Shown in pieces: positions 1 to 64,000 of a DNA stretch of 64,000 nt. The notes under the pieces are model-generated. The model did not search any database and was not told the DNA's origin. It worked only from the letters and a program-made list of their open reading frames with translations. The DNA is taken from the NCBI GenBank assembly GCA_026417895.1, contig JAOACJ010000016.1, positions 20,015 to 84,014 on the forward strand. Direction: 5' to 3'. Made by a program: the position numbers and the translations under genes. The stretch is from Patescibacteria group bacterium. Lineage in GTDB: Bacteria > Patescibacteriota > Patescibacteriia > UBA2591 > CALHIP01. Each line of letters starts with the position of its first letter. Positions within the stretch are counted from its first letter, which is position 1.

Positions 1-941
1 GCTTGATTTGCCTCAACTACCTTAATCGAAGTAGAAGCAGTAACCGTTTCATATGTTTTCTTAGAATAAATATAAACCTCAACCTTATACTCGCCAAGAA
101 AATAAAATGGATCGTTATTGTTTTTTGTTTTTATAAATTTTTCAGTACTAAGTTTAATACATCTCATACTGGTGGCGGTAGCGTCAGGCGGAGTAGGAGA
201 TCCTGACGATTCTTGAATAGGTTTACAATCAGCATTTTCATCTGTTGAAACTGTAAAATTAGAAGACCATGCTGTATTAGGTAAAGGAGGGGTAATTTTA
301 ACCCACTGGTTACCGTCAACGTTGGGATCAGCATCTCCTAATACCCAACTTATTTCCTCTAAATGCACCCCTGCTTTTGGCACAATCTCCACAATTAAAG
401 AACCTTGACTATCATGACCTTGAATAAATATGTTTTGTTCTGAACCCCTCCCACCGAATACTTTCACGTTAACACCAAAACCTTTCATCTCGCTTCTGAT
501 AATCGTTGGTATTTTAAATGTACTCAAATTAACCAAGGCCGGATTAATTAAGTTTAGTAGAGAAATAGCTAAAAGGATTAAAACTAAACCAATTATGGCT
601 GACATCATCTGTTCGCGTGCTTTTTGAATGGCTGGAGGATTACCAGCCGCTAAAATCCATTGAATTCCAGAAATCATAATCATCACCACTGCCATAATGG
701 CAATGGCAATAACTGACCACTGATAAAAATTCCGAATATATTTGGCTAAAAGAGAAACCTTTTCCTCTTTTTCGCCTAAAGGATACTCTTTACCTGCCTT
801 AAACTCTGGTGGAATGCCAATTTGTGATCGAAATTTAACTGCTTGAGCAAGGACGGGTAAATTAGAAAATAGAAAATAGAAAGTAGAAAGTAGAAGAATA
901 ATCAGAAAAATGTTTTTTTTGTTTTGGAAAAAGTTTTTCAT
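1..941 (-). CDS. VirB2/TrbC-like T4SS pilin-family protein with long C-terminal extension; partial, runs off window edge
   Basis: Hand translation of the minus strand from ATG at 941..939 shows no stop down to position 1 (more than 310 aa). The ORF is absent from the ORF track, presumably because it is partial. N-terminal signal peptide ends ...NLPVLAQA. The two-helix core YQWSVIAIAIMAVVMIMISGIQWILAAGNPPAIQKAREQMMSAIIGLVLILLAISLL shares the W-[IM]-[TL]-[SA]-[AG]-G-N...K/R-A/G-K...G-L motif with the five paralogs at 55431-58063. It lies 9 nt downstream of the preceding operon gene. Confidence 0.55.
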   Translation of the reverse strand, partial: MKNFFQNKKNIFLIILLLSTFYFLFSNLPVLAQAVKFRSQIGIPPEFKAGKEYPLGEKEEKVSLLAKYIRNFYQWSVIAIAIMAVVMIMISGIQWILAAGNPPAIQKAREQMMSAIIGLVLILLAISLLNLINPALVNLSTFKIPTIIRSEMKGFGVNVKVFGGRGSEQNIFIQGHDSQGSLIVEIVPKAGVHLEEISWVLGDADPNVDGNQWVKITPPLPNTAWSSNFTVSTDENADCKPIQESSGSPTPPDATATSMRCIKLSTEKFIKTKNNNDPFYFLGEYKVEVYIYSKKTYETVTASTSIKVVEANQ

Positions 942-950
942 ATCTTGCGT

Positions 951-1499
951 CTATTCCGCCTCAAGACCAGGCAAACCTGCTCCCGCTTTAATATCTGCTT
1001 CAGTGCCTGGTCTAGGCGTTAATCTTGATTTTTCTCCAGCTATATCTTTAGCTGTTTTTTGTTGAGCAGCTGGTGGTTTCCAGCCACAAATAACTTCCAA
1101 ATCTTGACCTCCCTCATCATATTGTTTCTTAATTTCTTGAAAGGCGGATGGATCTTGCTCTTTCAATTGAGCAAGTTCAGGGCAAACTTCTTCGCCGCCG
1201 CCCGAAAGAATTATTAAGATAGCGACGCTGATTAAAATACCTAAGACAATCGGTCCCCAAATAGGAAAGGTTTTAATCAAAACTGCCCCGACAGCTTTAC
1301 CAACGACTAAAAAAACCTTTTTCGCCGCCGTGACAGCGGCTTTTTTCACTGCTTTTTTAGCTGGCTCAACAACAGCCTTTTTCAAGGCTTCTTTGGCTTT
1401 TTCTTCAGCTAACTCTCTTGCCAAATCTTTTTCCTCTTCTTGTTCTTCTTGTTGTTCTTCTCCGCTAGGCATAAAAATAATTGAAAAATTAAATCTCAA
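951..1499 (-). CDS. hypothetical single-pass membrane protein, Lys/Ala/Glu-rich; T4SS-cluster member
   Basis: 182-aa ORF in the operon. Acidic and then basic low-complexity N-terminal region, one hydrophobic helix (FPIWGPIVLGILISVAILIIL), C-terminal soluble tail. The true start is possibly the internal Met of MPSGEE. Confidence 0.4.
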   Translation of the reverse strand: MRFNFSIIFMPSGEEQQEEQEEEKDLARELAEEKAKEALKKAVVEPAKKAVKKAAVTAAKKVFLVVGKAVGAVLIKTFPIWGPIVLGILISVAILIILSGGGEEVCPELAQLKEQDPSAFQEIKKQYDEGGQDLEVICGWKPPAAQQKTAKDIAGEKSRLTPRPGTEADIKAGAGLPGLEAE

Positions 1500-1591
1500 A
1501 GGGCAAAAAGAGAATGTTGGGCGTAAGGTTAAATTTAATTTTGAATTTTGGATTAGATTTTGAGGTCTTCATTTTGGATTTTAAATTTTAG

Positions 1592-2161
1592 CTACTGCCA
1601 AACAACTCTGTCGACTTTCCACTCTTCTCCTTCTTTAATTATTTTTAATTCTAGGGTCTGATAAAAGACCCTGGCTGGCTGGTTGTCTTTGACTTCTTCT
1701 CTCTGTGTCGAAATGAGATATTCGGCTTGATTTTCAGAAAAACTTTTTTCCTCAACATTTAAAACTTTTGTTGTAATTCCATAAAACTCTTTAATTGTTT
1801 CTCTCTCTTTCTGACGAATGTAATTTTCTGTTTCTTGCCAGAGACGCACTGACATTTCATTTTTTAAATCTTTTAAGTTTTGGAAATTGACATCGGTAGA
1901 AAAAGAACCATATCTTTCAACAAAATTCCGCGCCTTCAATTTTAGTTCATTTTTCAATAAAGTTAATTTTTCCTCTTCGGTTAATTCTCTGGACGGTGTA
2001 ATTTCTTGATTAAGTATTAATTCTTGATTCGTGACAGGAGGCGCTTGATTAAAAGCTGGTTGTTGAATGTTTGTCGCTGGACTTTGACGCTGACTCGAAA
2101 GAAAAAACAAGATTCCACCCAGAGCAATCAAGATAACGATAATGATAATAACTTTCTTCAT
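1592..2161 (-). CDS. hypothetical N-terminally anchored protein; possible VirB8-like bitopic component
   Basis: 189 aa. N-terminal TM (VIIIIVILIALGGILFFL) followed by a roughly 150-aa soluble domain. Its position immediately downstream of VirB4 matches the bitopic VirB8/TcpC-like architecture. No diagnostic motif was seen. Confidence 0.35.
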   Translation of the reverse strand: MKKVIIIIVILIALGGILFFLSSQRQSPATNIQQPAFNQAPPVTNQELILNQEITPSRELTEEEKLTLLKNELKLKARNFVERYGSFSTDVNFQNLKDLKNEMSVRLWQETENYIRQKERETIKEFYGITTKVLNVEEKSFSENQAEYLISTQREEVKDNQPARVFYQTLELKIIKEGEEWKVDRVVWQ

Positions 2162-2335
2162 AATATTTTAAAGATTTCAGGTTTAAGATTAAACTGAAAA
2201 TTTTGTATTTACTCAAGAAATATTTTTTAATTTTGCTTCTGTTAAATACTTTTTGGCATGAGCTATTTTAAAATGATATACCTTTTCTCTAATTTCCCTT
2301 TGTACCCTTTTAATCTGCAACCTTCAATCTTTAAC

Positions 2336-4249
2336 TTAAGGCTCTGTCTCTAAACCTTCCGCATATTCTCTTTTTGCTTGCTCAATTTCTAAAAGTTGAC
2401 GTGGGTCAGAAGTAATAAGCTGGTCTTCAGTATAAGAAGCAACAACCTGCATAGCCGCATGTCTAGCCCCGGCAAAGAAAATTCCCTCACCCACTCCACA
2501 TTCTAAAAGTAAATATTTTTCTCCCTCTGTTAACATAAAAGTTTTTGCAACAATATCAATAGCCGCCGGTGTTTGTTTGAAAAGAATTCTTAAGGCTGAA
2601 TTGGTGACAATGGCTCGGCCGTAGTCAGAAACAAGAAAATCATTAACATCTTGCGTAATAGTCGTCACTCCTAGATAATATTTTCGACATCTTTTGACTA
2701 AAGAAAAGATAAAGCGGGCCGAATCTTCATGTTGCATTAACCACCAAGCCTCATCAATAACCAAAATCCTTTTTTTTAGTTCTGAGCGGACAACGTTCCA
2801 AATATAATTAACAATGGTATAAATAGCCATTGGCCTTAATTCGTCTTCCAAATCACGAACAGAGAAAACGACCAATTGATTATCAAGCTCAACATTGGTT
2901 TGATGATTCAAAAGGCCAGCAAAGGTGCCCTCGGTATATTTTTTTAATCGTTGTGCTAGATTTTCGCCACCAGCCATTCCTTCCAAAATCTCTTGAAGGT
3001 CAGAAAGGGTTGGCATTTCCACTTTATTTAAATCGCAGCCCGGAACAATATCTTTTTTGGCATAAGTCTCTAATAAAGCCCGGTCAAGTAAAGAATCTTC
3101 CTCAGGGGTGAAAATTTTTTGTCCCTTCTCTCCGGGTACGCCGATCATAATTTTCAATAAACCTTTTAAAACAACAACGGCCGAGCGAATAATATCAGCG
3201 ACTTTTAACTCTACACCTCTTTTTGGTCGAGGTAAATCAAAGGGATTAATTTTGCTCTCTGAAGCCAAGGAAACATCAATGTAGGTACCACCTACCGCTT
3301 CAGATAGATGTTTATATTCTCTTTCCGGATCAATAATAATAACATCAATACCCATCATCATTGAACGCAAAACCTCTAATTTAACACAATAACTTTTCCC
3401 TGCCCCTGAAGTGGCAAAAATGACTGAATTATAATTTTCTAAGGAAAAACGATCAAAAAGAATTAAACTATTATTATGACGATTAATGCCGTAAAGAATA
3501 CCACGATCAGAGGTAACATCAGCGGAAATAAAAGGAAAAGAAGAGGCACAGGGCGAAGAGTGCATATTAAAAGCAATCATTAACTCGTCATTACCTAATG
3601 GGAGGGTCGAGTTGAATCCTTGTTCGGCTTGGTAAAAAACTCTTTTACTATAAACCAGTTTTGAACCGAAAATGCCCTCGATTTTTTCCGTTAGTAAATC
3701 CAAGTCCTTTAAAGAATCGGCATAAAGAGTGACGTATAAAGCAAATTGAAAGAAATGTTCCACTCCTTGAGTTAAATCGTCTCGCAATTTCTCAATATCC
3801 CTTAGAGCTGTTTCTTTAATCGGATCGCGCGGTAAGCCTTTTTCTCTTTCCATTTCAATTTCAGCATAGAGAATGCCGACTCTTTTTTGTAATTGTTTTA
3901 AAATAATCGAGGCGTGTACCGGGTAAAAAAACATAGCAATATCCATCGGCGCGTTAAAATTGATAATTGGAGCAAACCAACCAATGGCAATATATCGGGG
4001 ATAGGCAGTGACAAAAAGGGTGCGAACATATTTGTTACCTAAAATCAAATGATCAGGGGTCACTTGCATAGCCGCCGGAGCGATTAAATCGCGAACAGAA
4101 ACTAGGCCCTCCTGTAAAGCCCTTTCCATTTCAATCATTTCCTTGTCCTTCATTTCTTCTTCCGTTTCTTTTCTTTTTTTCTCTTCCGGCGAAAGTCTTT
4201 CTTTTTTTAGTATTTCTGCTTTTTCAATTTTCGATGGCTCAAAGATCAT
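2336..4249 (-). CDS. virB4: VirB4/TrbE/TraC-family conjugal-transfer ATPase, central plus C-terminal ATPase part
   Basis: 637 aa. Walker A FATSGAGKSY, Walker B ILVIDEAWWLM, and the conserved N-proximal block NKYVRTLFVTAYPRYIAIGWF that is typical of VirB4 mid-region. Confidence 0.85.
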   Translation of the reverse strand: MIFEPSKIEKAEILKKERLSPEEKKRKETEEEMKDKEMIEMERALQEGLVSVRDLIAPAAMQVTPDHLILGNKYVRTLFVTAYPRYIAIGWFAPIINFNAPMDIAMFFYPVHASIILKQLQKRVGILYAEIEMEREKGLPRDPIKETALRDIEKLRDDLTQGVEHFFQFALYVTLYADSLKDLDLLTEKIEGIFGSKLVYSKRVFYQAEQGFNSTLPLGNDELMIAFNMHSSPCASSFPFISADVTSDRGILYGINRHNNSLILFDRFSLENYNSVIFATSGAGKSYCVKLEVLRSMMMGIDVIIIDPEREYKHLSEAVGGTYIDVSLASESKINPFDLPRPKRGVELKVADIIRSAVVVLKGLLKIMIGVPGEKGQKIFTPEEDSLLDRALLETYAKKDIVPGCDLNKVEMPTLSDLQEILEGMAGGENLAQRLKKYTEGTFAGLLNHQTNVELDNQLVVFSVRDLEDELRPMAIYTIVNYIWNVVRSELKKRILVIDEAWWLMQHEDSARFIFSLVKRCRKYYLGVTTITQDVNDFLVSDYGRAIVTNSALRILFKQTPAAIDIVAKTFMLTEGEKYLLLECGVGEGIFFAGARHAAMQVVASYTEDQLITSDPRQLLEIEQAKREYAEGLETEP

Positions 4250-4254
4250 AAATT

Positions 4255-4932
4255 TTATAGCTCAACTTTTAATTCTTCAATTTTACTCATTTTTTGATTA
4301 ATTGACTCGGTTGGATTATAGATATTATAAAACAATTCAATTAAACTTTGTGTGTCTAAAGGCACGGCATTAATACCCATGCTCGAAAGACCGGAAATAA
4401 CAAAATCAACCTTTTTAAAAAGCTCAGCTCGATATCTCTCAAATTTCTCTCTTTTCATTCTAATCAAAGAGGGCATTCTAAAAACATCCATCAAACGATC
4501 AGTAAATTTTCTTGATTTGTCGCCGGCCGGATTATAAGCAACGACGATAAAAAATTTCCTCGTCATAATGTCGCCCAACTGAACCAGCTCTTGGACATAA
4601 CTAATGTAATCTCTCATTTGGATTTTTAGTAATTCATTGGTTTGTTCCTTTTCTCTTTGTTTTAATTCTTCAAGATATGGTGCGATATTTAGTTTTCTTG
4701 ATTGAACAACAATTTGAATTGGCCAATCCAAAGAATTTAGAAAATTAACATAAGCAGAAATAACGGCTTTTTGCTCCTCTTCGGATTTAAGAGCAAAATT
4801 AACCGAGGAACAAAGTAAGACCGCTCTTAAAGTACCGTCTCGTAAAATAACGCAATCGTTTCTAATGCCAGAAATATCTAAATATTTCTGAGTTGAAACA
4901 GTGATTTTTTGTCTGGCTATTTTAGATCTCAT
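4255..4932 (-). CDS. VirB4 N-terminal-domain-like protein (separate ORF immediately upstream of the virB4 ATPase ORF)
   Basis: 225 aa. The pattern ITVSTQKYLDISGIRNDCVILRDGTLRAVLLCSSVNFALKSEEEQKAVISAYVNFLNSLDWPIQIVVQSRKLNI resembles the VirB4 N-terminal region (..tkdG.l.avl.v.g.d..l.s.ee......nfl..l...iqi..). Its stop TAA lies 5 nt before the ATG of the next ORF, in a different frame. Confidence 0.5.
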   Translation of the reverse strand: MRSKIARQKITVSTQKYLDISGIRNDCVILRDGTLRAVLLCSSVNFALKSEEEQKAVISAYVNFLNSLDWPIQIVVQSRKLNIAPYLEELKQREKEQTNELLKIQMRDYISYVQELVQLGDIMTRKFFIVVAYNPAGDKSRKFTDRLMDVFRMPSLIRMKREKFERYRAELFKKVDFVISGLSSMGINAVPLDTQSLIELFYNIYNPTESINQKMSKIEELKVEL

Positions 4933-5068
4933 AGATCTTTAATACAAAAATTAAATCTCAAAAGTCAAAATGTAATTTAAAATGTAAAATTATTTTTTTG
5001 ATTAATTTTGAACTTTTGGTTGTCATTTTATATTTTAAGGTTGGATTTGAAATTTTCAAAATATAAAT

Positions 5069-5500
5069 TTACTCTTCCCTGGCTAAGCCACCGGTATCAA
5101 CTAAAATTGATAGATCAGAAAGCCGACCCCGCGGTAAAGTTTTCTTAATTTCTGGCGGCGCTTCTTCTTTTTCTTTTTTAAGAACGATTTCTTTTTCGGG
5201 AATGATCTCTTTTCTCCAAACCCGAACTTTTGGCCTTTGAAAAAATTGTATAAGATTTAATAAAAAATAGTGAAAGGGGCGACCATTAATTTTGACAAAA
5301 GTAAAAGAACCAAAAAATGGACAAATAACAAAAAGAAAAACAACGACAAAAATCCAAAAATCTAAGAGCTTAAAACAAAGAAAGGTTATACCTCCAGCAA
5401 AAATCAAAAGAATAAACTGACGTGGCGTGATCGGTCCAATAATTTTTGGCTCAATATCAATAAATTGTGGAACAACAAACTGCATATTCGCTTTGCTCAA
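5069..5500 (-). CDS. PrgI/VirB3-like small membrane protein
   Basis: 143 aa. The motif GPITPRQFILLIFAGGITFLCF followed by a second TM helix fits the PrgI-family two-helix proteins (gpLTlrQ motif) that precede VirB4 in Gram-positive T4SS. Confidence 0.5.
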   Translation of the reverse strand: MSKANMQFVVPQFIDIEPKIIGPITPRQFILLIFAGGITFLCFKLLDFWIFVVVFLFVICPFFGSFTFVKINGRPFHYFLLNLIQFFQRPKVRVWRKEIIPEKEIVLKKEKEEAPPEIKKTLPRGRLSDLSILVDTGGLAREE

Positions 5501-5626
5501 ATTAAAGGTTAAAAATGAAAAACTAAAAACGACAACTAAAAAGTGAAAATTATCCTTTACCCTTACGATAAACTCTTCTTTTAAGTTCAGTTTTAAATTT
5601 TTTCTTGTCGTTTTTCATTTTTAGTT

Positions 5627-6865
5627 TTATTGCCAACTCTTTAAATATCTCTCTTGTTCTTTTGTTAATTGATCAATCGTCACCCCTAAACTTTTAAGTT
5701 TTAGTTTGGCAATTTTTTGATCTAACTCTTCTGGTAGAGAATAAAGTTTTCTTTCTAAACTTTTAGCATTTTTGACTAAAAATTCTTGCGCCAAGGCCTG
5801 GCCAGCAAAACTTAAATCCATAACTTCGGCTGGGTGACCTTCAGCGGCAACTAAATTTAAAAGTCTGCCTTGAGCTAAAAGGTAAATTTTCTTCTTATTT
5901 GTCAAAGTATATTCTTCAATGAAGGGTCTAATTTCTTTTTTTGTTTGAGTAATTTTTTCTAAATCTTTTAAATTAATTTCGACGTTAAAATGGCCAGCGT
6001 TGGCTAAAATAACTCCATCTTTCATTTTAAAAAAATGTTCTTTTCGAATGACATTAAGGTTGCCGGTTACGGTCAAAAAAATATCACCAATTTCTGCCGC
6101 TTGATTTAAACTCAAAACTTCAAAACCATCCATTTTAGCCTCTAAAGCTTTTAAAGGATTAACTTCACAGACAATGACTTCAGCACCTAGACCTTTAGCT
6201 CTTTGACTTAATCCTTTGCCACACCAGCCATAGCCGCAAACGACAACTTTTTTTCCAGCTAAAAGAAGATTGGTTGCCCGCAAAAGTCCATCAATTGTTG
6301 ACTGACCCGTCCCATAACGATTGTCAAAGAGATACTTCGTTTGCGCTTGATTGACGGCAATAACTGGGAAAGAAAGTTTTTTTTCTTTAGCCAAATTTTT
6401 AATTCTTATCACACCAGTGGTTGTCTCTTCAGAAGCGCCAATTATACCTTTAATTTTTTTCTTAATGGCGGTAGTAATCAAATCCGCCCCATCGTCAATT
6501 AATAAATTTGGTTTAAAAGATAAAACTTGATTGATAAAATTAAAATAATTTTTTTTATCTTCGCCAAAAAAAGCAAAAACTGGTATTTTAAAATATTTAA
6601 CTAAAGCGGCAGCCACTTCATCTTTGGTTGATAGAGGATTAGAGGCGCAAAGAAAAATTTGAGCCCCAGCGGCTTTTAAGACCCGAATTAAATTAGCTGT
6701 TTCACTAGTAACATGGAGACAGGCGCCAATTTTATAATTTTTCAATGGCCTTCTCTGGGTTAAATCTTTAACTAAAATTCGTAAAACCGGCATCCGTTGA
6801 AAAGCCCAATCAATCAGTTTTAAACCAAAAGAAGCTAGCTTTAAATTTTTGATTTTATAAGTCAT
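5627..6865 (-). CDS. ahcY: adenosylhomocysteinase (S-adenosyl-L-homocysteine hydrolase)
   Basis: HVTSETANLIRVLKAAGAQIFLCASNPLSTKDEVAAAL substrate-domain block; NAD-binding GKKVVVCGYGWCGKG; length 412 aa, matching the short archaeal-type AhcY. Confidence 0.85.
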   Translation of the reverse strand: MTYKIKNLKLASFGLKLIDWAFQRMPVLRILVKDLTQRRPLKNYKIGACLHVTSETANLIRVLKAAGAQIFLCASNPLSTKDEVAAALVKYFKIPVFAFFGEDKKNYFNFINQVLSFKPNLLIDDGADLITTAIKKKIKGIIGASEETTTGVIRIKNLAKEKKLSFPVIAVNQAQTKYLFDNRYGTGQSTIDGLLRATNLLLAGKKVVVCGYGWCGKGLSQRAKGLGAEVIVCEVNPLKALEAKMDGFEVLSLNQAAEIGDIFLTVTGNLNVIRKEHFFKMKDGVILANAGHFNVEINLKDLEKITQTKKEIRPFIEEYTLTNKKKIYLLAQGRLLNLVAAEGHPAEVMDLSFAGQALAQEFLVKNAKSLERKLYSLPEELDQKIAKLKLKSLGVTIDQLTKEQERYLKSWQ

Positions 6866-6928
6866 GGAAAGTTTTTTAATTTTTTCTTAATTTTAAAAAT
6901 TACAAAAGCAAAAAATTATAAATTCTGG

Positions 6929-8371
6929 CTAAAATCTCAATTTCCTATTTAATTCGGCAATCCTTTCAAAATCTGCTAAACTCATTGTCTCTCTCCCTTG
7001 AGCAAGTCTTTCTTCAATCACTTCTTCTACTGACTTTTTCTTTGATAAGGCTTCTTCGCCAATTTCTAAATATAAATGATAAAGGGGGCTTTTTTGCCAT
7101 GCCTGAATTGCTTCGGCTTTTTTGGTTAAAGATTCTTCGGCTAATAAATTAATTTTATTAAGAATAATCTGGCAAGTCTGCTGACCGCCCCATCTTTTTA
7201 AATCCATTAAAGTCATTTCTTTTATCTCTTCAACTGGTCCTAAGGCTTTCGGATAACTGCTTACGTCTTCTACTATCTTTTCTTCGCTCAGCGGTCGCTT
7301 AATTTGAATAGGCACTTCTTCGACGGTTTCAGTTAAAGGCATTTCTTCAAACTTTTCTTTTTTTATTTCTGACTCCTCTCTTGTGGCAACAGGTTGGATT
7401 GGTGTTTCTAATTCTGGAAAACTCGGGACAATCGTGCCGCCATTAAATTTCTGTTTCAATTTTTCGTCAATTTTTGTTTCTTGATCTGGCTCTGGCGTGT
7501 CCATTAATTTAGCAATAGATGGAGGAATCAGTTCTTTCACTTTCTCACTTTCTGGTTTTGGTTCTTCAAGAGGTATTTCTTCAACGATTGACCCCTTAAT
7601 AATTTCTGCTGGCGTTAGAAATCCTTCTGCCAGACCTGGCTTCTTTTCCATAGTTTGAGCAAGAGAAGTTGCTTCTCTTGGCCCATAAAATTTAACTTTA
7701 AACTCTTTTAGTAGGTTCATTATTTCCTTGGCTTTTTCTGGAACTAAACCTAAGCCACCAATTTTTTCTGGCCGAGTTAAAATTTCTTCGGTCTCAAAAT
7801 CTTTTCTTATTTCTTTTAAAAAATTAAGACAAATATTGGTAAATCTTTTCTCTAAAATTTCCTCCATAAAACTCAAGCCGGTTTTTTCTTTGACTTCTTT
7901 AATTATCTCGTCGGGGTTTAACCCATAGCCCTTAATCTCTAGTTCCGGCTTTGGCACTGTTTTGACCTCTTCAACCGCCTTGGCCAATTCTAGCTCATCT
8001 TTGCCAATTTCCATTTCCTCTTCTCTTTCTGGTTGCTTTTCACTTTTTACTTCTGATTCTTTAGTTAGATAGTCTATTACTTCATTGAAAATTTTTTCCG
8101 CTAAATCTTTTTTTAATTCAGCTGCTTTTTCCGGGCTTAGACCAAAATTTTCTTGACAAAATTTTTCACTCTCTGACCAGGCAATATCTTTAATCATCAA
8201 TCTCACAACCAACTTGGCTAATGGCAAATTGTATTTTTTCTCAATTTCCTCTAATAATTTAACCTTTTCTTCAGAAGAAACCGCTTCTTGAAGTTCGTAA
8301 GGTAATTTTTTAAATTGTTCTAAATAATTATCCATTTTAAAACTGACCCAATTATTCCAGTCAACATCCAA
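6929..8371 (-). CDS. hypothetical acidic (Glu/Lys-rich) protein, no TM
   Basis: 480-aa ORF with uniform codon usage inside the operon. No recognisable motif. Confidence 0.5.
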   Translation of the reverse strand: MDVDWNNWVSFKMDNYLEQFKKLPYELQEAVSSEEKVKLLEEIEKKYNLPLAKLVVRLMIKDIAWSESEKFCQENFGLSPEKAAELKKDLAEKIFNEVIDYLTKESEVKSEKQPEREEEMEIGKDELELAKAVEEVKTVPKPELEIKGYGLNPDEIIKEVKEKTGLSFMEEILEKRFTNICLNFLKEIRKDFETEEILTRPEKIGGLGLVPEKAKEIMNLLKEFKVKFYGPREATSLAQTMEKKPGLAEGFLTPAEIIKGSIVEEIPLEEPKPESEKVKELIPPSIAKLMDTPEPDQETKIDEKLKQKFNGGTIVPSFPELETPIQPVATREESEIKKEKFEEMPLTETVEEVPIQIKRPLSEEKIVEDVSSYPKALGPVEEIKEMTLMDLKRWGGQQTCQIILNKINLLAEESLTKKAEAIQAWQKSPLYHLYLEIGEEALSKKKSVEEVIEERLAQGRETMSLADFERIAELNRKLRF

Positions 8372-8416
8372 TTATTAAATCCCAAAACTCAGGCATTGGT
8401 CATTGAAGGTTAAATT

Positions 8417-9340
8417 TTAAAGATTATTTGAAGTTTGTGATTTGGTGTTTGGATTCTGAGAAAATGTTTCACTTTTTTCCTCTTCAAGGTATTTTTTTTC
8501 GAGAGGGTTCGGTTTCATTGAACGTTCTTCGGGCCCTGTTCGATCTTCTTGTTCTGTCTCTTCATTTTTTTCAATTAAAGTGGGCTTGCTCCAAGGCGGA
8601 ACTTCTTCAATGGGCGGCAAAGAGACAATGGTCTCGCCTTGCGAAATAACAAATATTGTCTTTTCTGGCCAATAAACGATAAGGTCTTGAGAATAGGCAC
8701 TAGGAAAAAGAGAGCAGGTGTTAACATAATCATAAATTTTAATCAATTCTTCAATTTTCTCTTTTTCTTGAGGGGAAAGTGAATTGATGTTTGGACTATT
8801 AGTTAAATACTCTGTTCTAGCTAAAGCTCGGTCCGGTTTTTTTTCCAATCTTGTCTCGTAATCAATAAGCCAATTTTTAATAGTCGGGGGGAATGTTCCT
8901 CCTTTTTCTAAAACAATTGGCCGCTTAGTGATAACATTTTCATTTTCTTTCAAAGCCTTGCTTATCTCCATTCTTAAAAGTTCATGTTCGATAAAAGGAA
9001 GTTGGCTAAATTTATAACGAATCAGATCAAATGGTCGAAGGGAATCAAAGGGGAAATTAAGTAGAACCTTAAAATGTTCTTTAATCAGTCTTACTATTTC
9101 TTCTCTATTCAAAAAACCAATAGCGATAAATTCGAGTTGAGGAATAATTTCCTTATAAACTTCTCTTAAAGAAGGATCTTCAGCTGTCTTTTCTTTAATT
9201 TTTTGAGAAAGTAAAAAGGCATCCCTTGAATTGAAACGTCTGATCATTTCGTTAATCTCTTTTTTTAATTCTTCAATAAAAGAAGGGGTTTTCAATTGGA
9301 GAGAGGAAATTGTTGTTAAATCTAACATAGAAATAGACAA
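8417..9340 (-). CDS. hypothetical protein
   Basis: 307-aa ORF in the operon, soluble, no motif recognised. Confidence 0.5.
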   Translation of the reverse strand: MSISMLDLTTISSLQLKTPSFIEELKKEINEMIRRFNSRDAFLLSQKIKEKTAEDPSLREVYKEIIPQLEFIAIGFLNREEIVRLIKEHFKVLLNFPFDSLRPFDLIRYKFSQLPFIEHELLRMEISKALKENENVITKRPIVLEKGGTFPPTIKNWLIDYETRLEKKPDRALARTEYLTNSPNINSLSPQEKEKIEELIKIYDYVNTCSLFPSAYSQDLIVYWPEKTIFVISQGETIVSLPPIEEVPPWSKPTLIEKNEETEQEDRTGPEERSMKPNPLEKKYLEEEKSETFSQNPNTKSQTSNNL

Positions 9341-9361
9341 AATTTAATATTACACTCATCT

Positions 9362-12300
9362 CTAGGTAACAAAGCGAGCTGCTTTTAATCTAGCCATATA
9401 TGCTTTCATGGCCTCAACTTGTTTTAAGACATCCTGAATAGTAGGCAAATAAGGGCTGATAAATTTATATGGTTGAGCCATCATTTGAGCGATTAAATTA
9501 TTAAAATCTTTTTGAAACTCTAAAGAAGCAGTAAGTTTAGAAATAACATCATCTCTCATTTCATTTGGACGTTCAAAAAATGACTTTTCGGCATTAACCA
9601 AGAAAGCAATATTCAAAGGATTAAGACCCCTCATATTGCCATACATATCTTCTGTAGCAAAAAGCCCAGGATGGGCCCGTTGATACATCATCCGCTGAGA
9701 CATATTTTTGACTTTACCTACTATCTCATTAATTGTTTCCTGGCTAAGAGTGATGTCGAAATTTCCTTTCTGATCAATGTACATTCTGAAAGGAGAAAAT
9801 TCTAATTTTCCTCTCACTGGATTAAGTCTTGAAATAGCATAACCCATATGAGGGGCTCCATGTTCTAAACTGATCATCCCAATCATATTAGCAATTTTCG
9901 CTGCCACACCCTCATCTTTAGCTGCCATTAAAGAGATATTTTTCACCATTTCTCGTATAAAAACAGGGTTCACCTCTCCTTTAGTTTTAGCTGTTCTGAT
10001 TAACTCTTCAATTTTTTCAGGCGTTATGGTGACTGGTTCAGTTTTCCCTGTTTTTTCATTAAAAACTTCGACTGTTTTCCCTAAATAATCTTGAGCCAAA
10101 AATTTCTTTAAATAAGGGGTAAATTTTTCTACCCAATCTCCTTTGAAAAGCTCATTTAAGTCATTGTTTTCCGCTAAAATCATAAGAGCAGCATTGGCTC
10201 GCGGCATATCGTTTCCTTTTAAAGCTGATTCAAGTTCATTTAAAGTAGCGTGGGTTTCTCCTAAAGTTTTGTTCTGTAATTCTTCTTTCTCTTCTAAAAC
10301 TCTTCTCATTATTTCATTACCTTTAAAATCGGTTTGGTCTTTTCCCCAAGAAACCCACAAATTCATCAAGTCATGCAATTTACCCAATCGATCTGCTTCT
10401 CTTTTTCTGGTTCGACGAGCATTAAAATTCTGGATATCTTTTAGAAGAGCATCAAGGTCAAAAATAGGAATGTCAGGTGTTGCTTCTAAAGTAGCCGCAA
10501 CATAACTTAATGGCAAGGTTATTTTTTCTGCTGCCCATTTGAATGCATCTTTACCAATCTGTTTTAAGACCTCTTCAGTTGTCATAGCTTTGGGTGGAAT
10601 CAATTCAATTTGAGTTAAAAGTTTTGTCTTAAGACTTGCCCCTTCTTGCTCACTGAGTTTATTTTCTTTCATTAATTGTTCAAGAATGCTTCCTATTTGT
10701 TCTTTGACCTTTCGTCTATCCGTTAAAGAAATCTGACCAACTTTTAAATGAGGATCGATAATATTTTCAATTTGTTCAAAACTCTGACTTATTGCAGTTA
10801 AATTTGGATCTGCCTGATGAGCTTTTTTGATCTGATCAAGTTCATATTTAACTCCACCTCTTACGCCCCCACTAAAACGCGCGAGTTCTGCTTTAGAAAG
10901 AGGAGTAAAAATGGGAATATGTTTGGATAGTAAAATTTCTATTTGTTCTTTTTCTTGATCGGTAAACGATTTCTTCTGAGGAAGTTTCTCGGCGCCCGGC
11001 AATCTTCGTTGCGACATTTTACCTAAAAACTGATCAATAAGATCTTGAACTTCTTTTTGCGGTGCCCCACCTGCCCTCATAATTTCTTCTATTCTCCTTT
11101 TTATACCACTCTGATTAAATGCCCCTAGTTGGGCGTTGATTTCTTTTTCACTTAATCCTTTTCTAGTAAGCATACTTCTCAAAGCGCCAACTATCTCATT
11201 TATTTTTTCGACTACTTGTTCATTTTTCAAACCTTCGATGGTTTTGATATCTTTATCTATATTATCCTTTAATTTTTCTTTTTGTGTCGTCTCTAAATTA
11301 CTGCTCTCAACAATCTTTTTTATCTGATTTTTTTCATCTGTCGTCCATCCGCCGTTTGTTCCTAATCTACTCTTTAAATTTTCTATCGATTGCCAGTCTT
11401 GCTCAGAAACCGCTCCTTTTAATAAATCCATTCCTTCGGTAACGGTCAAATCCTTTTCACCTTTCAGCTTAGCAAACTTAGCGGCCGTTTTTTTAACAAA
11501 AGCTGGAATTGGAGTTACCGACGCTTTCTCTGCCCATCCTTTCCATACATCAGCCACCCCTTTTCCTCCTTTTGTCAATAATGCTAAGGGGGTTTTAACA
11601 ATAGCAGCGGCTAAATCAGTTGTAACTGGTCTAAAGGCTCTCATCGTTCTATCTTTTAACCCTTCTAACCTCCTGGCTGTCCATTTTGCTGCTTTTGTCG
11701 CACTTTTCTGTAAAAAGCTAATTCCTTTACCGGCTAAACTGGCCCCGGCCACACCGAGCTGTTGGGCGGCAACAAGGGCACCAATTAGCATGCCAATACC
11801 TAAAGCAAAACTGGCTAAAACATTAGATTGTCCAGAAACAGTTGGGCCAACATTGACTTTTCCTGGCTGTAAACCCATTCCTGTCGTGGGGTTTAAATTG
11901 CCTTGTTGCACAGCATAAAAGGCAAACCACAAAAAGAAAGCGAGAACCGGACCGACAATGACCTGATTAAAAAATTTATCCTGCCATTGTTTAGCGTATT
12001 TTTGACCACCAGGAATAACAAAACAAATAAAAGCTAAAGGAGAAAGAACAATCATAATCCAGAGGGCTATGATTCTCATAATTAAAAGAGCTAGAATAAT
12101 AAAGGTGACAACGAGAGCAACAAACATCATAATACAAGCTAAAATCCATGCCCAAACTTTGTTCCAATCGTTAACTGTTACCGTAATCTCTTCACCTAAA
12201 TCACCGAAAGTTTTCAGACCAAGAATTTCAGATAGGTTTCCGGACGCTATATCTTTAAAAGCATTAACAAAAGAAAGCATGATCACCTGGGCAAAATCAA

Positions 12301-12703
12301 TAACCAAACCGCAAATCATTTTGGAAAAATTGACTAAAACGGCCATGAGCAAAACCGGAGCGAGAAGGGTTTTATAAGAATACTTTTCAATTTTCAAAAC
12401 CGTAGCAAAGGCAATAACTAAGAGCATCAAGATAAAAAACATATTGGCCAAATCACGAAGAATCTCCCAGCCTTTATTAACGGCACTTGTTCTAAGAAAA
12501 TTATTGTATTGGGCAATGCCGGTAATCCAATCAATAGTCCAGGTAACAAAAATACCCAAAAATCTAGCAATTGTCTCAAAAATTTTTGAAATGGCATCTT
12601 CAATAAAGCCAGCGAAGGTCGGTTGAACAATTAAAAAAATCCCTGTCAAAACAAAAATCAGACAGCCAAAAGTCAGCCAATTTTTTTTCTTTTTTAAATT
12701 CAT
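9362..12703 (-). CDS. VirB6/TrbL-like polytopic membrane protein with large C-terminal soluble, coiled-coil-rich domain
   Basis: 1113 aa. At least six hydrophobic helices in the first 330 aa or so, with Trp/Phe-rich loops as in TrbL/VirB6 pore proteins. A long Lys/Glu-rich helical C-terminal region follows. Located downstream of the giant protein and upstream of VirB4. Confidence 0.55.
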   Translation of the reverse strand: MNLKKKKNWLTFGCLIFVLTGIFLIVQPTFAGFIEDAISKIFETIARFLGIFVTWTIDWITGIAQYNNFLRTSAVNKGWEILRDLANMFFILMLLVIAFATVLKIEKYSYKTLLAPVLLMAVLVNFSKMICGLVIDFAQVIMLSFVNAFKDIASGNLSEILGLKTFGDLGEEITVTVNDWNKVWAWILACIMMFVALVVTFIILALLIMRIIALWIMIVLSPLAFICFVIPGGQKYAKQWQDKFFNQVIVGPVLAFFLWFAFYAVQQGNLNPTTGMGLQPGKVNVGPTVSGQSNVLASFALGIGMLIGALVAAQQLGVAGASLAGKGISFLQKSATKAAKWTARRLEGLKDRTMRAFRPVTTDLAAAIVKTPLALLTKGGKGVADVWKGWAEKASVTPIPAFVKKTAAKFAKLKGEKDLTVTEGMDLLKGAVSEQDWQSIENLKSRLGTNGGWTTDEKNQIKKIVESSNLETTQKEKLKDNIDKDIKTIEGLKNEQVVEKINEIVGALRSMLTRKGLSEKEINAQLGAFNQSGIKRRIEEIMRAGGAPQKEVQDLIDQFLGKMSQRRLPGAEKLPQKKSFTDQEKEQIEILLSKHIPIFTPLSKAELARFSGGVRGGVKYELDQIKKAHQADPNLTAISQSFEQIENIIDPHLKVGQISLTDRRKVKEQIGSILEQLMKENKLSEQEGASLKTKLLTQIELIPPKAMTTEEVLKQIGKDAFKWAAEKITLPLSYVAATLEATPDIPIFDLDALLKDIQNFNARRTRKREADRLGKLHDLMNLWVSWGKDQTDFKGNEIMRRVLEEKEELQNKTLGETHATLNELESALKGNDMPRANAALMILAENNDLNELFKGDWVEKFTPYLKKFLAQDYLGKTVEVFNEKTGKTEPVTITPEKIEELIRTAKTKGEVNPVFIREMVKNISLMAAKDEGVAAKIANMIGMISLEHGAPHMGYAISRLNPVRGKLEFSPFRMYIDQKGNFDITLSQETINEIVGKVKNMSQRMMYQRAHPGLFATEDMYGNMRGLNPLNIAFLVNAEKSFFERPNEMRDDVISKLTASLEFQKDFNNLIAQMMAQPYKFISPYLPTIQDVLKQVEAMKAYMARLKAARFVT

Positions 12704-12740
12704 TTGTTTTTTATCTATTTTTTTATCTTTTATCTATGTT

Positions 12741-15700
12741 TTATGGATTAAGAATAATCTGCCCGTCGTAGGGAACGCCGAAATTCGCTGGCGTAGACGT
12801 CCCTGGATTGCCGTCTGGATCAAGACAAGAGAAATCACCAGCATATGGTGTTGTTGGTGTTGAAGCTGAATGGGCACACCAACCCCAATTATCCTTAACA
12901 TAGACCTTAGGTTGATAGGAACAACCATTCGGATTAGTACAGAGATAGGTATGAACAAATTCCCAATATTGATTTAAACAAGCATCTGGATCATCACCAA
13001 AAGAAAGAGGTAATCCATCTGTACCTTTTTTGCAAACTGGTTTTCTGTTTTTAGTAATCATATTTGAAGAACCGCTTCGAAAACCATCGCCCCAGTCAAC
13101 GACAACTTCGCGTACCGGCATATAAGCTCCGTCTGCCCAGGCATAAAATCTTAAAGTGGCGGTATAAGTTTTACCGGAAATTAAGATGTTGCCACTCTCT
13201 TGATTACCAATAGTAATTTTGCCAACAGTTCCGCCGGCCGGGACGCCGGTACTAAAATTAACTGATTGGATTTGTGGCGACCTATCAGTAGGATGGAGGG
13301 AAGTATCGCTTCTTGAATCCCAATTATTCGCTATATTACCCGGAAGATAACTCAAGGTATTAACATCAAGATAAGACCAGGCATATGATTTAGGGAACAG
13401 TTTTTTTATGACAGCATCAGAGTCGTAAATCCCACCACTATAAAGATGACAAACTTCACCTTTGGAATCAATAATGTATTTTTTAGGCATTGTCCCTTGA
13501 AAACCGGTGGCGCCCCTCGGCAGACATTCATAACTGTAATCTAAAATGTCAGTCAGATTTCCATAAGGCACGTCTGTCCCTGGTTTCAGTTTGACTAAGT
13601 TGGTATTAACAACCGTTGGTAAATAAGGTTTATCATTAATTTTAACTAATTTGTTCGCCGCTTCTTTTAAAATAATTCTTATGCCGGTCAAGGCAGCAGC
13701 CCCATGACCAGCATCATCATCATTAAATTCAACTTTAAAACCTTTTAATTCCCCTTCTTTCTGATCAAAAATGGTTTGGACAAATAATCTTGCTTCACCA
13801 TTTCCTTTGCCGGTAACTTCTTTTTCATATTTCTTTTCTTTAGTCGCCGGATCTTCATAAGGAAGGATAATTGTCCCTTGGTAGTCTGCACCAAACTTAC
13901 AATCCCCAGGATTACTTTTATCTATCTTCCAATCAATTTCTATCCGATCAATCATATATTCATAAATTTTGCGATCTAAATAATAAAAATTATTTCCACT
14001 TTTGGCAAAATAAGAGGAGGAATAAAGATAAATAGCTTGAGATGGGCTACCTTTCCGTTGATCACCGCGGAAACAAGAAGCCATTTCTTTATCTGTTCCA
14101 TCACATGCCCATTGTCTGGTAACACTTCCGTCCCTTTTTAATTCCTCACTGGAAAAGCCTAAATAATCTTGACAACAACCCCGACTATTATTATTTGAAT
14201 CTTTTCTCCAACAAGACGCTCCTTCTGCCACATTAATCTCAGAGGCCGGTGCGAGATAAGCCTTAATTGGCAAATTAGCCCCACTTTTTAAGTGTAAATT
14301 AATTGTATAAATAATTGCCCCCCCCCACCCAGAGCCGTCTTCGTTAAATTCAAGATGAAAATTTCTTAAATAATTTTCCTGATCAAATTCAGCCTGAATA
14401 AAAAGACAGGATTTATTTTTATCCGGACATTCGTCGGCAAGACATGCCCCCCCCACTGGACAGGTTCCATTACTCTTGCAAACATAACCACTAGAATTTT
14501 GATGCGTAGCGTGTAAATAAGCTGCTCTTTTAAAATTATTTGGCCCAAGTTCTAAATCAAACGGTCCACAGCATTTATTACTACTACTGCAATCCACTGT
14601 GTTTAAATCCGAACAGGTAGTATTTTCCCAGCGAAACTTAGCCTTGACAATAATTTTTTGAATCTCTTCTCTTTTAATTTTTCTTTCTAAATAAGGAATG
14701 TACTTAGCTTGAAGAATGGTTCCTTCTCCGCCCTCCGCCAAAAAACAATAACCTAGATCTGTTTCTCCATAATTGGTGTACTCGGAACATTTATTACCAT
14801 AATCACCCCCTAAATATAAAGGTTGAATCAAACGATCAGCAAAACAGCCCCAATTTCCACCCAATCTTTGACCCGGAAAACTAGAAGTCAGATTAAAACC
14901 GAGAGGGAAAAAAGTTGGTGCAAAACCGGAAATCTCAGCCGGACGGGTATATCTTTCATAGCCATACCATCTTCGATCCGAAGATGGAAAATAACCAGCA
15001 CTGCGGACTTGGTTATAAGAATCTAAACCAGTTTCGACTTCACCGGGAAACCAGGTTAAACAAGCCTGTATTTCTTTTGGTTTTTCTAAATCCGGCTCTA
15101 AGCAATAGCCAGCTAAACCAATGTAATCAGTAATTTTTTTCATTGGCTCACATTTACCCTGATTATTTTTTCTTCCCTCATCAGTCCGTGTACAATCCTC
15201 ACGAAAAGCAACGGCCATCCCATTCGGACAAGGAGGTGAACAACATTTACCTAAATCTTGAGGATTTTCCGCCTGGGTACAAACTTTAATTGATTCAACG
15301 TCCGTTTCTAAATTAAAATAATAGGTTGGCTCGCCTAAAACTGATTCTGCTTTTCGGTACGAACAAAGACAATTATTTCCCCCTCTTTCGGTACATAAAT
15401 TTAGACCGCGATAAGTTCCTTCTACTTCGCGAGAAAAAGGAGAGGTATTTTCTGGATAAAGTTTGCAGGTTGGGGAGACAACACATTTACTCTGATAACA
15501 AACTTGTCCTTTTGGACAATCTTCATTCCGAGTACAAGTTCTATTACCAACGCCGTAATCAGTGGTTCCGCTCAGATAACTTAAAGCATAACCATTCGGA
15601 TAATTTTTGGGTCTTAACATCTCCACCGGATAAAAATTGTAAAGAGAATAGCCGGAATAATCCATACCCGTCCAACCGAAATCGCGATTTTTGTATTTTT

Positions 15701-18700
15701 GTTCAGTCAAAACTTCTGGTGTCTCTGTCGAAACTAAGGTACATTGAGCACCGCTACCTTCACCAGTTTGTTTTTGACATCTTAAGAAATAGTCACAAAT
15801 TTCTAAAAATCGTTGTTGATTCTCCTGCCAAACATATCTTTTTCCTGCACAATAAAGCCATTCACCGCAAACACGATCGCGACGGACTTTAAGAATTAAA
15901 TTAGTGTCATTAGTATTTTGGCCTAAAGCATAACAGTAACGGCAATAATCGGTATTGGCAAAATTAGAATTTGTACAATTATCATCAGAATTAACAGGAT
16001 TTCCTTGTCCATCTACTGGCCAAGGTTTTTTCGTACAATCAATTGGCGAAACAAGTCGGTGCTGATTAGCCTCACTTTTAGCATAAGTGGCAATAGAATT
16101 ATAAATGGCACTTGGATCATTTTGGGCTTTAAATAAAACACAGCCTTCTTTTAAAGAAACCTGGCCACGACAAGAAGCTTTATCTAATTGATTGTTGTCT
16201 AAATAGTAATAAGGATCTAAAGGTTTAAATTCAATATCATCAAAATAAACTTCGCCAAAAGCCTCACAACATCTCCAAGGACAATTGGGACAATTTTGGA
16301 TGGTGGTACAATCGCCAGCGTTTGTCTTAGAACAGCCACCATGCCAATAAGCCGGAGCTAGAAGGGGAATAATTTTAATTTCTTCAATGGCTAAATTTTT
16401 CGGATTTAAAGGACCTCCCGCCACGACTCTTAAAGACCTTTTTTGCCAACTAGTAATGGTCGTTGAAGCATCAATGCTAGCCCCGATTTCATAACCATGT
16501 TCATAATTCCAAGGCCAATGGTTTAGATTGTCACCCCAGGGGTTTCCGCCATTTTTAATCAAAAAAGCAATACATTCTTTAAGATTGCCACGGTTAAATT
16601 TACATTTGGGCTGACCGGAAATATTACATTGATTATTACTCCAATTTCCGCCAACCCAACTACAGCACGATTGAGAAGAACCACAATGATTTTTATATTC
16701 TTGCCAATCTTGACACTCTTCGGTTTGACAACCATTTAATTGAGTTACACCTCGCCAGCCTTCGTATTTTAAATTCACATGCCCAGATGGATAAGAAAGG
16801 TGAGAGGTAGAAACAACCTTGACTTTAAAATTCAAAACAAAACTTTTTTGATTTTTATGAGGTATTTCAACAATCTGAGAGGCGGCGTATATTTTTCGCG
16901 TGTCTGCACCCACAGTATGTGGCGTATCGTTAGCTATTTTAAGTGATTTACTGGCGCCGTCCCAACTCACAGTAGATGAATTGCCGCTGTAGCCGTAAGA
17001 CCAATTTGGGGCTGGCCCCTGACCACTACTTCCACTACCAATTTCAAAATCACCATTCTGGACATAATTAGTCACGCCGGCCGTTCTTAGTGGTTCAATA
17101 TATTCTGTACAACCAGCAAATCTTTCTTCACATTCACCAACCAAGCCTTGATAGCCGCTTTCCTCGGAAAATTTAATGCCATAAGTCACCCCATCCGGTA
17201 AATAATTCGTATAGCAAGGCTGATCAGTGCCTTTCTTAAACCAGCCGGTTCTGTATTCACTGCCAATCGGCACTTTTTCTCGCCAAACACAAATTTTTTC
17301 ACCAGGATCTTTGAAATAAACTTTGCCCGCCGCGGCTTGTTCAAACTCTTCACAGTTTTGCTGATGATAACGACAGAGAATTGGTCGACGGGTATATAAA
17401 TCAGGGTTATTTTTTAAATAAAAATCTGTCCAGGAAATTGGCTCACCTTGAGAAAGGTTGGGTAAACCAAATTTCTGACAACCTTTATCGCCAGCCGGAC
17501 AGGCTTTGGTCTGATCAACAACTAAATAGGTTAATTGATCAGCTGGGACTAAAACATTATCTTTTGGCTCGTCGGGATCAGTCAAGTTAAATGTTTCTGA
17601 AAATGGTGAGGTGGAGTTTTTTGTCTCAATTAAAGCTTCGCAGCCAATTTTGATTTCCGGACAGAGTTTAGAAAATGATCTAAAGAAATGAGATTGATTG
17701 GCTCGGTCTCTGTATTCAGCACAACCTAAATGATAGCCAGGCGCAGAAGCGCCAGTTAAATCCTGATCACAAACAGTTGGTGTTTGCCAAGAATTTTTAA
17801 TAGCAAAGATATTTTGTCGGACTTCTTTTAAGGTGATGTTGTCGAGATAGAAGGGAGAAGAAGATAATATTACTAATCTTTCATCATTAGCAACCTCTCG
17901 CTGGAAATAAACTGGTCCGACAGTGAATGAATACCACTCACCAGTAGTCAAAGCAGGCAGAGAAGGGAAGTCTATGTTATTGTCATTGCCTCTAAATCGT
18001 ATGGTAAGAGTGGTGGAATTATTACTGGCTCTTTTTACCCAGAAGGAAAGTAAATACGACCTTCCTTTTTGGACTAAATCCTGAACTGGCCTAGAGACAG
18101 AATTATTATTGTTGGCAACTCTCATTGACCGACCGCCAAAATAGATTGATTCCGAAGAAAGTTCACCGTCGATCCAGGGTTCAACGGTTAAACTTTCAAA
18201 ATCATCTTCAAAAAGAATTCTTAGATTATTAGCCGCATTGCCTTGATACTCACGACAACCAACATTTACCGAAGAACATCTTTCTCCTTCTGCTGGAATA
18301 GCCATATAGGTACAGATTCCATTATTAAATTCAACTCCGTTTAAAGCAAGACCACCTTGAGTGCTCGTCGGGCAATAACCGCTGATCACGGTTGTCGTCT
18401 TTCTTAGGGGCACACAAGTCTCGGAACAGGTAATAGTATTTTTATAGAGTTTATAAGAAACATGGCCATTAGCATCATAAAATTCTTTACAATGAGGATT
18501 GGTCCGAGCATCTTGAGAATTTTGACACCTGCCCCAAAGGGCTTGAGCATTGTTAGAAGACAACATTTCGTCTGGCTCAAAACCATTAGTTGTTGTCTTG
18601 GCTAAAAGATAATATCTTTTTAATTGATAACCTGTCGTCTCTGAACCAATCCAGGTATAGAAGTATTGACACTCAGCTCTTGGTTTTTGACAGGGTCTGA

Positions 18701-21700
18701 GATAAGAATAGTATTCTCTTCCTTCACCACCGCGATTGACGACATCTAAATTTGTAAATTCTTCACAACCAACTTCGGAGGCCGGACAGATTCGAACCGT
18801 CCGTGGAATAAAATAAGCATCTTCTTCACTATAAAAATGCGTTGGTTTTTGTTTAAAGACTTCATAGCCAACACACTCTCTTGGACAACGATCAGTATCT
18901 CTCGCCACGGCTGGCAGATAGGGCCCACCTAAAACTGGTGTATATTTTTCACAACCAACTTCATCTTGTTGACAAGCTAAAGCATAATCAGCACAGGCAT
19001 GATCATCGTCATTGGTAATTAAATTTCCATTGTTATCGCGGTTGTAACATTTCATCCAATCTGGCGCCTTTTTTAAATAAATTTTATTCGTGCTGGCATA
19101 AGATTTATAAGATGAGAGTGAGCCAACTTCTAATTGTAAATCATCAAGATAAATGCCTGTTCCATTAACAGCAATTTCTAAATCAATAATTTTTTTATTA
19201 TTTGGAGCGATAAAATCTGTTGAAACCCTTTGCCAAGGTGTATTTTTAGAAATAGGAATAATTTTTGTAACGCTATTGTTAATCTTGACTTGAATTTCTC
19301 GATCATTACTTTGATCTTTATTTTTCACCCAGAAAGAAAGGGTATATTTTGTCCCTGGTAAAAGAGAAATATCAACGTTGTCAGTGGAAGCCAACTCTAC
19401 TTTACCGCTACCAGTAAATTTAGCCGAAACTTTACCGGATTTAGCTTCGGCTTCATCAACAAGAAATTGACCACTGGTTATTTGCCAACCCTTCACTAAA
19501 ATAGTCGGGGTCGTAGTCGTACTTGTTTCAGAATAATCTTCAAAGCTCGAATTGGGTAATAAATTGGTGCCTAAATTTTCTTTGGTCCGGATAAATTCGG
19601 AACAACCCTCAGAAGTAGCCGGGCAGGTTTCAACAAATTTATTAAAGAAGATGGTGTTAAAGGGATCAGACACAGAACGGGGACTACCAACTGATCCGTT
19701 TGGCTGGATATTTAAAGATTGGTTCGGTTCAGTACAAATCCAACCACCTGCCCCTTCGGCAAAGTCTTTATTCCATCTCTGACAATACCACTGACAACCA
19801 ACCGAGTTCGCATCGCAGTCACCAAAATCTAAAGTATTTTTTAACCAGGCAAATCTTTGATTATCTTTAGTTCGGGTATAAAGTTGACAAGTATTATAAT
19901 AAGCCGGACATTGAGTGCCGGCCAAGCGCCAAATATTTTTTTCGCGGGTACAATAGCCGTAAGTATGACAGGTGCCATCTTCATTTTCGCCAACACAATC
20001 CTTCATCTCTATACAAGTCTCTTGGCGTTCATTAGAAGCAGGCAAGGGAATAGCCGAATAAGCCATTAAATTACATTGCATTGAGGGTAATTTCAAAACC
20101 CAATTCGGATCAACTAAATGACAGAAAGGTGAAGCCGAAACAAGACATTGTCCATCTTTTTTACAACAGTTAGCACTTGAGTCCCAACTACCTATACTTC
20201 CTTCACATTTTTTTTCTGTCGTATTTGACTTCGGGTCCCCTTGGACATAAATTGTACAATCGCCATCAGAACTAACTTTGTCAAAACCTTCAACAATTTG
20301 AGCCAAAGTAAACTTGGCATCGCCAAAATCACCCCGGCTAATTTTCTCAGCAGCAATTTCTAAGCCTAAAGGAATAACTCGTGCCCGACGAAGTTTTTTT
20401 AGGTTGGTTAAAGAATAACGAGAGGAAAAATCACGCGCCCCATCAGTCAGACCATAACTACCGACATACCAGTTACCATGTAAATAATTTTTCTCAATTG
20501 CTTCTTTAATAGTTAAATTTTCTTCAATAGCCCGGGCAAAACCGCCGTCAATGACGCAATTATAAGGCAAAGCATATTTTGTTTCCGTTGGACAAGCTGC
20601 AAATTCCTCTAAAAGATTTATCTCACCAGATGGTTTTTTAAAGCTTACAGTTTTTAAATCAGCATAAATGGCCTCAATTTTTTCTTGGGTAGGAGAAGCC
20701 GGAATCCCACCCTCCCAACTTGTTCGACCACTTGGACTAGCTTCAGGATTAAGACCTTCTTTTTGAAATAACCTTTCAAGAAATTTAGAAAAAAATGTCT
20801 GAATAAATGTATTTGCCACATCAGCAACCAAAACACCAGTGTAAACTTTAAGTGACGCTTTCCCTTCAGCAATCATCTGTCGAGCTCTTTCTTCGGTTAA
20901 ACCAGCTGGTAAAAGCGCTTTACCAGAAATTTTAGAGGTAACTGACTGAAATTGGCCCTGAAGAGATTGGAAAAATTTATCCGCACCAACTTTTTCAGCC
21001 GCCTTACTTAAAATACCTGATTTGAGACTCATGGCCACGCCAAGATCACTTCCTTCCGGCGTGAAGGTTTTTTGAATATCTTCTAAAATGTTCAAGTCTG
21101 GTGAGGGAGTTCCTTTTTCCACTGCTTCTCTTGCCTCATCAACCATTTTTTCTAAAGTGGTTGCCCATTCAGAGAGTTGAGAGGCATAATTTTGTGCCCT
21201 TTTAATTGCTTCAAAACAATAGCTATAATTATTTTGACATTGAGTAGCATTATTAATACCTGGACAAGCACCGTTATAGCAATTAGGGTTTTGACAAAAT
21301 TCTTCTTGTGATTTATTAAGACAACGAACCGGTGCCTCAATTGGTCTGTATCCATCACTGGTCCATTTTCTTCCCAACCACCAGTTGAGACTTGTCTGAA
21401 AAGTTGGTGGTCCTTGAGTAATGGCTTTCAACCTTTCTTTTATAGTGGAGAGACTATTAAGTACACCGGAAATATTCGGCGGACCTATCTTTTTTGATTC
21501 TTGTAGATACTTATCCCACTCAGTTAAAAAGAGCTGCTGATGTCCAGAAAGTTGATCCGCAATATTGATTAAATTACTTTTGTTAACATCGTAAAGTTTC
21601 GTATCAATCCTAATCGCATTTTTAATCTTAACCTGAACTTGGGGCGGCTGACCTGGAACATATTCGACATTCACATAACCTTTCAATCCTTCTTTATACT

Positions 21701-22256
21701 GAGCAATGAGTTTTTCTTTCGCCTCTCTTATCCTTTCTTTCATCTTCGAAATAGGGCAACGTGCCTCATATTCAAAAGGAATTTTTGGCGGCTTTACAAA
21801 TAAGAGAATATTCAGTTTTATTGTCGGATCAATCGGATCACAAAGGCTTTGGAGACCAAAACCTTTAGTCGCCACTTCATCTAAAAGATCACCGACAACA
21901 GAATCAGCCATTTTGTTCCAGTATTCTTTGTCGGTAAAAAACATTGGTTTGCCAGCTTTACCGCCAGTGGCCAGCCAAGTAGCTGATTCGGTGACAAATT
22001 TTTGGGCAAAACCTTCAAGAAAGCTTTTATAAAGAATGGCTATTACCTGATATTTTACCTTGTCATAAATCCTAATAGCTTGACTTTTTATCCATTCTAA
22101 AACCCGGGGAATATCACCGACGGTTGTGGAAGCTCCTTGAGCATATGCTGGTTTCGGCCAAAATAAAAGAGGAGTAAGTAGGGAGAAAATCATTACTCCG
22201 AGTAAAAAACTGATGATAATTTTTCGAAGATGTTTTTTCATTTTCCCTTTTTTCAA
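12741..22256 (-). CDS. giant secreted cysteine-rich surface protein with three CBM_4_9-like carbohydrate-binding modules
   Basis: 3171-aa uninterrupted ORF. N-terminal signal peptide (…LLTPLLFWPKPAYAQG), very many Cys in CxxC / CC / C-x-n-C arrangements, no TM after the signal. Three modules carry the CBM_4_9 signature (N..FE…W…G..Y.LSFWVK…YLDD): around LLPGTKYTLSFWVKNKDQ…IYLDDLQLEV, QKGRSYLLSFWVKRASNN…FYLDNITLKEV and NGDFEIGSG…VYFDDIEFKP. Confidence 0.8.
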   Translation of the reverse strand: MKKGKMKKHLRKIIISFLLGVMIFSLLTPLLFWPKPAYAQGASTTVGDIPRVLEWIKSQAIRIYDKVKYQVIAILYKSFLEGFAQKFVTESATWLATGGKAGKPMFFTDKEYWNKMADSVVGDLLDEVATKGFGLQSLCDPIDPTIKLNILLFVKPPKIPFEYEARCPISKMKERIREAKEKLIAQYKEGLKGYVNVEYVPGQPPQVQVKIKNAIRIDTKLYDVNKSNLINIADQLSGHQQLFLTEWDKYLQESKKIGPPNISGVLNSLSTIKERLKAITQGPPTFQTSLNWWLGRKWTSDGYRPIEAPVRCLNKSQEEFCQNPNCYNGACPGINNATQCQNNYSYCFEAIKRAQNYASQLSEWATTLEKMVDEAREAVEKGTPSPDLNILEDIQKTFTPEGSDLGVAMSLKSGILSKAAEKVGADKFFQSLQGQFQSVTSKISGKALLPAGLTEERARQMIAEGKASLKVYTGVLVADVANTFIQTFFSKFLERLFQKEGLNPEASPSGRTSWEGGIPASPTQEKIEAIYADLKTVSFKKPSGEINLLEEFAACPTETKYALPYNCVIDGGFARAIEENLTIKEAIEKNYLHGNWYVGSYGLTDGARDFSSRYSLTNLKKLRRARVIPLGLEIAAEKISRGDFGDAKFTLAQIVEGFDKVSSDGDCTIYVQGDPKSNTTEKKCEGSIGSWDSSANCCKKDGQCLVSASPFCHLVDPNWVLKLPSMQCNLMAYSAIPLPASNERQETCIEMKDCVGENEDGTCHTYGYCTREKNIWRLAGTQCPAYYNTCQLYTRTKDNQRFAWLKNTLDFGDCDANSVGCQWYCQRWNKDFAEGAGGWICTEPNQSLNIQPNGSVGSPRSVSDPFNTIFFNKFVETCPATSEGCSEFIRTKENLGTNLLPNSSFEDYSETSTTTTPTILVKGWQITSGQFLVDEAEAKSGKVSAKFTGSGKVELASTDNVDISLLPGTKYTLSFWVKNKDQSNDREIQVKINNSVTKIIPISKNTPWQRVSTDFIAPNNKKIIDLEIAVNGTGIYLDDLQLEVGSLSSYKSYASTNKIYLKKAPDWMKCYNRDNNGNLITNDDDHACADYALACQQDEVGCEKYTPVLGGPYLPAVARDTDRCPRECVGYEVFKQKPTHFYSEEDAYFIPRTVRICPASEVGCEEFTNLDVVNRGGEGREYYSYLRPCQKPRAECQYFYTWIGSETTGYQLKRYYLLAKTTTNGFEPDEMLSSNNAQALWGRCQNSQDARTNPHCKEFYDANGHVSYKLYKNTITCSETCVPLRKTTTVISGYCPTSTQGGLALNGVEFNNGICTYMAIPAEGERCSSVNVGCREYQGNAANNLRILFEDDFESLTVEPWIDGELSSESIYFGGRSMRVANNNNSVSRPVQDLVQKGRSYLLSFWVKRASNNSTTLTIRFRGNDNNIDFPSLPALTTGEWYSFTVGPVYFQREVANDERLVILSSSPFYLDNITLKEVRQNIFAIKNSWQTPTVCDQDLTGASAPGYHLGCAEYRDRANQSHFFRSFSKLCPEIKIGCEALIETKNSTSPFSETFNLTDPDEPKDNVLVPADQLTYLVVDQTKACPAGDKGCQKFGLPNLSQGEPISWTDFYLKNNPDLYTRRPILCRYHQQNCEEFEQAAAGKVYFKDPGEKICVWREKVPIGSEYRTGWFKKGTDQPCYTNYLPDGVTYGIKFSEESGYQGLVGECEERFAGCTEYIEPLRTAGVTNYVQNGDFEIGSGSSGQGPAPNWSYGYSGNSSTVSWDGASKSLKIANDTPHTVGADTRKIYAASQIVEIPHKNQKSFVLNFKVKVVSTSHLSYPSGHVNLKYEGWRGVTQLNGCQTEECQDWQEYKNHCGSSQSCCSWVGGNWSNNQCNISGQPKCKFNRGNLKECIAFLIKNGGNPWGDNLNHWPWNYEHGYEIGASIDASTTITSWQKRSLRVVAGGPLNPKNLAIEEIKIIPLLAPAYWHGGCSKTNAGDCTTIQNCPNCPWRCCEAFGEVYFDDIEFKPLDPYYYLDNNQLDKASCRGQVSLKEGCVLFKAQNDPSAIYNSIATYAKSEANQHRLVSPIDCTKKPWPVDGQGNPVNSDDNCTNSNFANTDYCRYCYALGQNTNDTNLILKVRRDRVCGEWLYCAGKRYVWQENQQRFLEICDYFLRCQKQTGEGSGAQCTLVSTETPEVLTEQKYKNRDFGWTGMDYSGYSLYNFYPVEMLRPKNYPNGYALSYLSGTTDYGVGNRTCTRNEDCPKGQVCYQSKCVVSPTCKLYPENTSPFSREVEGTYRGLNLCTERGGNNCLCSYRKAESVLGEPTYYFNLETDVESIKVCTQAENPQDLGKCCSPPCPNGMAVAFREDCTRTDEGRKNNQGKCEPMKKITDYIGLAGYCLEPDLEKPKEIQACLTWFPGEVETGLDSYNQVRSAGYFPSSDRRWYGYERYTRPAEISGFAPTFFPLGFNLTSSFPGQRLGGNWGCFADRLIQPLYLGGDYGNKCSEYTNYGETDLGYCFLAEGGEGTILQAKYIPYLERKIKREEIQKIIVKAKFRWENTTCSDLNTVDCSSSNKCCGPFDLELGPNNFKRAAYLHATHQNSSGYVCKSNGTCPVGGACLADECPDKNKSCLFIQAEFDQENYLRNFHLEFNEDGSGWGGAIIYTINLHLKSGANLPIKAYLAPASEINVAEGASCWRKDSNNNSRGCCQDYLGFSSEELKRDGSVTRQWACDGTDKEMASCFRGDQRKGSPSQAIYLYSSSYFAKSGNNFYYLDRKIYEYMIDRIEIDWKIDKSNPGDCKFGADYQGTIILPYEDPATKEKKYEKEVTGKGNGEARLFVQTIFDQKEGELKGFKVEFNDDDAGHGAAALTGIRIILKEAANKLVKINDKPYLPTVVNTNLVKLKPGTDVPYGNLTDILDYSYECLPRGATGFQGTMPKKYIIDSKGEVCHLYSGGIYDSDAVIKKLFPKSYAWSYLDVNTLSYLPGNIANNWDSRSDTSLHPTDRSPQIQSVNFSTGVPAGGTVGKITIGNQESGNILISGKTYTATLRFYAWADGAYMPVREVVVDWGDGFRSGSSNMITKNRKPVCKKGTDGLPLSFGDDPDACLNQYWEFVHTYLCTNPNGCSYQPKVYVKDNWGWCAHSASTPTTPYAGDFSCLDPDGNPGTSTPANFGVPYDGQIILNP

Positions 22257-22262
22257 TTTTAC

Positions 22263-23021
22263 TTATTTTTGTGCTTCTTTTACGGCTTGTAAAAACAGGT
22301 TTTTTAAGGTGGCATCATCAATTTGATCGAGAGTAGTTTTGTCCGCTCCGACCGAAAGCATCAACTGCCGAATAGTCGCTGGATCCAAATTTTCAAAACC
22401 AGTTAAATTTTCAGCAAAGGGTTGGTTAGTGGGAGGTGTATTAGTTATTGATAAATTGATCAATTTTTGCTGTTCAGCGATAATTTTAGAAAAATCTAAT
22501 TTGCCTAATCCGCTTGATAATTGTTTTTTTAACTCCTCAGGATCAATGCCTGTCTCTTGGATAGTTTCATTATACAACTTTTTTAGAGTTTCGTCATCAA
22601 CCTTGTCTAGGGTTTCTTTAGGTAGACCAGCTTGAATTAATATCTCTTTAATTTCCTCAACTGTTAGTTCTTTCTTTTCTTCTATTTTGGACCCCTCGGC
22701 AACTTTTTTCAAGGGGGTTGATTTGGGATTTAGAGGGTCAGAACCAGCCTCAATTTCTTCTTTGTCGGGATAATTATCAGAATCTGAATCGGATAGGTAA
22801 ATTGAGGTTTTATATTTAAAAACCTCATCAACATCAGAAAGACCATCTTTATCCGTGTCCCTCTGGGCTAATAAAGACTGAATTTCTTCATTAGTTAATT
22901 TATTTTCGTATTTTGGCACTCGAAACGGTCCTTGAATTGACTCTTTAATTCTAAAAAAGCCAAAAAAAAGGGTAAAAATAGCTAAAAGAGCTAAGCCAAT
23001 TAAAGGACCATGATTTTTCAT
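22263..23021 (-). CDS. membrane-anchored protein with Ca-binding-like Asp-rich loops and an internal duplicated helical motif
   Basis: 252 aa. N-terminal TM LIGLALLAIFTLFFGFF. DTDKDGLSDVDE and DSDSDNYPDKEE resemble thrombospondin-type-3 / dockerin-like calcium loops. There are two copies of ..AG..K.TLD..DD.TLK.L... The start overlaps the ksgA stop by 2 nt. Confidence 0.5.
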   Translation of the reverse strand: MKNHGPLIGLALLAIFTLFFGFFRIKESIQGPFRVPKYENKLTNEEIQSLLAQRDTDKDGLSDVDEVFKYKTSIYLSDSDSDNYPDKEEIEAGSDPLNPKSTPLKKVAEGSKIEEKKELTVEEIKEILIQAGLPKETLDKVDDETLKKLYNETIQETGIDPEELKKQLSSGLGKLDFSKIIAEQQKLINLSITNTPPTNQPFAENLTGFENLDPATIRQLMLSVGADKTTLDQIDDATLKNLFLQAVKEAQK

Positions 23022-23022
23022 A

Positions 23023-23841
23023 TTAAAAATCTTTTACAAAAACCCCAATGTTTTGATAAAGTTTTAGCCAGTCTTCTAAATCGAGGTTTTCTGCCCTCAC
23101 TTCTTGTGACCAACCGATTGCCTGAAAAAGTTCTTTTAACTTTTCCTTTTCTATGATTCTGGTTAAGTTGTTAACTAATTTTTTTCTGGGATGAGCAAAG
23201 CCAGTTTTAATTATTTTGAAAAATAAATTTCTTCTAATTTTGGAAAAACGAGGTTTGAGGTTGGTAATTTTCAAAATGGCGGAGTCAACTTTTGGTTTTG
23301 GCCAAAAATTATTTTTCGAAACAATTTGAACAATTTCTGGCTGACCATAAAAATTAACCATCAAAGAAATGATACTCTTTTTTTTATTTTTAGCAAGAAT
23401 CCTTTCGGCCACTTCTTTCTGAACCATTAAAACCATTAGTTTTGGCCTTGGTTCTTTAGTTAAAAATTTTCGTAAAACGACACCGGTAAGATAATAGGGT
23501 AAATTAGCGACAATTTTATAAGGATTTTTTAATTTTAAATTTTTAATTTTTAAGATATCGCCTTGAATAATTTCTAAATTTTTAACCTTTTTAAACTTCT
23601 CTTTTAAGAAATTAACTAATTTTTTATCAATTTCTATGGCTAATACTTTCTTAACTTTTTTGACTAATTCTTGAGTTAAAATGCCTAAACCTGGGCCAAT
23701 TTCTAAGACAAAATCGCCTTTTTTAAGCTCGGCCGCCTGAATTATTGTTTTTAAAATACTGGGATTAGTTAGGAAATTTTGCCCTCTTTTTTTTAGAGGC
23801 CGGAAATCTAAGGTTCGACAGATTTCTTTTACCTTCTTCAT
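23023..23841 (-). CDS. rsmA: 16S rRNA (adenine1518/1519-N6)-dimethyltransferase
   Basis: KKRGQNFLTNPSIL…GDFVLEIGPGLGILT (SAM-binding GxGxG) …NLEIIQGDILK; length 272 aa. Confidence 0.85.
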   Translation of the reverse strand: MKKVKEICRTLDFRPLKKRGQNFLTNPSILKTIIQAAELKKGDFVLEIGPGLGILTQELVKKVKKVLAIEIDKKLVNFLKEKFKKVKNLEIIQGDILKIKNLKLKNPYKIVANLPYYLTGVVLRKFLTKEPRPKLMVLMVQKEVAERILAKNKKKSIISLMVNFYGQPEIVQIVSKNNFWPKPKVDSAILKITNLKPRFSKIRRNLFFKIIKTGFAHPRKKLVNNLTRIIEKEKLKELFQAIGWSQEVRAENLDLEDWLKLYQNIGVFVKDF

Positions 23842-23855
23842 CTTTATTCCCCTAC

Positions 23856-23895
23856 CGTCTTATTTTTTATAACGATCGTTATAAATTTTAAGACG
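23856..23895. repeat. 40-nt imperfect palindromic element, copy 1 (between the wHTH gene stop and the ksgA start)
   Basis: CGTCTTAttttTTATAACGaTCGTTATAAAtttTAAGACG; the arms are reverse complements apart from a 3-nt internal T/T mismatch. Confidence 0.6.
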
Positions 23896-23906
23896 ATGGT
23901 TGCTTA

Positions 23907-24467
23907 TTATTTTTTATTATTAATTTGAACCTCTTCAATTAAGAGAAGACGGGTGTAGGGTTTAAGAAAATATTTTTTAATTAAATTTTCCGTTTTGGCT
24001 AAAACGTCATAAGGAGAGACCCAAATACTTTTTTGGAGCATTTGGAAGCCTAACCCCTGGAGTCCGGCACGGAGGAAATTTCTTTTTATTCTAATTTTTT
24101 CTGGAATATCAAAAATAATCATCAACCACTTACCATCTTTTCTCTTTTTAACTTCTTTCAAATTTTCTTTTACTTCTAAAATTTTTCTTTTCCCCTCTTC
24201 GCTCAGAAGCCAGCCTCTTGTTTTGTCTTTTTGAAAGCTTTTAATTAGACCTTTCTTTTTTAAATAATAAATTAAATTACGAAAAGCTCGTCGGCCAGTT
24301 TTTTTCTGGTAGATTTGTCGAAGTCTTTTATATTCAGGATAAAGAACGTCTTGCCAACTTCTCGGTGGCCAATTTAAAAAATCACCAAATTTCTCATAAA
24401 TTTTATATAAATCCCAAAGAAATTTTTCTGTCCAAGAAACCCTTTTTGAGATAATAAATTTTGACAT
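23907..24467 (-). CDS. winged-helix DNA-binding protein (PaaX-like N-terminus) with a C-terminal Cas2/VapD-like motif pattern
   Basis: 186 aa. N-terminal AFRNLIYYLKKKGLIKSFQKDKTRGWLLSEEG resembles a wHTH recognition helix plus wing. C-terminal WLMIIFDIPEKIRIKRNFLRAGLQGLGFQMLQKSIWVSPYD matches the beta1 (hhhhYD[IV]) - alpha1 (R..L...L...G.R.Q.SV) arrangement of Cas2-fold proteins. Confidence 0.5.
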   Translation of the reverse strand: MSKFIISKRVSWTEKFLWDLYKIYEKFGDFLNWPPRSWQDVLYPEYKRLRQIYQKKTGRRAFRNLIYYLKKKGLIKSFQKDKTRGWLLSEEGKRKILEVKENLKEVKKRKDGKWLMIIFDIPEKIRIKRNFLRAGLQGLGFQMLQKSIWVSPYDVLAKTENLIKKYFLKPYTRLLLIEEVQINNKK

Positions 24468-24494
24468 AAAATATCGTTAAATTCTCATTTATTG

Positions 24495-24533
24495 CGTCTT
24501 ATTTTTTAATGCGGTCGTAATAAATTATAAGAC
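24495..24533. repeat. 40-nt imperfect palindromic element, copy 2 (between the leuS stop and the wHTH gene start)
   Basis: CGTCTTATTTTTTAATGCGGTCGTAATAAATTATAAGAC shares gTCTTATTTTTTAwwnCGnTCGTwATAAATTwTAAGAC with copy 1. Confidence 0.55.
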
Positions 24534-24574
24534 AAATCAAAGGGCAAAGCAAGGAGTGAAATTAATCAATGAAA

Positions 24575-27088
24575 TTAATCAATAACGAAATTAATTAATT
24601 TGGAAGGGATAAAAATAACCTTTTTAATCTCTTGGCCAATTAGATATTTTTTGACTTTTTCTCGGTTTTTAGCTAAATTCTCAGCCTCTTCTTTTGAAAT
24701 AGTAATAGGAACTTCAATCTTCTCCCTAATTCTTCCATTAATCTGGATAATTAACTCAACTTTTTCTTCTTGAAGCAAACTGTCATCTGCCCTAGGCCAT
24801 TTTTCTAAAAAAATACTTTTCTTTTGGCCAATTTTTTGCCAAAGCTCTTCAGCTAAATGAGGAGCAAAAGGAGAAAGAATTTTCAAAAACAACCCACTTT
24901 CTTCTAGAGAAAGTTTTTCGTTCGGTTGAGACCAAAAATTAATCAATTCCATCAAAGAAGCAATGGCGGTATTAAATTTCATCATTTCAATATCTTGAGA
25001 AACCTTTTTGATCGTTTGATGAAGTTTTATTTTCATTTTTTTTGATGACGGACCAAATTTTTCTTTTTCCTGAAAAATTTCCCAAATTCGATTTAAAAAT
25101 CTGAAACAACCAATCATACTTTTAGTCTGCCACGCAATAGTCTCATCAAAGGGTCCCATAAACATTTCATAAACTCGTAATGTATCAGCACCATATTTTT
25201 TCACTATCTCGTCGGGATTAATAACATTGCCGAAACTTTTGCTCATCTTTCGCCCATCTTCACCCAAAACAATACCTTGAGAGGTTCTCTTTTGATATGG
25301 CTCAACGGTCGGGACAATACCAAGATCAAATAAAAATTTATAAATAAAACGAGAGTATAAAAGATGGAGGGTCGTATGCTCCATGCCGCCGTTATACCAA
25401 TCAACTGGTAGCCAATATTTTAGTAATTTTGAATTTTTCAGTTTGAATTTTGAATTTTTTTTCACTAGATAAGCAAGGTAGTACCAATTTGAACCAGCCC
25501 AATTCGGCATTGTATCAGTTTCTCTTTTGGCTAAACTACCGCATTTTGGACATTTTGTCTTAACCCATTTTTTAATTTTTGCTAATGGTGATTCGCCAGT
25601 ACCGGATGGTTGATACTTTTCTAAATAAGGTAGTTTAACGGGTAAATCTTTCTCAGCTACCGCCACCCAACCAGGATTTAAAATTTCCCCTTTACTAAAA
25701 TTTTGAATTTTGAATTTTGAATTTTGAATTTGTTGGGTGTTTGAAAATTGGGTATTGAAATTTTCTACTAATTTTTTGCAGTTTTTACAAAAAATTAGAG
25801 GGATCGGTTCACCCCAGTAGTGTTGACGAGAAAAAATCCAATCACGAAGTTTATATTGAACACTTTTCTGTCCTAAACCCTTTTGCTCTAACCAGTGAGT
25901 AATTTTTTCAATTGCTTCTTGAGACGATAAACCGCTAAACTGGTCGGAATTAATCAATCGACCATAACCAGTATAAGCTTTCTGACTAATATCGCCGCCC
26001 GCCACTACTTCTTTGATCGGTAAATTATATTTTTTGGCAAACTCAAAATCCCTCTCGTCATGAGCCGGCACAACCATTACCGCCCCACCACCATAAGTAG
26101 CAATAACATAATCACCAACCCAAACAGGGACCCTCTCTTGACTAACTGGATTAATGGCAAAAATACCCTTTAAAGGTACTCCTGTCTTCTCTTTTTCTAA
26201 TTTTGTCCTCTCAAACTCAGATTTTCTTTTTGATTTTTCAATGTATTTTTTAACCTCTTCTAAATTCTCTATCCTAGACTCCAAGTTCTTAATAATTTTA
26301 TGCTCAGGAGCAACAACTAAAGCCGTGACACCAAAAATCGTATCAATTCGTGTTGTAAAGACTTCGATTTGAAATTTGGCATTTGAAATTTGGAATTTAA
26401 CTGTTGTTCCCTCTGACCGACCAATCCAATTAATCTGTTGAGTTTTAATTTTCTCTAAATAATCAACATATTTTAAATCATCAATCAAACGATCGGCATA
26501 TTGAGTAATTCTCAATAACCACTGTTTAATCATTCTCTGCTCGGTAACGGTTCCACACCTTTCACACTTGCCTCCAATCACCTCCTCGTTGGCCAAACCA
26601 ATCTTACAGGATGGGCACCAATTAATTGGCATCTCAGCTTGATAAGCTAGGCCATGTTCAAAAAGTTTCAAAAAGATCCACTGCGTCCATTTATAATATT
26701 CTGAATCCGTTGTATTAATTTCACGCGACCAATCAAAAGAAAGGCCTAAAGATTTCAGCTGTTTTTTAAAAACTTTAATATTCTTTTTGGTAATTTCAAT
26801 CGGATGAAGGCCGGTTCTGATAGCATAATTCTCTGTTGGTAAACCAAAAGCATCCCAACCAATAGGAAATAAAACATTATAACCTTCCATCCTTCTTTTA
26901 CGAGCCAAAACATCAAGGCCAGTATAAGACCGAACATGACCAACATGAAGTCCATCGCCAGAAGGATAAGGAAATTCAACTAAAAGATATTGTTTTGGTT
27001 TAGAAGAAAGGTCTTTGGCTTGGAACAACTTCAATCTTTGCCAGATTTTCTGCCATTTTTTTTCAATTTTTTTTGGTTGATAGATCAT
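24575..27088 (-). CDS. leuS: leucine--tRNA ligase
   Basis: Class I HIGH motif (PYPSGDGLHVGHVRSY), KMSKS motif (RKMSKSFGNVINP), zinc-binding CxxC pairs, 837 aa. Confidence 0.95.
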   Translation of the reverse strand: MIYQPKKIEKKWQKIWQRLKLFQAKDLSSKPKQYLLVEFPYPSGDGLHVGHVRSYTGLDVLARKRRMEGYNVLFPIGWDAFGLPTENYAIRTGLHPIEITKKNIKVFKKQLKSLGLSFDWSREINTTDSEYYKWTQWIFLKLFEHGLAYQAEMPINWCPSCKIGLANEEVIGGKCERCGTVTEQRMIKQWLLRITQYADRLIDDLKYVDYLEKIKTQQINWIGRSEGTTVKFQISNAKFQIEVFTTRIDTIFGVTALVVAPEHKIIKNLESRIENLEEVKKYIEKSKRKSEFERTKLEKEKTGVPLKGIFAINPVSQERVPVWVGDYVIATYGGGAVMVVPAHDERDFEFAKKYNLPIKEVVAGGDISQKAYTGYGRLINSDQFSGLSSQEAIEKITHWLEQKGLGQKSVQYKLRDWIFSRQHYWGEPIPLIFCKNCKKLVENFNTQFSNTQQIQNSKFKIQNFSKGEILNPGWVAVAEKDLPVKLPYLEKYQPSGTGESPLAKIKKWVKTKCPKCGSLAKRETDTMPNWAGSNWYYLAYLVKKNSKFKLKNSKLLKYWLPVDWYNGGMEHTTLHLLYSRFIYKFLFDLGIVPTVEPYQKRTSQGIVLGEDGRKMSKSFGNVINPDEIVKKYGADTLRVYEMFMGPFDETIAWQTKSMIGCFRFLNRIWEIFQEKEKFGPSSKKMKIKLHQTIKKVSQDIEMMKFNTAIASLMELINFWSQPNEKLSLEESGLFLKILSPFAPHLAEELWQKIGQKKSIFLEKWPRADDSLLQEEKVELIIQINGRIREKIEVPITISKEEAENLAKNREKVKKYLIGQEIKKVIFIPSKLINFVID
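25434..25470. repeat. intragenic TTTGAATTTT-type microsatellite in leuS (site 1)
   Basis: attttgaatttttcagtttgaattttgaatttttttt; encodes KNSKFKLKNSK in LeuRS. Confidence 0.6.
25697..25731. repeat. intragenic (TTTTGAA)x4.5 perfect tandem repeat in leuS (site 2)
   Basis: Four perfect 7-nt units at 25700-25727; encodes QIQNSKFKIQNFS. Confidence 0.7.
26367..26398. repeat. intragenic ATTTGAAATTTGG x2 tandem repeat in leuS (site 3)
   Basis: atttgaaatttggcatttgaaatttgg; encodes VKFQISNAKFQIE. Confidence 0.6.
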
Positions 27089-27089
27089 C

Positions 27090-27118
27090 TTGACTAAATT
27101 TTAATCTTTTCTTATAAT
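27090..27118 (+). promoter_or_regulatory. sigma70-like promoter, TTGACT-17nt-TATAAT
   Basis: Perfect -10 TATAAT at 27113-27118 and -35 TTGACT at 27090-27095 with a 17-nt spacer, about 50 nt upstream of the LysM-CHAP gene start. Confidence 0.5.
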
Positions 27119-27166
27119 AATAGCAAGTCAATGAAAGCTTAAAAAGCTATTTTTTATGCAAAAATA

Positions 27167-28357
27167 ATGAGATCTGAACTATTTCTTAAAATTAAAATCA
27201 ATTTTATCCTTCGACTGGTTAATCTTTTTAAAAAGATCGGCTTTTTCATCTTTTGGTTTTTAGAAAAAACCCTTCAGGGCTTTACAAATTTTCTTTTCTT
27301 TTTGGCAAAAATTATTTTGTCTCTTTTCTTTTCCTTATATTTAAAAACAAAGAAATTAATTAAAGAGGTCTCTTTGAATTTCCACTACCAGGATAAGCTA
27401 TTTTCGTTTGTCTCTCACTTTCAGTCAAAAATAATTTTAATTTTTTTGATTTTTGTTTTTGTTTTTATTATCTCTGAACAGAAAATAATACCCGAAAAAA
27501 TGTTGTCTGTTCAGGCTTCTGTTTCTTTCGCCAAAGAAACAGAAGAGAATGAGGCTACTTCGCCTGATTTTAAAATCGCAACAGTTGAAGATGAGGAATC
27601 GGTTTTAATACCAAATTTTACCTTTGAACGAGACTTTGTGCCAACGCGAACAGAAATAGAAAAATATATTGTCCAACCTGGCGACACAATTTCTTCTATT
27701 GCCGAAGATTTTGAGGTTAGTGTTAATACAATTTTATGGGAAAATAAATTAACCCCTCGTTCAATTATTAGGCCAGGCCAGATCTTGAAAATTTTACCTA
27801 TTTCTGGTGTCTCTCATCAAGTCAAAAGAGGAGAAACAATTGAAAAAATTGCTCGTTATTATAAAGCAAATCAAGAAGATATTATTAGCTTTAATGATTT
27901 AGAAGAAAAACCATTAGTTGCTGGCGAAATCATTATTATTCCTGAAGGTAAAATTCCACCACCAGTTATACCAAGAACAGTGACAAGGTCTGTTCGAGAC
28001 AAATTATGGCCCGGTCAATTAGGTCAAAGAACAAGAGAGGGAACTAATTGTCGAGATTTTTATCCTGGACAATGTACCTGGTATGTGGCACAAAAGTACT
28101 GTATTCCCTGGTCTGGTCATGCCAAAAGTTGGTTAGCTAATGCAAAAAAATTTGGCTTTTCTACTGGCCTTGAACCAGTCAAGGGTGCCATTGTTTCACT
28201 CCGTGAAACTTGGTATGGCCATGTCGGTATTGTTGAAGAAGTGGGCGAAGATTCAATTATTATTTCGGAAATGAATCATTTGGGTCCTTGGAAGGTTAAT
28301 AAAAGAGAAATAAAAAAAGATGATTGGCGAATCAATGGTTATATCTATTTAAAATAA
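27167..28357 (+). CDS. LysM-LysM-CHAP peptidoglycan hydrolase with N-terminal membrane anchor
   Basis: Two LysM repeats (VQPGDTISSIAEDFEVSVNTILWENKL; HQVKRGETIEKIARYYKANQEDIISFNDL). C-terminal CHAP domain with catalytic Cys context GQCTWYVAQ and His GHVGIVEEV. Confidence 0.8.
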   Translation: MRSELFLKIKINFILRLVNLFKKIGFFIFWFLEKTLQGFTNFLFFLAKIILSLFFSLYLKTKKLIKEVSLNFHYQDKLFSFVSHFQSKIILIFLIFVFVFIISEQKIIPEKMLSVQASVSFAKETEENEATSPDFKIATVEDEESVLIPNFTFERDFVPTRTEIEKYIVQPGDTISSIAEDFEVSVNTILWENKLTPRSIIRPGQILKILPISGVSHQVKRGETIEKIARYYKANQEDIISFNDLEEKPLVAGEIIIIPEGKIPPPVIPRTVTRSVRDKLWPGQLGQRTREGTNCRDFYPGQCTWYVAQKYCIPWSGHAKSWLANAKKFGFSTGLEPVKGAIVSLRETWYGHVGIVEEVGEDSIIISEMNHLGPWKVNKREIKKDDWRINGYIYLK

Positions 28358-28358
28358 A

Positions 28359-29891
28359 TCAAATAACTTCTCTTTCTGATCTAACGCGATATTGAATTGC
28401 TTCGGCTATGTGAGATGGGGCAATTTTTTCTTTTTGGGCTAAATCAGCAATTGTCCGAGCGACCTTAAGAATGCGGTAATAAGCTCGAGCTGAGAGAAAA
28501 AATTTTTCAACCGCCTCTTTAAGTAATGTTTCCCCTTCTTGGTCAATTTGACAAAATTTTTTGATTTCTCTTACTCCCATTTCAGCATTGGTTAGAAAAT
28601 CTGTTTTTTTAAATCTTTCTCTCTGAATATTTCTAGCCATTTCTACTCTTTTCCTTATTTCTTGAGAACTTTCTGCAACCTTTTCTTCGAATAACTTTTC
28701 TAGACCTAAACGAGGCACTTCTAAGTGTAAATCAATTCTGTCTAGAAGTGGGCCAGAAATTTTTTTATGATATTTAATAATTTGTGCCGGCGAACAGAGA
28801 CAGGGTTTATTTGGGTCGCCATAATAACCACAAGGACAAGGATTTTCTGAGGCAATAAAAATAAAATTAGCCGGAAAAGTTAATGAACCTTTGACGCGAG
28901 AAATTGTGACAACCCCATCTTCTAAGGGCTGACGAAGGCTTTCTAAAACATGGCGAGAAAATTCTGGTAATTCGTCAAGAAACAAAACGCCGCGATGAGC
29001 TAAACTGATTTCACCGGGCCGAGGTGTCGAGCCGCCGCCAATTAAAGCAGTTTCGGAAACGGTATGATGGGGCGAACGAAATGGTCGAGTAGTAATAAAT
29101 GGCTTCTCTTCTGAAAGTAAACCAGCAATCGAATAAATTTTACTCACTTCTAAAATCTCCTCTCTTGTCATCTTTGGCAAAATTGAGGGTATGGTTTTGG
29201 CTAAAAGAGTTTTACCGGCCCCAGGCGGACCGGACATGAGAAGATTGTGACCACCAGCGGCAACAATTTCCAGCGCTCTCTTAACTTGCTCTTGACCTTT
29301 AATATAAGCCATATCAACCTCATATTTCTCCTCTTTAATATCTATTCCTTGACCAATGATTGGTTTTAAAGGAGAAGCGCCGGAAAGATGGGCTAAAAAT
29401 TCTTTTAATGAACGAAGGGGGAAGATTCTAACACCTTCAACCAAATTTGCTTCTTGTAAATTAGCCCGTGGCAAAAAGATGCCTTCTAATCCTTTTTCTT
29501 TAACTAAAAGAGCAAGAGGTAAAACCCCTTTACTATGTTTTAAGTCACCGTTTAAAGAAAGTTCACCTAAAAAGAGATAGTTCTGAGGAAATAAATTAAA
29601 AGGAATTTGTTGAGAAGCAATGAGAATCCCCAAGGCAATTGGTAAATCATAAATTGGCCCTTCTTTTTTCAAATCGGCTGGAGCTAAGTTAATCACTAGT
29701 CTTTTTTGATGGGGAAATTTAAGACCAGAGTTTTTAATAGCTAATTTTACTCTTTCTTTTGCTTCTTCAATTGCCTTATCTGCTAAACCAATAATTTCTA
29801 AACCAGGAAAGCCAGTGGAAAGATCAACCTCAACTTCAACAATTTTGGAGGAAAGACCAATAGTAACGCCAGAAAGAATTTTAACTAACAT
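28359..29891 (-). CDS. yifB: YifB/ComM-family Mg-chelatase-like AAA+ ATPase
   Basis: LLMSGPPGAGKTLLAKTIPSILP Walker A; GEISLAHRGVLFLDELPEF Walker B / sensor; 510 aa. Confidence 0.85.
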   Translation of the reverse strand: MLVKILSGVTIGLSSKIVEVEVDLSTGFPGLEIIGLADKAIEEAKERVKLAIKNSGLKFPHQKRLVINLAPADLKKEGPIYDLPIALGILIASQQIPFNLFPQNYLFLGELSLNGDLKHSKGVLPLALLVKEKGLEGIFLPRANLQEANLVEGVRIFPLRSLKEFLAHLSGASPLKPIIGQGIDIKEEKYEVDMAYIKGQEQVKRALEIVAAGGHNLLMSGPPGAGKTLLAKTIPSILPKMTREEILEVSKIYSIAGLLSEEKPFITTRPFRSPHHTVSETALIGGGSTPRPGEISLAHRGVLFLDELPEFSRHVLESLRQPLEDGVVTISRVKGSLTFPANFIFIASENPCPCGYYGDPNKPCLCSPAQIIKYHKKISGPLLDRIDLHLEVPRLGLEKLFEEKVAESSQEIRKRVEMARNIQRERFKKTDFLTNAEMGVREIKKFCQIDQEGETLLKEAVEKFFLSARAYYRILKVARTIADLAQKEKIAPSHIAEAIQYRVRSEREVI

Positions 29892-29905
29892 AGAGATAGA
29901 GTATG

Positions 29906-30334
29906 CTAAGGGTCAAGGTTGTTTATCTTGTCTGGTTTAAATGATTTTATAATGAATAAAATTGTGCCCAGTAGAATCATTATATCAGAAAAATTGAAAC
30001 TAAAAACAGAGAAAAAGTTAAAGTAATCAATGACAAAACCGTAGAGAAGGCGATCCAAGAAATTACTCAAACCACCAATAAAAACAGAAGAAAGAAAATA
30101 AGAAAGATGGTATTTTTTATTTTTGAAACTTTTGATAAGCAAAAAAATGAGAAGAAAAAAAATCATCAAAACAAGAAAATAAAAAATATCTCCCTTGAAA
30201 AAAAAGAGAAAGTAAGGATTAGGGATTAATTTAAAAAATAAATATTCTTTTTTTATTAAAAGAATATTTTTAATCAAGCGTTCTAAAATAAAAAAAAGAA
30301 GAAAGAAAATAAGAAAATATTTTTCCTTTTTCAT
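29906..30334 (-). CDS. lspA: lipoprotein signal peptidase II
   Basis: GGLSNFLDRLLYGFVIDYF and FNFSDIMILLG match the LspA conserved boxes; four hydrophobic helices. Confidence 0.7.
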   Translation of the reverse strand: MKKEKYFLIFFLLFFILERLIKNILLIKKEYLFFKLIPNPYFLFFFKGDIFYFLVLMIFFLLIFLLIKSFKNKKYHLSYFLSSVFIGGLSNFLDRLLYGFVIDYFNFFSVFSFNFSDIMILLGTILFIIKSFKPDKINNLDP

Positions 30335-30335
30335 T

Positions 30336-30689
30336 TTATTTTTTACAGGTTAAACAATATTTCGCTGTCGGCAACGCTCTTAATCTCTTTTCATCAATTT
30401 TTTGACCACATTTTTCACAAATTCCATAGGTTCCTTTTTTAATTTTCTCTAGGGCAAGATTAACCTCTTCTAAACTTTTCTCTAGACTACTTCCCAAAGA
30501 AAGCCGATCACCGAAAGCAGAAACCTCGTCGGCCATCTCATCTTCTTTATCACCAAAATCAGGAAAGTCCACTTCAAAGCCATTACCAAATCTTTTACTT
30601 CTTTCACCCAATTTCTCTAGCTGAGCTTCTAATTCTGTTTTTTGTTTTTTTAATCTCTCCTCAATTTCTTTTAAGAAATTTTTAAACAT
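30336..30689 (-). CDS. DksA/TraR-family C4 zinc-finger protein
   Basis: Coiled-coil N-terminal region plus C-terminal CEKCGQKIDEKRLRALPTAKYCLTCK C4 zinc finger. Confidence 0.7.
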   Translation of the reverse strand: MFKNFLKEIEERLKKQKTELEAQLEKLGERSKRFGNGFEVDFPDFGDKEDEMADEVSAFGDRLSLGSSLEKSLEEVNLALEKIKKGTYGICEKCGQKIDEKRLRALPTAKYCLTCKK

Positions 30690-30722
30690 AAAGAATCTTT
30701 AAAAGGTCTTAATAAACACAAA

Positions 30723-30764
30723 AACCACGCAAAATTATTAAAAAATAATAAAAAAACCGTGGTT
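30723..30764 (-). terminator. possible rho-independent terminator after rnpA (weak; large loop)
   Basis: AACCACG…CGTGGTT 7-bp inverted repeat. On the minus-strand transcript it is followed by UUUUGUG. The roughly 28-nt loop makes it weak. Confidence 0.25.
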
Positions 30765-30857
30765 CTAAATATTTAAGATAGAAGAAAGATAACACTTTAT
30801 AAATAAGAGGTCAAGAAAAGTTATCCACAGGTAAGACTATACTATTTAGATTAGAGT

Positions 30858-31223
30858 CTATACATTATTTGAGGTGTTATTTCTTTCTAAAAGTTTTGCC
30901 CTTTTTAGCAATTTCTCTAATCTTTCTTTCATTGACCAAAAATCAAGGTTTTTGATTTCTGGTTTGGTTAAAATTATAATATCAAAACCTTTTTTTATTT
31001 TATTTAAATCTTGATAAATAATTTCACGCAACCTCCTTTTAATTTTATTCCTAACAGTTGATCTTTTGTCAATTTTATTGGCCACCACTAGGCCAAAACG
31101 AGAAAATTTAAAATTGTTTTTCAAATATTTTAATCCTAATTCTTTAGTAAAAAAAGGTTGACCTTGTTTAGCTAAAATTTTAAAATCCTTTTCTTTGACC
31201 AGTCGATATTTTTTTGGCAACAT
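30858..31223 (-). CDS. rnpA: ribonuclease P protein component
   Basis: LPKKYRLVKEKDF…RFGLVVANKIDKRSTVRNKIKRRLREI; 121 aa, basic, immediately downstream of rpmH. Confidence 0.8.
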   Translation of the reverse strand: MLPKKYRLVKEKDFKILAKQGQPFFTKELGLKYLKNNFKFSRFGLVVANKIDKRSTVRNKIKRRLREIIYQDLNKIKKGFDIIILTKPEIKNLDFWSMKERLEKLLKRAKLLERNNTSNNV

Positions 31224-31263
31224 AAAAATTGAATTGACTAACTATTCAGATCAATCAGATTTT

Positions 31264-31404
31264 TCAAACAGTTAACCTTTTCCTCTTTTTCATTCTTCTT
31301 CTTTTTAGAACATTCCGTCCCGCTTTTGTTCTCATTCTTTTTAAGAAACCGTGAACTCTTTTTCTTCTTCTTACTTTTGGTTGATAAGTCCGTTGAGGAG
31401 ACAT
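31264..31404 (-). CDS. rpmH: 50S ribosomal protein L34 (not in the supplied ORF track; below its length cut-off)
   Basis: Hand translation gives [46 protein letters not shown], 46 aa, matching the L34 consensus MKRTYQPS..KR.RTHGFR.RM.T.NGR.VL..RR.KGRK.L. Confidence 0.8.
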
Positions 31405-31434
31405 AAATTTTTAATTTATTTTCTTTTATTTTTT

Positions 31435-31683
31435 TTATTTAACCGGATCCCAACCTCCTTTTGAAAAAGGATGACATCTTAAAATTCTGATAATGGTTTT
31501 AAATAAACCTTTCAAAAAGCCATGTTTTTCTATGGCTTGAGCGGCATATTCTGAACAAGTTGGTCTAAATTTACAGATGCCAGGAAATGGATGCAGAAGA
31601 GAAAAATAACCTCTCTCAGGAGAAAAGTATTGCTGATAAATTTTAATCAAATATAGAACAAAATAACGAAAAGAGATTTTCAT
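31435..31683 (-). CDS. yidD: membrane protein insertion efficiency factor YidD
   Basis: [43 protein letters not shown] matches the YidD signature. It overlaps the pnp stop by 4 nt. Confidence 0.85.
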
Positions 31684-33839
31684 AAAAAACCTTTTTTTCG
31701 ATAAAAAGATTTATCAGCTATTCGCTTCAAAGAAAAACTCAATCGGCCCATTTCATCAATTTTAATCAATTTAACCGGAATAATCTCCCCTACTTCTAAA
31801 ATATCATTTATATTTTTGACACGGAAGGGGGCAATTTCTGAAATATGAATCAATCCTGATTCGCCGGAAAAGAGTTCAACAAAAGCACCAAAATCGACAA
31901 TTCGTGTAATTTTTGCCCGAAAAATTTCACCAACCTTTATCTCTTTGGTTAAATCATTAATCCAATCACGGGCTTTAATCAAAGCCTCTTGAGAAGGAGA
32001 GGTGACGATTACCAGCCCGTCATTTTCAATGTCAATAGTAACGCCGGTTTGAGCGACAATCTCGTTAATAACCTTACCTTTCGGACCAATAATATTACGA
32101 ATCTTCTCTGGTTCAATGCGAAAAGCAATAATCTTAGGCGCAAAAGGAGAAAGTTCTTGCCGAGGCGAGGTTAAAATTGAATTCATAAAATCAAGAATTT
32201 TATTTCGACCAATTTTTGCTTTTTCTAAAGCCTCTTTAGTAATTTCAAAAGAAAGTCCTTTTGTTTTAGTATCCATCTGAATGGCGGTAATACCCTCTCT
32301 TGTGCCAATCACTTTAAAATCCATCCCACCTGGCCCATCTTCTAAATCCTGAAGGTCAATAAAGGTTTTAAATCTTTTAAAATTTCCATTCTCTTCTTCT
32401 GAACTTAAACCAACAGCAATACCAGCTACTGGTCTTTTGATTGGTACACCAGCATCCATTAAAGCTAAACAAGAAGCACAAGCTGAAGCCATAGAGGTCG
32501 AACCATTAGAAGACAAAACTTCTGAGACAACGCGAATGGTATAAGGAAAAGTTTCTTGATCGGGCATTACGGCCAAAAGACCTTTTTCAACTAACATACT
32601 ATGACCGGTTTCTCTTCGACCAGTTGTTCGTAAAGGAGCTACTTCGCCAGCCGAAAAGGGTGGAAAATTGTAATGATGCATAAAACGTTTCCGGCCTGAT
32701 TCTTCCATGGTATCTAAATACTGTTCCATGCCCGGCGCCCCCAAGGTCACCGTGGCAAGAACTTGAGTTTCACCGCGCTGAAAAAGAGCTGAGCCGTGAA
32801 CACGGGGCAAAACTCCTACTTTGGCAAAAAGAGGACGAATTTCATCCAATCCTCGTCCATCAATTCTTTTTTCTTTATCGAGAATTGATTGACTAATCGC
32901 CGTGTAAATTGATTTGTTAACTTGTTCAATCGCTTTTTCTCTTTTTTCTTTGCCAATATTTTTTTTAATCAAAATTTCATCTAACTCGCGACGAATTTTT
33001 TCGACAGCAGCAATTCTTTCTTCTTTGCTTGCTAATTTTTTTTGAAATAAATATTTTGGTATCTCTTTTTGGGAAAAGTCACGAACAATTTTTTCAATTT
33101 TCTCTTGCTCTTTCTTTTCTTCGGCGGTTAATTCTTTTAACCAAGAATAGTTTTTAGGCTTTCCTACTTTTTCCTGAATTTCTTGAAAAAACTTAATTAG
33201 ACGTCGACTATGTTTAAGACTAAATTGAGTAGCTTTAAGAACCACCTCTTCTGAAACTTCTAGGGCACTGGCCTCAATCATAATGATTTTTTGGTCTAAA
33301 CTACAAACCACTAAATCGAGATTACTTTTGGCTCGAGCTTGATAGGTAGGGTTTAAAACTAATTCTTGATTAATTTGACCAACACGAACACCAGCCACTG
33401 GCCCCGACCAAGGAATATCAGAGATGGCCAAAGCCAAAGAAGCAGCATAAAGAGCAACAAGGTCAGGATCATTTTCTTGATCAACAGAAAGAACGGTAGT
33501 GATAATTTGAACTTCACGACGCAAATCCTGATTAAACAAGGGTCTTAAAGAACGATCGATCAGCCGACCGGCTAAAATAGCTTCGTCGGGCGGCCGTGTC
33601 TCTCTTTTAATAAAACGGGAACCTTTAATTTTACCGGCAGCATAAAATCTCTCTTCGTAGTCAACGGTTAAAGGAAAATAATCCAACTCACCCCGCTCTT
33701 CGCCCATAACAGCCGTAGCTAAGACCGTTGTTTCGCCGTATTGAACAATAACCGAACCATTGGCTTGGTTAGCTAATGCTCCAGTTTTAACGATTAATTT
33801 TCTTCCACCGATTTCTGTGGTAAAAATTTTTTCTTCCAT
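31680..33839 (-). CDS. pnp: polyribonucleotide nucleotidyltransferase (PNPase)
   Basis: N-terminal [25 protein letters not shown], two RNase PH domains, KH and S1 at the C-terminus, 719 aa. Confidence 0.95.
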
Positions 33840-33847
33840 AGAAGTTT

Positions 33848-34360
33848 CTATTCATATTTTCTAATTAGAAATTTTCTTTTTTGTTGAGATAAATCAATAA
33901 ATTCGTCAGCCATTTCAATTAGTTTGGCTGAAGTCGTTTCTTTAAAAGCCATCACTTCTACCCGACAACCTTTGTTTTCTTTTAAATAATTAACCAGGGG
34001 AACAAAATCACCATCACCGGTGACTAAAACTACGACATCAATTTTTTCGGCCAATTTCACCGCATCAATGGCAATACCAACGTCCCAATCGGCTTTTTTT
34101 GCCCCACCATAAAATATCTGTAAATCTTTCAGCTTTATTTCAAAACCTTGTTTGGCTAAAGCCTCAAAAAAACTTTCTTCTTCAAAAGACTTTGAACGAA
34201 TAACATAGGCAATTGCCCTGATTAGTTGTCTACCCCTACTACCTTCTTCTAAAATTTTCCGAAAATTGACTCTCGCTCCATATAAATTTTTCGCCGAATG
34301 ATAAATATTTTGTGTATCAATAAAAAGACCGACTCTTTGAAATTTATAATTAAGAATCAT
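33848..34360 (-). CDS. NYN-domain (LabA/DUF88-like) protein
   Basis: VGLFIDTQNIYHS…VVLVTGDGDFVPLV Asp-rich PIN-like NYN motifs; 170 aa; sits between rpsO and pnp. Confidence 0.75.
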   Translation of the reverse strand: MILNYKFQRVGLFIDTQNIYHSAKNLYGARVNFRKILEEGSRGRQLIRAIAYVIRSKSFEEESFFEALAKQGFEIKLKDLQIFYGGAKKADWDVGIAIDAVKLAEKIDVVVLVTGDGDFVPLVNYLKENKGCRVEVMAFKETTSAKLIEMADEFIDLSQQKRKFLIRKYE

Positions 34361-34374
34361 ATGGAAATTAAATT

Positions 34375-34641
34375 TTATTTGCCTCTTATTTTTTTAATAA
34401 TTTTTTCATAACTTTCTGGGTCGGTTTTTTCTAAATAACGCAAGAGTTTTCGGCGTTGAGCTACCTTTCGCAATAAACCTCTTTTTGAGGAAAAGTCATG
34501 TTTATGAGTTGTTAAATGGCGGACTAATTCTTTAATTTCTTGAGTTAAAAGACCAACCTGAACTTCAATTGAGCCGGTATCTTTTTCATGTAGGGCATAA
34601 TCCTTTTTAATTTTTTTCTTAGTTTCTTTTTTAAGCGACAT
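34375..34641 (-). CDS. rpsO: 30S ribosomal protein S15
   Basis: DTGSIEVQVGLLTQEIKELVRHLTTHKHDFSSKRGLLRKVAQRRKLLRYL matches the S15 consensus. Confidence 0.9.
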   Translation of the reverse strand: MSLKKETKKKIKKDYALHEKDTGSIEVQVGLLTQEIKELVRHLTTHKHDFSSKRGLLRKVAQRRKLLRYLEKTDPESYEKIIKKIRGK

Positions 34642-34704
34642 AATTTGAGATTATAACAAAGACTAAATTTTTGTCAAAAAGAAAAATATGATAGAATAAA
34701 AAAT

Positions 34705-35865
34705 ATGCGAATTGGCTTTTTTAGCGACACTTATTTACCAATTACTTTTGGCACTGAAATCTCTATGGAAACTTTTAAAAAGGAGCTAGAAAAATTTGGT
34801 CATGAAGTTTTTGTTTTTTGCCCAAAATATCCAGACCGAGAAGGGCTAGAAAAAAATGTTTTTCGTTTCCCTTCTCTCCGTTTAATGAAAAGTCCAGAAA
34901 ATCGGTTGATGTTTTTTGGACCAGCGGCGGTGAAAAAAATTGTTAATTTAAAATTAGACGTCGCTCACGCCCACACGCCCTTTTCGGCCGGTATTTTAGC
35001 CAAGCTGGTAGCTAAGAAACTAAAAATTCCTCTTTTCTATACCTCACACATGCTTTATCCTGAATATGCTAAACACTGGTTGATTAGAGAAAATAAAATT
35101 TTGCCGATTTTAATGAAATTCTATTTAAAAATCTATGGCAATAGTTGTACCGCTTTAATTGCTCCTTCAGAAAAAATGAAAAAATTACTTGAGGAATATG
35201 GTGTGGAAAAGCCAATTTTTGTTTTACCAACTGGTCTTGATTTTACACGATTAGAAAAAGTTCAAGAAAAAGATTCGGAAACAAAAAGGAAATTTAATAT
35301 TCCTTTAGACCACAAAATCTTACTCTACGTTGGCCGCTTGACTCAAGAAAAAAATGTTGGCTTTCTTCTGGAGGCTTTTTCTGAAATTCGAAAAAAGAAA
35401 CAAGATGTTTGTTTAGTCTTGGTTGGTGAAGGATACTTAGAAAGAGAATTGAAAGAAAGAACAAAAAAATTAGGTTTAGAAAAAAAAGTCATTTTTACCG
35501 GTCGAATTTTATGGGAAGAGGTGGTCAAACTTTATCGCGACGCCTATCTTTTTCTCTTTGCTTCTTTAACTGATACGCAGGGCTTGATTATTGTTGAAGC
35601 AAGTTATTTTGGCCTACCGATTGTTGCTTTGAAAGATGAGTCTTATCAAGGAATGTTGATTGATGGAAAAAATGGCTTTACGGTTTATCCCTACGACCCT
35701 GTTCTTTTCGCTAAAAAAGTCTTAGAAATTTTAAATGACGAAAAACTCTATCAAGAATTTTCAAAAAATGGTCGGGAGTTAGCCAAAAAATTTTCCGCTG
35801 AAAATCAGGCAAGAAAATTGGTTGAGATTTACGAGAAAATGCGATCCATGCCGATAGGCAAATAA
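34705..35865 (+). CDS. GT4-family glycosyltransferase
   Basis: Glyco_transf_4 N-terminal region and the C-terminal GT1/GT4 EX7E-like region LYVGRLTQEKNV…FLFASLTDTQGLIIVEASYFGLPIVA. Confidence 0.8.
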   Translation: MRIGFFSDTYLPITFGTEISMETFKKELEKFGHEVFVFCPKYPDREGLEKNVFRFPSLRLMKSPENRLMFFGPAAVKKIVNLKLDVAHAHTPFSAGILAKLVAKKLKIPLFYTSHMLYPEYAKHWLIRENKILPILMKFYLKIYGNSCTALIAPSEKMKKLLEEYGVEKPIFVLPTGLDFTRLEKVQEKDSETKRKFNIPLDHKILLYVGRLTQEKNVGFLLEAFSEIRKKKQDVCLVLVGEGYLERELKERTKKLGLEKKVIFTGRILWEEVVKLYRDAYLFLFASLTDTQGLIIVEASYFGLPIVALKDESYQGMLIDGKNGFTVYPYDPVLFAKKVLEILNDEKLYQEFSKNGRELAKKFSAENQARKLVEIYEKMRSMPIGK

Positions 35866-35894
35866 TTGACAAAAATAAATTTTTAGGTTAAAAT
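35866..35894 (+). promoter_or_regulatory. sigma70-like promoter, TTGACA-17nt-TAAAAT, upstream of tRNA-Arg
   Basis: TTGACA at 35866-71, 17-nt spacer, TAAAAT at 35889-94; the tRNA starts about 44 nt downstream. Confidence 0.45.
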
Positions 35895-35937
35895 TTTATT
35901 AAAATAAAATTAAAGTTTTTATTTTTTAATTTTTAAT

Positions 35938-36009
35938 GCCCCCATAGCTCAATGGATAGAGCATCAGCCTTCTAAGCTGAGGATGCGTGTTCGATTCACG
36001 CTGGGGGTA
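35938..36009 (+). tRNA. tRNA-Arg (anticodon TCT)
   Basis: Cloverleaf folded by hand: acceptor GCCCCCA/TGGGGGT (one G-U pair), D arm GCTC-AATGGAT-AGAGC, anticodon stem TCAGC/GCTGA with loop CTTCTAA (U33, anticodon TCT, A37), T arm GCGTG-TTCGATT-CACGC, discriminator A; CCA not encoded. Confidence 0.8.
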
Positions 36010-36043
36010 TGACAATAAAATCAAAAAAAATAGAAAAATAAAA

Positions 36044-36070
36044 AAGACGAAAAACAATCGTCTTTTTATT
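36044..36070. terminator. bidirectional rho-independent terminator (tRNA-Arg / recA convergence)
   Basis: AAGACGA-aaaacaa-TCGTCTT hairpin with a T-tract on the plus strand (TTTATT) and on the minus strand (run of A on plus = UUUUUU). Confidence 0.5.
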
Positions 36071-36158
36071 AACTATTATTTAATTATAGACTTCCTAAAT
36101 TCTATTATCTAAAATTTGGGTAATTTTATCTCTTTTTTTACGGTTCAAGTCTCAAAAA

Positions 36159-37163
36159 TTATTCTTTCACCTTTGCTAAAATAGCTTGACGAATTTCTGT
36201 AATTAATTTTGGATTGGTTTTTAAAAATTCTCTCGCTCCTTCCCGGCCAACACCAAGTTTTGTTTCGCCAAAAGAAAAAGTGTTGCCAGATTTTTTTATA
36301 AGACCATAATTCAAACCTAAATCAATTAAATCACCGCTCAGAGAAATGCCTTCATTATAAATAATATCAAATTCACATCCTTTAAAAGGTGGGGCAACTT
36401 TATTCTTGACGACTTTCGCTTTGACTCGATTACCAATTACTTGTTCTCCTTTTTTAATCTGTCCAACTTTTTTTAATTCAATCCGCACCGATGAATAAAA
36501 TTTCAAAGCAGTGCCGCCAGTCGTTGTTGTAGGAGAACCCCACATAATGCCGATTTTTTGCCGTGTTTGGTTAAGAAAAATTACAATTGTTTTACTCTTA
36601 GCAACAATACCGGCTAACTTACGTAAGGCTTGACTCATTAGCCTGGCTTGAAGACCGACAAACTGATCGCCCATTTCGCCTTCAATTTCAGCTTTAGGTG
36701 TTAAAGCCGCTACTGAGTCAATAACAATAGCGTCAACGGCATTTGAACGAACAAGTGTTTCGACAATTTCTAAAGCTTGCTCGCCAGTGTCAGGTTGAGA
36801 AATTAATAAATCTTCAACTTTGACACCAATTTTTTTTGCATATTCTGGATCTAAAGCATGCTCGGCATCAACAAAGGCTGCCACTCCTTTTTGTTTTTGT
36901 AATTCCGCTAAAATATGAAGAGCAAGTGTCGTCTTGCCTGAGGCTTCGTCGCCGAAAATTTCAATGATCCGACCGCGTGGTACACCACCGACTCCCAAAG
37001 CCAGGTCCAAGGAGAGACAGCCGGTGGAAACCGTTTCCACCTCCATTCTTTTAGCTTCTCCTAATCTCATAATTGAGCCTTCGCCAAATCTTTCTTTGAT
37101 CTGTTTAATTGCTTCTTCGGCGGCTTTAATTTTTTCGTCTTTTAATTCTTTTTCTTTGGCCAT
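36159..37163 (-). CDS. recA: recombinase RecA
   Basis: [37 protein letters not shown] Walker A; L1/L2 loops conserved; 334 aa. Confidence 0.95.
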
Positions 37164-37181
37164 AAATTTAAAAATTATTTT

Positions 37182-37988
37182 TTAATCTATTTTTATCTCT
37201 TGGTCAACCCTTTGAATAGAGGAGGCTTTTTTTGTCTTTGGATCAATGGCAAGAAATACAGCATTAATAATAGCTTCTCCTTTTTCCGGAATTTCAAAAT
37301 TCTGAGGGATCTGGCTCAAAAAGGCAGTTAAGACATTTTTTTTCTCAACACCGATGACGGAATTTTTTGCTCCAACCATCCCAATGTCTGATAAAAAAGC
37401 GGTGCCAGAAGATAAAATTTGAGCATCAATAGTGCCAATATGAGTATGAGTACCCAAAACAGCACTTGCCCGGCCATCAAGATAGTGTCCTAAAGCAACT
37501 TTTTCTGAGGTTGCTTCAGCGTGAAAGTCTACAATAATAGCATTTAAATTCTTGTTAGAAAATCGAGCCAAGATCTCGTCAGCCTTGCGAAAAGGACAGT
37601 CGGCTTCTATTTCCAAAAAAACTCTACCTAACAAGTTTATCACTAAAATAAAATTTTGACCAATTTTAATAATTTTTTCACCTGAACCGGGCGTCTCAGG
37701 TGGATAATTAGCTGGCCGAATAATTTTATCTTTCAAATCTTTGTCTTTAAAAATTTCAAAGATCTCTTTCTTTGACCAAATATGATTGCCGGAAGTAAAA
37801 AAATCAACACCGGCATTCTTTATTTCTTGTAAAGTCTTTCTAGTGACACCCAAACCATGGGCTAGATTTTCTACGTTTGCCAAAATTAAGTCCGGTTTAA
37901 ATTTTCTTTTCAATTTGGGCAAGATTCTAATCAGGGCTCGTCGACCAATTTTTCCAACAACATCACCAAAGAAAAGTACCTTAATCAT
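37182..37988 (-). CDS. ymdB: YmdB-family metallophosphoesterase (2',3'-cyclic-nucleotide phosphodiesterase-like)
   Basis: MIKVLFFGDVVGKIGRRAL…LILANVENLAHGLGVT…TSGNHIW metallophosphatase motifs; conserved rny-ymdB neighbourhood. Confidence 0.8.
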   Translation of the reverse strand: MIKVLFFGDVVGKIGRRALIRILPKLKRKFKPDLILANVENLAHGLGVTRKTLQEIKNAGVDFFTSGNHIWSKKEIFEIFKDKDLKDKIIRPANYPPETPGSGEKIIKIGQNFILVINLLGRVFLEIEADCPFRKADEILARFSNKNLNAIIVDFHAEATSEKVALGHYLDGRASAVLGTHTHIGTIDAQILSSGTAFLSDIGMVGAKNSVIGVEKKNVLTAFLSQIPQNFEIPEKGEAIINAVFLAIDPKTKKASSIQRVDQEIKID

Positions 37989-38061
37989 ATTAATATTTTA
38001 TCATTACAATATCACAAAATCAAACATTTTTGGATTCTATTTCTAGATTCTTCTTTCTAAT

Positions 38062-39591
38062 TTATCGGGCATATTCAGTAATTCTTGTCTCACGAATGAC
38101 GGTGACTTTAATTTCGCCGGGGTATTTAAGATCAGCTTCAATTTTTTTGGCTATTTCTTTGGCTAACCTTCCTGCTTCTAAATCATCAATTTTTTGAGCA
38201 TTGACAAAAATTCTTATTTCTCGACCAGCTTGAAGACAATAGGCTTTTTCTACGTTTGGAAAAGAAAGAGCAGTTTTTTCTAAATCTTCCAATCTTTTGA
38301 GATATTCTTCGTAAGAATCAGCCCGCGCTCCGGGCCTCGCCCCAGAAATAGCATCAGCCACTTTAACAATAATTGCTTCTAGGGTTGGTGGCGAATCTTC
38401 ATGATGGGTGGCAATGGGAATAATGACCTCTTCTGGCAAACCAAATTTCTCGCCTAATTTTTTACCAATTTCCGGATGGGTCCCGGTTGTTTCTTGATCT
38501 AAGGCTTTACCAATATCATGGAGTAATCCGGCCTTTTTTACAACTGATTCATCAAGACCAAGTTCAGAAGCAATTAAGACGCTAAGGTTAGCTACTTCAA
38601 CAGAATGTTGAAGAACGTTCTGACCATAACTCGTTCGGTATTTTAAGCGTCCTAAAATTTGCAGTAATTTCGGATCAAGACCAACCACGCCAACTTTAAA
38701 AGCTGTTTCTTCGCCAATCTCTTTTATTTCTTCAGCTAATTCTTTTTTAACTTCTTCAACAATCCTTTCAATTCTGGCTGGTTGAATGCGACCATCTAAA
38801 ATTAAACGTTCCAACGTTCTCTTGGCCAACTCTCTTCTCAAGGGTGAGAAACAGGAAATAGTAATAACTTCCGGTGTATCATCAATAATTATTTCCACTC
38901 CGGTCAATTGTTCTAAAGTTTTAATATTTCTCCCCTCTCGGCCAATAATTCGACCTTTCATTTCTTCGGAAGGTAGTCCAATAGTTGAAGTGGTTCTTTC
39001 TTGGGCGACGCTTGAAGCGTATCTTTCCATAGCTAGAACCAATAGCTCTTGACTTTTTTTCTCAATTTCTTTGGCCCCCTCTTTTTCCATTTTTCGGATT
39101 CGATTTAAAATTTCTTCCTGGAATTCTTTTTCTATCTGTGCAAAAAGCATTTCTTTCGCTTCTTTTTTCGAAAGCCCAGAAATTTTTTCTAGACGAAGAT
39201 TTGCCTCATCGTTTAAAGCCTGAACACGCTCCTTAATTTCTTCCACTTTTTTTACCTTTTCCGCTAATTTTATTTTCTCTTCCTCAAATTCAAGAAGCTT
39301 TTGATCAAATAGGGCCCTTCTTTTTTCTAGTTTTTCTTCAAGAATTTTAAGATCTTTTTTTCTTAATTGTTCTTCTTTTTTTACCCTTTCAATCATCGCT
39401 AGTTGCTCCTCTTTCGCCTCAAGAATAATTTCTTGGGCCCTTCTTCTGGCTTTCTCCTCAATCTCTCTGGCTTTTGTTTCTAGACTATCAAAAAGTCGAC
39501 TAACAACTGATTTCCTAAAATAGTAACCAATAACAGCTCCGATCAAAATGCTTGCCAAAACAATGATTGATGTAAAATTTTGACTCATCAT
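38062..39591 (-). CDS. rny: ribonuclease Y
   Basis: N-terminal TM, coiled coil, KH domain (RIIGREGRNIKTLEQLTGVEIIID), HD domain (LLHDIGKALDQETTGTHPEIG); 509 aa. Confidence 0.9.
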   Translation of the reverse strand: MMSQNFTSIIVLASILIGAVIGYYFRKSVVSRLFDSLETKAREIEEKARRRAQEIILEAKEEQLAMIERVKKEEQLRKKDLKILEEKLEKRRALFDQKLLEFEEEKIKLAEKVKKVEEIKERVQALNDEANLRLEKISGLSKKEAKEMLFAQIEKEFQEEILNRIRKMEKEGAKEIEKKSQELLVLAMERYASSVAQERTTSTIGLPSEEMKGRIIGREGRNIKTLEQLTGVEIIIDDTPEVITISCFSPLRRELAKRTLERLILDGRIQPARIERIVEEVKKELAEEIKEIGEETAFKVGVVGLDPKLLQILGRLKYRTSYGQNVLQHSVEVANLSVLIASELGLDESVVKKAGLLHDIGKALDQETTGTHPEIGKKLGEKFGLPEEVIIPIATHHEDSPPTLEAIIVKVADAISGARPGARADSYEEYLKRLEDLEKTALSFPNVEKAYCLQAGREIRIFVNAQKIDDLEAGRLAKEIAKKIEADLKYPGEIKVTVIRETRITEYAR

Positions 39592-39610
39592 ATTGATTGA
39601 GAATGATTAA

Positions 39611-39635
39611 AATTAAAAACCGAGATCTTTCTCGG
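39611..39635 (-). terminator. rho-independent terminator downstream of clpP
   Basis: CCGAGA-tctt-TCTCGG hairpin. On the minus-strand transcript it is followed by UUUUUAAUU. Confidence 0.5.
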
Positions 39636-39674
39636 CTTTTGAAAGAAAAAATATAAAATAAAGATGAATTTTCT

Positions 39675-40250
39675 TTATTTAATTATCTGGTCAATTAAAC
39701 CATATTTTTTTGCTTCCTCTGCATCCATAAAAAATTCTCGATCGGTGTCTTTCTCTATCTTCTCTAGGGGTTGACCGGTGTGAAAGGAGAGAATTTTATT
39801 AATTCTTTCCCTAATCTTTAAAATATGTTCAGCTCTTATTTTTATATCAAGAGCCGGCCCCTCAGCTCCACCCATCACCTGGTGAAGCATCACTTCTGAG
39901 TTTGGTAAAGCAAACCTTTTTCCTTTAGCGCCAGCTGCTAGCAAGACAGCAGCCATACTCCCAGCTAAACCAACACAAATAGTTGCCACGTCTGGTTTAA
40001 CATAGCGCATCGTATCATAAATAGCCATTCCGGCTGTAACACTGCCACCCGGACTGTTAATATAAAGTTTAATTTCTTTGTTTTTGTCTTCGCTTTCTAA
40101 AAATAAGAGTTGGGCAATAATAGTATTAGCCACATTATCGTCGATTACGTCGCCAAGAAAAATAATTCTTTCTTTTAAAAGCCGAGAATAAATATCATAG
40201 GCCCTTTCCCCGAATTGAGATTTCTCGATGACTGTTGGGACGAGGTACAT
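39675..40250 (-). CDS. clpP: ATP-dependent Clp protease proteolytic subunit
   Basis: [18 protein letters not shown] (catalytic Ser), …MLHQVMGG (His); 191 aa. Confidence 0.95.
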
Positions 40251-40367
40251 ATGATAATAAGTTAAAAGTTAAAAATGAAAAACGAAAAATTTATTTAATA
40301 ATGATGACGATTATCCGGTTATATTATTTCTAATTATATCATCAAAGATTAAATTATTCAACCCTCT

Positions 40368-40649
40368 TCAACTAAGGAGGAGTTTTATTTTTGGTAAAGA
40401 ATGAAAGGAAAGTCTTTGAGCCAATTCTTTTTGAAAAAGACCGGTTTTCAATTGAAGTAGTTCAAAAATTTTTCTTTCTTTTTCAGTTGGGAAAATTTTC
40501 AAATAAATTTTTGTTTCCTGAAGATTTTTCAATGTCTCAACTTTATCAACTGTTACTAGACAGCCATTTGGAGTTTCAAAATTTTCTAAAATAATCTGGC
40601 CAAAAATTCTTTTGATCAATTCGTCAACACTTTCCATTTTTCTGGTCAT
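40368..40649 (-). CDS. rbfA: possible ribosome-binding factor A
   Basis: Pattern R...V.ELIKR…GCLVTVDKVETLKNLQETKIYLKIFP…LAQRLSFHSLPKI resembles RbfA (VTi..V.vS.DL..A.VY…lR..P.l.F); 93 aa. Confidence 0.45.
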   Translation of the reverse strand: MTRKMESVDELIKRIFGQIILENFETPNGCLVTVDKVETLKNLQETKIYLKIFPTEKERKIFELLQLKTGLFQKELAQRLSFHSLPKIKLLLS

Positions 40650-40682
40650 ATATAGAGATATAGAGAAGGGTTTAAGTGATCC

Positions 40683-41813
40683 CTAAGCTTTAATCGGCAT
40701 AATCAGATAAAGAAAGTTTTCTTCAGGAAATGGTTTAATGACACTTGGTGAACTGTCGTCAATTATTTCAAAAGAAAATTCTGGCGTTGTGAAACTGGTT
40801 AGACCGTCTAAAAGATAGTGATAGTTAAAGGCCAAACTGTTTTTTTCACCAGAAACTTCACCTTTGACCTCAACCCTACTTTCTCCAACTTGATTGTTTA
40901 AAGAAGAGAGGATAATTGCTGATTTATTAGGAAGAAATTCAAAAGAAATATCATTGATACCGGTTTTGGAAAAGGGAGCAATCCCTTTGATAGTTTTAAT
41001 TAATAATTCTCTTTCTAGAATTGCTTTTGTTCTAAAATTTCTAGGAATAATTTCTTGATAGTTAGGAAATTCGGCTTGAATAATTCGAGAAATAAGTTTA
41101 GTTTCTTGAAAATAAAACAGAATTTGATTTTCAGAAAGAAAAATTTCTACTTCGTTTTCTTTCTTTTCAGCCGACGAATTAAAAATTCTTAAAAATTCTT
41201 GAAGGGTTTTGAGTGGAACAATGATTTTTTTAGACCTTTGGCTGGTTGTTGATTTTCCTAGAGTTATCTTTTTTTCTGCTAATCGATAACTGTCAGTTCC
41301 AACAATGGTTAAGGTTTGTGATTCAGGAGAAAAAGAAAATAAGAGGCCACTAATTTCTGGTCTGGTTTCTGACGGATTGCAAGAAGAGATGGTTTGCTGA
41401 ATTGATTTTTTTAAATCTTGCCCGGAAAGGAGGTATTTTTCTTCTTTTTCTATTTTAGGCAAAATTGGAAAATCTTCACTTGATAGTCCTTTTATTTTTG
41501 TTTCACCGTTTTTATATTTTAAAAAAAGTTCATCTTTAGTTACTTCAATTGTTACCGGCTCGTTAGGTAAAAAATTTACATGGGAAAAAAGCAAAGAAGC
41601 TGGAACAGTGAAAGAACCTTCTTTTTCTATTTTTCCACCAATAAAAGTTTCAATAGCTATTTCTAAATCTGTTGAAACAAGATAAAGTAACCCTTTTTCT
41701 ATTTTTAAAAGGACGTTGCCTAAAATTGGTAAAGACGATTTACTTATACTAGCTAGGTGAAAAACCTTTTCTAACCCTTTAATTAAATTTTTTTGTAAGA
41801 AAGTTCCTTTCAT
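40683..41813 (-). CDS. dnaN: DNA polymerase III beta sliding clamp
   Basis: N-terminal LPILGNVLLKIEKGLLYLVSTDLEIAIE pattern typical of DnaN domain 1; three-domain length 376 aa. Confidence 0.85.
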   Translation of the reverse strand: MKGTFLQKNLIKGLEKVFHLASISKSSLPILGNVLLKIEKGLLYLVSTDLEIAIETFIGGKIEKEGSFTVPASLLFSHVNFLPNEPVTIEVTKDELFLKYKNGETKIKGLSSEDFPILPKIEKEEKYLLSGQDLKKSIQQTISSCNPSETRPEISGLLFSFSPESQTLTIVGTDSYRLAEKKITLGKSTTSQRSKKIIVPLKTLQEFLRIFNSSAEKKENEVEIFLSENQILFYFQETKLISRIIQAEFPNYQEIIPRNFRTKAILERELLIKTIKGIAPFSKTGINDISFEFLPNKSAIILSSLNNQVGESRVEVKGEVSGEKNSLAFNYHYLLDGLTSFTTPEFSFEIIDDSSPSVIKPFPEENFLYLIMPIKA

Positions 41814-41947
41814 AATTTATTATTTTATTAGTTATTTATAATAGTATTAAACTTGGGGATTTTGTTGATAAATTGATATCTTCTTATTTATTCTAACATT
41901 TTTAAAAGATAAAAGAAAGAAAAAAAAGAGGAAAGAATGTGGATTTC

Positions 41948-42868
41948 TTATTTTCCTGTTTTCTTGTTTTCTTTGTCAACACTTTCTTCACCTTCCTTAC
42001 CTCTTTCTAAAAAAAGAAAAACCCAACAACTTGTTTGATAAACATTTAAGAAACCAAGGGTAGTTATTTGGAAAACAAGAATTAAAAAAGCGAAAAAAAA
42101 CCAACTAAACCAGAATCCCGGCCAGCCCAAAAATTTTATTAAAAAAATACTCCCAAGTTTTAGAGGAAAAAAAAGAGCGCCCGAATCAAAGACTAACCAC
42201 CAAAGAAGACCGAAGCCGAACATAAACAAAAAGAGAATTATCATCAAAGATAATACTTTCAGCCAACTATTTTTTAGAAATAAAAAGAAAGAATAAAAAG
42301 CTTGTCGAAGAGAGTTTCTTTTAACAACAAAATAGAAAATAATATAAAAAATCAAAAGAGCTGAAACAAGACTAATAAGGAAAAAGAAAAAAATAATTAA
42401 GAAGAAAACCCACACTTGGACCGACAAAATTAAAAAATGAATACCAAACAAAAACAAAATAAACATCAAAAAACCGACCAAACAAACAATTGAGGTTGGC
42501 AAAAAGTTATTTTTTGCTCGTTGCCATGATTTTTTAAAATTAAACTTCTCTCCCTTTCCTATTTTACTAAGAGAAAAGATTAAAAAAATTTCTGAAAAAA
42601 TACATAAGGCTAAAAGAAAAATAAATATCGCTAATATTAAGATGGTCAGGGGGGTGTTTAAATTAAAAGCGGTGAGTGGTTTCTTAAAGACTACCTGAGG
42701 GTTGGTTGAAGAAAGAAAAACATCACCAATTAAAACCTCGGTTAAAAAAAACAAGAGAAAAAGAGGGTTGGTTAAAAAGAAGAAAAGAGAAGTCAGAAAC
42801 CCTAAAAACCAAAGCCCAAAGTTTTGCCAACTTATAGTTAAAGATTTTTTAAGAATTTCACCAATCAT
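41948..42868 (-). CDS. hypothetical polytopic membrane protein (Phe/Leu-rich)
   Basis: 306 aa, at least 7 hydrophobic helices, no motif recognised. Confidence 0.45.
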   Translation of the reverse strand: MIGEILKKSLTISWQNFGLWFLGFLTSLFFFLTNPLFLLFFLTEVLIGDVFLSSTNPQVVFKKPLTAFNLNTPLTILILAIFIFLLALCIFSEIFLIFSLSKIGKGEKFNFKKSWQRAKNNFLPTSIVCLVGFLMFILFLFGIHFLILSVQVWVFFLIIFFFFLISLVSALLIFYIIFYFVVKRNSLRQAFYSFFLFLKNSWLKVLSLMIILFLFMFGFGLLWWLVFDSGALFFPLKLGSIFLIKFLGWPGFWFSWFFFAFLILVFQITTLGFLNVYQTSCWVFLFLERGKEGEESVDKENKKTGK

Positions 42869-42918
42869 ATATTTTATAAACTTCCTGCCGACATAAATTA
42901 ATAAAAACTGGCGCTTGC

Positions 42919-44733
42919 TTAATTAAAAATTTTTAAAAACTCTTCTTTCTCTAAAGTTTCCTTTTCTAAAAGTTTTTTAGCAATTTTTTCCAAAAACTCT
43001 CTCTTTGTTTTAACCACCTCTTTGGCCTTGGTATAACACTGATTGATAAATCTTGAAACTTCCTCATCAATAATTTGAGCTGATTTTTCCGAATAATCTT
43101 TCTGTTCAGCAATCTCGCGACCTAAAAAAATCAACTCATGTCTTTCACCAAAGGTTCGGGGGCCCAAAATTTCGCTCATTCCAAACTCAGTCACTAATTT
43201 TTTTGCCAATTCAGTTGCTTGTTTTAAGTCATTAGCTGCTCCGGTTGTTACCTCGCCAAAAATTTCTTCTTCAGCCACATAGCCACCCAAAAGAGCCGAA
43301 AGATTATCTAGAAATTCAGACTTAAATTTTAAATATCTTTCTTTTTCTGGCATTTTTAACGTATAACCAGCCGCTTGACCGCGGGCAATAATTGAGACTT
43401 TTTGGACTGGATCACAATGAGGCAAGGAATGGGCAACTAAAGCATGACCAGCTTCATGATAAGCGACAACTTTTCTTTCTTTTTCTGAAAGAAGATGAGA
43501 TTTTCTTTCCGGACCCAAAAGAACTTTTTCGATTGACTCTAAAACCTCTTTCTCATAAATTTTATCTTTTTCTCTTCGGGCAGCTAAAATTGCTGCTTCG
43601 TTCATTAAATTAGCTAAATCGGCCCCAGAAAAGCCTGGCGTTCTTTCCGCAATTTTTTTTAGAGAAACGTTTTTCGCCAAAGGTTTCCCTCGGGCATGAA
43701 TTTTTAGAATTTCTTCCCGATCTTTAACATCTGGCATATCAAGAACAATTCTGCGATCAAAACGGCCTGGTCGAAGTAGGGCTGGATCTAAGACATCAGG
43801 ACGATTAGTGGCGGAAATAACAATCAGTCCAATATTCGGCTCAAAACCATCCATTTCAACTAAAATTTGATTTAAAGTCTGTTCCCTTTCATCGTGGGAT
43901 CCCCCTAACCCAGCCCCTCTTTGTCGACCAACAGCATCAAGTTCGTCAATAAAGACAATACAAGGCAAATTCTTTTTTGCCTTTTGAAATAAAGAACGAA
44001 CACGGGAAGCGCCAACGCCGACAAACATTTCAACGAATTCCGAGCCAGAAATATGAAAAAACGGCACCTGAGCTTCGCCAGCCACTGCTCTTGCCAAAAG
44101 AGTTTTTCCACAACCTGGTGGCCCCATTAAAAGCACGCCCTTAGGGATTTTCGCTCCTAAGGCGGTAAATTTTTTTGGTTTTTTTAAAAAATCAACAATC
44201 TCTTTTAGTTCTTCTTTTGCTTCTTTGACACCAGCCACATCTTTAAAGGTCACCTTCGTTCTTTCTCCTGGCCTTATTTCTCTGGCTTGACTTTCACCAA
44301 AACGAAAAGCTTCTTGTGCCCCACCCCTGATTTGACGAGAGAAAAAATAAAGAATACCAATAAGTAAAATTAGCGGCAGGAGGGAGGGTAAAATACTTTG
44401 CAAAAAAACATTTTTTCCAGCCGGTGGTTTAATGGTTTGTGAAACATCTCTTAATATCTCTGGTGAAACCTGATAATAATTCAAAATAGAAGTTAAAGTT
44501 TCTTTTTCTTCTTTATAGAAAAACATTTTTTTGTTGTCCTGGCTGATTAAATTAACCTTGTTTTCCTCGACAACAATAGCTTTTATTTTTCCTTCTTTTA
44601 ATTGTCTAATAAAATTATCGATTGTTATTTCTTCCGTTTTCTCAAAAGGATTAGTTAAAAGACTAAAGAAACCACTAATAATTAAAAAGAAAATTAGAAT
44701 AATCAGAAAGTTAATAATCAATTTTTTATTCAT
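42919..44733 (-). CDS. ftsH: ATP-dependent zinc metalloprotease FtsH
   Basis: [18 protein letters not shown] Walker [14 protein letters not shown] zinc site; two N-terminal TM helices; 604 aa. Confidence 0.95.
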
Positions 44734-44739
44734 AAATCT

Positions 44740-45825
44740 TTATTTTTGAGTAACTTCTTTGAGGCTTAAACCTAAACGATGATCTTCTGACTCTAAAGAA
44801 ATGATTTTAAAGGAGAAAATCTGGCCAACCTTAATCTTTTCTTTCATTATCTCTTCAGGAATTTCAGAAATATGAGCTAGGCCATAAATATCTTTTTCAA
44901 CCTCAACCAAAAATCCATAAGGTCTGATTTTAGAAATTTTTCCTTGAACAAGATCACCAACTTTATATTTTTTTTCAATCATTTTCCAAGGATTTTCTTG
45001 GGTTCTTTTTAGTGAAAGAGAAATTTTTGAATCATCAACAGAAAGAACTACGGCTTTAACTCGATCACCAACTTTGACTACCTCTTCTATTTTTTCTATT
45101 TTTTGCCAAGCAATTTCTGAAATATGGACCAAGCCTTTAATTTGATCATCTAACTCGACAAAAACACCAAAAGGAGAGATACCAACAACCCTTCCTTCAA
45201 CGATGTCACCAACTTTATATTTTTTAAACAAAGACGATTTTTTTTCTAATTCAACCTCTTTTTCCGAAAAAATAACTTTTTTATTCGTTTCATCACTACT
45301 AATTATTTTTACTTCTAAAGACTGACCGACGATTTCTTTTAATTTTTCTAAAATTTTATTTTTATCCCCATCAACGACTTGAGGAAAGTGTTGGCTAGAA
45401 AGTTGTGAAGAAGGGATAAAACCAGAGATTTTTTTATATTGAACAATTAATCCACCTCGATTGGCGTCGATTACCTTTACAGAAATAGTCCTTCCTTCTT
45501 CTTGGATTTTTTTAATCATTTCAGAAGTTTTTAATTTAGCCCCAGCCCGAAAAGAAAGTTCAACTTCTCCTCTTTCATTTTCTTCGTCAATAACTAAAGC
45601 TGTTGCCTCATCACCAACCTTTAAATTTAAATAGTCTCCCAATTCATCTTGAAGTTCAGCCCCTCGGACAACACCAGTAGCCAGACCTCCTAGATCAAGC
45701 CAGACCTCATTTTTTCCAATTTTCAAGACACGACCAGTCACCATTTGGCCAACTTCAAATTTTTTTATTTTCTTTAATAAGTTTTTCATAACCTTTAATT
45801 TATAAATAATAACATATTTTGACAA
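44740..45825 (-). CDS. rpsA: 30S ribosomal protein S1 (four S1 domains)
   Basis: Repeated G..V.G.V..I...G.FV.L…G..H.SEI S1-domain blocks; 361 aa. Confidence 0.8.
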   Translation of the reverse strand: MSKYVIIYKLKVMKNLLKKIKKFEVGQMVTGRVLKIGKNEVWLDLGGLATGVVRGAELQDELGDYLNLKVGDEATALVIDEENERGEVELSFRAGAKLKTSEMIKKIQEEGRTISVKVIDANRGGLIVQYKKISGFIPSSQLSSQHFPQVVDGDKNKILEKLKEIVGQSLEVKIISSDETNKKVIFSEKEVELEKKSSLFKKYKVGDIVEGRVVGISPFGVFVELDDQIKGLVHISEIAWQKIEKIEEVVKVGDRVKAVVLSVDDSKISLSLKRTQENPWKMIEKKYKVGDLVQGKISKIRPYGFLVEVEKDIYGLAHISEIPEEIMKEKIKVGQIFSFKIISLESEDHRLGLSLKEVTQK

Positions 45826-45847
45826 ATAAGTAAAGAAATGTTAAAAT
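45819..45847 (+). promoter_or_regulatory. sigma70-like promoter, TTGACA-17nt-TAAAAT, heading the long plus-strand gene block
   Basis: TTGACA at 45819-24, 17-nt spacer, TAAAAT at 45842-47; about 70 nt upstream of the 45920 start. Confidence 0.45.
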
Positions 45848-45868
45848 AATTTTTGGTTTCGATTTTCT

Positions 45869-45887
45869 GGTTCCTAATTTTGGAACC
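45869..45887. promoter_or_regulatory. perfect inverted repeat GGTTCC-n7-GGAACC downstream of the promoter (operator or 5'-UTR hairpin candidate)
   Basis: GGTTCCtaattttGGAACC seen directly, roughly +15 to +35 relative to the predicted TSS. Confidence 0.35.
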
Positions 45888-45919
45888 AATAACTAAAGAC
45901 TATTAACTATAAATTTATT

Positions 45920-46540
45920 ATGCAAATCATTTGGTACGGTGAAAGTTGTTTTAAAATTATAACTAACGAATTAAGTATTTTAACTGACCCCTTTTCGCCA
46001 GCTGCCCAGGGGTTGAAAAATCCTAGACTGACTTCAGAGATTGTTGTCTTCTCTAACCCTGCGACTTTAAAAAAGAAAGAGGAAGAAAAAAACAATTTTT
46101 TTCTCATTTCTATGCCTGGCGAATATGAAATAAAAAACATTTTTATTTTCAGCTTGCCCCACCAGGAAAATAATCTTTTAAAATTAATTTATAAAATAGA
46201 AACAGAGGAAATAAAAATTTGTTTTTGGGGAGAAATTTCGAAAGAGCCAGCCAGTGAAGAATTAGAAAAATTAGGAGAAGTGGATGTTCTTCTCATTTCC
46301 TTTGCCCCCTCGCTGTCTTTAAAAGAAATTGTCAAAACTATAAAAGAAATCCAACCAAAAATTGTTATTCCCCATTCTTTAAAGATTAAAGAAAATAAAA
46401 TAGATCTAAAAATCATTGAAAAATTTACTCAAGAAATGGGTTGGCGAAAATTTGAAAAGACTGCCAAACTGAAGATAAGAAAAAAAGACCTTTCCCTTGG
46501 AAAAACCGGCTTAATTATTCTTGAACCAGTGGTTAATTAA
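45920..46540 (+). CDS. MBL-fold metal-dependent hydrolase (UPF0173-like)
   Basis: N-terminal MQIIWYGESCFKIITNELSILTDPF and C-terminal …VVIPHS resemble the small metallo-beta-lactamase-fold hydrolases; 206 aa. Confidence 0.5.
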   Translation: MQIIWYGESCFKIITNELSILTDPFSPAAQGLKNPRLTSEIVVFSNPATLKKKEEEKNNFFLISMPGEYEIKNIFIFSLPHQENNLLKLIYKIETEEIKICFWGEISKEPASEELEKLGEVDVLLISFAPSLSLKEIVKTIKEIQPKIVIPHSLKIKENKIDLKIIEKFTQEMGWRKFEKTAKLKIRKKDLSLGKTGLIILEPVVN

Positions 46541-46878
46541 TGACTATGAATGATAAAATGAAAAAGAAAAACTTTCCTTGGCCCTTAGTTATTTTTGTTT
46601 TTATTATCATTGTTATTTTTTGGCAATTTTTCCTGAAAATTTTCCCTCAGTCAAAAAAAGAAGAAGATGATTTTATCAAAGACTTAGTTAATCAAGGAGT
46701 TTTCATCAAAGATAATTTTGACAAGCTATTATCTAATTTAAAAGAAATTAAATTTACCAATTCTTTATTAGAAAGAGAAGAAAATAAATTAACCAACAAA
46801 GAGATTGAGAGACTTAAAGAAAAAGTTTTACAATATACCAATCAAAAACTAATGACGAATAATCAACCCTTGGAATAA
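46540..46878 (+). CDS. hypothetical small membrane-anchored protein
   Basis: 112 aa, one N-terminal TM, coiled-coil tail. Confidence 0.35.
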
Positions 46879-46895
46879 TAAATCGAAATTTATTT

Positions 46896-49343
46896 ATGGA
46901 AAGGATAGAAAAAAAACCTTTAGAAGAAGAATTGAAGGAAAGTTATTTAGACTATGCCATGAGCGTTATTGTTTCTCGGGCTCTACCCGATCTGCGCGAT
47001 GGCTTAAAACCAGTTCACCGTCGAATTTTATATGCGATGTACGAAGATGGCCTAACCCATCAGGCTAAATTTAGAAAGTCAGCTACTGTTGTTGGCGCCT
47101 GTCTAGGTCGTTATCACCCTCATGGCGACCAAGCTGTTTACGATGCGGCCATTCGTTTAGCCCAAAATTTTTCCTTGCGTTATCCCCTCATTGAAGGGCA
47201 GGGAAACCTTGGGTCAGTTGATAACCCATCTGAGTATGCGGCAATGAGATATACCGAAATGAGACTTTCAAAACTTGGTGAAGAAATGTTAAGAGACATT
47301 GAAAAAGAAACTGTTAATTTTGTCGCTAATTACGACGGAACAAGAAAAGAGCCAACTGTTTTACCCTCGCCACTGCCGCAATTACTTTTAAATGGCAGTG
47401 CTGGTATTGCTGTTGGTGTGGCAACTAATATTCCACCCCACAATCTTTCAGAAGTTTGTGAAGCTCTGATTTATTTGATTGATCATCCGAACGCGGAGAT
47501 AAATGATTTTTTAAAAATTATTAAAGGTCCAGACTTCCCGAGTGGTGGCATTGTTTTTGGTGGCAAAAACTTAGAAGAAATTTATACCTTTGGACGGGGC
47601 TCAATTTTAATTCGAGCAAGAACAGAAATTTTAACTAACGAAAAGGGAGAAAAAGAGATAGTTATTAAAGAAATCCCTTATCAAGTTAGCAAAAGTTCAC
47701 TTTTAGAAAAAATTGCTCATCTGGTCAAAGAGAAAAAAATTGAAGAAATAAGAGAGATTAAAGATCTTTCAGACAAAGAAGGAATAAGAATTGTCATTAA
47801 AGTAAAAAAACAAGCCCTTGCCCAAAAAGTCTTGAACCGTCTTTTTGCCCTTACACCCCTTGAAACCCCATTTTATTTTAATTGTTTAGCCCTTACTTCT
47901 GATTTGGAGGTGAAAAAACTTTCTTTAAAAGAACTTCTCTTGGGTTATTTAAAACATCGCGAAGAAGTAGTTAGACGTCGCACTCAATTTGAACTGATAA
48001 AGACAGAAGAAAGAATTCATATTTTAGAAGGATTTAAAATTACCCTTCACCATCTTAATCAGGTTATTGCCTTAATTAAAAAATCAAAAGACCGCGAAGA
48101 AGCAAAGAAAAATTTAGAAAAAGAATTTCATTTTGATGAAAAACAGGCTCAGGCTATTTTAGAAATGAGGCTTTATCAATTGGCTCATCTCGAAAGAGGA
48201 AAGATTGAAAATGAGCTTAAAGAAAAGAAAGAGAAAAGAAAAGAATTAAAAGAAATCCTTTCTTCTCCTCAAAAAATTTATGAAGTGATTAAAAAAGAAA
48301 TTAGCGAACTTAAAGAAAAATACGGCGATCAACGAAGAACGGAAATCATCTCCTCTTTACCTGAAGAGTTTAAAGAAGAAGACTTAATTTCTGATGAATT
48401 GACGATAGTTATGTTAACTCGCGCCGGTTATATTAAAAGAGTTTCACCAGAAAATTTCCGTGCCCAAGAAAGAGGGGGAAAGGGAATTAAAGGATTAGAG
48501 GCAAAGGAAAATGATGTTTTAGAAGACCTTGTTTTAACCTCAACAACAACCAATCTTTTTCTTTTTTCCAATAAGGGGAAAGTTTTTTTTCTTAAAACCT
48601 ACAAAATTCCAGAATTAGGTCGAACAGCAACCGGCGAAGCGATTGCTAATTTTTTAAATCTTTCCACTGACGAAAAAATTTCTTTTATTTTACCCCTCAA
48701 AGGATTTGATAAGACAAAAAATATTATTCTGGTTACTAGAACAGGTATCATTAAAAAAGTTAAAATTGATGATTTTCATTCAATCAGAAAAAGTGGCCTA
48801 TTCGTTATCAATTTAGAAAAAAATGATGCCCTTAAATCAGCAAAACTCTCTCTGGCAGGAGAAGAAATTCTCTTGTTCACTGCCTTAGGACAAGTTATTA
48901 GATTTAAAGAGCAAGAATTAAAAATTTATTCCCGAGGTGCAAAAGGAATAAGGGGAATAAAATTGAGAAAAGATGATGAAGTTATCGATTTAGAAGTTGT
49001 TGATCCCCGTCGTATTAAAAACTTGAAAGTTTTAACCTTTAGTGAATTAGGTTTTGGTAAAAAAACCTTTCTTTCAGTTTATCGATTACAAAAACGCGGT
49101 GGTTTCGGCCTGAAGGCGGCTAAAGTTTCCGCCAAAACCGGCCGTCTTATTAAAAGTTTAGTTATTGATGAAAAAAATTTACCGTCAGGTATAAAAGGTG
49201 ATTTGATACTTATCTCTCGCCTTGGACAGGTTTTAAGAATTCCTTCTCAAAGCGTTCCACTTCTTGGTCGAGTTTCACAAGGGGTGAGACTAATGAAATT
49301 TAAAGATAAAAATGATCGCCTAGCAGCTGTCACTTTAGTCTGA
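46896..49343 (+). CDS. gyrA: DNA gyrase subunit A
   Basis: [16 protein letters not shown], active-site [10 protein letters not shown] (Tyr), C-terminal beta-pinwheel repeats; 815 aa. Confidence 0.9.
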
Positions 49344-49355
49344 TAATGAAACTTA

Positions 49356-50096
49356 TTGAAATTAATTTTTATGATTCAACTCTTTAATTTAATTCTTTAT
49401 CAACCGCTCTTAAATCTTTTGGTTTTTTTCTATAACACCATTGCCTTCCGGGATTTAGGGTTGGCCATTATTTTTTTAACCATTTTTTTAAAAATTATTT
49501 TATATCCCACCTCTCTGGCACAAATTAAAAATCAGAAATTACTTATTGAGCTTCAGCCAAAATTAAATGAAATTAAAAAAAAATTTAGTCATGACAGAAC
49601 AAAGATGGCTCAAGCAACAATAGAACTTTATCGCCACCACAAAATTAATCCCTTTTCCTCCTGTCTATCTTTAATGGTTCAATTGCCAATTTTAATTGCC
49701 GTCTACCAAGTTTTTCGAACCGGTATTTTATCTCAAGAACTTAATCTTTATCCATTTATTCATAATCCCGGACAACTTAATCCAATTGCTTTTGGTTTTA
49801 TTAATTTTGCTGAGAAAAATTTCCCCCTTGCTCTTTTAACCGGTATGGTTCAATTTTGGCAGAGCAAAATGCTTTCAAGAAAAAAACCACCGCCGGAGGT
49901 AAAAAAAGAAAAAGAAGCAAAAGATGAAAGTATGATGGCGATGATGAATAGACAGATGATGGTGATGATGCCTCTTTTTACCGTGATTATTGGTATGACC
50001 TTACCGAGTGGTTTAATTTTCTATTGGTTAATTAATTTAATTTTGACCATTGGCCAACAATTTTTCTTTTTTAAAAAACAAAAAATACTGATCTAA
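49356..50096 (+). CDS. yidC: membrane protein insertase YidC (short form)
   Basis: LGLAIIFLTIFLKIILYPTSLAQIKNQKLLIELQPKLNEIKKKF…MAQATIELYRHHKINPFSSCLSLMVQLPILIAVY matches the YidC/Oxa1 core; 246 aa. Confidence 0.8.
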   Translation: MKLIFMIQLFNLILYQPLLNLLVFFYNTIAFRDLGLAIIFLTIFLKIILYPTSLAQIKNQKLLIELQPKLNEIKKKFSHDRTKMAQATIELYRHHKINPFSSCLSLMVQLPILIAVYQVFRTGILSQELNLYPFIHNPGQLNPIAFGFINFAEKNFPLALLTGMVQFWQSKMLSRKKPPPEVKKEKEAKDESMMAMMNRQMMVMMPLFTVIIGMTLPSGLIFYWLINLILTIGQQFFFFKKQKILI

Positions 50097-50105
50097 TCTA
50101 AAAAT

Positions 50106-50498
50106 ATGAACCATCTTGTTTTTTTTAGAGTCTTGATTCTCGAACCCCTCTTTACTCTTTTTTATTTTCCTGTTTGGTGGTATTCTCAGGGCTTCGTGCT
50201 TGTTGTTAATTTTCTTAAAAAAAAGATTCAGATCACATGTCAAAATTTAGCCCTAAAAACTTTATTCTCTTTTCTTTTTAAACCGATGTACGGTGATTAT
50301 TCTCGGGAGGGTCGGTTGATTAGCTTTTTTATGAGACTTATTCACCTTTCTTTTCGTCTTTTTCAGCTGACTTTGTTGATTATCTTTTCTTTAATTTTTA
50401 TAATTTTTTATCTTTTTTTACCTCTCTTTACTGTTTATCAGGTGGTCTGTCATTTTGGCCATTTTTGTTATTATTTTCTTTGGCCGGAAATTATTTAG
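50106..50498 (+). CDS. hypothetical membrane protein
   Basis: 130 aa, 3-4 hydrophobic helices. Confidence 0.35.
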   Translation: MNHLVFFRVLILEPLFTLFYFPVWWYSQGFVLVVNFLKKKIQITCQNLALKTLFSFLFKPMYGDYSREGRLISFFMRLIHLSFRLFQLTLLIIFSLIFIIFYLFLPLFTVYQVVCHFGHFCYYFLWPEII

Positions 50499-50501
50499 TT
50501 T

Positions 50502-53168
50502 ATGATGGACGAATCACTTTTTTACCTTTGTCCCAGTTGCCAAGGCCAAGGCTATCAAGGGAAGAAAAAATGCCAAACTTGTTTTGGCCTTGGTGTTTGG
50601 CAGGTTTATTCAGATAAGAAATTGTTTTTTGACTGGGACCTTTCTTCTTCGGTTTTTATTGCCAAAAAAATAAAAAAGTTTTTTGGTATTTTAATCTATC
50701 TTTTTCTATTTTCCTTTGGCTTGATAGGATTTCTTTCGCTTCTCCAAGCGATTTTTTCTTTTAAAATTCCGTCTAATTTTTTACCTCTCTTTCAAAGAGA
50801 AAAATTCTTTCTCATGAAAATTTTTTGGCTTTCGCTTTTAACCGATCTTTTTTTAGTCTATTCTAAAATTCAAAGAAAACCATCTTTTCTTAGAATCTTT
50901 AAAGAAAAAAAGGAAAAAATTAATGTCGCCCATTATCTTTCAGCTGCTAGTGAAAGAGTCTTAACCGAGGCGATTATTTTGAGTCGAAAACTGTTCCATC
51001 AGCAAATCAATCCTGTTCATCTTTTTATTGGTCTTCTTCAAAGTGAGGTTGGTTTTACTGTTTTAGGCCGCCTTGGTTTAAACTGGACTAAATTAAAAGA
51101 AGCGATAGCAAAAATTTTAAGAGAGATTCCCCCTAATTACGAAAGAAGACCATCTTTATTGAATCCAGAAACTAAAAAAATAATTCTTCAAGCCTCGGTT
51201 TTAACTTTACAAAAAAGAAAGGATTTAATTTCTCCTTTAGCAATAATGCGAGCAATTACCGTCTTTGAAGGACCAATTAAAAAAATACTTGACGAAGATT
51301 TTGAGATTAGACCTCGGGAAATAGAAAATGTCTGTCTTTGGTTTGAAATTTATGAAGAAATTAAAAAGGATTGGCAGAGACTTAGTGAGGGAGCACGAAG
51401 ACGACCAAAGGGGCCAATGAATGTGGCTATGACAGCCGTCGCCACTCCCTTTTTAGATGCTTTTTCTTCCGACCTCACAGCTCTAGCTCGTCTCGGTTAT
51501 TTAGGTCCTTTTATGGATCGAGAAAAAGAAATAGAAGAGATTTTCCGTGTTTTAGAAACAGGTCAAGGTAATTTAGTTTTAGTTGGTCCGCCTGGGGTTG
51601 GCAAAACCGCCATCATTGAAGGTTTGGCTCGAAAAATGATTCAGAATGAAGTGCCAAAAATTCTCCAGGATAAAAGATTAGTTAGTCTTTCTTTAGGTCG
51701 ATTAGTGGCTGGCGCTTCAAGGCCAGGCGAAATTGAGGAAAGAATGCAAATCATTATCCAAGAAATTATAAGAGCGGGTAATATTATCCTTTTTATTAAA
51801 GATATTCATAATTTAATTGGCGTTAAGACAACCGAGGGAGAATTAGATGTTGCAGAAATCTTGGCTGAAGCTTTAGAAAAGAAATATTTTTTACTTTTAG
51901 CTACTTCGACTTTAGGAATCTATGAGCATTGCTTAGAATCGTCGACTTTGGGTCAGGTTTTGACCAAGATTAACATCCAAGAACCGGATAAAAATAGCGC
52001 CATTCTTATTTGTGAGGCAAAAGTCGCTGCCATTGAAGCAAAAAATAAAGTTTTTTTCTCTTATGGTGCTTTAGAGAAAGCCGTTGAATTAGCCGAACGT
52101 TATCTTTATGAAAAATTTTTACCCCAAAAAGCGATTGAACTTCTTGAAGAGGTAGCGGTTTTTGTCAGGCAAAGAAAAGGAGCAAGGGCCATTGTCTTAA
52201 AGGAAGATGTGGCAGAAATTGTCGCTCAAAAAACTGGTATTCCTTCAGAAAAAATTAGTCAAGAAGAAAAAGAAAAATTATTAATTCTAGAAGAAAAAAT
52301 TCATGAGAGAATTGTTAATCAAGAGGAAGCGGTTCATTTAGTCGCTTCAGCCATTCGTCGAGCGAGAACAGAATTAAGAGATCCGAAAAAGCCGATTGTT
52401 AACCTCTTATTTTTAGGACCAACCGGGGTTGGTAAAACCGAATTAGCCAAAACAGTGGCTGAGGTTTACTTCGGTAAAGAAGAAAAAATGATTCGTTTAG
52501 ATATGAGTGAATTTCAGACTAAAGAGTCTTTAGGTCGACTTATTGGCTGCCCAAGTGAACCAAGGGGAGTTTTAACCGAAGCTGTCCGTAGAGCACCCTT
52601 TTCTCTCTTACTTCTTGATGAAATTGAAAAAGCTCACCCTGATATTCTTAACCTTTTTTTACAAGTCATGGACGATGGTCGACTAACTGATTGGCAAGGG
52701 AAAACAATTAATTTTACTAATTTAATGATTATTGGAACCTCAAATGCCGGCACTGAATTTATTCAGGAAGCACTTCTGGCTGGTAAAACAATCGAAGAGA
52801 TTAAAGAAATCTTACTTAAAGAAAAACTTTCACCTTATTTTCGGCCAGAATTTCTAAACCGTTTTGATGCTGTTGTCATTTTTAAGCCATTAGGGAAAAA
52901 AGAACTTTTCGCTATTACTCAACTGATTCTTAAAAAGCTTAGCTCTCAGATTGAAAAAAAAGGTATTACTTTCCAAGCGACAGAAGAAGCAATCAACGAA
53001 TTAGTGGAGAAAGGCTTTGACCCAATTTTCGGTGCCCGTGCTCTAAAACGAACCATTCAAGAAGAAGTTAACAATGCTTTGGCTAATTTTCTTTTGACCG
53101 GCAAAATCTCCCGTGGCGATCTGGTAATTTTAGAAAAAGGTGGTAAAATAAAAATAGAGAGAAAGTAA
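50502..53168 (+). CDS. ClpC/ClpB-like two-ring AAA+ chaperone with N-terminal zinc-ribbon and transmembrane extension
   Basis: D1 Walker A GPPGVGKTAIIEGLARKM; D2 Walker A GPTGVGKTELAKTVA and Walker B LLLLDEIEKAHPD; Clp_N repeat region. The N-terminal CPSCQGQG…CQTCFG zinc ribbon is followed by two hydrophobic helices. Confidence 0.85.
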   Translation: MMDESLFYLCPSCQGQGYQGKKKCQTCFGLGVWQVYSDKKLFFDWDLSSSVFIAKKIKKFFGILIYLFLFSFGLIGFLSLLQAIFSFKIPSNFLPLFQREKFFLMKIFWLSLLTDLFLVYSKIQRKPSFLRIFKEKKEKINVAHYLSAASERVLTEAIILSRKLFHQQINPVHLFIGLLQSEVGFTVLGRLGLNWTKLKEAIAKILREIPPNYERRPSLLNPETKKIILQASVLTLQKRKDLISPLAIMRAITVFEGPIKKILDEDFEIRPREIENVCLWFEIYEEIKKDWQRLSEGARRRPKGPMNVAMTAVATPFLDAFSSDLTALARLGYLGPFMDREKEIEEIFRVLETGQGNLVLVGPPGVGKTAIIEGLARKMIQNEVPKILQDKRLVSLSLGRLVAGASRPGEIEERMQIIIQEIIRAGNIILFIKDIHNLIGVKTTEGELDVAEILAEALEKKYFLLLATSTLGIYEHCLESSTLGQVLTKINIQEPDKNSAILICEAKVAAIEAKNKVFFSYGALEKAVELAERYLYEKFLPQKAIELLEEVAVFVRQRKGARAIVLKEDVAEIVAQKTGIPSEKISQEEKEKLLILEEKIHERIVNQEEAVHLVASAIRRARTELRDPKKPIVNLLFLGPTGVGKTELAKTVAEVYFGKEEKMIRLDMSEFQTKESLGRLIGCPSEPRGVLTEAVRRAPFSLLLLDEIEKAHPDILNLFLQVMDDGRLTDWQGKTINFTNLMIIGTSNAGTEFIQEALLAGKTIEEIKEILLKEKLSPYFRPEFLNRFDAVVIFKPLGKKELFAITQLILKKLSSQIEKKGITFQATEEAINELVEKGFDPIFGARALKRTIQEEVNNALANFLLTGKISRGDLVILEKGGKIKIERK

Positions 53169-53174
53169 AAATTT

Positions 53175-54047
53175 ATGAAAACAGTCAAAAAAGTAGTTAT
53201 TTTAGCCGCTGGCCTCGGCACAAGATTTTTGCCTATTACTAAATCTTATCCCAAAGAAATGTTACCCTTGATTGATAAGCCGATACTTCAATATTTGGTT
53301 GAAGAGGTTGTTGATTCTTGTCTTAAAGATATTGTTTTGGTTCTTTCCCCAGAGAAAAGAAATATTAGAAACTATTTTCAAAAAAATAGAAAGCTAGAAT
53401 ACTTTTTAAAAAAAAGAAGACAAAAAAATTTTTTATTAAAGGAGGTGGAAAAAACCAATCGTTTGGTCAATTTGCGTTATTGCTATCAGAAAAAGCCTTT
53501 AGGTATTGGTCAGGCACTTCTTTGTGCCGAAAAAGAGATTAAAAATGAACCGTTTGCCTTATTCTTTGCTGACGATGTTATTGCCAGCAAAACACCTTGT
53601 TTAAAACAAATGTTGAAAATTTATCAAAAATACCAAGCCACCATTCTCGCTGTTGCACAGGTTCCTTGGAAAGAAGTTTGTCATTACGGCATTGTGAAAA
53701 TAAAGAAATTTCAGAAAAGAGTTTCTCAGGTTTTAGATTTGGTTGAAAAGCCAACGTTAAAAGAAGCTCCTTCCAACCTTGCCATTGTTGGCCGTTATAT
53801 TTTAGAACCAGAAATTTTAAAAATTTTAAAAGATATGAAACAACCAAAAGAAGACGAAGAGCTTTATTTAACTGATGCTCTCAAAATTTTATTAAAGAAA
53901 AAACCAGTTTATGCTTATAAATATGAAGGTCAATGGCTTTCTTGTGGCCATAAATTCGATTGGTTAAAAGCTAACATTGAGTTAGGTTTAAAACATCCAG
54001 AAACAAAAGTTGACTTAAGGAAATACCTTCGAAGTCAAAATAATTAA
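53175..54047 (+). CDS. galU: UTP--glucose-1-phosphate uridylyltransferase
   Basis: KKVVILAAGLGTRFLPITKSYPKEMLPLIDKPILQYLVEE nucleotidyltransferase signature; 290 aa. Confidence 0.8.
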   Translation: MKTVKKVVILAAGLGTRFLPITKSYPKEMLPLIDKPILQYLVEEVVDSCLKDIVLVLSPEKRNIRNYFQKNRKLEYFLKKRRQKNFLLKEVEKTNRLVNLRYCYQKKPLGIGQALLCAEKEIKNEPFALFFADDVIASKTPCLKQMLKIYQKYQATILAVAQVPWKEVCHYGIVKIKKFQKRVSQVLDLVEKPTLKEAPSNLAIVGRYILEPEILKILKDMKQPKEDEELYLTDALKILLKKKPVYAYKYEGQWLSCGHKFDWLKANIELGLKHPETKVDLRKYLRSQNN

Positions 54048-54048
54048 C

Positions 54049-55434
54049 TTGGTTTTAAATTTTATGAAAATAGTTCGTATTCTAATTCTTGTTTTCATTA
54101 TTTTCTCTTTTCTTTTTGGTTGGGAATTAGGAGCTCAAATACCCGGTCAACCTCAACCTAGAAAGCCAATCTTGCCACCCGTTAATCTTTCTTGGTGGGT
54201 GGTCTGGGAACAACCGAGTGATTTTACTGACTTAATTAATACTTTCCGCACTCTCTATCCCTATGTTAATATTGAAGTCAAAAAATTTCGTTACGAAGAA
54301 TATCGTGAGGCTTTAATTGAGGCTTGGGCCCGGGACGTCGGACCAGATATTTTTTCTCTCCCCAATACCTGGCTTAGAGAATATCAGGAGTGGATTGTTC
54401 CGATGCCAGCCAAAGTTGCTTTAAAAAAAGAAATTCAAAGTGGTCCTTCTTGTGCTCGAAAAACAAAAATCATTACCGAAGAAAAACCCTTACTTACTCT
54501 TAAAGATTTAAAAGAAAAATTTGTGGGTCAGGTAGAAAAAGATGTTTTAATTCAGGGTCGAATTGCTGGTCTACCTCTTTCTTTTGATACCCTAGTTCTT
54601 TATTACAATCGTGATCTTTTAGATGCAGCTGGTATTCCTGAACCCCCAAAAACCTGGGAAGAGTTTATGGAGGCAGTGATTAAGACAACGTTGATAGATA
54701 AACAAAAAAATATTTTTCAAGCGGGTGCAGCTTTAGGGACAGCCAATAATATCGAAAGAGCAGTTGACCTTCTTTCTCTTTTGATGATGCAAAGTGGCAT
54801 CAATATGACCAATCCTCAGGGTTTGGTTACCTTTAATCAAGCCTGGCCAGACGATCCATCTTATTTTCCAGCCGAAGAAGCTTTGAGATTTTACACTGAT
54901 TTTGCTGATAAAAATAAAGAAGTTTATACTTGGCATAAAGAGATGCCCTCGAATTTAGAAATGTTTATCCAAGGGAAATTGGTTTTCTTTTTTGGTTATG
55001 CCTATCACTTACCTTTAATTAAAGCACAGGCCCCGAACCTGAATTTTGGCTTAACCAAAATGCCCCAGAGAAGTGGAACGCTTAAAGAAATAAACTTTGC
55101 TCATTATCCAGTTCAAGTCGTCTCCCGAAAAAGCAAAAATATAGAAATGGCATGGTTTTTTCTGAATTGGGCAAGCCAGAACCCAACTCCTTATTTAAAT
55201 CGCGCCAAAAAGCCAACCGCCCTACGAAGTTTGATTGCCATCCAATTGCAGGATCCAGATTTAGAAGTTTTTGCTTCACAGGCTTTAACAGCTTCCTCTT
55301 GGTATCAAGGGAAAAACCCACTTTTGGTGGAAGAAGCTTTTAAGGAAATGATTGATGATATCAACGAAGGCAGAAAGTCTTATCTAGAGGCAATCAATTT
55401 CGCTGTCCAAAAAATTAATCAACAAATAAAATGA
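54049..55434 (+). CDS. extracellular solute-binding protein (ABC-type, family 1-like), orphan
   Basis: Signal/anchor N-terminus, about 460 aa, with blocks resembling sugar-binding SBPs (…TWEEFMEAV…). No permease or ATPase genes are adjacent. Confidence 0.5.
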   Translation: MVLNFMKIVRILILVFIIFSFLFGWELGAQIPGQPQPRKPILPPVNLSWWVVWEQPSDFTDLINTFRTLYPYVNIEVKKFRYEEYREALIEAWARDVGPDIFSLPNTWLREYQEWIVPMPAKVALKKEIQSGPSCARKTKIITEEKPLLTLKDLKEKFVGQVEKDVLIQGRIAGLPLSFDTLVLYYNRDLLDAAGIPEPPKTWEEFMEAVIKTTLIDKQKNIFQAGAALGTANNIERAVDLLSLLMMQSGINMTNPQGLVTFNQAWPDDPSYFPAEEALRFYTDFADKNKEVYTWHKEMPSNLEMFIQGKLVFFFGYAYHLPLIKAQAPNLNFGLTKMPQRSGTLKEINFAHYPVQVVSRKSKNIEMAWFFLNWASQNPTPYLNRAKKPTALRSLIAIQLQDPDLEVFASQALTASSWYQGKNPLLVEEAFKEMIDDINEGRKSYLEAINFAVQKINQQIK

Positions 55435-56297
55435 AATTTTTTAATTTTCACATTCACCAAAATAGCCAAAGTTTCATTTTCAAAATCTTTTTTCTCTTTT
55501 CTCTTCTTTCTCTTTTCCTGTCTATTTTTTCGCCGGTTTTGGCAGAAAACACCACCTCCTCAACTTCAATGGTCACTGTTTATACGTGTGATACAAGCGG
55601 TTGTCGTCCTGGAGGATTGATGAAGGCCGTCTCTCTAAAATGTGCTTGTTGTGGCGATTGTGATTTAAACGATATTCTTAAAATCGTTGTGGGAATCTCT
55701 CGTCTGATTCTTCGTTGGGTTGGTGTTTTGGCTCTTATCTTTTTTATTATTGGTGGTATAATCTGGTTGACCTCCAGTGGTAATCCAGAACAGGTAAAAA
55801 GAGGGAAACAAATCTTGGTTGGTACTCTTATCGGTCTTTGTATTGTTTTTTTTGCCTGGCAAATTGTTAATATCATTATTTGCGGACTCTCTCAAGGTAA
55901 ACTTGAAGAATCTTGCACCCTCTTTAATCGGAAATGGTATGTCTTTCCGGGCGAAAAAGAAAAAAAATGTCAGATGGAAGAAAGACCAAATGCAGCTTGT
56001 TTTACCAACTGGCCTGAATGTCCATCTTTTGCGGCGATGGGTCCCAATCCCATTTGGAATTCAGATTGTAAGAAAGAGGAGGTAAAGACCATCCAGCAAA
56101 AATTAGCTCAACTTTGTTGTTACGGTACAGGTGTAGCAACTATTGATGGTTGTTTTGGCCCGGAAACAAGAAATGCAGTCAAATTATTCTGTCAAAAGAA
56201 TAGTGGTTGTGGGACTGGTAATGATCAAGGTTATGTTGATCAAACGACCTATAATTTAATTACCACCGGCACTGACCTTCAACTATGTCAAGAATAA
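55431..56297 (+). CDS. VirB2/TrbC-like pilin-family protein fused to a Cys-rich region and a C-terminal peptidoglycan-binding (PG_binding_1-like) domain
   Basis: Signal peptide …SPVLAENTT. Pilin core ILKIVVGISRLILRWVGVLALIFFIIGGIIWLTSSGNPEQVKRGKQILVGTLIGLCIVFFAWQIV. C-terminal VKTIQQKLAQLCCYGTGVATIDGCFGPETRNAVKLFCQ matches the PG_binding_1 pattern. Confidence 0.6.
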   Translation: MKFFNFHIHQNSQSFIFKIFFLFSLLSLFLSIFSPVLAENTTSSTSMVTVYTCDTSGCRPGGLMKAVSLKCACCGDCDLNDILKIVVGISRLILRWVGVLALIFFIIGGIIWLTSSGNPEQVKRGKQILVGTLIGLCIVFFAWQIVNIIICGLSQGKLEESCTLFNRKWYVFPGEKEKKCQMEERPNAACFTNWPECPSFAAMGPNPIWNSDCKKEEVKTIQQKLAQLCCYGTGVATIDGCFGPETRNAVKLFCQKNSGCGTGNDQGYVDQTTYNLITTGTDLQLCQE

Positions 56298-56301
56298 ATA
56301 T

Positions 56302-56658
56302 ATGTCATTCTTTTATAAAAATTTTCTTCTTCTTGCTACTTTCTACTTTCTATTTTCTAGTTTTATTTTGCCGGTTTTAGCTGAAGAAACAACCGAACTC
56401 CCTAATCCCCTTGGCACCGGCATGACCACGGAAAAAATTGTTGCCAATGTCATTAAACTGATTTTAGGTTTAGTTGGTGTGTTGGCTTTGATTATGTTTA
56501 TTTACGGTGGTATTACTTGGATGACTTCGGGTGGCAATGTTGAAGCGGTTAAAAGAGGAAAAAATACTTTAGTTTGGGCGGTTTTAGGTTTAGCTGTTGT
56601 TTTCTTTGCCTACAGTTTGGTCAATTTTATTTTAACCAAAGTGCTTGGCGTAAGGTAA
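56302..56658 (+). CDS. VirB2/TrbC-like pilin-family protein (paralog 2)
   Basis: Signal peptide …LPVLAEETT; core VIKLILGLVGVLALIMFIYGGITWMTSGGNVEAVKRGKNTLVWAVLGLAVVFFAYSLV; 118 aa. Confidence 0.6.
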   Translation: MSFFYKNFLLLATFYFLFSSFILPVLAEETTELPNPLGTGMTTEKIVANVIKLILGLVGVLALIMFIYGGITWMTSGGNVEAVKRGKNTLVWAVLGLAVVFFAYSLVNFILTKVLGVR

Positions 56659-56693
56659 AAACTTTTTAAAATAGACTGTGGATAAATCTTTCT

Positions 56694-56720
56694 TGACTTT
56701 TTCGTTTTTGGAAGTAAAAT
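56694..56720 (+). promoter_or_regulatory. possible promoter inside the pilin array (TTGACT-15nt-TAAAAT; spacer short)
   Basis: TTGACT at 56694-99 and TAAAAT at 56715-20; strong RBS GGAGGG before the paralog-3 start. Confidence 0.3.
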
Positions 56721-56755
56721 AAAACCATCACCATTCTTTTAAAGGTCGTCATTAA

Positions 56756-56778
56756 CTAGACACAAACCTTGTGTTTAG
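56756..56778. promoter_or_regulatory. imperfect inverted repeat CTAGACACAA-acc-TTGTGTTTAG between candidate promoter and RBS of pilin paralog 3
   Basis: Seen directly; 10-nt arms with 1 mismatch. Confidence 0.3.
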
Positions 56779-56806
56779 TTCGGAGGGAAAATAAAATTGG
56801 AAAAAT

Positions 56807-57172
56807 ATGAGAAAAATTCTTTTCACTTTATCAACCTTAACTTTACTGGCTTTACCGGGCGTCACCTTTGCTCAAGTCAATGAATGGTTGAATAACATGG
56901 CTTTACAGAACATTCTGCCGACCAATGTTGATCTACCAGGTCTTGTTTTCAGCATTATTCGCTACATTCTTGGTTTCTTAGGGGTGGTGGCCGTTGTTGT
57001 CATTATTATTGGTGGTTTTATGTGGATGACAGCGGCTGGTAATGAAGAAAAGGTGGCTAAAGCCAAAAAGGTTTTAGTTCAAGGTTTGATTGGTTTAGTC
57101 ATTGTTATGTTAGCCTTTGCCATCGCCACCTTTGTCATGAGTATGATTCGAACCAGCACAGCTGGGGCCTAA
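56807..57172 (+). CDS. VirB2/TrbC-like pilin-family protein (paralog 3)
   Basis: Signal peptide …VTFAQVNE; core IIRYILGFLGVVAVVVIIIGGFMWMTAAGNEEKVAKAKKVLVQGLIGLVIVMLAFAIA; 121 aa. Confidence 0.6.
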   Translation: MRKILFTLSTLTLLALPGVTFAQVNEWLNNMALQNILPTNVDLPGLVFSIIRYILGFLGVVAVVVIIIGGFMWMTAAGNEEKVAKAKKVLVQGLIGLVIVMLAFAIATFVMSMIRTSTAGA

Positions 57173-57216
57173 TCTAATTTTTTTAGGGAAGAGAAATTAT
57201 TTTTTAAATTTCTTTT

Positions 57217-57612
57217 ATGAAAAAAGGAAATTTCTTTTGCCCTTCCTTTATTTTTCTTTTTCTCTTATTTCTTTTCCTTTCATTTCAATTTTCTCTTGCC
57301 CAAGTTGACCCTCAAGTTTTGGAGGGTGAAAATTATTTAGATGAATTAGGCCAAGGAACAGATGTTTTAGAAAAAAGAGATTTAATTCTCCTTATTTTCT
57401 CGATTGTGCGCTATCTACTTGGTCTGATTGGTGTCGCGGCTGTCATAGTTATTATTTCGGCTGGTTATTCTTGGATGACAGCGGCTGGTAACGAGGAAAA
57501 AGTGAAAAAAGCCAAAGCTGTTTTACAAAATGGTATCATTGGTTTGGTCGTTATTATGATTGCCTATGCCTTGACGATTTTTGTTTTTAAACTCATTCGC
57601 GGCGAATTATAA
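57217..57612 (+). CDS. VirB2/TrbC-like pilin-family protein (paralog 4)
   Basis: Signal peptide …FSLAQVDPQ; core IVRYLLGLIGVAAVIVIISAGYSWMTAAGNEEKVKKAKAVLQNGIIGLVVIMIAYALT; 131 aa. Confidence 0.6.
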   Translation: MKKGNFFCPSFIFLFLLFLFLSFQFSLAQVDPQVLEGENYLDELGQGTDVLEKRDLILLIFSIVRYLLGLIGVAAVIVIISAGYSWMTAAGNEEKVKKAKAVLQNGIIGLVVIMIAYALTIFVFKLIRGEL

Positions 57613-57616
57613 TTTT

Positions 57617-58063
57617 ATGAAAATAAAGAAACAAAAAAAAGAGAGAATGTTTAAAAAAATTTTTTGCTGGTTAATTTTTTTATTTTTACTTTTTTCAGCT
57701 ATCAAACCAGCTTTAAGTCAAGTCAGACCCGAAACTTTAAATCTTTTAGAGAATGTAGCTGGTCAGGCTGGTTATAAAGCGCCCCAAGATCCAGTCAGAA
57801 TAGTTATTCGAGTCATTAATTTTCTTCTTAATTTAGTCGGTGTCTTTTTTATTTTAATGATTATTTACGGCGGTTTAATGTGGATGACCGGTGGAGCAAC
57901 TGATTTTTTGTGGTTGGGCGGTGCAGGGCAAGAAGAAAAGATAAAAAAGGCCAGAACACTTATTCGAGATGCCATTATTGGCCTAGCCATTATTATTTTA
58001 TCTAAGGTTATTTATTATTTTATTGTAGAAAGATTTAAAGAGGCGGGAGAAGAAGTGGAATGA
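57617..58063 (+). CDS. VirB2/TrbC-like pilin-family protein (paralog 5, divergent loop)
   Basis: Start moved to the Met at 57617 (MKIKKQKKERMF…) to avoid a 32-nt overlap. Signal peptide …KPALSQVRPE; core VINFLLNLVGVFFILMIIYGGLMWMTGGATDFLWLGGAGQEEKIKKARTLIRDAIIGLAIIIL. Confidence 0.55.
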   Translation: MKIKKQKKERMFKKIFCWLIFLFLLFSAIKPALSQVRPETLNLLENVAGQAGYKAPQDPVRIVIRVINFLLNLVGVFFILMIIYGGLMWMTGGATDFLWLGGAGQEEKIKKARTLIRDAIIGLAIIILSKVIYYFIVERFKEAGEEVE

Positions 58064-58410
58064 GAATTGATAAAGTTTTATTTGACTAAATAATATTAAC
58101 AAAGACAGAGACGAGAGGGATATAAAATCCGGGTTGTTGTGAGATTGTTGGCTGAGTCGGTTGTGGTTCTGTTTGGTGTTGAGATTCTTCGATTTTTTAC
58201 CTTTCATTTCTACCTCCTGGACATTTTAGAAAAACGTCCATTAAGTTTCTGGCTACCGGAGGGATTTGTACCTTCCAAAAAACTGCCCTATTAGGTAGCT
58301 AATTTTTATTTTTCTATTAAAATTCTAGCAAATTTTCAAAATTTTGTCAAAAGCAAATTTCCACTTATTTAAGCGGAAATTTTATGTTTAATGATATAGA
58401 AACTTTAAAA

Positions 58411-59136
58411 TTAAAAATTTTTAAGTCTTTGTTTTAGTTCAATCATTCCCTGGATATCTTCCCAAGCCGTGGCTAAGACTTTGACGGTGCTTTTTCTCTG
58501 AACTGTTCTTCTTTCCATCCATTCAACAGGAATTTCTTTGATTTTAAAACCTGATTTTTCAGCCAAAATTAACAATTCGCTATCAAAAAACCAGTTATTA
58601 TTTTTTATTTTTGGCAGAATTTCTTGACTAACTTTTTGAGAGATAGCCTTAAAACCGCACTGAGCGTCTTGAAAGCTTGGCTGGAAGAAAATTTTCAATA
58701 GTAAATTATAAATCCGACTCATTAATTCTCTTTGAAAAGATCTTTGAGTTTGACTTTCTTTTTTTAATCGTGAGCCGATGGCTAAGTCGTAATTTTCCTC
58801 AGCAATGGCCTTGATTAATAAAGGAAAGTATTTTAAATCAGTGGCTAAATCAATGTCCATATAAGTATAAATGTCCGCTGAATATTCTGACCAAGCCTTT
58901 TTTAAAGCATAGCCTCTCCCCTTTTCAAGAATATGAAAAAATGAAATTTCTTTATATTTTTTTGATAATTTTTCAGCAATTTCTGACGTCGCATCACTTG
59001 AACCATTATCAGCAATTAAAATTTGCCAATTAAAATTTTTGAGATTTTTTTGACAGAAATCAAAAACTTTCAAAGTATTTTCTTTAACAACCCTTTCTTC
59101 GTTGTAAGTTGGCAAGACAAGAAGAATTTTTTTCAT
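58411..59136 (-). CDS. GT2-family polyprenol-phosphate glycosyltransferase (DPM1/GtrB-like)
   Basis: KILLVLPTYNEERVV…IADNGSSDATSEIA and the DxD region MDIDLATD; 241 aa. Confidence 0.8.
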   Translation of the reverse strand: MKKILLVLPTYNEERVVKENTLKVFDFCQKNLKNFNWQILIADNGSSDATSEIAEKLSKKYKEISFFHILEKGRGYALKKAWSEYSADIYTYMDIDLATDLKYFPLLIKAIAEENYDLAIGSRLKKESQTQRSFQRELMSRIYNLLLKIFFQPSFQDAQCGFKAISQKVSQEILPKIKNNNWFFDSELLILAEKSGFKIKEIPVEWMERRTVQRKSTVKVLATAWEDIQGMIELKQRLKNF

Positions 59137-60334
59137 AAAGAAAATAAATTAAAAAATAGAAAAAAACAGCTAAATGAATTAAGGAAATGAGAATGGAAAA
59201 TTCACCAGCCAAATTTCTAATTTTATTTTGCCAATCTAAATTTAAAAAAGTCAAGGGTAAAGAATAGATGAGATTTAGGAAAGCGGTTAAAGAAACGATC
59301 AAAAAAATTCTTTTTAATTCTTTTCGAAAAGGTAAAATTAGACAAAAAATAGTAAAGAAGGGAAAAATATATCTTTCATGCATAGCGGTAGGGAGAAAAT
59401 AAAAAATGAAGGCGATAAAAAGATTGCCAAAAAGAAAACAATTAAATTCACCTTTATTTTTTCTTAACCATAGAAGAACCAAAAAATAACTTAAACCAAA
59501 AAGAATGAAACCAATACAACCATAGCTAAAAGGACCAACAAAGACCGTATCATCTTTAATAAAATTTCTACCTAAACCAATCATTACCTGAGGAATCCAC
59601 CAAAGATTAAAAGCATTCATTGAAAGGGCCGGGCTCATTCTGGCCGAGGCTAACCAAGTTTTTTCAAAAAGCGAAATTAAAGAAAGGCCGTTGATCAAAA
59701 GAGGAGAAACAAGGACAAAAAACAAACTCACTGCTACTAGTAGAGAAAAAGATAAAATTTTTAGACCATAATTTTGCCAAATAAAAAAAAGAAAAAGAGG
59801 AAAAAAGATGACAGCTTGAAGTTTGGTTAAAAAAGAAATGGTCAAAAAAATAAGAGAGAGAAGTGGTTGTTTTTTATCTAAAAAAATTAAAGCAATGATC
59901 AAAAATAAAACAAAAAGAGAGTCCCACTGCCCCCAAATTGATGAATTATAAAGAATAAAAGGATGTAAAAAATAAATGAAACCAAACCAGAAAGCTTTTT
60001 CTTGGCCAACTTTTCTTTTTAAAAAATAAAAAATCAAATAAGCAGTCCAAAAATCAGCCAAAACCGCTGGGATTTTAAGGGTCCAAGCGGTCAAAGACGA
60101 ACGAAAGATTAAGTAAAAGAAAAGAGTAAAAAAACCCAACCAATAAACCCAAAGCGGTGGTAAATTTGGTGATTGGGGGTTTTGATAGAGAGAAAATGGT
60201 CCGTATTTTAAGACATTTTCACTCCATTTTTGATGCACTCTTAAATCCCAACTAATACCTGGTAAAAAAATTAAAACAAAGCGGAACAAAATAACTAAGA
60301 CAATCAGAAGCCAAAAAATTTTTTTATTTTCCAT
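59084..60334 (-). CDS. polytopic GT-C-type membrane glycosyltransferase-like protein
   Basis: 416 aa, about 11 hydrophobic helices. Paired with the GT2 genes as in GtrB/GtrC or ArnC/ArnT systems. Confidence 0.5.
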   Translation of the reverse strand: MENKKIFWLLIVLVILFRFVLIFLPGISWDLRVHQKWSENVLKYGPFSLYQNPQSPNLPPLWVYWLGFFTLFFYLIFRSSLTAWTLKIPAVLADFWTAYLIFYFLKRKVGQEKAFWFGFIYFLHPFILYNSSIWGQWDSLFVLFLIIALIFLDKKQPLLSLIFLTISFLTKLQAVIFFPLFLFFIWQNYGLKILSFSLLVAVSLFFVLVSPLLINGLSLISLFEKTWLASARMSPALSMNAFNLWWIPQVMIGLGRNFIKDDTVFVGPFSYGCIGFILFGLSYFLVLLWLRKNKGEFNCFLFGNLFIAFIFYFLPTAMHERYIFPFFTIFCLILPFRKELKRIFLIVSLTAFLNLIYSLPLTFLNLDWQNKIRNLAGEFSILISLIHLAVFFYFLIYFLYEKNSSCLANLQRRKGC

Positions 60335-60999
60335 AAAAAGAGTTTTAAGAGATGAAGGATAAATTTGCCAATTACTAACCAGCTTAATTTACTTGCACCC
60401 TTTTTTCGATCGATGAAAAGATAGGGTATTTCTCTAAAATTTTTGTATTTTCCTTTGACAAAAATTTCTAAACCAATTTTATAACCAAGCGGTGAAAATT
60501 CCATACCTTCAACAACTTCTTTTCTAAAAAAGAAAAAACCAGAAAGAGGATCAGAAATTTTAGGTACTAAAATTTTAGCCAAGAAAGTGGCTAGGCCAGA
60601 AAAAACCTTTCTTTTTAAAGGCCAATTTTTAATTCTACTCCCCTTGACTCTTCGACTGGCTATCACTAAGTCAACCTCCTTTAATGCTTCTATCATTGGT
60701 AGAATTAATTCTGGTGGATGCGAAAGGTCGGCATCCATGACACCCCAAATTTTACCCTGGGCGTTTTTAAAACCCTCAAGAACAGCCAAAGAAAGATCTC
60801 TTTGTCCCTTTCTTCTAATTAATTTTATTTCTAAAGGATAATTCTTTTTTACCACCTCTACTTTGTCAGCTGTGCCATCAGGCGAATTGTCATCGACAAT
60901 AATTACTTCTAGATTTTTGATTTTTAATTCAGAAAGAGTAGAAAATAATTTCTCAATATTTTCTCTCTCATTATAAGTAGGGATGATTAAAGAAATCAT
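60304..60999 (-). CDS. GT2-family polyprenol-phosphate glycosyltransferase (DPM1-like)
   Basis: MISLIIPTYNERENI…EVIIVDDNSPDGTADKV…GVMDADLSHPPE. Start placed at the internal Met (the ORF track gives 61086). Confidence 0.8.
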   Translation of the reverse strand: MISLIIPTYNERENIEKLFSTLSELKIKNLEVIIVDDNSPDGTADKVEVVKKNYPLEIKLIRRKGQRDLSLAVLEGFKNAQGKIWGVMDADLSHPPELILPMIEALKEVDLVIASRRVKGSRIKNWPLKRKVFSGLATFLAKILVPKISDPLSGFFFFRKEVVEGMEFSPLGYKIGLEIFVKGKYKNFREIPYLFIDRKKGASKLSWLVIGKFILHLLKLFLWKIKKFFGF

Positions 61000-62254
61000 A
61001 TTGATGATTGTTTTTGTTTTTAGTTGAATTTTGATAGAAAAGATAGAAGAATAAGTAAAGAAAGCAAAAAATATTAATAAAGACAAAAACCCAAGAGGAA
61101 AAATTAGAGAGATTAAAGAGATAAAAGGATTGCCGGAAAGGCGCGATAGCAGCTAAGTTAGCAAAAAAGGACAGAGAAAGCAAAAGATAAATTAAAAACA
61201 AATTTTTATCTTTATTTAAAGTCAAAATCATTAAAGGAAAAAGAGGATAGAGATATCGTTCGTGCATTCTGGTTAATAACATAAAGAAAGAGAAGGTTAA
61301 AAAAGCGCTTGTTAAATAAATTATTTTTGGCGAAGAGTTTTTTAATAGATTTTTGACAGCCCAAAAATAAGTAGTAAAGAAAAAAATAAAGCCAACTAAA
61401 AAATAAGGAAACAAACCTAAAAATTTTGCTAGATCAGAAGTAAGATATGGATAATAAAGCCACCAGAAATTAAAAGCATAGACTGAAAGATAAGAATATT
61501 GACCAGCAAGAAGAAAAGGAATTTTAATCACAGAGAAAATTTTGCCTGATAAGATAAAAGGTAAACAAATAATCAAGGCGGTGAGGATAGCTAGGCCGAT
61601 ATTTTTAAAAAGATGAAGAAAACCTTTCTTTTGCCAGTTAAGACAAAAAATTAAAGGAAAGAAGATAATACTCTGCATTTTAAAAAGAAAAGCAATGGTT
61701 AAAAAAATCCAAGAAAAAGAAAATTTATTTTTGGTGACAAAAAATAAGGCAAGTAAGATAAAAAAAGTATGGATTGAATCAACCTGGCCCCAATAAGCGG
61801 AGTCATAAATTAAGCCTGGATTGAAAAGGTAAAGAGCGAGAATGAAAAAGGCCAGCCAAAATTTTAGTTGAAATTGTTTTCGGAGTAGAAAAAAAATAAA
61901 AAGGCCAGTTAATAAATCAAAAACAATGGCTGGTAATTTGAGAAGAAAATAAAGCGGATAGGTATTTAATTCAAAATTCGGTGAAAAAAACTTTTGATAG
62001 ATTTTTCCGATAAGAGCCAAAACATAAAGATAGGGCGGAAAATAATTAGGCAACATTACTTCTGGATTGACTCGTTGTTCATAAGCATTAAGTACACCAA
62101 ATTTCGTGATTGATTTCGCCCATTCCTGCCAAAAATTTAAATCTGGCCGATAACCAGCATAGGGAATAAGCCAAAAACGAATCAAAAAGGCAAGAATGAA
62201 AAGAGAACAAAGAAATAAAAAACATATTTTTTTATTGGTAAAAAAAATCTTCAT
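60971..62254 (-). CDS. polytopic GT-C-type membrane glycosyltransferase-like protein
   Basis: 427 aa, many hydrophobic helices, DUF2029/GT-C-like organisation. Confidence 0.5.
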   Translation of the reverse strand: MKIFFTNKKICFLFLCSLFILAFLIRFWLIPYAGYRPDLNFWQEWAKSITKFGVLNAYEQRVNPEVMLPNYFPPYLYVLALIGKIYQKFFSPNFELNTYPLYFLLKLPAIVFDLLTGLFIFFLLRKQFQLKFWLAFFILALYLFNPGLIYDSAYWGQVDSIHTFFILLALFFVTKNKFSFSWIFLTIAFLFKMQSIIFFPLIFCLNWQKKGFLHLFKNIGLAILTALIICLPFILSGKIFSVIKIPFLLAGQYSYLSVYAFNFWWLYYPYLTSDLAKFLGLFPYFLVGFIFFFTTYFWAVKNLLKNSSPKIIYLTSAFLTFSFFMLLTRMHERYLYPLFPLMILTLNKDKNLFLIYLLLSLSFFANLAAIAPFRQSFYLFNLSNFSSWVFVFINIFCFLYLFFYLFYQNSTKNKNNHQYDFFNHPYL

Positions 62255-62257
62255 CTT

Positions 62258-63778
62258 TTAATCATTAGTAATAATTCTAAAAACTGAACCATCTAAATTA
62301 TAAAACATTTTTTTCTCTTTGATATGTGGAATTTCCTCGGCTCGGGCGACATATAAGTAATTTTTATGAGGGTCATAACATTGATTAATATCACAGAATT
62401 CATATTTATCAAAAGAAACTACTTCTTGCCAATTATCTGGCCGATAGACTCTTTTCACTTCAATTGATTGAAATTTTTTAGGATCGTATTTAAGATAAAA
62501 TAGAAAATAGATATAAGGTTGATTAGCTTTATTAGTAAAAACTATTTTTGTATATTTATCTTGATTTTCTTTAATATAATTAATAACCTCTTTAAAACCA
62601 AATTGGTAAAGCGTTCTTTCATAATTATATGGATAGCCAATTTTAAAAAGAAAATCAGCGTTTAGTATTAATGATAGAAACAAAATAGATGATAAAGAAA
62701 ATATTATTTTTCGAGGATTAATTTGCAACCTTTCTTTCAATAAAAAATAAATTTTATAACACCCATATGCGGCAATAATTTCTAAAAATGGTAACATTGG
62801 AACAGATCTTAAACTGCCGGGGTTAGGAAATGTTAAGGCCGCAGGTAATAGAGAAATAATCAAAATCCAAAATAATAATCGATGCTTTGCCAACCCCCTT
62901 TTTTGCCATAAGAAATAAATACCCATCAATGCAGCTATTAAAATTGGTAGCAAATAATGAGTAAAAAGGAATTTTGGACTTAAATAAACCAAATAATTTA
63001 TAAAAAATAAAATTGGCCAAAAAGAAAAATTAAAAACTGAAACCTGATAAAAACGACCTTGGATTTTTTGCCAGTTAGTTAATTGGGTATACAAAAAGGG
63101 TGAAGCAATAGCCAAAAAAACAAAAATGGATAAAATAATATATTTTTTCCATTGCCAAACCCTTTTCCTATAAATTATTAAAGACCCTATTAATAAAAGA
63201 GGATTATAGACTTTTGTTATTGCATACGTATAGAAATTTAAAGCCAGAGGAACAGCGCTTAAAACAATGAACTTCGGTTTTTTTAAACCCTTTAAAAAAA
63301 ATAGGATAGTTAAAGAAATAAAAAATGGAACAGTAATTGCTTCAAAACTTGCTCGACTTAAAAAAATATGCCAAGGAGAAATAGTCAAAAAGAAAGTAGC
63401 TAACAAGGCAATAGATCTTTTTTTAAATAGTTCTTTAGTTAAAAAATAAGTTAATAAAACAGTTAAAAATCCGAAAATTACTGACGGAAGTCTGGTCGAA
63501 AATTCATTTAAACCAAGGAAGGCAATGAATGGAATAGTAATATAAGGGTAAAAAATATGATTTCTTACATCAACCCGATCACTAAAAGCTTCAAAATATA
63601 ATGGTAAAAAATTTCCTCGATGGTCGCGTCCTGTTTTTAAAAGTGAATAGGCTTCATAACCGTTAAGCACCTCGTCTTGGTTAAAAGTTATAGGAAAGAT
63701 ATTGAGACAAATAATTCGTAAAAGAAGGGCAGCTATAAAAATTAAAAGAAGAAAAAGTTTCTCAAAATTTCTTTTCAT
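62258..63778 (-). CDS. GT-C membrane glycosyltransferase, PMT/ArnT-like (GT39/GT83-like)
   Basis: N-terminal loop DEVLNGYEAYSLLKTGRDHRGNFLPLYFEAF carries the Asp-Glu motif characteristic of the PMT/ArnT family, followed by many TM helices; 506 aa. Confidence 0.6.
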   Translation of the reverse strand: MKRNFEKLFLLLIFIAALLLRIICLNIFPITFNQDEVLNGYEAYSLLKTGRDHRGNFLPLYFEAFSDRVDVRNHIFYPYITIPFIAFLGLNEFSTRLPSVIFGFLTVLLTYFLTKELFKKRSIALLATFFLTISPWHIFLSRASFEAITVPFFISLTILFFLKGLKKPKFIVLSAVPLALNFYTYAITKVYNPLLLIGSLIIYRKRVWQWKKYIILSIFVFLAIASPFLYTQLTNWQKIQGRFYQVSVFNFSFWPILFFINYLVYLSPKFLFTHYLLPILIAALMGIYFLWQKRGLAKHRLLFWILIISLLPAALTFPNPGSLRSVPMLPFLEIIAAYGCYKIYFLLKERLQINPRKIIFSLSSILFLSLILNADFLFKIGYPYNYERTLYQFGFKEVINYIKENQDKYTKIVFTNKANQPYIYFLFYLKYDPKKFQSIEVKRVYRPDNWQEVVSFDKYEFCDINQCYDPHKNYLYVARAEEIPHIKEKKMFYNLDGSVFRIITND

Positions 63779-64000
63779 AAAGGCTTTTGTTGTAGGATGG
63801 GGATATTTTTCTTGACATTAAGGTCAAATAATAAAATATTGGGTATAAGTTCAGTAAAAGAATAATTCAGAAATAAATCATTTTTTAATTCTTTTTCTAC
63901 AATATTTTGGTTAAAATTAAGAAACAAAAAGTACTTTCTTTTTTTATCTTTTTCCAAAATTTCTAAAAAACTTGACCTTTTATCAATTTGCCAATAAAAC

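What the first reader, a model, noticed from the sequence alone, without database searches (positions are those of the whole stretch)
23842..24574. Winged-helix regulator gene flanked by two copies of a 40-nt palindrome, one copy sitting 15 nt upstream of the ksgA/T4SS operon start
Copy 1 (23856-23895) and copy 2 (24495-24533) share gTCTTATTTTTTAwwnCGnTCGTwATAAATTwTAAGAC. Each is an imperfect hairpin or palindrome. Copy 2 is 28 nt upstream of the regulator's own start codon. Copy 1 lies between its stop and the ksgA start, in the 5' region of the 13-gene operon. This arrangement suggests an autoregulated repressor whose operator also gates the ksgA-giant-protein-T4SS operon. Alternatively the elements are paired transcription terminators or attenuators, or the boundaries of a small inserted cassette.
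Basis: seen in the sequence. Interest (0 to 1): 0.6.

Follow-up and report, generated by a model that had tools for sequence, protein, structure and literature searches.

The report
Mini-PaaX gene bracketed by its operators
A small DNA-binding protein gene in a Patescibacteria (CPR) genome is flanked on both sides by the 38-bp palindrome that the protein itself most likely binds, and the same arrangement recurs in most related genes sampled from this radiation, with a readable protein-DNA recognition code.

Summary
Two direct copies of a 38-40-nt near-palindrome (23856-23895, 24495-24533) bracket a 186-aa gene on the minus strand, and the 64-kb window holds no others. The protein is not a plain winged-helix regulator. 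It is a truncated PaaX-like protein with a wHTH domain and a Cas2-like PaaX_M domain, and it lacks the effector domain. In 80 homologous loci from other CPR genomes, 65 have such a palindrome upstream, 66 downstream and 55 both. The two copies at one locus are about 83% identical, against about 45% between paralogues in the same genome. The site is bipartite: 6-bp outer half-sites about 26 bp apart plus a 6-bp self-complementary centre. This matches the geometry of the E. coli PaaX operator, TGATTC-N27-GAATCA. Protein residues covary with the DNA in repeated independent switches. Recognition-helix N64 goes with AAGA arms, and Cas2-domain residue 146 K/Q goes with a central AT/GC. In many relatives the upstream palindrome carries a TATAAT box 6 nt before the ATG. 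The best reading is cognate operators of an autoregulated mini-PaaX. Control of the ksgA operon is plausible but unshown. The terminator and REP readings are not supported. No description of this family turned up in the literature I could search.

The parts
24495..24533 (.). In gene orientation it reads GTCTTATAATTTATTACGACCGCATTAAAAAATAAGAC(G). It has outer half-sites GTCTTA/TAAGAC 26 bp apart and a one-off centre CGACCG. It lies 42 nt after the leuS stop and 27 nt before the regulator's ATG.
   Evidence: It is 35/38 identical in the 64%-identical orthologue L001, while the 5' flank is not conserved.
23856..23895 (.). In gene orientation it reads CGTCTTAAAATTTATAACGATCGTTATAAAAAATAAGACG. The centre CGATCG is perfect and it is the better palindrome of the two. 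It lies 11 nt after the regulator's stop and 14 nt before the ksgA ATG.
   Evidence: It is nearly identical in L001. The centre CGATCG is what K146/E123 predict.
23907..24467 (-). The 186-aa mini-PaaX. It has an N-terminal wHTH (recognition helix about 58-71 with N64, wing 75-88) and a Cas2-like PaaX_M domain (108-181) carrying FDIPE (D120, E123) and LQKSIW (Q145, K146, S147, W149). It has no PaaX C-terminal effector domain.
   Evidence: Pfam, NCBIfam, AF2 model, Foldseek with PaaX 8a39 as top hit followed by Cas2 structures, family alignment.
24468..24494 (-). Leader or promoter-proximal stretch between the upstream operator and the ATG. The block CAATAAATGAGAATTTAA is conserved with L001 (CTATAAGTGAGGATTTAA) and is a possible -10. 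This assignment is weak.
   Evidence: Alignment. The promoter scan gave no convincing hit.
23023..23841 (-). ksgA (16S rRNA adenine dimethylase), the first gene downstream of the downstream operator. It is a candidate regulated target.
   Evidence: PF00398, E 2.5e-60. The leuS-X-ksgA synteny is conserved in L001 and L099.
24575..27088 (-). leuS, the co-directional upstream neighbour. Its read-through transcription would meet the upstream operator.
   Evidence: ORF. It clusters with LeuRS neighbours of other loci. The name leuS is my own reading of the protein sequence; no family search was run on it.

Best explanation
The two palindromes are the cognate double-stranded DNA operators of the protein encoded between them. 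That protein is a truncated PaaX-type repressor, a wHTH domain plus a Cas2-like dimerisation domain. A symmetric dimer is inferred to bind each 38-bp site in three places. The two wHTH recognition helices read the 6-bp outer half-sites (GTCTTA/TAAGAC, 26 bp apart). The Cas2-like dimer sits over the dyad and reads the central CGATCG. Binding upstream is inferred to repress the protein's own transcription. This could work by promoter occlusion, as for PaaX at Px, and/or by blocking read-through from leuS. Binding at the stop-codon-proximal downstream site is inferred to cooperate with the upstream site (looping) and/or to limit transcription running on into ksgA and the T4SS-like genes. Shown computationally: specific pairing of protein and site, the bipartite geometry, and the residue-base code. 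Inferred: repression, the roles of the two sites, and any effect on ksgA.
For: (1) Of 119 strong palindromes in 462 kb of 80 homologous loci, 76 lie within 100 nt of the gene's ends and none lies inside it. 65/80 loci have one upstream, 66/80 downstream and 55 both, with a median length of 38 nt. (2) The upstream-versus-downstream flank match exceeds every one of 150 mismatched-locus controls in 38/80 loci and the 95th percentile in 59/80. The U and D 38-mers are 83% identical within a locus against 45% between paralogues of one genome. (3) Symmetry and U/D concordance peak at positions 1-4 and 13-18 from the dyad and fall to background beyond 19. This is the 6+26/27+6 geometry reported for E. 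coli PaaX, TGATTC(N27)GAATCA, and PaaX represses its own promoter sterically (PMC9493321). (4) Fold and profiles: PF20803 at 72 bits, Foldseek top hit PaaX 8a39, then Rv0674 and Cas2 structures. (5) Covariation: K146 goes with a central AT (CGATCG 31, CAATTG 6) and Q146 with a central GC (CGGCCG 34, AAGCTT 19). All 8 phylogenetically independent K/Q contrasts agree. E123 goes with CGnnCG and Q123 with AAGCTT. N64 goes with AAGA arms in 9/9 loci against 1/60 for other residues (p 2e-10, 5 independent contrasts). K64 goes with G at position 15 in 19/23. Most pairings follow classical major-groove preferences (N/Q-A, K-G, E-C). (6) Five loci held out of the analysis mostly behaved as predicted. 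(7) The gene-proximal arm of the upstream palindrome completes TATAAT in 24/55 loci (at least 5/6), against 9/55 on the distal side. In 13 of those 24 the box ends 4-9 nt before the ATG, with a mode of 6. (8) In the WIN/L001 alignment the palindromes are the best-conserved part of the intergenic DNA.
Against: No binding, transcript or expression data exist, so everything here is comparative. In this window the upstream site has no evident -10 overlap and the promoter scan is uninformative. The downstream site tracks the regulator's stop codon rather than the next gene's start, so its regulatory target is unclear. The residue-123 rule failed in one held-out locus, and Q146 paired with AACGTT in another. 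Covariation cannot formally separate duplex from hairpin recognition. Palindromes of the same class also occur away from any X gene, one of them in frame inside alanine racemase. A purely local autoregulator does not explain these. Variable inner positions stay concordant in all four arms, which hints at homogenisation or a mobility mechanism beyond simple selection.
Confidence: 0.72

Rival explanations
1. Mobile or selfish cassette. The palindrome-gene-palindrome unit moves or is maintained as a module. The palindromes would be recombination or cleavage sites, or target-site duplications. The Cas2-like domain, with its invariant Asp120 over the dyad, would act as a site-specific nuclease. This would be loosely analogous to REPIN-RAYT systems or Rickettsia palindromic elements.
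For: There are several paralogues per genome, each with its own palindromes, at more than 10 different housekeeping junctions. The unit is extremely compact, with the downstream copy starting -8 to +5 from the stop in about 40 of 66 loci. Some loci have flank identity well beyond the palindrome, such as 65 nt in L066 and 51 nt in L048. A palindrome of the window's class sits within an approximately 45-nt in-frame insertion in alr in four related proteins and is absent from similarly close relatives. The Cas2 signature residues D120, Q145 and S147 are invariant. The specificity residues 123 and 146 flank them in sequence.
Against: Proteins cluster by synteny (dprA-X-topA, degT-X-femAB, ligA-X-ftsW, leuS-X-ksgA), which indicates long vertical inheritance rather than frequent movement. 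No empty site with a single palindrome was found. There are only two copies in 64 kb here and none in 21 kb of a relative. No relative occurs in viral contigs. No recombinase or transposase is associated with the unit. Nuclease activity is pure conjecture.
Confidence: 0.14
2. RNA-level element. The palindromes would act as hairpins in the polycistronic transcript, as terminators, attenuators, stabilisers or processing sites, possibly recognised by the Cas2-like (RNase-like) domain.
For: Copy 1 folds well as RNA on the sense strand (-18.5 kcal/mol, z -6.0). The sites lie between co-directional genes. Some Cas2 proteins have been reported to have RNase activity (from my own knowledge, not checked here).
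Against: No U-tract follows either copy and the terminator scan found none. Copy 2 is a poor sense-strand hairpin (-6.4 kcal/mol, z -1.5). Symmetry runs through the centre, whose 6-mers are self-complementary in nearly all cases, and a hairpin loop has no need for that. Arm mismatches show no significant G:U bias on the sense strand (58 against 41, p 0.11). A hairpin function does not explain why the two copies at one locus must match each other. No Rfam family matches.
Confidence: 0.07
3. Generic dispersed repeat (REP-like) or chance similarity, unrelated to the flanked gene.
For: Low-GC intergenic DNA is rich in A/T palindromes. Solo copies of the class exist in metagenomes.
Against: Shuffles give zero expected matches. 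There are only two copies in 64 kb, both flanking the gene. The arrangement recurs in most of 80 independent loci, and the protein covaries with it.
Confidence: 0.02

Closest known systems
PaaX, the phenylacetyl-CoA-responsive repressor of the paa and pac genes (E. coli, Pseudomonas)
   Same: It has the same N-terminal wHTH followed by a Cas2-like dimerisation domain (PF20803; Foldseek top hit 8a39). Its operator consists of two 6-bp inverted half-sites separated by about 27 bp, TGATTC(N27)GAATCA, against GTCTTA(N26)TAAGAC here. PaaX represses its own promoter by steric hindrance (PMC9493321).
   Different: The CPR protein lacks the C-terminal effector-binding domain (186 aa against 305 for the E. 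coli chain 8a39) and scores 35.6 bits against the equivalog cut-off of 264.55. There are no paa genes nearby. Its sites are full 38-bp palindromes with a conserved, protein-specified centre. They bracket the regulator's own gene on both sides, and there are several orthogonal paralogues per genome.
Cas2 (CRISPR adaptation protein)
   Same: It shares the ferredoxin-like fold, the N-terminal Asp at the end of beta1 (FDIP against YDI) and a QxSIW motif that resembles what I recall as the Cas2 QxSVF motif. Members of the family are often annotated as Cas2.
   Different: There is no CRISPR array or cas context in the window. The domain is fused to a wHTH. The window protein falls below the Cas2 cut-off (23.4 against 24.5 bits). 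Here the domain appears to specify a DNA sequence, which I am not aware of having been described for Cas2.
REPIN-RAYT systems (REP palindromes with their flanked, vertically inherited RAYT gene)
   Same: A single-copy, vertically inherited gene is flanked by its cognate palindromes. Several paralogous systems with distinct palindromes coexist in one genome. A few solo palindromes occur elsewhere.
   Different: The protein is not an HUH/Y1 transposase. Copy number is very low, with 2 in 64 kb. The palindromes are perfect through the centre and look like duplex operators. No evidence of ongoing dispersal was found.
Rickettsia palindromic elements (RPEs)
   Same: One palindrome of the window's class lies within an in-frame insertion in a housekeeping enzyme (alanine racemase) and is retained across four lineages.
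   Different: RPEs are longer (about 100-150 bp), number many copies per genome and have no known cognate protein. Only one intragenic case was seen here.

Membership tests
PaaX family (TIGR02277 / GntR-like PaaX repressors) | [quoted passage not shown] | tested here: met
   The AF2 model shows helices followed by a beta-hairpin wing at 75-88. The NCBIfam PaaX alignment covers residues 59-172. Foldseek gives PaaX 8a39 as top hit over 125 columns.
PaaX family (TIGR02277 / GntR-like PaaX repressors) | Central Cas2-like dimerisation domain (PF20803 PaaX_M) | tested here: met
   72.4 bits against a cut-off of 24, residues 108-181.
PaaX family (TIGR02277 / GntR-like PaaX repressors) | C-terminal helical effector (phenylacetyl-CoA) domain and a full-length equivalog score | tested here: not met
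   The protein ends at residue 186, right after the Cas2-like domain. No PaaX_C hit was found. TIGR02277 scores 35.6 bits against a cut-off of 264.55.
PaaX family (TIGR02277 / GntR-like PaaX repressors) | Operator of two 6-bp inverted half-sites separated by about 26-27 bp | tested here: met
   The sites read GTCTTA-N26-TAAGAC. Family-wide conservation peaks at positions 13-18 from the dyad. The literature value is TGATTC(N27)GAATCA. Binding itself was not tested.
PaaX family (TIGR02277 / GntR-like PaaX repressors) | Genomic association with paa/aromatic catabolic genes | tested here: not met
   By my reading of the neighbour cluster representatives, the neighbours are leuS, ksgA, dprA, topA, ligA, ftsW, degT, femAB and the like.
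Cas2 (CRISPR-associated) | Passes the Cas2 model cut-off and lies next to cas1 or a CRISPR array | tested here: not met
   TIGR01573 scores 23.4 bits against a cut-off of 24.5 for the window protein. No CRISPR-like array occurs in the window. I did not search for cas1 explicitly.
Intrinsic (Rho-independent) terminator | G+C-rich stem-loop followed by a U-tract | tested here: not met
   The scan found 0 terminator-like sites in 22900-25200. The sequences after both copies lack T-runs. The stems are A/T-rich with no loop.
REP/BIME with RAYT (REPtron) | Flanked gene is an HUH Y1 transposase and the palindrome is dispersed in many copies | tested here: not met
   The protein is wHTH plus Cas2-like. 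Only 2 copies occur in 64 kb. A whole-genome census was not possible.
Integron gene cassette (ORF + attC) | attC with R''/L''-L'/R' architecture and extrahelical bases, an adjacent intI integrase, and arrays of unrelated cassettes | not tested
   I considered this only by analogy, because the palindrome abuts the stop codon. No cassette array is apparent, and both flanking sites are the same sequence, unlike neighbouring attC sites.

The most novel reading that the evidence does not exclude
The Cas2-like domain of these proteins is a sequence-specific DNA-reading and possibly DNA-cutting head. Each palindrome-gene-palindrome unit would then be a self-contained element. One possibility is an orthogonal, self-limiting transcriptional 'valve' inserted between housekeeping genes of CPR genomes. 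The other is a REPIN-RAYT-like selfish or domesticated system whose palindromes can seed new sites, even inside coding genes such as alr. This would be a new functional class derived from Cas2.
Probability: 0.15. Interest if true: 0.9.

Novelty: new variant of a known kind. Interest (0 to 1): 0.68.

Why it matters
Gene regulation in the Candidate Phyla Radiation is largely unknown. This would be a large family of small regulators, with about 4,000 clusters at 50% identity at E<=1e-10. They are often mis-annotated as Cas2, and their targets can be read directly from the genome. The covariation gives a testable recognition code: residue 64 for the outer arm, residues 123 and 146 for the centre. 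A 2022 review stated that the PaaX-DNA complex had not yet been solved. Sequence-specific DNA reading by a Cas2 fold would interest CRISPR evolution researchers. The orthogonal protein-operator pairs could also serve as parts for synthetic biology.

Tried and rejected
I rejected the intrinsic-terminator reading. There is no T-run, the scan found none, and copy 2 folds poorly as sense RNA.

I rejected a known RNA family, since Rfam gave only noise.

I rejected a dispersed REP-like repeat in this genome. There are no further copies in 64 kb at up to 3 mismatches. A half-site near-match at 50770 is not a palindrome.

I looked for a phage or MGE origin and found no relative in IMG/VR.

I rejected a CRISPR association, because the window has no array.

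I tried to place a sigma70 promoter in the window's own intergenic regions, but it was inconclusive. Only a weakly -10-like block conserved with L001 emerged.

I tried to define the insertion boundaries or a target duplication for the alr palindrome. The flanks are too diverged.

PDB sequence search gave only a marginal wHTH hit, 1tbx. PHROGs gave nothing useful. PADLOC gave only weak Cas2 models.

Five literature searches for this family or arrangement found nothing. One look-up failed (P0116), and one paper was not held.

Full report
OBSERVATION. The two elements lie at 23856-23894/5 and 24495-24533. They are 85% identical over 39 nt in direct register, and each is an imperfect palindrome, with arms 85% and 78% complementary. 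The looser pattern GTCTTA-N(10-40)-TAAGAC gives the same two sites. All local genes are on the minus strand, in the order leuS (24575-27088), a 186-aa ORF (23907-24467), ksgA (23023-23841), a TSP3-repeat protein, a 3171-aa protein and then T4SS-like genes. In gene orientation the upstream copy ends 27 nt before the ATG. The downstream copy begins 11 nt after the stop and ends 14 nt before the ksgA ATG.

THE PROTEIN. It is more than a winged-helix protein. Residues 108-181 match PF20803, the Cas2-like central domain of PaaX, at 72 bits against a cut-off of 24. NCBIfam aligns residues 59-172 to PaaX positions 34-146, but far below the equivalog cut-off (35.6 against 264.55 bits). It nearly reaches the Cas2 cut-off (23.4 against 24.5). 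An AlphaFold2 model (mean pLDDT 76, about 86-94 across most of the Cas2-like half) has E. coli PaaX (8a39) as its best PDB match, followed by Rv0674 and many Cas2 structures. There is no PaaX C-terminal effector domain. The exact protein occurs in a Patescibacteria MAG. Homologues of about 175 aa are abundant in CPR metagenomes and are variously annotated as hypothetical, Cas2 or PaaX. A profile search finds 5,935 cluster representatives at 50% identity, 4,063 of them at E<=1e-10.

THE ARRANGEMENT IS A FAMILY TRAIT. I fetched 80 loci encoding relatives from GTDB species genomes. 284 loci were found, and several genomes carry 2-5 copies. Scanning their flanks showed that most genes are bracketed by two near-perfect palindromes of about 38 nt. 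Of the 119 strong palindromes in the 462 kb, 76 lie within 100 nt of the gene's ends and none lies inside it. Most of the remainder are a different class, G+C stems with loops that look like terminators. A loop-free palindrome is present upstream in 65 loci, downstream in 66 and on both sides in 55. The best upstream-versus-downstream match beats all 150 mismatched-locus controls in 38 loci and the 95th percentile in 59. Within a locus the two 38-mers are 83% identical. Between paralogues of the same genome they are 45% identical. The 64%-identical orthologue L001 keeps the order leuS-palindrome-X-palindrome-ksgA. It even keeps the difference between the two copies, CGACCG upstream and CGATCG downstream. 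The palindromes are the best-conserved intergenic DNA. Closer relatives L098-L100 show the same pattern.

ANATOMY OF THE SITE. I aligned 112 palindromes on their dyad. Arm symmetry and upstream/downstream concordance are highest at positions 1-4 (0.95-1.0) and 13-18 (about 0.9-0.99). They dip at positions 5-12 (about 0.8) and fall to background beyond position 19. Mismatches concentrate at positions 5-12. The central 6-mer is almost always self-complementary and drawn from a few words: CGGCCG 44, CGATCG 37, AAGCTT 20, AACGTT 6 and CAATTG 6. The site is therefore two 6-bp outer half-sites about 26 bp apart plus a central element. A review gives the E. coli PaaX site as TGATTC(N27)GAATCA. It states that PaaX represses its own promoter by steric hindrance and that no PaaX-DNA structure was then available (PMC9493321). 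The window's GTCTTA(N26)TAAGAC has the same geometry.

PROTEIN-DNA COVARIATION. Mutual information between alignment columns and half-site positions singled out residue 146 against the central base (z 24.5). Residue 146 is the x of the LQxS[IV]W motif in the Cas2-like domain. K146 goes with a central AT (CGATCG 31, CAATTG 6, CTATCG 3). Q146 goes with a central GC (CGGCCG 34, AAGCTT 19). H/Y146 goes with AACGTT. Residue 123 of the FDIPE motif tracks the outer core: E with CGnnCG, Q with AAGCTT, K/T with AACGTT or CAATTG. I rebuilt the tree without these columns. All 8 phylogenetically independent K/Q contrasts show the same pairing. In the recognition helix, N64 goes with arms containing AAGA in 9/9 loci against 1/60 for other residues (Fisher 1.8e-10, five independent contrasts). 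K64 goes with G at position 15 in 19/23. A distant homologue found through a DNA-pattern search (L086) also has Asn at the helix position I judged, by eye, to correspond to 64. Its flanking palindromes have arms ending AAGAC or AAGAT. Most pairings (N-A, K-G, E-C, Q-A) follow classical duplex major-groove preferences, though K146 with a central AT does not. That last point is my interpretation.

I then fetched five further loci as a test.
- N/E/Q gave CGGCCG with TAAG arms, as predicted.
- K/Q/Q gave AAGCTT with GAGTAT arms and a TATAAT box, as predicted.
- N/R/Q gave AAGA arms as predicted, but the centre was AACGTT.
- Q/K/K gave an AT centre as predicted, but CGATCG rather than the CAATTG predicted from K123.
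- E146, for which I had no prediction, gave CGATCG.
The window protein (N64, E123, K146) fits its own sites.

PROMOTER OVERLAP. On the gene-proximal side of upstream palindromes, positions 16-21 have the consensus TATAAT. 24/55 match at 5/6 or better and 10 are perfect. On the distal side 9/55 match and none is perfect. In 13 of those 24 the hexamer ends 4-9 nt before the ATG, with a mode of 6. This implies a leaderless mRNA from a promoter embedded in the operator. Downstream palindromes show no clear enrichment (14/57). They are instead anchored to the regulator's stop codon, starting at -8 to +5 in about 40 of 66 loci. The window belongs to the N64/AAGAC subtype, whose arms are not -10-like. 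There, only a weakly -10-like block conserved with L001 follows the upstream site.

CONTEXT AND EVOLUTION. Neighbours are co-directional housekeeping genes. The proteins cluster by synteny: dprA-X-topA, degT-X-femAB, murF-X-degT, ligA-X-ftsW and leuS-X-ksgA. The cassettes are therefore inherited vertically within clades. Their palindromes nevertheless change in concert across all four arms. No relative occurs in viral contigs.

WHAT DOES NOT FIT A PURELY LOCAL REPRESSOR. A metagenome scan for the window's palindrome class returned 13 loci. Only one has an adjacent X gene. The others are solo copies close to the window's sequence, mostly with the one-off centre CGACCG. They lie after stop codons or before genes. 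One lies in frame inside alanine racemase, where it encodes VLKFNATADKNKT. Four related Alr proteins carry this insertion of roughly 15-24 residues, while equally close relatives lack it. A second lineage keeps the palindrome with a compensatory change. Twenty-one kb from a relative that lacks the insertion contains no palindrome of this class. The proteins therefore probably have a few trans sites, and the palindromes can arise by insertion. This leaves a minority case for a mobile or selfish element.

RIVALS. The terminator or RNA-hairpin reading is weak.
- No U-tract follows either copy and the scan finds no terminator.
- The upstream copy folds poorly as sense RNA.
- The centres are self-complementary, which a hairpin loop does not need.
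- Arm mismatches show no G:U bias.
- No Rfam family matches.
The generic-repeat and chance readings are excluded by the counts above. There is no CRISPR array nearby.

VERDICT. The finding is real. The palindromes are best explained as the cognate PaaX-type operators of a truncated, effector-less PaaX/Cas2-like repressor that brackets its own gene. Autoregulation is likely. Control of the ksgA/T4SS-like genes is possible but not shown. Searches of the held literature found no description of this CPR family, of the bracketing arrangement or of the recognition code.

Noticed in passing
L082 2438-2475 (same as L096 9735-9772 and L097 7713-7750); L094 4228-4265: A 38-bp palindrome of the window's class (GTCTTAAAATTTAATGCGACCGCAGATAAAAATAAGAC) lies in frame inside an alanine racemase gene, within an insertion of roughly 15-24 residues (about 45 nt against L101). 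Four related Alr proteins have the insertion (P0112, P0113, P0115, P0116) and equally close relatives lack it. L094 keeps the palindrome with a compensatory change.
   Followed up: partly
L083 2695-2732 with ORF 2791-3480 (minus); also L090 and L088: A perfect palindrome of the same class (GTCTTAATATAATTGACGACCGTCAATTATATTAAGAC) lies about 59 nt from an ORF whose sequence (MPNHWHLV motif) looks to me like an IS200/RAYT-type HUH transposase. No family search was run on it. This hints that some such palindromes may be REP-like in other genomes.
   Followed up: no
L081-L093 (metagenome hits): Solo palindromes of the GTCTTA class almost all have the non-self-complementary centre CGACCG/CGGTCG, as does the window's upstream copy. 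The one adjacent homologue (L086) has Asn in the LQxSVW motif, the counterpart of residue 146. The reason for the hybrid centre is unexplained.
   Followed up: partly
window 24555-24599: Three tandem copies of a 13-16-nt unit (AATGAAATTAATCAAT) span the last codons and stop of leuS and the start of the leuS-X spacer.
   Followed up: no
L066, 135 nt upstream and 24 nt downstream of the gene; L048: Perfect direct repeats of 65 nt (L066) and 51 nt (L048) flank the gene and extend beyond the palindrome proper. This suggests recent duplication or gene conversion between the two flanks.
   Followed up: no
L094 2376-2915 and 2957-3634 against L096 7695-8936: Seryl-tRNA synthetase is called as two ORFs (N-terminal domain and catalytic core) 42 nt apart in L094 and L095, but as one 413-aa gene in the related L096. 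It could be a split gene, a frameshift or an assembly error.
   Followed up: no
Alignment A2, columns 95-125 (Alr proteins P0112, P0114, P0119, P0134): There is a second hypervariable insertion site in the same alanine racemases (for example PTPMNYPASAEPR...). Only some close relatives have it, and I did not examine it at DNA level.
   Followed up: no
L075, 1 and 84 nt after the stop; L056, 1382 nt after the stop; L008, 224 nt after the stop; L005, 308 nt after the stop: Extra loop-free palindromes with the family's CGGCCG/CGATCG cores but different outer arms lie near some loci, for example after the next gene. They are possible additional sites or sites of another paralogue.
   Followed up: no

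Follow-up and report, generated by a model that had tools for sequence, protein, structure and literature searches.

A predicted membrane-anchored Hsp100-family ATPase of Patescibacteria with a degenerate first AAA+ ring and a conserved upstream membrane protein

ClpC and ClpE, which partner ClpP in Firmicutes and Actinobacteria, are class-I Hsp100 proteins that combine a Clp_N domain with two AAA+ rings. ClpE also starts with a Cys4 zinc finger, while ClpC carries a short M-domain coiled coil in the small domain of D1, which is the docking site of MecA. An M-domain coiled coil is likewise present in ClpB/Hsp104, and in ClpB it mediates the coupling to DnaK. ClpA has a collinear N-D1-D2 arrangement without an M-domain and docks to ClpP by an IGL loop. 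FtsH carries an AAA+ module on two N-terminal transmembrane helices, with the entry face of the ring towards the membrane, and consists of a single classic-AAA ring with an M41 protease fused to it, plus a fairly large periplasmic domain. Torsin, a eukaryotic protein of the ER lumen, is a membrane-associated AAA+ enzyme of the Clp-D2 lineage that has a single ring, no aromatic pore loops and no Arg finger of its own, and needs a small transmembrane cofactor (LAP1/LULL1). In plants, FIP (At5g02160) comprises a membrane anchor and a C4 zinc finger with two CXXCXGXG motifs but no J-domain, and acts with FtsH5 (PMC5915565).

The ATPase described here is encoded in a stretch of 64,000 nucleotides from a member of the Patescibacteria (contig JAOACJ010000016.1), hereafter referred to as the window. 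ClpC and ClpE are its best sequence and structure matches, with which it shares Clp_N and the two rings; unlike them, it lacks the M-domain, the (A/V)GF loop and the pore-loop tyrosines, has a D1 predicted to be dead, and possesses in addition a putative zinc motif with CxxCxGxG repeats like those of DnaJ, a transmembrane hairpin and a membrane partner gene of its own. ClpB is the closest relative of its D2, and the region of the ClpP loop aligns to ClpB without gaps, whereas the missing M-domain coiled coil, the apparently inactive D1, the loss of both pore-loop tyrosines and the membrane anchor set it apart from ClpB/Hsp104. It is collinear with ClpA and likewise has no M-domain, but differs in the absent IGL loop, the probably dead D1, the hairpin and the putative zinc knuckle. 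In contrast to FtsH it has two rings of the Hsp100 type, no protease domain (Pfam gave no match to Peptidase_M41) and only some 15 residues in the outside loop between its transmembrane helices, and in contrast to Torsin it is bacterial and cytoplasmic, has two rings and keeps the Arg finger of D2. The zinc finger and the AAA+ enzyme, which are separate proteins in FIP/FtsH5 with a protease as the partner, are fused in the ATPase; the two systems are not homologous beyond the motif.

The open reading frame of the ATPase is as given in the first-pass annotation, and all of the motif strings quoted there were located in its translation. Pfam recognises Clp_N (aa 160-206, 27.6 bits against a cutoff of 20.7), AAA (D1), AAA_lid_9, AAA_2 (D2, E = 1.7e-51) and ClpB_D2-small, so that the tandem AAA+ modules, of the classic type in D1 and the AAA_2 type in D2, together with the D2-small domain give the class-I layout of Hsp100/Clp. 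HMMER matches to ClpC and ClpB in the PDB have E-values of about 1e-140, the best being ClpC with 483 bits (E = 1e-143 for S. aureus ClpC). The AF2 model (pLDDT 87.4, pTM 0.77) is matched by Foldseek to ClpC and ClpB with a target-normalised TM of about 0.8, and its N-domain contains eight helices over aa 148-300, to which the N-domain repeats of ClpC align weakly. The coordinates of the locus are listed in Table 1.

Table 1. Positions in the window of the ATPase gene, its domains and motifs, and the neighbouring genes considered
Feature	Position	Strand	Basis or remark
FtsH	42919-44733		encoded in window
YidC insertase	49356..50096	+	Pfam 60KD_IMP, E = 3.9e-45; context, not a core part
orf130, small membrane protein, 130 aa	50106..50498	+	NCBI MCX7779204.1, hypothetical
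Hsp100-family ATPase, ZnF-TM2-Clp_N-D1 (predicted dead)-D2 (predicted active), 888 aa	50502..53168	+	ORF; NCBI MCX7779205.1 "AAA family ATPase"
Putative DnaJ-CR-type zinc knuckle, aa 10-31, with two CxxCxGxG motifs	50529..50594	+	conservation, Pfam, AF2
Transmembrane helix 1, aa ~60-87 (family core 67-87, conserved FGxxG)	50679..50762	+	hydropathy, AF2
Transmembrane helix 2, aa ~102-121, conserved F108, W109, S111, D115, Y120	50805..50864	+	hydropathy, AF2
Clp_N-type N-domain, aa ~140-300, eight helices	50919..51401	+	Pfam, AF2
D1 AAA+ ring, aa ~312-560, Walker A intact, catalytically degenerate	51435..52181	+	alignments
D1 degenerate Walker B ILFIKDIH, aa 429-436	51786..51809	+	residue-level alignment
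D2 AAA+ ring and D2-small, aa ~600-888, catalytically complete, ClpB-like, no ClpP loop	52299..53165	+	alignments
D2 pore loop 1 remnant GCPSEPRG, aa 682-689, GYVG deleted	52545..52568	+	5-residue gap against ClpC and ClpB

A survey of orthologues found this architecture in at least 120 full-length homologues and in 333 species-representative genomes, and every informative taxon name among the homologues is Patescibacteria. Since its features are conserved on this scale, they lie far beyond chance. The residue counts given below refer to 120 of the full-length homologues. By its architecture, as read from the sequence, the ATPase belongs to the Hsp100/Clp class-I AAA+ proteins and is specific to Patescibacteria, and a function can be proposed for it; no description of this architecture was found in the open-access literature. 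Several databases name the homologues "ClpC", and this name, as well as "ATP-dependent Clp protease ATP-binding subunit", is probably misleading for these proteins.

The N-terminus contains the motifs CPSCQGQG (aa 10-17) and CQTCFGLG (aa 24-31), which are separated by six residues (YQGKKK) rather than by the 12 counted earlier. The four cysteines are present in 111-112 of the 120 homologues, the remainder being truncated at the N-terminus, and among orthologues with identities of 43-77% they vary little or not at all. The strict CxxCxGxG pair is found in 75/120 and the pattern CxxC...CxxC in 107/120. The best Pfam match is DnaJ_CXXCXGXG (PF00684; E = 8e-5, 23.3 bits, below the gathering cutoff of 32.7), and AF2 places short beta hairpins at aa 7-9, 32-36 and 39-42 around the motifs. 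The Cys4 site, putatively zinc-binding, stands as initially described, although its designation as a generic zinc ribbon would probably be better replaced by a DnaJ-type CxxCxGxG knuckle.

Two hydrophobic segments follow, FFGILIYLFLFSFGLIGFLSLL at aa 60-81 (Kyte-Doolittle 2.51, within an AF2 helix of aa 49-85) and FFLMKIFWLSLLTDLFLVY at aa 102-120 (1.76, AF2 helix of aa 101-124). The hydropathy of the first is conserved across the family, and K/R-rich sequences flank the first on its N-terminal and the second on its C-terminal side. Conservation of both segments, their flanks and the modelled helices bear out the membrane tethering that had been proposed from the two helices. The family-wide K/R-rich flanks and the short outside loop support a predicted hairpin topology with both termini inside, and such a hairpin, which the knuckle precedes, would keep the N-terminal face of the ring, where substrates enter, up against the membrane on its cytoplasmic side. 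Four in-frame start candidates lie downstream (TTG41, TTG74, ATG105 and TTG160). A downstream start, which according to the first-pass annotation could have removed the zinc and transmembrane region, was rejected because the N-terminus with its cysteines and both hydrophobic segments is conserved throughout the family. When 1.84 billion representatives were searched exhaustively with the N-terminal module in HMMER, 50 matches were returned. In each the module is N-terminal, and the short matches represent collinear pieces of this architecture; among the 50 the module is seen only fused to this ATPase, never alone or on other domains.

The gene orf130 is separated from that of the ATPase by 3 nt. 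A homologue lies directly upstream of the ATPase gene in 77 of 80 loci (77 of the 78 assessable), mostly at a distance of -8 to +10 nt, and this synteny suggests that the ATPase probably requires the product of orf130 as a membrane adaptor or cofactor. This protein contains the invariant motifs FPxWWY..G and PM[YF]G..GRxISFFxR, and its homologues form at least 891 clusters, all annotated as hypothetical and none with a Pfam domain. Neither Pfam (even at E <= 10) nor NCBIfam gave a match. The AF2 model is a helical hairpin (pLDDT 82), for which no significant fold match was found in the PDB (best E = 2.2). The conserved N-terminal half of the protein would lie in the cytoplasm, and a transmembrane helix at its C-terminal end would be accompanied by a juxtamembrane Arg ladder. 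The earlier reading of the sequence had missed this strictly conserved gene.

No conserved neighbour besides orf130 was found among the 80 loci. The ribosomal gene L21 is present in 34 and a glycosyltransferase gene in 28 of them, and the ATPase gene resides in a context of core genes (rnpA-yidD-yidC, L21). No second Clp ATPase or ClpX was found in the window; the other P-loop open reading frames encode a YifB/ComM-like Mg-chelatase ATPase, RecA and FtsH, and no enrichment of DnaA boxes was detected near the strand switch. A role in defence was rejected: PADLOC reported only a generic similarity of D2 (DolB, 115 bits), orf130 matched none of its defence models, and the context is housekeeping.

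In D1 the Walker A motif GPPGVGKT retains its Lys in 112 of the 120 homologues. The Walker B sequence ILFIKDIH aligns residue for residue with ILFIDELH of S. aureus ClpC and T. thermophilus ClpB in HMMER, D being replaced by K and the catalytic E by D, which confirms the substitution and the missing catalytic Glu noticed earlier. A DE pair merely shifted in position was considered and rejected, because the residue-level alignments contain no register shift. The catalytic position is occupied by D or N in 108/120 homologues and by E in three, and the Walker B pair reads KD in 45, PN in 19, DN in 13 and DE in a single one. Where the Arg-finger pair RR would be expected, the family has [EQN][VAI]. 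The pore loop is AGASRPGE, with SRPG opposite KYRG of ClpC, and has an aromatic residue in none of the 120. Together the alignments support a D1 that is predicted to be hydrolysis-dead with a retained ATP-binding P-loop.

The second ring, in which the Walker B sequence LLLLDEIE (aa 702-709) had been taken as intact, is indeed complete: Walker A, Walker B, sensor-1 N748, R787 and the GAR846 motif are found in 120/120 homologues. It scores 329.9 bits against ClpB and 300.2 bits against ClpC. Its pore loop is free of aromatic residues in 101/120 homologues, and in the clade of the ATPase it is short, rich in Gly and acidic residues and has no conserved residue. PPGY[AG]G persists in only about 12 divergent members, which suggests that the ancestral function was threading, and the present function may differ between clades. 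The first-pass proposal of a membrane-anchored unfoldase therefore stands as to the anchoring, whereas a canonical unfoldase is doubtful, because the D1 loop reads SRPG, GYVG is deleted in D2 and neither ring has an aromatic paddle.

With a probability that we judge to be about even, the ATPase is a ClpP-independent membrane remodelling machine that is driven by D2 and works with orf130. D1 would serve as a nucleotide-stabilised assembly ring and D2 as the sole motor. The zinc knuckle may capture unfolded or membrane-proximal segments of clients, as in J-less DnaJ-like zinc-finger proteins, and ATP turnover in D2 would then remodel or dislodge membrane-associated clients. FIP with FtsH5 provides a precedent for a membrane-anchored finger of two CXXCXGXG motifs acting with a membrane AAA+ enzyme (PMC5915565). 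The pulling mechanism is uncertain, because the aromatic residues of both pore loops are lost; as this clade lacks the canonical aromatic loops, a non-processive action over short distances, by pulling or remodelling, would be more likely than processive threading in the style of ClpB or ClpC.

The same loss of aromatic residues, together with a D2 loop devoid of conserved residues, would also fit a non-threading switch analogous to Torsin, in which the pore never engages a polypeptide and nucleotide cycling in D2 makes a membrane complex with orf130 assemble and come apart, or passes conformational signals through it. The combination of a membrane-anchored ATPase and an obligate-looking small membrane partner points in this direction too. 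However, the Arg finger and sensor residues of D2 are kept in 120/120 homologues, unlike in Torsin, Clp_N and a zinc knuckle of the substrate type are retained, and some members of the family have the canonical Tyr loop, so that we give this possibility a rather low probability.

It is quite unlikely that the ATPase works as a processive extractase, in the manner of Msp1/ATAD1 or of the FtsH AAA module, pulling faulty proteins from the bilayer and possibly handing them to FtsH. An N-terminal anchor that turns the entry face to the membrane and a complete D2 motor would suit such a task, FtsH is encoded in the window, and yidC lies upstream in 23/80 loci. However, the adjacency of yidC is limited to closer relatives, nothing was found that would connect the ATPase with FtsH, the alternative route named in the first-pass annotation, and in 101/120 homologues neither ring has a pore-loop aromatic, whereas no threading AAA+ enzyme characterised so far is, to our knowledge, without one.

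The first-pass annotation regarded the ATPase as ClpC-like and possibly feeding ClpP, that is, as a conventional unfoldase of the ClpC/ClpE type. The top PDB match, the "ClpC" names in databases and the N-terminal zinc finger of ClpE speak for this, and clpP is indeed present 10 kb away, at 39675-40250 on the minus strand. However, it lies on the strand opposite to the ATPase gene and in an unrelated gene neighbourhood, and the Cys4 site is of the CxxCxGxG type. The IG[FL] loop that would bind ClpP, or any (A/V/I)GF form of it, is absent from D2, its place falling in a 7-residue gap opposite FGGSSDG of ClpC, and the segment N748-E783 has 36 aa, the spacing of ClpB, in 120/120 homologues. The M-domain is missing as well: AF2 shows no coiled-coil insertion, and the D1 alignment of ClpC stops at its residue 426 and resumes with D2 at 464 while the query ranges overlap. 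The alignments to ClpB and to ClpC are both split in two, leaving out the respective M-domain, and ClpA aligns in one stretch (aa 149-877 of the ATPase against positions 4-732 of 734 in TIGR02639), although with 509.1 bits against a NCBIfam cutoff of 993.15. Since both the docking loop and the M-domain are lacking, delivery to ClpP is unsupported, and with the pore-loop tyrosines gone such an unfoldase is very improbable.

A membrane-tethered disaggregase of the ClpB type cooperating with DnaK, which the ClpB-like D2 without a ClpP loop could suggest, is hardly to be expected either, given the missing M-domain coiled coil, the degenerate D1, the two lost tyrosines and an NCBIfam ClpB (TIGR03346) score of 582.9 bits against a cutoff of 1232.1.

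Going beyond the remodelling machine proposed above, the ATPase and orf130 may tentatively be seen, at a probability well short of even, as a previously undescribed two-component membrane AAA+ machine restricted to one large branch of Patescibacteria, built on an Hsp100 scaffold without aromatic threading or coupling to ClpP. It would be a bacterial counterpart, with two rings, of non-threading enzymes that depend on a cofactor, such as Torsin, and would act in the biogenesis or quality control of membrane proteins next to YidC. A membrane anchor, a predicted pseudo-ATPase D1, pore loops without aromatic residues, the absence of a ClpP loop and a dedicated, unannotated partner are not known to have been described together for Hsp100 proteins. 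The gene orf130 represents a concrete target for the discovery of function in a phylum whose proteostasis and envelope biology are highly reduced, and the family, because it occurs across hundreds of Patescibacteria species, constitutes a natural experiment on an Hsp100 ring without its canonical grip.

The ATPase, a Clp/Hsp100-type protein deposited as MCX7779205.1 ("AAA family ATPase [Patescibacteria group bacterium]"), is a membrane-tethered double-ring Hsp100 scaffold lacking both the M-domain and the ClpP loop, and it is strictly co-inherited with a membrane partner, orf130, encoded directly upstream. All strings quoted for it in the first-pass annotation were located in the ORF, the sole slip being the spacer between the Cys motifs, which comprises 6 aa (YQGKKK) rather than 12. 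Pfam recognised Clp_N, the AAA domain of the first ring (D1), AAA_lid_9, AAA_2 and ClpB_D2-small. Scores were far under the curated NCBIfam cutoffs for ClpB (583 bits), ClpA (509), ClpK, ClpG and ClpV, which places the protein within the Hsp100 superfamily but outside its curated subfamilies. The AF2 model, built from 120 homologues, is confident (pLDDT 87.4, pTM 0.77) and contains no coiled-coil insertion; in Foldseek the AAA+ core resembles ClpC and ClpB, with a target-normalised TM of about 0.8. The D1 alignment to ClpC stops at ClpC residue 426 and that of the second ring (D2) restarts at 464 with overlapping query coordinates, while ClpA (NCBIfam) is collinear in one uninterrupted stretch; thus, no M-domain is present.

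Across the family, the N-terminal hairpin consists of TM1 (core at about aa 67-87, with a conserved FGxxG), a short, variable and almost uncharged loop (88-103), and TM2 (about 104-120, with conserved F108, W109, S111, D115 and Y120). Strong K/R enrichment of the two outer flanks indicates, by the positive-inside rule, an N-in/C-in hairpin; the zinc knuckle and AAA+ rings would then lie in the cytoplasm, with the ring's N-terminal face kept against the membrane. The Cys motifs previously assigned to a zinc ribbon are present, but the best Pfam match of aa 1-50 is DnaJ_CXXCXGXG (E = 8e-5, 23.3 bits, under the 32.7 cutoff), and a single putative zinc centre of DnaJ-CR type describes the Cys4 site better than a generic ribbon does.

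The ring motifs were compared with those of ClpC from S. aureus (6em8) and ClpB from T. thermophilus (1qvr) by aligning the proteins in HMMER. The proposed D1 Walker B substitution holds residue for residue, ILFIKDIH standing opposite ILFIDELH. The D1 pore loop reads AGASRPGEIEER opposite AGTKYRGEFEER in ClpC, so its Tyr is gone, as is the D1 Arg-finger pair (LGQVLTKI versus LERRFQPV). With P-loop and sensor-1 kept, D1 is predicted to be incapable of ATP hydrolysis by the standard mechanism. In D2, predicted to be catalytically complete, a 5-residue deletion removes GYVG from the pore loop (GCPS-----EPRGVLTE versus GAPPGYVGHDDGGQLTE); the PPGY[AG]G loop of ClpB length occurs in only about 12 divergent members of the 120 aligned, so it was lost within the family.

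Features of the ATPase, orf130 and the window (counts from the alignment of 120 ATPase homologues)
Feature	Position	Strand	Length or sequence	Count or remark
ATPase ORF	50502-53168	+	888 aa	
First Cys motif	ATPase aa 10-17		CPSCQGQG	all four zinc-motif Cys 111-112/120, remainder N-terminally truncated
Second Cys motif	ATPase aa 24-31		CQTCFGLG	
Hydrophobic stretches	ATPase aa 60-81 and 102-120			
D1 Walker A Lys				112/120
D1 Walker B	ATPase aa 429-436		ILFIKDIH	Glu position D or N 108/120, E 3/120; full DE pair 1/120
D1 pore-loop aromatic				0/120
D1 Arg-finger pair			[EQN][VAI] instead	
D2 Walker B	ATPase aa 702-709		LLLLDEIE	
D2 Walker A + B, sensor-1 Asn, Arg finger R787, GAR sensor-2				120/120
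D2 pore loop without any aromatic				101/120
orf130	50106-50498	+	130 aa	ends 3 nt before ATPase start codon
Two-Cys tail of orf130	50442-50498 (aa 113-130)		C-x5-6-C-x-YFL	
YifB/ComM-type Mg-chelatase-like AAA+ ATPase	28359-29912	-		
YmdB-like phosphoesterase, RNase Y	37182-39591	-		RecA beside them
dnaN	40683-41813			
ORF between dnaN and ftsH	41948-42868	-	306 aa	zero Pfam matches
Strand switch	about 45825-45920			
ORF upstream of gyrA	46540-46878	+	112 aa	zero Pfam matches
Four consecutive small pilin-type ORFs	55431-57612	+		T4SS_pilin / TrbC-VirB2-like domains
First pilin-type ORF	55431-56297	+		additional peptidoglycan-binding domain

These features are a family trait rather than a single-gene oddity. 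Among 5.8 billion proteins searched, at least 120 are homologues (870-930 aa, query coverage 99-100%, identity 43-77%), and all informative names among them are Patescibacteria. With the alignment cut down to its N-terminal part, a scan of species-representative genomes detected the module in 333 of them; the 80 loci returned include Buchanan-, Kuenen-, Uhr-, Falkow- and Komeilibacteria and Parcubacteria. When aa 1-140 alone served as query in an exhaustive HMMER search, the module of zinc knuckle and hairpin was always N-terminal and never occurred outside this ATPase architecture, shorter matches being collinear fragments of it. Many of the loci (L003, L005-L007, L009 and others) are TPA_asm records titled "uncultured Gammaproteobacteria bacterium" despite the Patescibacteria-specific module; these are probably placeholder or wrong taxonomic labels.

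An orf130 orthologue lies directly upstream of the ATPase gene in 77 of the 80 loci by each of tBLASTn, unbiased all-ORF clustering and profile HMM, mostly at a spacing of -8 to +10 nt. This amounts to 77/78 assessable loci, because two of the three loci without it are on truncated contigs. At the remaining one (L068:2285-2488), a gap of about 200 nt holds no upstream orf130 of at least 70 aa; an orf130 that is very short or has diverged could lie there, or the gene could truly be lost. No other neighbour approaches this frequency (L21 34, glycosyltransferase 28, YidC 23, RnpA 19 and YidD 18 per 80 loci). The protein has no match in Pfam, NCBIfam or PADLOC and no fold match in the PDB; a profile search found at least 891 clusters (108-145 aa), all annotated as hypothetical and all named ones from Patescibacteria. 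With invariant FPxWWY..G and PM[YF]G..GRxISFFxR motifs, an Arg ladder (R70, R77, R84), one long C-terminal hydrophobic helix and a helical hairpin in AF2 (pLDDT 82), orf130 has the appearance of a small membrane protein whose cytoplasmic half is conserved. Close relatives in the A3 alignment share a two-Cys tail, absent from more distant orthologues, which is probably extracytoplasmic and whose Cys are a possible disulphide or metal site.

Elsewhere in the window, ORFs of at least 90 aa are all on the minus strand from 36 kb to the strand switch, then plus to about 58 kb. The cumulative GC-skew minimum is at about 46 kb, and this region may contain a replication origin; DnaA boxes are not enriched near the switch. 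The window encodes just two further multi-domain AAA+ proteins, FtsH and the YifB/ComM-type ATPase. The RNase Y/YmdB pairing resembles that of Firmicutes.

D1 may serve as an ATP-stabilised assembly ring, as do NSF D2 and Pex1/Pex6 D1, with D2 as the motor and orf130 as an adaptor or cofactor. Unfolded segments may be bound by the zinc knuckle, a role proposed for CXXCXGXG proteins that lack a J-domain, among them plant FIP (At5g02160), which binds FtsH5 (PMC5915565). Because this clade lacks both aromatic paddles, membrane-associated clients are more likely to be remodelled or dislodged over a short range than threaded processively; the main rival is a fully non-threading, Torsin-like switch. 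The suggested feeding of ClpP is unsupported: a 7-residue gap stands opposite the ClpP-docking loop of ClpC (AGFGGSSDG), and the region is ClpB-like, aligning gap-free with ClpB and measuring 36 aa in 120/120 homologues. The ClpP-loop, pore-loop and Arg-finger changes are four points that the first-pass annotation had missed. No specific link to FtsH was found, and the housekeeping gene context, like the PADLOC result, speaks against a defence-system reading of the ATPase and orf130.

Full-text searches of open-access papers yielded no account of orf130, nor of any Hsp100 with both a membrane anchor and a zinc knuckle. The fold and superfamily of the ATPase are already known, unlike the way it brings together a membrane anchor, a zinc knuckle, a dead D1, a D2 without paddles, the lack of a ClpP loop and a dedicated partner.

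Follow-up and report, generated by a model that had tools for sequence, protein, structure and literature searches.

Why would an ultra-small bacterium keep five divergent pilin-like genes side by side, about 50 kb away from a T4SS operon that carries a sixth? The question arises in a 64,000-nucleotide stretch of DNA (the window) from an unclassified Patescibacteria MAG (GCA_026417895.1, JAOACJ010000016.1:20015-84014), in which five plus-strand ORFs lie in tandem at 55431-58063: paralog 1 (55431..56297, 288 aa), paralog 2 (56302..56658, 118 aa), paralog 3 (56807..57172, 121 aa), paralog 4 (57217..57612, 131 aa) and paralog 5 (57617..58063). The sixth, at 941-1 on the minus strand, runs out of the window after 313 codons without a stop, and an identical NCBI protein (P0086) gives its full length as 419 aa. 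A first-pass annotation had described this set, crediting all six proteins with a signal peptide, a two-helix hairpin and a conserved loop, and our analysis agrees on each point. Exactly six ORFs in the window combine a signal peptide and two-helix hairpin with a W-M-T-x-x-G-N...K-K loop. All six open with a hydrophobic signal stretch that closes on VLA|E, TFA|Q, SLA|Q, ALS|Q or VLA|Q, with A-x-A-like sites at which cleavage is predicted, followed by two hydrophobic helices in the hydropathy profile; alignment of the six cores (alignment A1) places the short basic loop in every copy, with invariant columns G109, W112, G117, G135 and L136. When paralogs 2-4 and their database homologues are combined into a profile, it picks exactly these six out of 478 six-frame segments of the window (E from 1e-46 to 2.7e-16; next best segment, E=0.62), a recovery far beyond chance. 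Local identity among the array paralogs is 26-42%, except for paralogs 3 and 4 (62%). The ORF of paralog 5 (57581-58063, 160 aa) begins at a TTG that shares 32 nt with paralog 4, and an ATG start at 57617 (148 aa) or 57647 (138 aa) is more likely.

The hairpins belong to the T4SS_pilin family. Paralogs 1, 2, 3, 4 and 6 exceed the PF18895 gathering cut-off of 26.6 bits (40.9, 45.6, 38.5, 34.2 and 43.1 bits, respectively), and TrbC/VirB2 (PF04956; cut-off 27.9 bits) passes for paralog 2 only (37.4 bits), scoring 10.9-18.1 bits on paralogs 1, 3, 4 and 5 and giving no match to paralog 6 at E<=0.01. The Pfam searches that the first-pass annotation had proposed as a check thus support its T4SS-pilin identification for five copies and leave paralog 5 under the PF18895 cut-off at 18.4 bits because of an insertion in its loop. 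This copy is nonetheless recovered by a clade profile built without it (E=2.7e-24), and its orthologue lacking the insertion (L005_5) has a precomputed PF18895 match. The Mbov_0395 pilin-like family (NF045849; cut-off 40 bits) accepts paralog 3 (46.9 bits), scores 22.7-32.6 bits on paralogs 1, 2, 4 and 6, and has no match in paralog 5. Comparison with solved structures was unspecific: Foldseek against the PDB returned nothing at E<=0.001 (best E=2.1, ATP synthase subunit c), only generic helical hairpins; searching PDB sequences with a profile yielded spurious matches only, and VirB2, TraA and TrbC pilins were retrieved by neither route.

Around this common core the individual proteins differ markedly. 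Paralog 1 consists of a signal peptide, a Cys-rich exposed N-terminal segment, the VirB2-like hairpin (H79-114/H119-154 in its AF2 model), a Cys-containing flank and a C-terminal PG_binding_1 domain, PF01471, which scores 27.7 bits here and 24.1 bits in the orthologue P0078 against a cut-off of 23. The AF2 model places three helices at this C-terminus; in fold it comes closest to the PG-binding domains of 5bmq (probability 0.99, E=0.4), 7qvd and 1lbu, at E-values that are not by themselves significant. Cysteine C77 is invariant, and C150 and C161 are present in eight of nine homologues. Paralog 2, identical to an NCBI protein already named "pilin", is the most canonical VirB2/TrbC-like copy, and its AF2 hairpin (H43-74/H80-114) has a pLDDT of 83.5, rising above 90 in the core. 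Paralogs 3 and 4 are each other's closest relatives in the set. The loop insertion reported earlier for paralog 5 is real: ten residues, GGATDFLWLG, lie between its helices and are kept in two of three positional orthologues (L007_5 and L008_5, not L005_5). In paralog 6, which also bears the NCBI name "pilin", the hairpin is followed by an INPALV motif and a long, predicted extracellular C-terminal extension with a Cys-rich end; relatives in its subfamily have SLT or NlpC/P60 domains C-terminal to the hairpin.

Paralog 6 lies among genes for secretion machinery. As the first-pass annotation had noted, it sits beside VirB4, being the last visible gene of a minus-strand operon in which a PrgI/VirB3-like protein (5069-5500; PF12666 PrgI, 35.8 bits), a TrsD-like VirB4 N-domain protein (4255-4932; sub-threshold NF041427 TrsD and VirB4-family matches) and the VirB4 ATPase (2336-4249; PF19044/PF12846, P-loop_TraG/AAA_10) together span 2336..5500. 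The interval from VirB4 to paralog 6 encodes two small membrane-anchored proteins, 182 and 189 aa long (951..2161, minus strand), each with one TM segment and no match in family searches. Further along, a 1113-aa protein (9362..12703, minus strand) has a polytopic N-terminal third (about 6-7 hydrophobic segments within the first 320 residues) and reaches 19.2 bits (E=0.0011) against TrbL/VirB6 (PF04610; cut-off 25.9), a weak match that makes an extended VirB6-like channel subunit possible. Neither a relaxase nor a coupling protein could be recognised in the window. The array lies ~43 kb from this possible VirB6-like gene and ~50 kb from the PrgI-VirB4 operon, rather than the 35 kb first given for its distance from the machine. 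Directly upstream of it is an extracellular solute-binding protein (SBP) gene (54049..55434, plus strand; SBP_bac_8 and SBP_bac_1), whose stop overlaps the start of paralog 1 (ATGA); the two are translationally coupled here.

Comparison with related genomes shows how stable this arrangement is. The order gyrA-yidC-clpB-NTP transferase-SBP-five pilins recurs at the same place in four related metagenomic contigs; the SBP gene precedes a five-gene array at the matching chromosomal site in L005, L007 and L008/L009, and an array also follows it in a distant Ca. Magasanikbacteria MAG (L001). In each of three relatives, every window paralog scores best against the counterpart in its own position, as with paralog 1 (214/175/151 bits against at most 87 at other positions) and paralog 5 (206/167/118 bits against at most 77). 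Orthologue identity is 45-85% in the hairpin core and 6-49% in the exposed N-terminal segments and tails. The dN/dS values of the array paralogs, 0.12-0.47, are approximate because dS is saturated (about 1-2); the low end belongs to paralog 3, which shares 74% identity with its orthologue in L007, and conservation of paralogs 2, 3 and 5 matches that of clpB, yidC and the SBP gene. That each gene keeps its positional counterpart under purifying selection indicates that the paralogs are old and individually maintained, which favours fixed, distinct roles over antigenic variation. Of the diversification that the first-pass annotation had suggested, the functional form, with major and minor or otherwise fixed roles, fits the data, and the antigenic form does not.

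A second conserved feature lies between paralogs 2 and 3. In this 148-nt gap a non-coding block (56677..56720, plus strand) consists of TGTGGATAA, a 3-nt spacer, TTTC and then TTGACT-16 nt-TAAAAT, a promoter-like match at 10 of 12 positions. Its core is invariant across four diverged loci, each related locus having one copy, always in this gap; within the window it occurs twice against zero expected. Paralog 3 is the first gene 3' of it, and the block is probably an internal promoter for paralogs 3-5, judging from its sequence and conservation. TGTGGATAA is the reverse complement of the DnaA-box consensus TTATCCACA and, as a sequence match alone, a perfect DnaA box.

Taken together, these observations lead us to propose, with moderate confidence in the explanation as a whole, that the array is a conserved operon on the chromosome, encoding VirB2-like pilins for a monoderm-type T4SS of Patescibacteria/CPR, whose partner would be the PrgI-TrsD-VirB4-...-pilin6 operon ~50 kb away. 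The products would be exported by Sec/YidC, cut by signal peptidase I after [LF]-[AS], and held in the membrane as two-helix hairpins with both ends outward and the basic G-N-x-E-x-V-K-K-x-K loop in the cytoplasm. The VirB4 machine could then pull the hairpins from the membrane and build from them a stacked, pilus-like tube or stalk traversing the wall toward a host cell. Because the paralogs are old and individually maintained, they most likely each fill a position of their own, without redundancy: paralogs 3 and 4, which follow the conserved promoter-like block, would supply the bulk of the subunits, with paralog 3 the candidate major one; the wall-binding or large external domains of paralogs 1 and 6 could mark them as base, tip or anchor subunits; and paralog 5, with its enlarged lumen-facing loop, may be a specialised subunit. 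The family also includes single polypeptides of 2-17 concatenated hairpins, an arrangement that speaks for side-by-side assembly of different hairpins. To our knowledge, no PF18895 protein has ever been seen as a pilus. The separation of the array from the T4SS genes, the sub-threshold score of paralog 5 and the failure of fold and sequence searches to retrieve a solved conjugative pilin all count against this explanation.

The hairpins might instead never be extruded, forming a membrane-embedded or wall-spanning T4SS ring or channel, or serving as anchors that place extracellular domains at the machine. The domains so placed would be wall-binding, wall-cutting or adhesive. We regard this alternative as unlikely, yet deserving serious weight. 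The PG_binding_1 domain of paralog 1 and the hydrolase domains in relatives of paralog 6 would suit it, and polypeptides with up to 17 hairpins would be polytopic membrane proteins; for such multi-hairpin proteins, and for hairpin-enzyme fusions, an assembly embedded in the membrane may be a better fit than an extruded filament. Paralog 3, moreover, scores above threshold for the "pilin-like" family of Mycoplasma ICEs, whose hosts lack a wall, and T4SSs of Gram-positive type normally lack pili, none being known for monoderm T4SSs (PMC12102498). Against it, the hairpins are homologous to TrbC/VirB2, bona fide pilus subunits; with both hairpin ends outward, external fusions and concatenation are compatible with a filament as well; and paralogs 2-4 are short, with no additional domain that would need anchoring.

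A more elaborate version of the pilus proposal strikes us as doubtful. The five paralogs would be obligate partners in one heteromeric pilus or stalk of fixed stoichiometry, with paralog 1 as its wall-tethered subunit, in which conserved cysteines on the two outer flanks of the hairpin would be bridged into a disulfide staple, in place of the head-to-tail cyclisation of VirB2/TrbC. The enlarged lumen loop of paralog 5 would gate or line the channel, the SBP, always encoded next to the array, would ride on the structure and capture host-derived molecules, and the conserved DnaA-box promoter would tie bulk-subunit expression to DnaA.

That the array is a repertoire of interchangeable pilins, expressed alternately to evade host defences or match host strains, appears improbable. 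The idea has been raised for CPR arrays (PMC12102498), and both the divergence of the paralogs and the concentration of variability in their exposed segments and tails are in its favour. It conflicts, however, with the retention of copy number, order and identity per position across four diverged genomes, with the absence of recent duplicates and of signs of gene conversion, and with purifying selection that holds paralogs 2, 3 and 5 to the pace of their housekeeping neighbours. Architectures that differ by a PG-binding domain or a loop insertion are not those of interchangeable cassettes, and no invertible or switch-like element was seen at the array, only the single promoter-like block. Bartonella and Anaplasma effector T4SSs likewise have several divergent virB2 copies in tandem, interpreted there as antigenic or host-range variants (cited in PMC12102498), whereas positional orthology and purifying selection here argue for fixed, distinct roles. 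As for the ORFs being unrelated small membrane proteins (holin-like or DUF, for example) with a superficial likeness to pilins, the low structural specificity of two-helix hairpins, the generic Foldseek hits and weak sub-threshold matches to several DUF and membrane families lend this little credit against a curated T4SS_pilin assignment that is the top family in five of six, a TrbC/VirB2 match for paralog 2, a copy within the VirB4 operon and two names assigned by NCBI's pipeline, and we disfavour it as highly improbable.

VirB2/TrbC pilins function in diderm T4SSs, alongside VirB5 and VirB7-10, and undergo head-to-tail cyclisation, TraF acting on TrbC. The window proteins share with the PF04956 members VirB2 (Agrobacterium T-pilin) and TrbC (RP4) the signal peptide, the two hydrophobic helices and the short basic loop, but VirB5, VirB7-10 and TraF partners were not seen here, the search for a TraF-like peptidase covering Pfam scans of the neighbouring genes. 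With the Mbov_0395 pilin-like conjugal transfer proteins of Mycoplasma ICEs they share a small two-helix hairpin and an MPF-FATA-type monoderm T4SS; that family is described as a component of a DNA-transfer ICE, in contrast to the multi-paralog chromosomal array found here.

Although the array was initially presented as unusual, such arrays are a published and widespread feature of Patescibacteria (PMC10633639, PMC12102498, PMC12857230), of which this one is a real but ordinary new example. In Southlakia, a cultured relative, the pilin genes of the T4SS cluster are essential (Wang 2023, PMC10633639); 441 arrays of 2-11 divergent pilins, with a mean identity of 25% and a maximum of 54%, occur across 383 CPR assemblies (Quinonero-Coronel 2025, PMC12102498); and a pilus or conduit hypothesis has already been proposed (PMC12857230). 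A Patescibacteria VirB2 array has been defined as at least two pilin genes, in tandem or one non-pilin gene apart, with low mutual identity and a Patescibacteria-type VirB4 in the genome (PMC12102498); here five contiguous genes, at the identities given above, accompany VirB4, TrsD and PrgI. Like the SEML1_0006-0019 cluster of Southlakia epibionticum ML1 and the CPR arrays, this locus encodes tandem, divergent, structurally similar PF18895/PF04956 pilins, and like them it has a chromosomal, origin-proximal setting and a monoderm-type T4SS with PrgI, TrsD and VirB4, no relaxase being seen in the window. Unlike them, it is distant from its T4SS operon, is locked to an SBP gene in a housekeeping neighbourhood and includes a member with a PG-binding domain; its lineage, unlike that of Southlakia, is not Saccharibacteria. 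What is new here is the conserved location of the array, its position-by-position orthology and the selection acting on each gene. The nearest species representative with SBP-pilin synteny is the Ca. Magasanikbacteria MAG, whose SBP is 36% identical.

Six VirB2-like pilin proteins, and exactly six, are found in the window by profile search, hydropathy and alignment. Five are encoded by consecutive ORFs at 55431-58063 on the plus strand (paralog 1, 55431-56297, 288 aa; paralog 2, 56302-56658, 118 aa; paralog 3, 56807-57172, 121 aa; paralog 4, 57217-57612, 131 aa; paralog 5, ending at 58063, about 140-160 aa), while paralog 6 runs on the minus strand from 941 past the window start (313 codons without a stop; 419 aa in the full-length identical NCBI protein). 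For paralog 5 the likelier start codon is the ATG at 57617 or 57647; the TTG at 57581 overlaps paralog 4. All six copies have a hydrophobic N-terminal signal region (ending VLA/E, VLA/E, TFA/Q, SLA/Q, ALS/Q and VLA/Q) and then two hydrophobic helices, joined by a common loop, W-[ML]-T-x-x-G-N-x-E-x-[VI]-x-[KR]-[AG]-[KR]. Searched against 478 six-frame segments of the window, a clade profile of paralogs 2-4 and their database homologues picks out just these six (E from 1e-46 to 2.7e-16); no seventh pilin-like segment appears among them, the next match having E = 0.62. Paralogs 1-4 and 6 exceed the 26.6-bit cut-off of PF18895 (T4SS_pilin; 40.9, 45.6, 38.5, 34.2 and 43.1 bits). Paralog 5 falls below it (18.4 bits) because of an insertion in its loop, which the first-pass annotation had pointed out and which is genuine, recurring in two of three orthologues. 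Paralog 2 also passes PF04956 (TrbC/VirB2; 37.4 bits, cut-off 27.9) and paralog 3 passes NF045849, an NCBIfam model of a pilin-like protein of Mycoplasma ICEs (46.9 bits, cut-off 40). This links the family to monoderm type IV secretion systems (T4SSs). The first-pass observation of six hairpin proteins is confirmed and its pilin reading supported at family level. The AlphaFold2 model of paralog 2 (pLDDT 83.5 overall, above 90 in the core) consists of a signal helix plus a long hairpin of two helices. For it, Foldseek returns only generic helical hairpins from the PDB (best E = 2.1); with a fold this small, such a comparison can neither confirm nor deny VirB2 likeness. Matches of the pilin-alignment profile to designed 'Pizza' propellers among PDB sequences were rejected as spurious, arising through the motif G-x-x-W-x-T-x-x-G-N. 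Paralogs 1, 2 and 6 are 100% identical to NCBI proteins of a 'Patescibacteria group bacterium' MAG, where 2 and 6 are already named 'pilin'.

Comparison with related loci reveals how stably the array has been kept. Four related metagenomic contigs (L005, L007, L008 and L009) share the gene order of the window, each with exactly five pilin genes, and in all-against-all BLASTP every window paralog is best matched by the same-position gene in every relative (paralog 1, 214/175/151 bits against at most 87 for other positions; paralog 5, 206/167/118 bits against at most 77). A contig scan with the upstream solute-binding protein (SBP) yielded one useful distant locus, in a Ca. Magasanikbacteria MAG (L001; SBP 36% identical), in which five pilin-domain genes directly follow the SBP gene, several with large Cys-rich extensions; at this distance the positional best match is partial, holding for positions 2 and 3 only. 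Nei-Gojobori dN/dS is 0.12-0.47 for the pilins and 0.14-0.29 for housekeeping neighbours, values that are approximate because dS is saturated at about 1-2, and the protein conservation of paralogs 2, 3 and 5 equals that of ClpB, YidC and SBP. Within orthologue sets identity reaches 45-85% in the helices and loop, 26-49% in the exposed N-segments and 6-33% in the C-tails. Positional orthology and purifying selection thus indicate that the five paralogs are ancient and each maintained by selection, rather than recent duplicates or shuffled cassettes.

The copies differ in architecture. Paralog 1 carries a Cys-rich exposed segment ahead of helix 1 and conserved cysteines past helix 2 (C77 invariant; C150 and C161 in eight of nine homologues), followed by a C-terminal PG_binding_1 domain (27.7 bits; 24.1 in the L007 orthologue) that AlphaFold2 models as three helices and whose best fold matches are the peptidoglycan (PG)-binding domains of an L,D-transpeptidase, SltB2 and a Zn DD-peptidase; this extension is absent from the orthologues in L005 and L008. 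In the subfamily that includes paralog 6, helix 2 is followed by an INPALV motif and the C-terminal parts are long and variable; in other CPR genomes these parts are an SLT lytic transglycosylase (P0092) or an NlpC/P60 peptidase (P0095). Such fusions could supply the VirB1-like wall-cutting function reported absent from most CPR T4SS loci. As the first-pass annotation had stated, paralog 6 lies in a VirB4 neighbourhood: upstream of it on the minus strand are, in order, PrgI/VirB3 (5069-5500), a TrsD-like VirB4 N-domain protein (4255-4932) and VirB4 (2336-4249). The distance from this operon to the array is about 50 kb, not the 35 kb originally given. Two small membrane proteins encoded between VirB4 and paralog 6, also on the minus strand, have no family or solved-structure match, and a VirB8-like role for one of them (1592-2161) is a guess. 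Near the operon, at 9362-22256 on the same strand, come a 1113-aa protein (9362-12703), whose polytopic N-terminal third matches TrbL/VirB6 weakly (19.2 bits, E = 0.0011, below cut-off), and then a 3171-aa giant bearing a CBM_4_9 carbohydrate-binding domain; the first may serve as a channel subunit, the second as a surface adhesin. A secreted LysM and CHAP protein, a peptidoglycan-binding amidase/peptidase, is encoded at 27167-28357 on the plus strand, and its target could be the host wall or the cell's own.

General knowledge of VirB2/TraA pilins suggests how these proteins might work. Exported via Sec/YidC and cleaved by signal peptidase I, each pilin would sit in the membrane as a hairpin, its two ends outside and its basic loop on the inner side. 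Such a topology would expose the PG-binding domain of paralog 1 and the paralog 6 extension to the cell exterior, which makes biological sense. VirB4-dependent extraction would then allow the hairpins to stack into a tube with their loops lining the lumen. We favour a heteromeric assembly with fixed roles: some paralogs as bulk subunits, others as base or tip subunits tethered to the wall, and one as a loop-modified subunit. Three observations speak for it: the conservation of each single paralog, their unlike architectures, and the joining of several hairpins into one chain in other genomes. The main alternative, that the hairpins remain in the membrane or wall as channel or anchor modules and no pilus is extruded, strikes us as rather unlikely. 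The array is a clean comparative case: its constant number of genes, their orthology position by position and the purifying selection on them argue for multi-subunit assembly and against antigenic variation, a suggestion of the first-pass annotation and of the published survey (PMC12102498) that fares poorly in this lineage and that we consider highly improbable there.

Few systems have been shown to be essential to the epibiotic life of a Patescibacterium, and the T4SS with its pilin series is one of them (PMC10633639, PMC11665869); for Southlakia, Wang et al. 2023 reported that pilin genes of the T4SS cluster are essential (PMC10633639). Searching 3,035 CPR genomes with PF04956 and PF18895, Quinonero-Coronel et al. 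2025 recovered VirB2-like pilins from 1,948 assemblies; arrays were present in 383 assemblies, 441 in total, each with 2-11 pilin genes and with a mean identity of 25% and a maximum of 54% inside arrays (PMC12102498). A 2025 T4SS review draws attention to such arrays and puts forward a pilus or conduit (PMC12857230). The window array agrees with the published definition in every tested respect and therefore belongs to a kind already described and partly annotated, not to a new kind of system. It differs modestly: it stands apart from the T4SS operon and is tied to an SBP gene, one copy has the PG-binding fusion, and its position-specific orthology is explicit. The PG-binding, SLT and NlpC/P60 fusions may help account for the many pilin-bearing CPR genomes without a separate VirB1. 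An exhaustive profile search of the family (79,813 cluster representatives at E ≤ 0.001) includes among its best matches polypeptides in which 2-17 hairpins are strung together in one chain that lacks internal signal peptides ('polypilins'; 8 hairpins in P0097, 17 in P0100), which bear on how hairpins assemble; they could be true fusions, or artefacts of reading through tandem genes in lineages that recode stop codons.

The array follows gyrA, yidC and genes for a small membrane protein, a ClpB-type ATPase, a sugar-nucleotidyl transferase and the SBP, with glycosyltransferase genes beyond it on the opposite strand. The SBP gene lies directly upstream (window, 54049-55434, plus strand; L001, 8357-9730; L005, 8147-9532; L007, 6767-8149; L008, 7974-9377), its stop overlapping the start of paralog 1 by 4 nt in the window and in L007. 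This adjacency is kept even in the distant Magasanikbacteria MAG. Among the flanking genes scanned, none was recognised as encoding an ABC permease or ATPase. A functional SBP-pilin link is possible. The GC content of this piece of a Patescibacteria chromosome is low (34.6%). Its GC skew changes sign at about 45800-45950, with a cumulative minimum near 46 kb where gene orientation diverges and near which lie dnaN (40683-41813), gyrA, yidC and rnpA. The array is thus probably about 10 kb from a replication origin placed by skew, in line with the reported origin-proximal position of CPR T4SS genes; no dnaA gene and no DnaA-box cluster turned up in the window. The 971-aa gyrA orthologue of L005 (609-3524) has weak intein/Hint domain matches, absent from the 815-aa window gyrA.

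Scans for consensus promoters and terminators gave no more matches than shuffled sequence would, without enrichment, and conservation analysis alone makes one promoter-like site credible. A composite motif, TGTGGATAA-N2-3-TTTCTTGAC, in which a perfect DnaA-box sequence is linked to a -35-like hexamer, recurs unchanged between pilin genes 2 and 3 in every related locus (window, 56677-56720, plus strand; L005, 10361-10380; L006, 3634-3653; L007, 9263-9282; L008, 10514-10534; L009, 10541-10561). DnaA boxes show no enrichment across the window (14 matches, 15 expected, one mismatch allowed), so that the one between pilin genes 2 and 3 does not belong to an oriC-like cluster. We suggest that the motif is probably a conserved promoter, possibly a DnaA-responsive one; in the window the predicted promoter spans 56693-56720. 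It occurs twice in the window (0 expected), the second copy lying on the minus strand (30810-30829) between rnpA and a DksA/TraR zinc-finger gene, which is followed by lspA.

What the first reader, a model, noticed from the sequence alone, without database searches (positions are those of the whole stretch)
55431..56297. Pilin-family paralog 1 fused to a Cys-rich segment and a peptidoglycan-binding domain
The 288-aa first gene of the array has the pilin hairpin and then a Cys-rich stretch (…CTLFNRKWY…CQMEERPNAACFTNWPECPSF…). It ends with VKTIQQKLAQLCCYGTGVATIDGCFGPETRNAVKLFCQKNSG, a clear PG_binding_1-type motif (V..lQ..L….DG.FG..T..AV..FQ). A pilin anchored to the cell wall would be a candidate basal or anchoring subunit for a pilus crossing a Gram-positive-like wall.
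Basis: partly seen in the sequence, partly recalled or inferred. Interest (0 to 1): 0.6.

Follow-up and report, generated by a model that had tools for sequence, protein, structure and literature searches.

The report
Conjugation-type pilin fused to wall-binding domain
The first gene of a five-gene pilin array in an ultra-small (Patescibacteria) bacterium really does encode a secretion-system pilin joined to a cysteine-rich peptidoglycan-binding domain, and this fusion recurs in many related uncultured bacteria, which gives a testable clue to how their essential but unexplained secretion pilus is tied to a cell wall.

Summary

The fusion is not an assembly artefact. At least 21 clusters at 50% identity share the architecture. 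In all eight distinct loci that could be read downstream, it is the first gene of a 3-5 gene array of short, cysteine-free pilins.

The tail is not universal. Close orthologs at the same syntenic position carry no tail or other cysteine-rich tails.

A Patescibacteria-type T4SS core (PrgI/VirB3, TrsD, VirB4) and a sixth long-tailed pilin lie about 50 kb away in the same window.

Pilin arrays in Patescibacteria are already published (2023-2025). I found no description of the peptidoglycan-binding pilin.

Best reading: a specialised minor VirB2-type pilin that tethers the pilin polymer or T4SS conduit to the cell's own wall (about 0.45). The main rival is a host-wall adhesin (about 0.3).

Verdict: a new variant of a known kind, of moderate interest.

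The parts
55431..56297 (+). p1: 288-aa modular VirB2-like pilin with C-terminal PG_binding_1 (whole gene including stop)
   Evidence: ORF. Pfam PF18895 plus PF01471. Identical NCBI protein. The ATG overlaps the stop of the upstream SBP gene (ATGA), read directly.
55431..55544 (+). Sec-type signal peptide (aa 1-38, ...SPVLA/ENTT)
   Evidence: Hydrophobic stretch aa 12-39. Paralog p2 has the same ...LPVLA/EETT site. The cleavage site is inferred.
55545..55664 (+). N-terminal extracytoplasmic Cys-rich segment (aa 39-78, 6 Cys, ends in the C-x-L-x-D motif)
   Evidence: Cys positions. C71, C77 and L79 are invariant or nearly invariant in the 21 fusions. The motif is found in 21/21 fusions.
55665..55895 (+). 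VirB2-like helical hairpin (aa 79-155): TM1, basic loop SSGNPEQVKRGKQ, TM2
55896..56066 (+). Flexible linker followed by a conserved Cys-rich neck (aa 156-212; C..(T)WP.CP...W)
   Evidence: pLDDT below 50 for aa 163-177. C197 is invariant and W209 nearly invariant. The median spacing from hairpin to PGB is 45 aa in the 21 fusions.
56067..56294 (+). PG_binding_1 domain bracketed by conserved Cys (aa 213-288)
56302..56658 (+). p2: short pilin (118 aa, 0 Cys, 'ELPNPLG' type)
   Evidence: PF18895 45.6 bits and TrbC 37.4 bits. Positional ortholog in all six compared loci.
56807..57172 (+). p3: short pilin (121 aa)
   Evidence: PF18895 38.5 bits. NCBIfam Mbov_0395 pilin-like family 46.9 bits, above its cut-off of 40. 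Positional ortholog.
57217..57612 (+). p4: short pilin (131 aa)
   Evidence: PF18895 34.2 bits. Its best match in each of the close loci is p4.
57581..58063 (+). p5: divergent pilin with an insertion in the loop (start more likely the ATG at 57647)
   Evidence: PF18895 18.4 bits, below the cut-off. The local pilin HMM matches in two pieces. Orthologs are L001_p5 and L004_p6.
54049..55434 (+). Solute-binding-protein gene, translationally coupled to p1
   Evidence: SBP_bac_8 and SBP_bac_1. The same neighbour is seen in L001, L002, L004, L006 and L019.
5069..5500 (-). PrgI/VirB3-like T4SS component
   Evidence: PF12666 35.8 bits.
4255..4932 (-). TrsD-like protein (resembles the VirB4 N-terminal region)
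   Evidence: TraC_F_IV, weak, 22.8 bits. A TrsD gene next to virB4 is the standard Patescibacteria layout according to PMC12102498.
2336..4249 (-). VirB4-like T4SS ATPase
   Evidence: P-loop_TraG 91.9 bits and AAA_10.
3..941 (-). Sixth pilin gene beside the T4SS core, with a tail of at least 170 aa that is not Cys-rich and is cut by the window edge
   Evidence: Local HMM 3e-16. Translation. PF18895 43.1 bits.

Best explanation
Shown, with about 0.95 confidence. The gene encodes a specialised paralog of the VirB2/TrbC-type pilins of the Patescibacteria type IV secretion system. After Sec export and signal-peptide cleavage, the two hydrophobic helices sit in the membrane as a hairpin with the short basic loop on the cytoplasmic side. 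Both ends are therefore outside the cell. The C-terminal end carries, on a tether of about 45-55 residues, a disulfide-stapled PG_binding_1 domain.

Inferred, about 0.45. The hairpin is 41% identical to that of p2 and is the most conserved part of the protein. It lets p1 co-assemble with the short, cysteine-free pilins p2-p5, which form the bulk of a pilus or wall-spanning conduit energised by VirB4. The peptidoglycan-binding head grips the producer's own wall just outside the membrane. In this way p1 acts as a minor, low-copy 'stator' or basal subunit. It fixes the polymer or T4SS channel in a monoderm envelope that has no outer-membrane core complex. Functionally this resembles the peptidoglycan-binding extensions of other trans-envelope machines.

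The module is accessory. Related lineages have lost it or replaced it with other cysteine-rich modules.

For: Topology rests on the signal peptide plus two hydrophobic helices. The eleven tail Cys and six N-terminal Cys are consistent with an oxidising, extracytoplasmic location.

The family is conserved. There are 21 pilin-PGB fusions among the best 153 representatives. Of these, 21/21 match PF18895 and 18/21 match PF01471. Cys and Trp positions are invariant or nearly invariant.

p1 has a specialised role. It is always the first gene of the array. Positional orthology of p1, p2 and p3 holds in all six compared loci. The PGB tail is found only on the Cys-rich C-x-L-x-D paralog type, in 21/21 cases.

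The tether is short and fairly constant: median 45 aa, and 20 of 21 fall between 27 and 64 aa. In 17 of 21 proteins the PGB is the terminal module. This fits reaching a wall that lies just outside the membrane.

T4SS core genes are present in the same window. The literature reports VirB2-like pilin arrays in Patescibacteria that are essential in Southlakia epibionticum.

Against: The tail is absent or replaced in close syntenic orthologs. No separate PGB gene is present in the approximately 20-kb stretches read around those arrays. An anchor is therefore not indispensable.

The PGB region diverges faster (45% and 33% identity) than the hairpin (79% and 65%). Some fusions carry further Cys-rich modules distal to the PGB. 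Other pilins of this family carry Ig-like or unknown Cys-rich ectodomains. This modular, variable pattern is typical of adhesins.

No pilus has been seen in these organisms. Peptidoglycan binding is untested, and the PG_binding_1 fold also occurs in proteins that do not bind peptidoglycan (matrix metalloproteinase pro-domains). The pilin array lies about 50 kb from the T4SS core.
Confidence: 0.45

Rival explanations
1. Host-wall adhesin. p1 is a minor pilin displayed at the tip or along the shaft of the T4SS pilus. Its PG_binding_1 head binds the cell wall of the host or prey cell on which the epibiont lives. Variation in the tail reflects host range. In this reading p1 would take the place of the VirB5 tip subunit or of Gram-positive surface adhesins, neither of which is found in these systems.
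For: Tails vary between close orthologs: none, PGB, PGB plus extra modules, or other Cys-rich modules. Other pilins of the family carry an Ig-like Big_5 ectodomain or long unknown ectodomains. The ectodomains evolve faster than the hairpin. The heavy disulfide content suits an exposed protein. PMC12102498 found no PrgB-type adhesins in Patescibacteria. PMC10936435 proposes host attachment for other PGBD proteins of Paceibacteria. From general knowledge, the first subunits incorporated into a base-growing VirB2 pilus end up at the tip, and p1 is the first gene.
Against: No PG_binding_1 domain is known to act as a trans-acting adhesin. Host peptidoglycan is not exposed in diderm hosts and is absent in most archaea. 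The tether is short. The PGBD proteins of PMC10936435 are separate secreted proteins of about 690 aa, not pilins.
Confidence: 0.3
2. Membrane-resident wall tether without a pilus. The hairpin never leaves the membrane. p1, and perhaps the whole array, forms or lines the membrane part of the T4SS or another membrane complex. The PGB simply couples that complex, or the membrane, to the wall.
For: No pilus has been demonstrated in Patescibacteria, and reviews call it a 'possibility'. Gram-positive T4SSs generally lack pili. The array lies about 50 kb from virB4 and sits next to envelope genes: an SBP upstream and a GT2/PMT_2 glycosylation cluster downstream. The tether is short.
Against: The hairpin shows strong family-specific conservation. 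Five to six paralogs are kept in conserved order. The fold is similar to that of solved conjugative pilins. These features are more than a membrane anchor needs. The pilin array is essential together with the T4SS in S. epibionticum.
Confidence: 0.15
3. The PG_binding_1 fold is used here for protein-protein contacts or another ligand rather than for peptidoglycan. Candidates are an S-layer, a glycopolymer, or another pilin's ectodomain.
For: The closest orthologs have degenerate core motifs (NGCYD and DDCYD instead of DGxFG) and carried no precomputed Pfam PF01471 annotation; they match it only at E<=1 (alignment). Extra Cys replace canonical positions, for example FQ becomes FC. From general knowledge, the fold is a non-peptidoglycan-binding pro-domain in matrix metalloproteinases.
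Against: More distant fusions have fully canonical PG_binding_1 sequences, with a best E of 1.2e-16; P0101 scores 50 bits over the whole model. All of the top structural neighbours are domains of peptidoglycan-active enzymes.
Confidence: 0.1

Closest known systems
VirB2-like pilin arrays of the Patescibacteria T4SS (Wang et al. 2023 Cell, PMC10633639; Quinonero-Coronel et al. 2025, PMC12102498; review PMC12857230)
   Same: The Pfam family is the same (PF18895/PF04956). The genes form a tandem array of sequence-divergent pilins (2-11 genes in the published survey). The chromosome context is near the origin of replication, with dnaN, rnpA and ksgA. A VirB4/TrsD/PrgI core is present and no relaxase is in view.
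   Different: Those papers describe the pilins as small VirB2-like proteins and interpret the arrays as possible variation for host adaptation. I found no mention of a peptidoglycan-binding pilin, of a Cys-rich first-position paralog, or of conserved positional orthology within arrays.
VirB2/TrbC/TraA conjugative pilins of diderm T4SSs, and archaeal Ced/Ted pilins (PDB 8s6h, 8dfu, 8dft)
   Different: The classical pilins are 70-120 aa with no globular ectodomain. In those systems the minor or tip function is supplied by a separate protein (VirB5), and wall contacts are made by VirB1 or the core complex.
PG_binding_1 domains of wall enzymes (Streptomyces Zn DD-peptidase 1lbu, SleB 6tci/4fet, CtpB 4c2c, phiKZ gp144 3bkh, L,D-transpeptidases)
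   Different: Here the domain is attached to a pilin hairpin and not to an enzyme. It is also stapled by family-specific cysteines (C213, C230, C286, plus C197 in the neck).
Peptidoglycan-anchoring modules of other trans-envelope machines (T6SS 'evolved' TssL/TagL, MotB, GspA-B/ExeA-B, FimV). This comparison rests on general knowledge.
   Different: Most of these use a different fold (OmpA_C-like or LysM). In all of them the module sits on a membrane accessory subunit and never on the filament subunit itself.
Modular type IV pilins of Streptococcus sanguinis (PilB with a vWA module, PilC with a lectin module), and sortase-pilus basal pilins. This comparison rests on general knowledge.
   Same: The concept is shared: a pilin scaffold carries a grafted functional module and is used as a minor subunit. 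For basal pilins, the shared idea is a subunit that joins the fibre to peptidoglycan.
   Different: The pilin folds and assembly machineries are unrelated. This protein has no class III signal peptide and no LPXTG or sortase signal. Any attachment to the wall would be non-covalent.

Membership tests
T4SS_pilin (PF18895) / VirB2-TrbC superfamily | Match to the family HMM above the curated threshold | tested here: met
   40.9 bits against a cut-off of 26.6, aa 80-149. All 21 fusion homologs match.
T4SS_pilin (PF18895) / VirB2-TrbC superfamily | Cleavable signal peptide followed by two hydrophobic helices joined by a short basic loop | tested here: met
   Hydropathy peaks at aa 12-39, 82-118 and 125-156, with the loop SSGNPEQVKRGKQ. 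Model helices 79-113 and 119-153.
T4SS_pilin (PF18895) / VirB2-TrbC superfamily | Fold similarity to solved conjugative pilins | tested here: inconclusive
T4SS_pilin (PF18895) / VirB2-TrbC superfamily | A T4SS (VirB4 with VirB3/VirB6) encoded in the same genome | tested here: met
   VirB4-like, TrsD-like and PrgI genes lie at 2336..5500 (-), with another pilin at 3..941 (-). They are about 50 kb from the array. No VirB6 was recognised.
T4SS_pilin (PF18895) / VirB2-TrbC superfamily | Polymerises into an extracellular filament | not testable with these tools
   This needs microscopy or biochemistry. It has not yet been shown for any Patescibacterium.
PG_binding_1 (PF01471) | Match to the family HMM above the curated threshold | tested here: met
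   27.7 bits against a cut-off of 23, model positions 2-39 of 57. Of the 21 fusions, 18 match, with a best E of 1.2e-16.
PG_binding_1 (PF01471) | Complete three-helix bundle fold | tested here: met
PG_binding_1 (PF01471) | Extracytoplasmic location | tested here: met
   This is inferred from topology: the domain follows the second helix of a Sec-exported hairpin and is Cys-rich. It is not shown experimentally.
PG_binding_1 (PF01471) | Binds peptidoglycan | not testable with these tools
   This requires sacculus pull-down or muropeptide binding with the oxidised domain.
Sortase-anchored (basal) pilins of Gram-positive bacteria | C-terminal LPXTG-type sorting signal with a hydrophobic, positively charged tail | tested here: not met
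   There is no [LIV]PX[TSA]G motif, and the protein ends ...DLQLCQE.
Type IV pilus pilins (class III signal peptide) | Prepilin-peptidase site G/(F,M)xxxE at the N-terminus | tested here: not met
   The motif is absent from the first 60 residues. No T4P Pfam family is matched.
VirB5-type minor (tip) pilin | Sequence or fold similarity to VirB5/TraC | tested here: not met

The most novel reading that the evidence does not exclude
p1 is the host-recognition subunit of a Gram-positive-type T4SS pilus. It would be displayed at the tip, where its interchangeable disulfide-rich head (PG_binding_1 here; other Cys-rich or Ig-like modules in relatives) binds the envelope of the host cell and so sets host range. 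This would make the first-position pilin a VirB2-derived functional replacement for VirB5 and for surface adhesins, and a sequence-readable predictor of which hosts uncultured Patescibacteria attach to.
Probability: 0.25. Interest if true: 0.75.

Novelty: new variant of a known kind. Interest (0 to 1): 0.5.

Why it matters
The Patescibacteria T4SS and its pilin array are essential for the epibiotic life of the one species tested. Their role is described in the literature as completely unknown, and whether a monoderm T4SS makes a pilus at all is an open question.

A conserved first-position pilin paralog that carries a wall-binding domain gives that question a concrete handle. It predicts a physical link between the pilin polymer and peptidoglycan, either the cell's own or the host's. 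That link can be tested with a 110-residue recombinant domain, antibodies and cryo-ET.

The positional orthology of the array genes also argues that the paralogs are functionally specialised subunits. This is a different reading from the antigenic or host-variation idea offered in the 2025 survey.

More broadly, the data show that VirB2-type pilins can serve as scaffolds for grafted ectodomains, which I know of only for type IV pili (general knowledge, not searched here).

Tried and rejected
(1) Assembly or frameshift artefact. Rejected: the frame is uninterrupted, an identical NCBI protein exists, and the same architecture is seen on many independent contigs.

(2) 'VirB4 is a broken gene'. 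Rejected: the 225-aa ORF is the TrsD-like protein that normally accompanies virB4 in Patescibacteria.

(3) The many high-scoring PGB-repeat proteins in the exhaustive search (4-17 repeats). The four I read are Cys-poor proteins, two of which end in NlpC/P60-like regions. They rank high only because the repeats add up, and they are not relatives of the fusion.

(4) The highly expressed PGBD proteins of archaea-parasitising Paceibacteria (PMC10936435). I checked the supplement for one of the three: it is a gene of about 690 aa without a pilin domain.

(5) Taxonomic placement and a wider survey through GTDB species genomes. Alignments A3 and A4 were too divergent for the tool. A2 found nothing. 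The ClpB neighbour found only relatives at 32-42% identity (Gribaldobacteria, Nealsonbacteria, Saccharibacteria), so the class remains undetermined.

(6) The afdb50 fold library was unavailable.

(8) Promoter and terminator scans of 49000-58600 were at the chance level and say nothing about sub-operon structure.

(9) I looked for a separate PGB gene that could compensate in tail-less loci. None is present in the roughly 20 kb around each array, nor elsewhere in the window.

(10) Pfam and NCBIfam give no annotation for the other Cys-rich tails, or for the unknown ORFs next to the T4SS core.

Full report
**1. The observation.** The window has one uninterrupted ORF at 55431..56297 (+) of 288 aa. 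Its ATG overlaps the stop codon of the upstream solute-binding-protein gene (ATGA). The protein is identical to NCBI MAG protein N2259_03145, 'Patescibacteria group bacterium'.

Pfam reports PF18895 T4SS_pilin at aa 80-149 (40.9 bits, cut-off 26.6). It also reports PF01471 PG_binding_1 at aa 215-255 (27.7 bits, cut-off 23). NCBIfam adds a sub-threshold match to the Mbov_0395 pilin-like conjugal transfer family.

Four more PF18895 genes follow directly: 56302..56658, 56807..57172, 57217..57612 and 57581..58063. The last is weak. The protein has 19 Cys: six in the N-terminal ectodomain, two in the second helix and eleven in the tail. The four downstream paralogs have 0-1.

**2. Anatomy.** Hydropathy shows a signal peptide (aa 12-39...SPVLA/ENTT; p2 has the same kind of site). 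It also shows two hydrophobic helices (aa ~82-118 and ~125-156) separated by the basic loop SSGNPEQVKRGKQ.

An AlphaFold2 model was built on an alignment of 21 fusion homologs (mean pLDDT 78). It has helices 79-113 and 119-153 at pLDDT about 90. It has a low-confidence linker at aa 156-180. It has a compact C-terminal domain at aa 181-288, pLDDT 85-95, with helices 216-227, 244-256 and 271-279.

A sequence profile of the 21 fusions matches PG_binding_1 domains of solved wall enzymes across the full domain, with E from 3e-11 to 9e-5 for the 18 strongest matches. By the topology of a Sec-exported hairpin, both termini, and hence all the Cys-rich parts and the PGB domain, are extracytoplasmic. 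This last point is an inference.

**3. Is the fusion conserved?** The word-indexed search found only eight close relatives. In the alignment, two of them (P0002, 245 aa; P0007, 244 aa) keep a tail homologous to the PGB region. Three end about 20 residues after the second helix. Two have short, different Cys-rich tails.

The contigs carrying P0002, P0003 and P0004 are syntenic with the window. The order is gyrA, yidC, x, clpB-like, NTP-transferase, SBP, long pilin, four or five short pilins, then a convergent GT2 cluster. These proteins are therefore orthologs at the same position, and the tail is gained, lost or swapped among them.

An exhaustive HMM search with the three-sequence profile gave 38,212 hits at E<=1e-3. 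I classified the 153 proteins in hand with local HMMs. These were the representatives listed plus the relatives not among them. The result was 21 pilin-PGB fusions, 55 single pilins, 24 proteins with 2-17 pilin hairpins in one ORF, and 53 unrelated PGB-repeat proteins.

Pfam independently confirms PF18895 in 21/21 and PF01471 in 18/21 of the fusions, with a best E of 1.2e-16. Their alignment shows invariant or nearly invariant C71, C77, C197, W209, C213, L225, C230, T246, F253, G267, T273 and C286.

The more distant fusions are P0145 (28% identity), P0016, P0035, P0170 and P0171. Each is again the first gene of an array of two to four short pilins. P0140 sits on contigs too short to show what follows. 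The fusion is thus a recurrent, inherited architecture, but not a universal one.

**4. What kind of pilin is p1?** BLASTP between arrays shows positional orthology. The window's p1, p2 and p3 each find their best match at the same position in all six compared loci. p4 and p5 do so in the close loci. Within the window, p1 is 41% identical to p2 over the hairpin.

All 21 PGB-bearing proteins have the Cys-rich signature C-x-L-x-D just before the first helix. The PGB is therefore grafted only onto this paralog type. Among 76 single-hairpin representatives, 21 have PGB tails and about 17 have other Cys-rich tails of at least 60 aa with no Pfam domain above threshold. The rest have short tails, often with Cys-rich N-terminal extensions.

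Three fusions carry further Cys-rich modules after the PGB. The spacing from hairpin to PGB has a median of 45 aa; 20 of 21 fall between 27 and 64 aa. The PGB is the terminal module in 17 of 21. Against its two PGB-bearing orthologs, the hairpin is 79% and 65% identical, the PGB 45% and 33%, and the N-terminal ectodomain about 30%.

**5. Genomic setting.** The window is an origin-proximal piece of a small, AT-rich chromosome (GC 34.6%). It contains dnaN, rnpA, ksgA, gyrA, yidC, recA, ftsH and leuS, among others.

At its left end lies a Patescibacteria-type T4SS core: PrgI/VirB3-like (5069..5500), TrsD-like (4255..4932) and VirB4-like (2336..4249). Two small membrane proteins follow, and then a sixth PF18895 pilin at 3..941 (-). 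This pilin has a tail of at least 170 aa that is not Cys-rich and runs off the window.

This layout matches the published description of the Patescibacteria T4SS. That description also reports 441 tandem arrays of 2-11 VirB2-like pilins (PMC12102498). The array is essential in Southlakia epibionticum (PMC10633639, PMC12857230).

I found no description of a peptidoglycan-binding pilin in the searchable literature. One of the PGBD proteins highlighted in archaea-parasitising Paceibacteria was checked and is a separate secreted protein of about 690 aa.

**6. How it most likely works.** The following is shown. The protein is a VirB2-type hairpin with a Cys-rich exterior, a flexible linker and a bona fide PG_binding_1 fold. 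The architecture and first-gene position are conserved. A T4SS is encoded in the same genome.

The following is inferred. p1 enters the same assembly as p2-p5 through its conserved hairpin, as a low-copy specialised subunit, and its head contacts peptidoglycan.

I favour contact with the producer's own wall (about 0.45), for three reasons. The tether is short and fairly constant. Characterised PG_binding_1 domains mostly act on the cell's own sacculus. Variably fused peptidoglycan-binding modules are a recurrent solution for immobilising trans-envelope machines (MotB, T6SS TssL/TagL, GspA/ExeA; general knowledge). Such a module would be especially useful for a monoderm T4SS with no outer-membrane core complex.

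The main rival (about 0.3) is a host-wall adhesin at the tip or along the shaft of the filament. It is favoured by the swap-in, swap-out behaviour of the tail, by its faster divergence, by extra distal modules, and by other ectodomain-bearing pilins such as P0167 with an Ig-like Big_5 domain.

Lesser rivals are a membrane-resident wall tether without any pilus (about 0.15) and a PG_binding fold that binds something other than peptidoglycan (about 0.1).

**7. Comparison and membership.** The protein is a member of PF18895/VirB2-like pilins: the HMM, the topology and a T4SS in the genome are all met, while polymerisation is untestable here. It is also a member of PF01471: the HMM and the fold are met, while binding is untestable here.

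It is not a sortase pilin (no LPXTG). It is not a type IV pilus pilin (no prepilin motif). It is not a VirB5 homolog.

It would work like a basal pilin or stator, or alternatively like the modular minor pilins of Gram-positive type IV pili, without belonging to those families.

**8. Verdict.** This is a real, conserved and, as far as I could find, undescribed variant of a recently recognised system. It is not categorically new, but it is informative. It offers a direct experimental handle on whether and how the essential Patescibacteria T4SS pilins engage a cell wall. The conserved positional orthology of the array also argues for specialised subunits and not mere variation. Interest 0.5.

Noticed in passing
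window 3..941 (-): A sixth PF18895 pilin gene (43.1 bits) lies immediately beside the T4SS core genes. It has a signal peptide, a hairpin and a 'LINPALV' motif. Its tail of at least 170 aa is not Cys-rich and is cut by the window edge. It resembles P0165, a 407-aa protein that NCBI names 'pilin' in a Patescibacteria MAG. The genome therefore has two different long-tailed pilins.
   Followed up: partly
window 2336..5500 (-), 951..2161 (-): A Patescibacteria-type T4SS core is present: PrgI/VirB3-like, TrsD-like (225 aa) and VirB4-like, followed by two small single-TM proteins without any family match. No VirB6, VirD4 or relaxase was recognised in the window.
   Followed up: partly
proteins P0053, P0136, P0020, P0041, P0080 and others: Twenty-four of the best 153 representatives are single ORFs with 2-17 tandem pilin hairpins. 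P0053, for example, is 1775 aa with 17 hairpins. These could be pilin arrays fused into polyproteins or gene-calling artefacts. They have not been described, to my knowledge.
   Followed up: no
window 58411..63778 (-); also L002, L004, L009, L019, L020: Each of these arrays is followed on the opposite strand by a conserved cluster of GT2 glycosyltransferases and large polytopic membrane proteins. PMT_2-like proteins were recognised in the window, L002 and L004, and one protein resembles a cell-surface glycopolymer formation family. This could reflect pilin or envelope glycosylation.
   Followed up: no
window 12741..22256 (-), 9362..12703 (-), 22263..23021 (-): A giant 3171-aa protein has CBM_4_9 carbohydrate-binding domains. 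Next to it are a 1113-aa protein with no family match and a small protein with a sub-threshold TSP3-repeat match (23.9 bits, cut-off 25). These are likely surface or adhesion proteins between the T4SS core and ksgA.
   Followed up: no
window 27167..28357 (+): A LysM plus CHAP peptidoglycan hydrolase. It is a possible VirB1-like wall-remodelling candidate, but it is not adjacent to either pilin locus.
   Followed up: no
proteins P0004, P0006, P0056, P0084, P0145, P0157: A short terminal motif C(P)G......(V)CC recurs at the ends of several Cys-rich pilin tails, sometimes after the PGB domain. It appears to be a small disulfide module that no Pfam model recognised.
   Followed up: no
L001 10704..11525 (-), L002 12260..13009 (-), L009 12238..12768 (-), L019 12284..12904 (-), L020 12860..13405 (-): In related loci an unannotated gene of 176-273 aa sits between the pilin array and the GT2 cluster. 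The window has only about 350 bp of non-coding DNA there (58064..58410).
   Followed up: no
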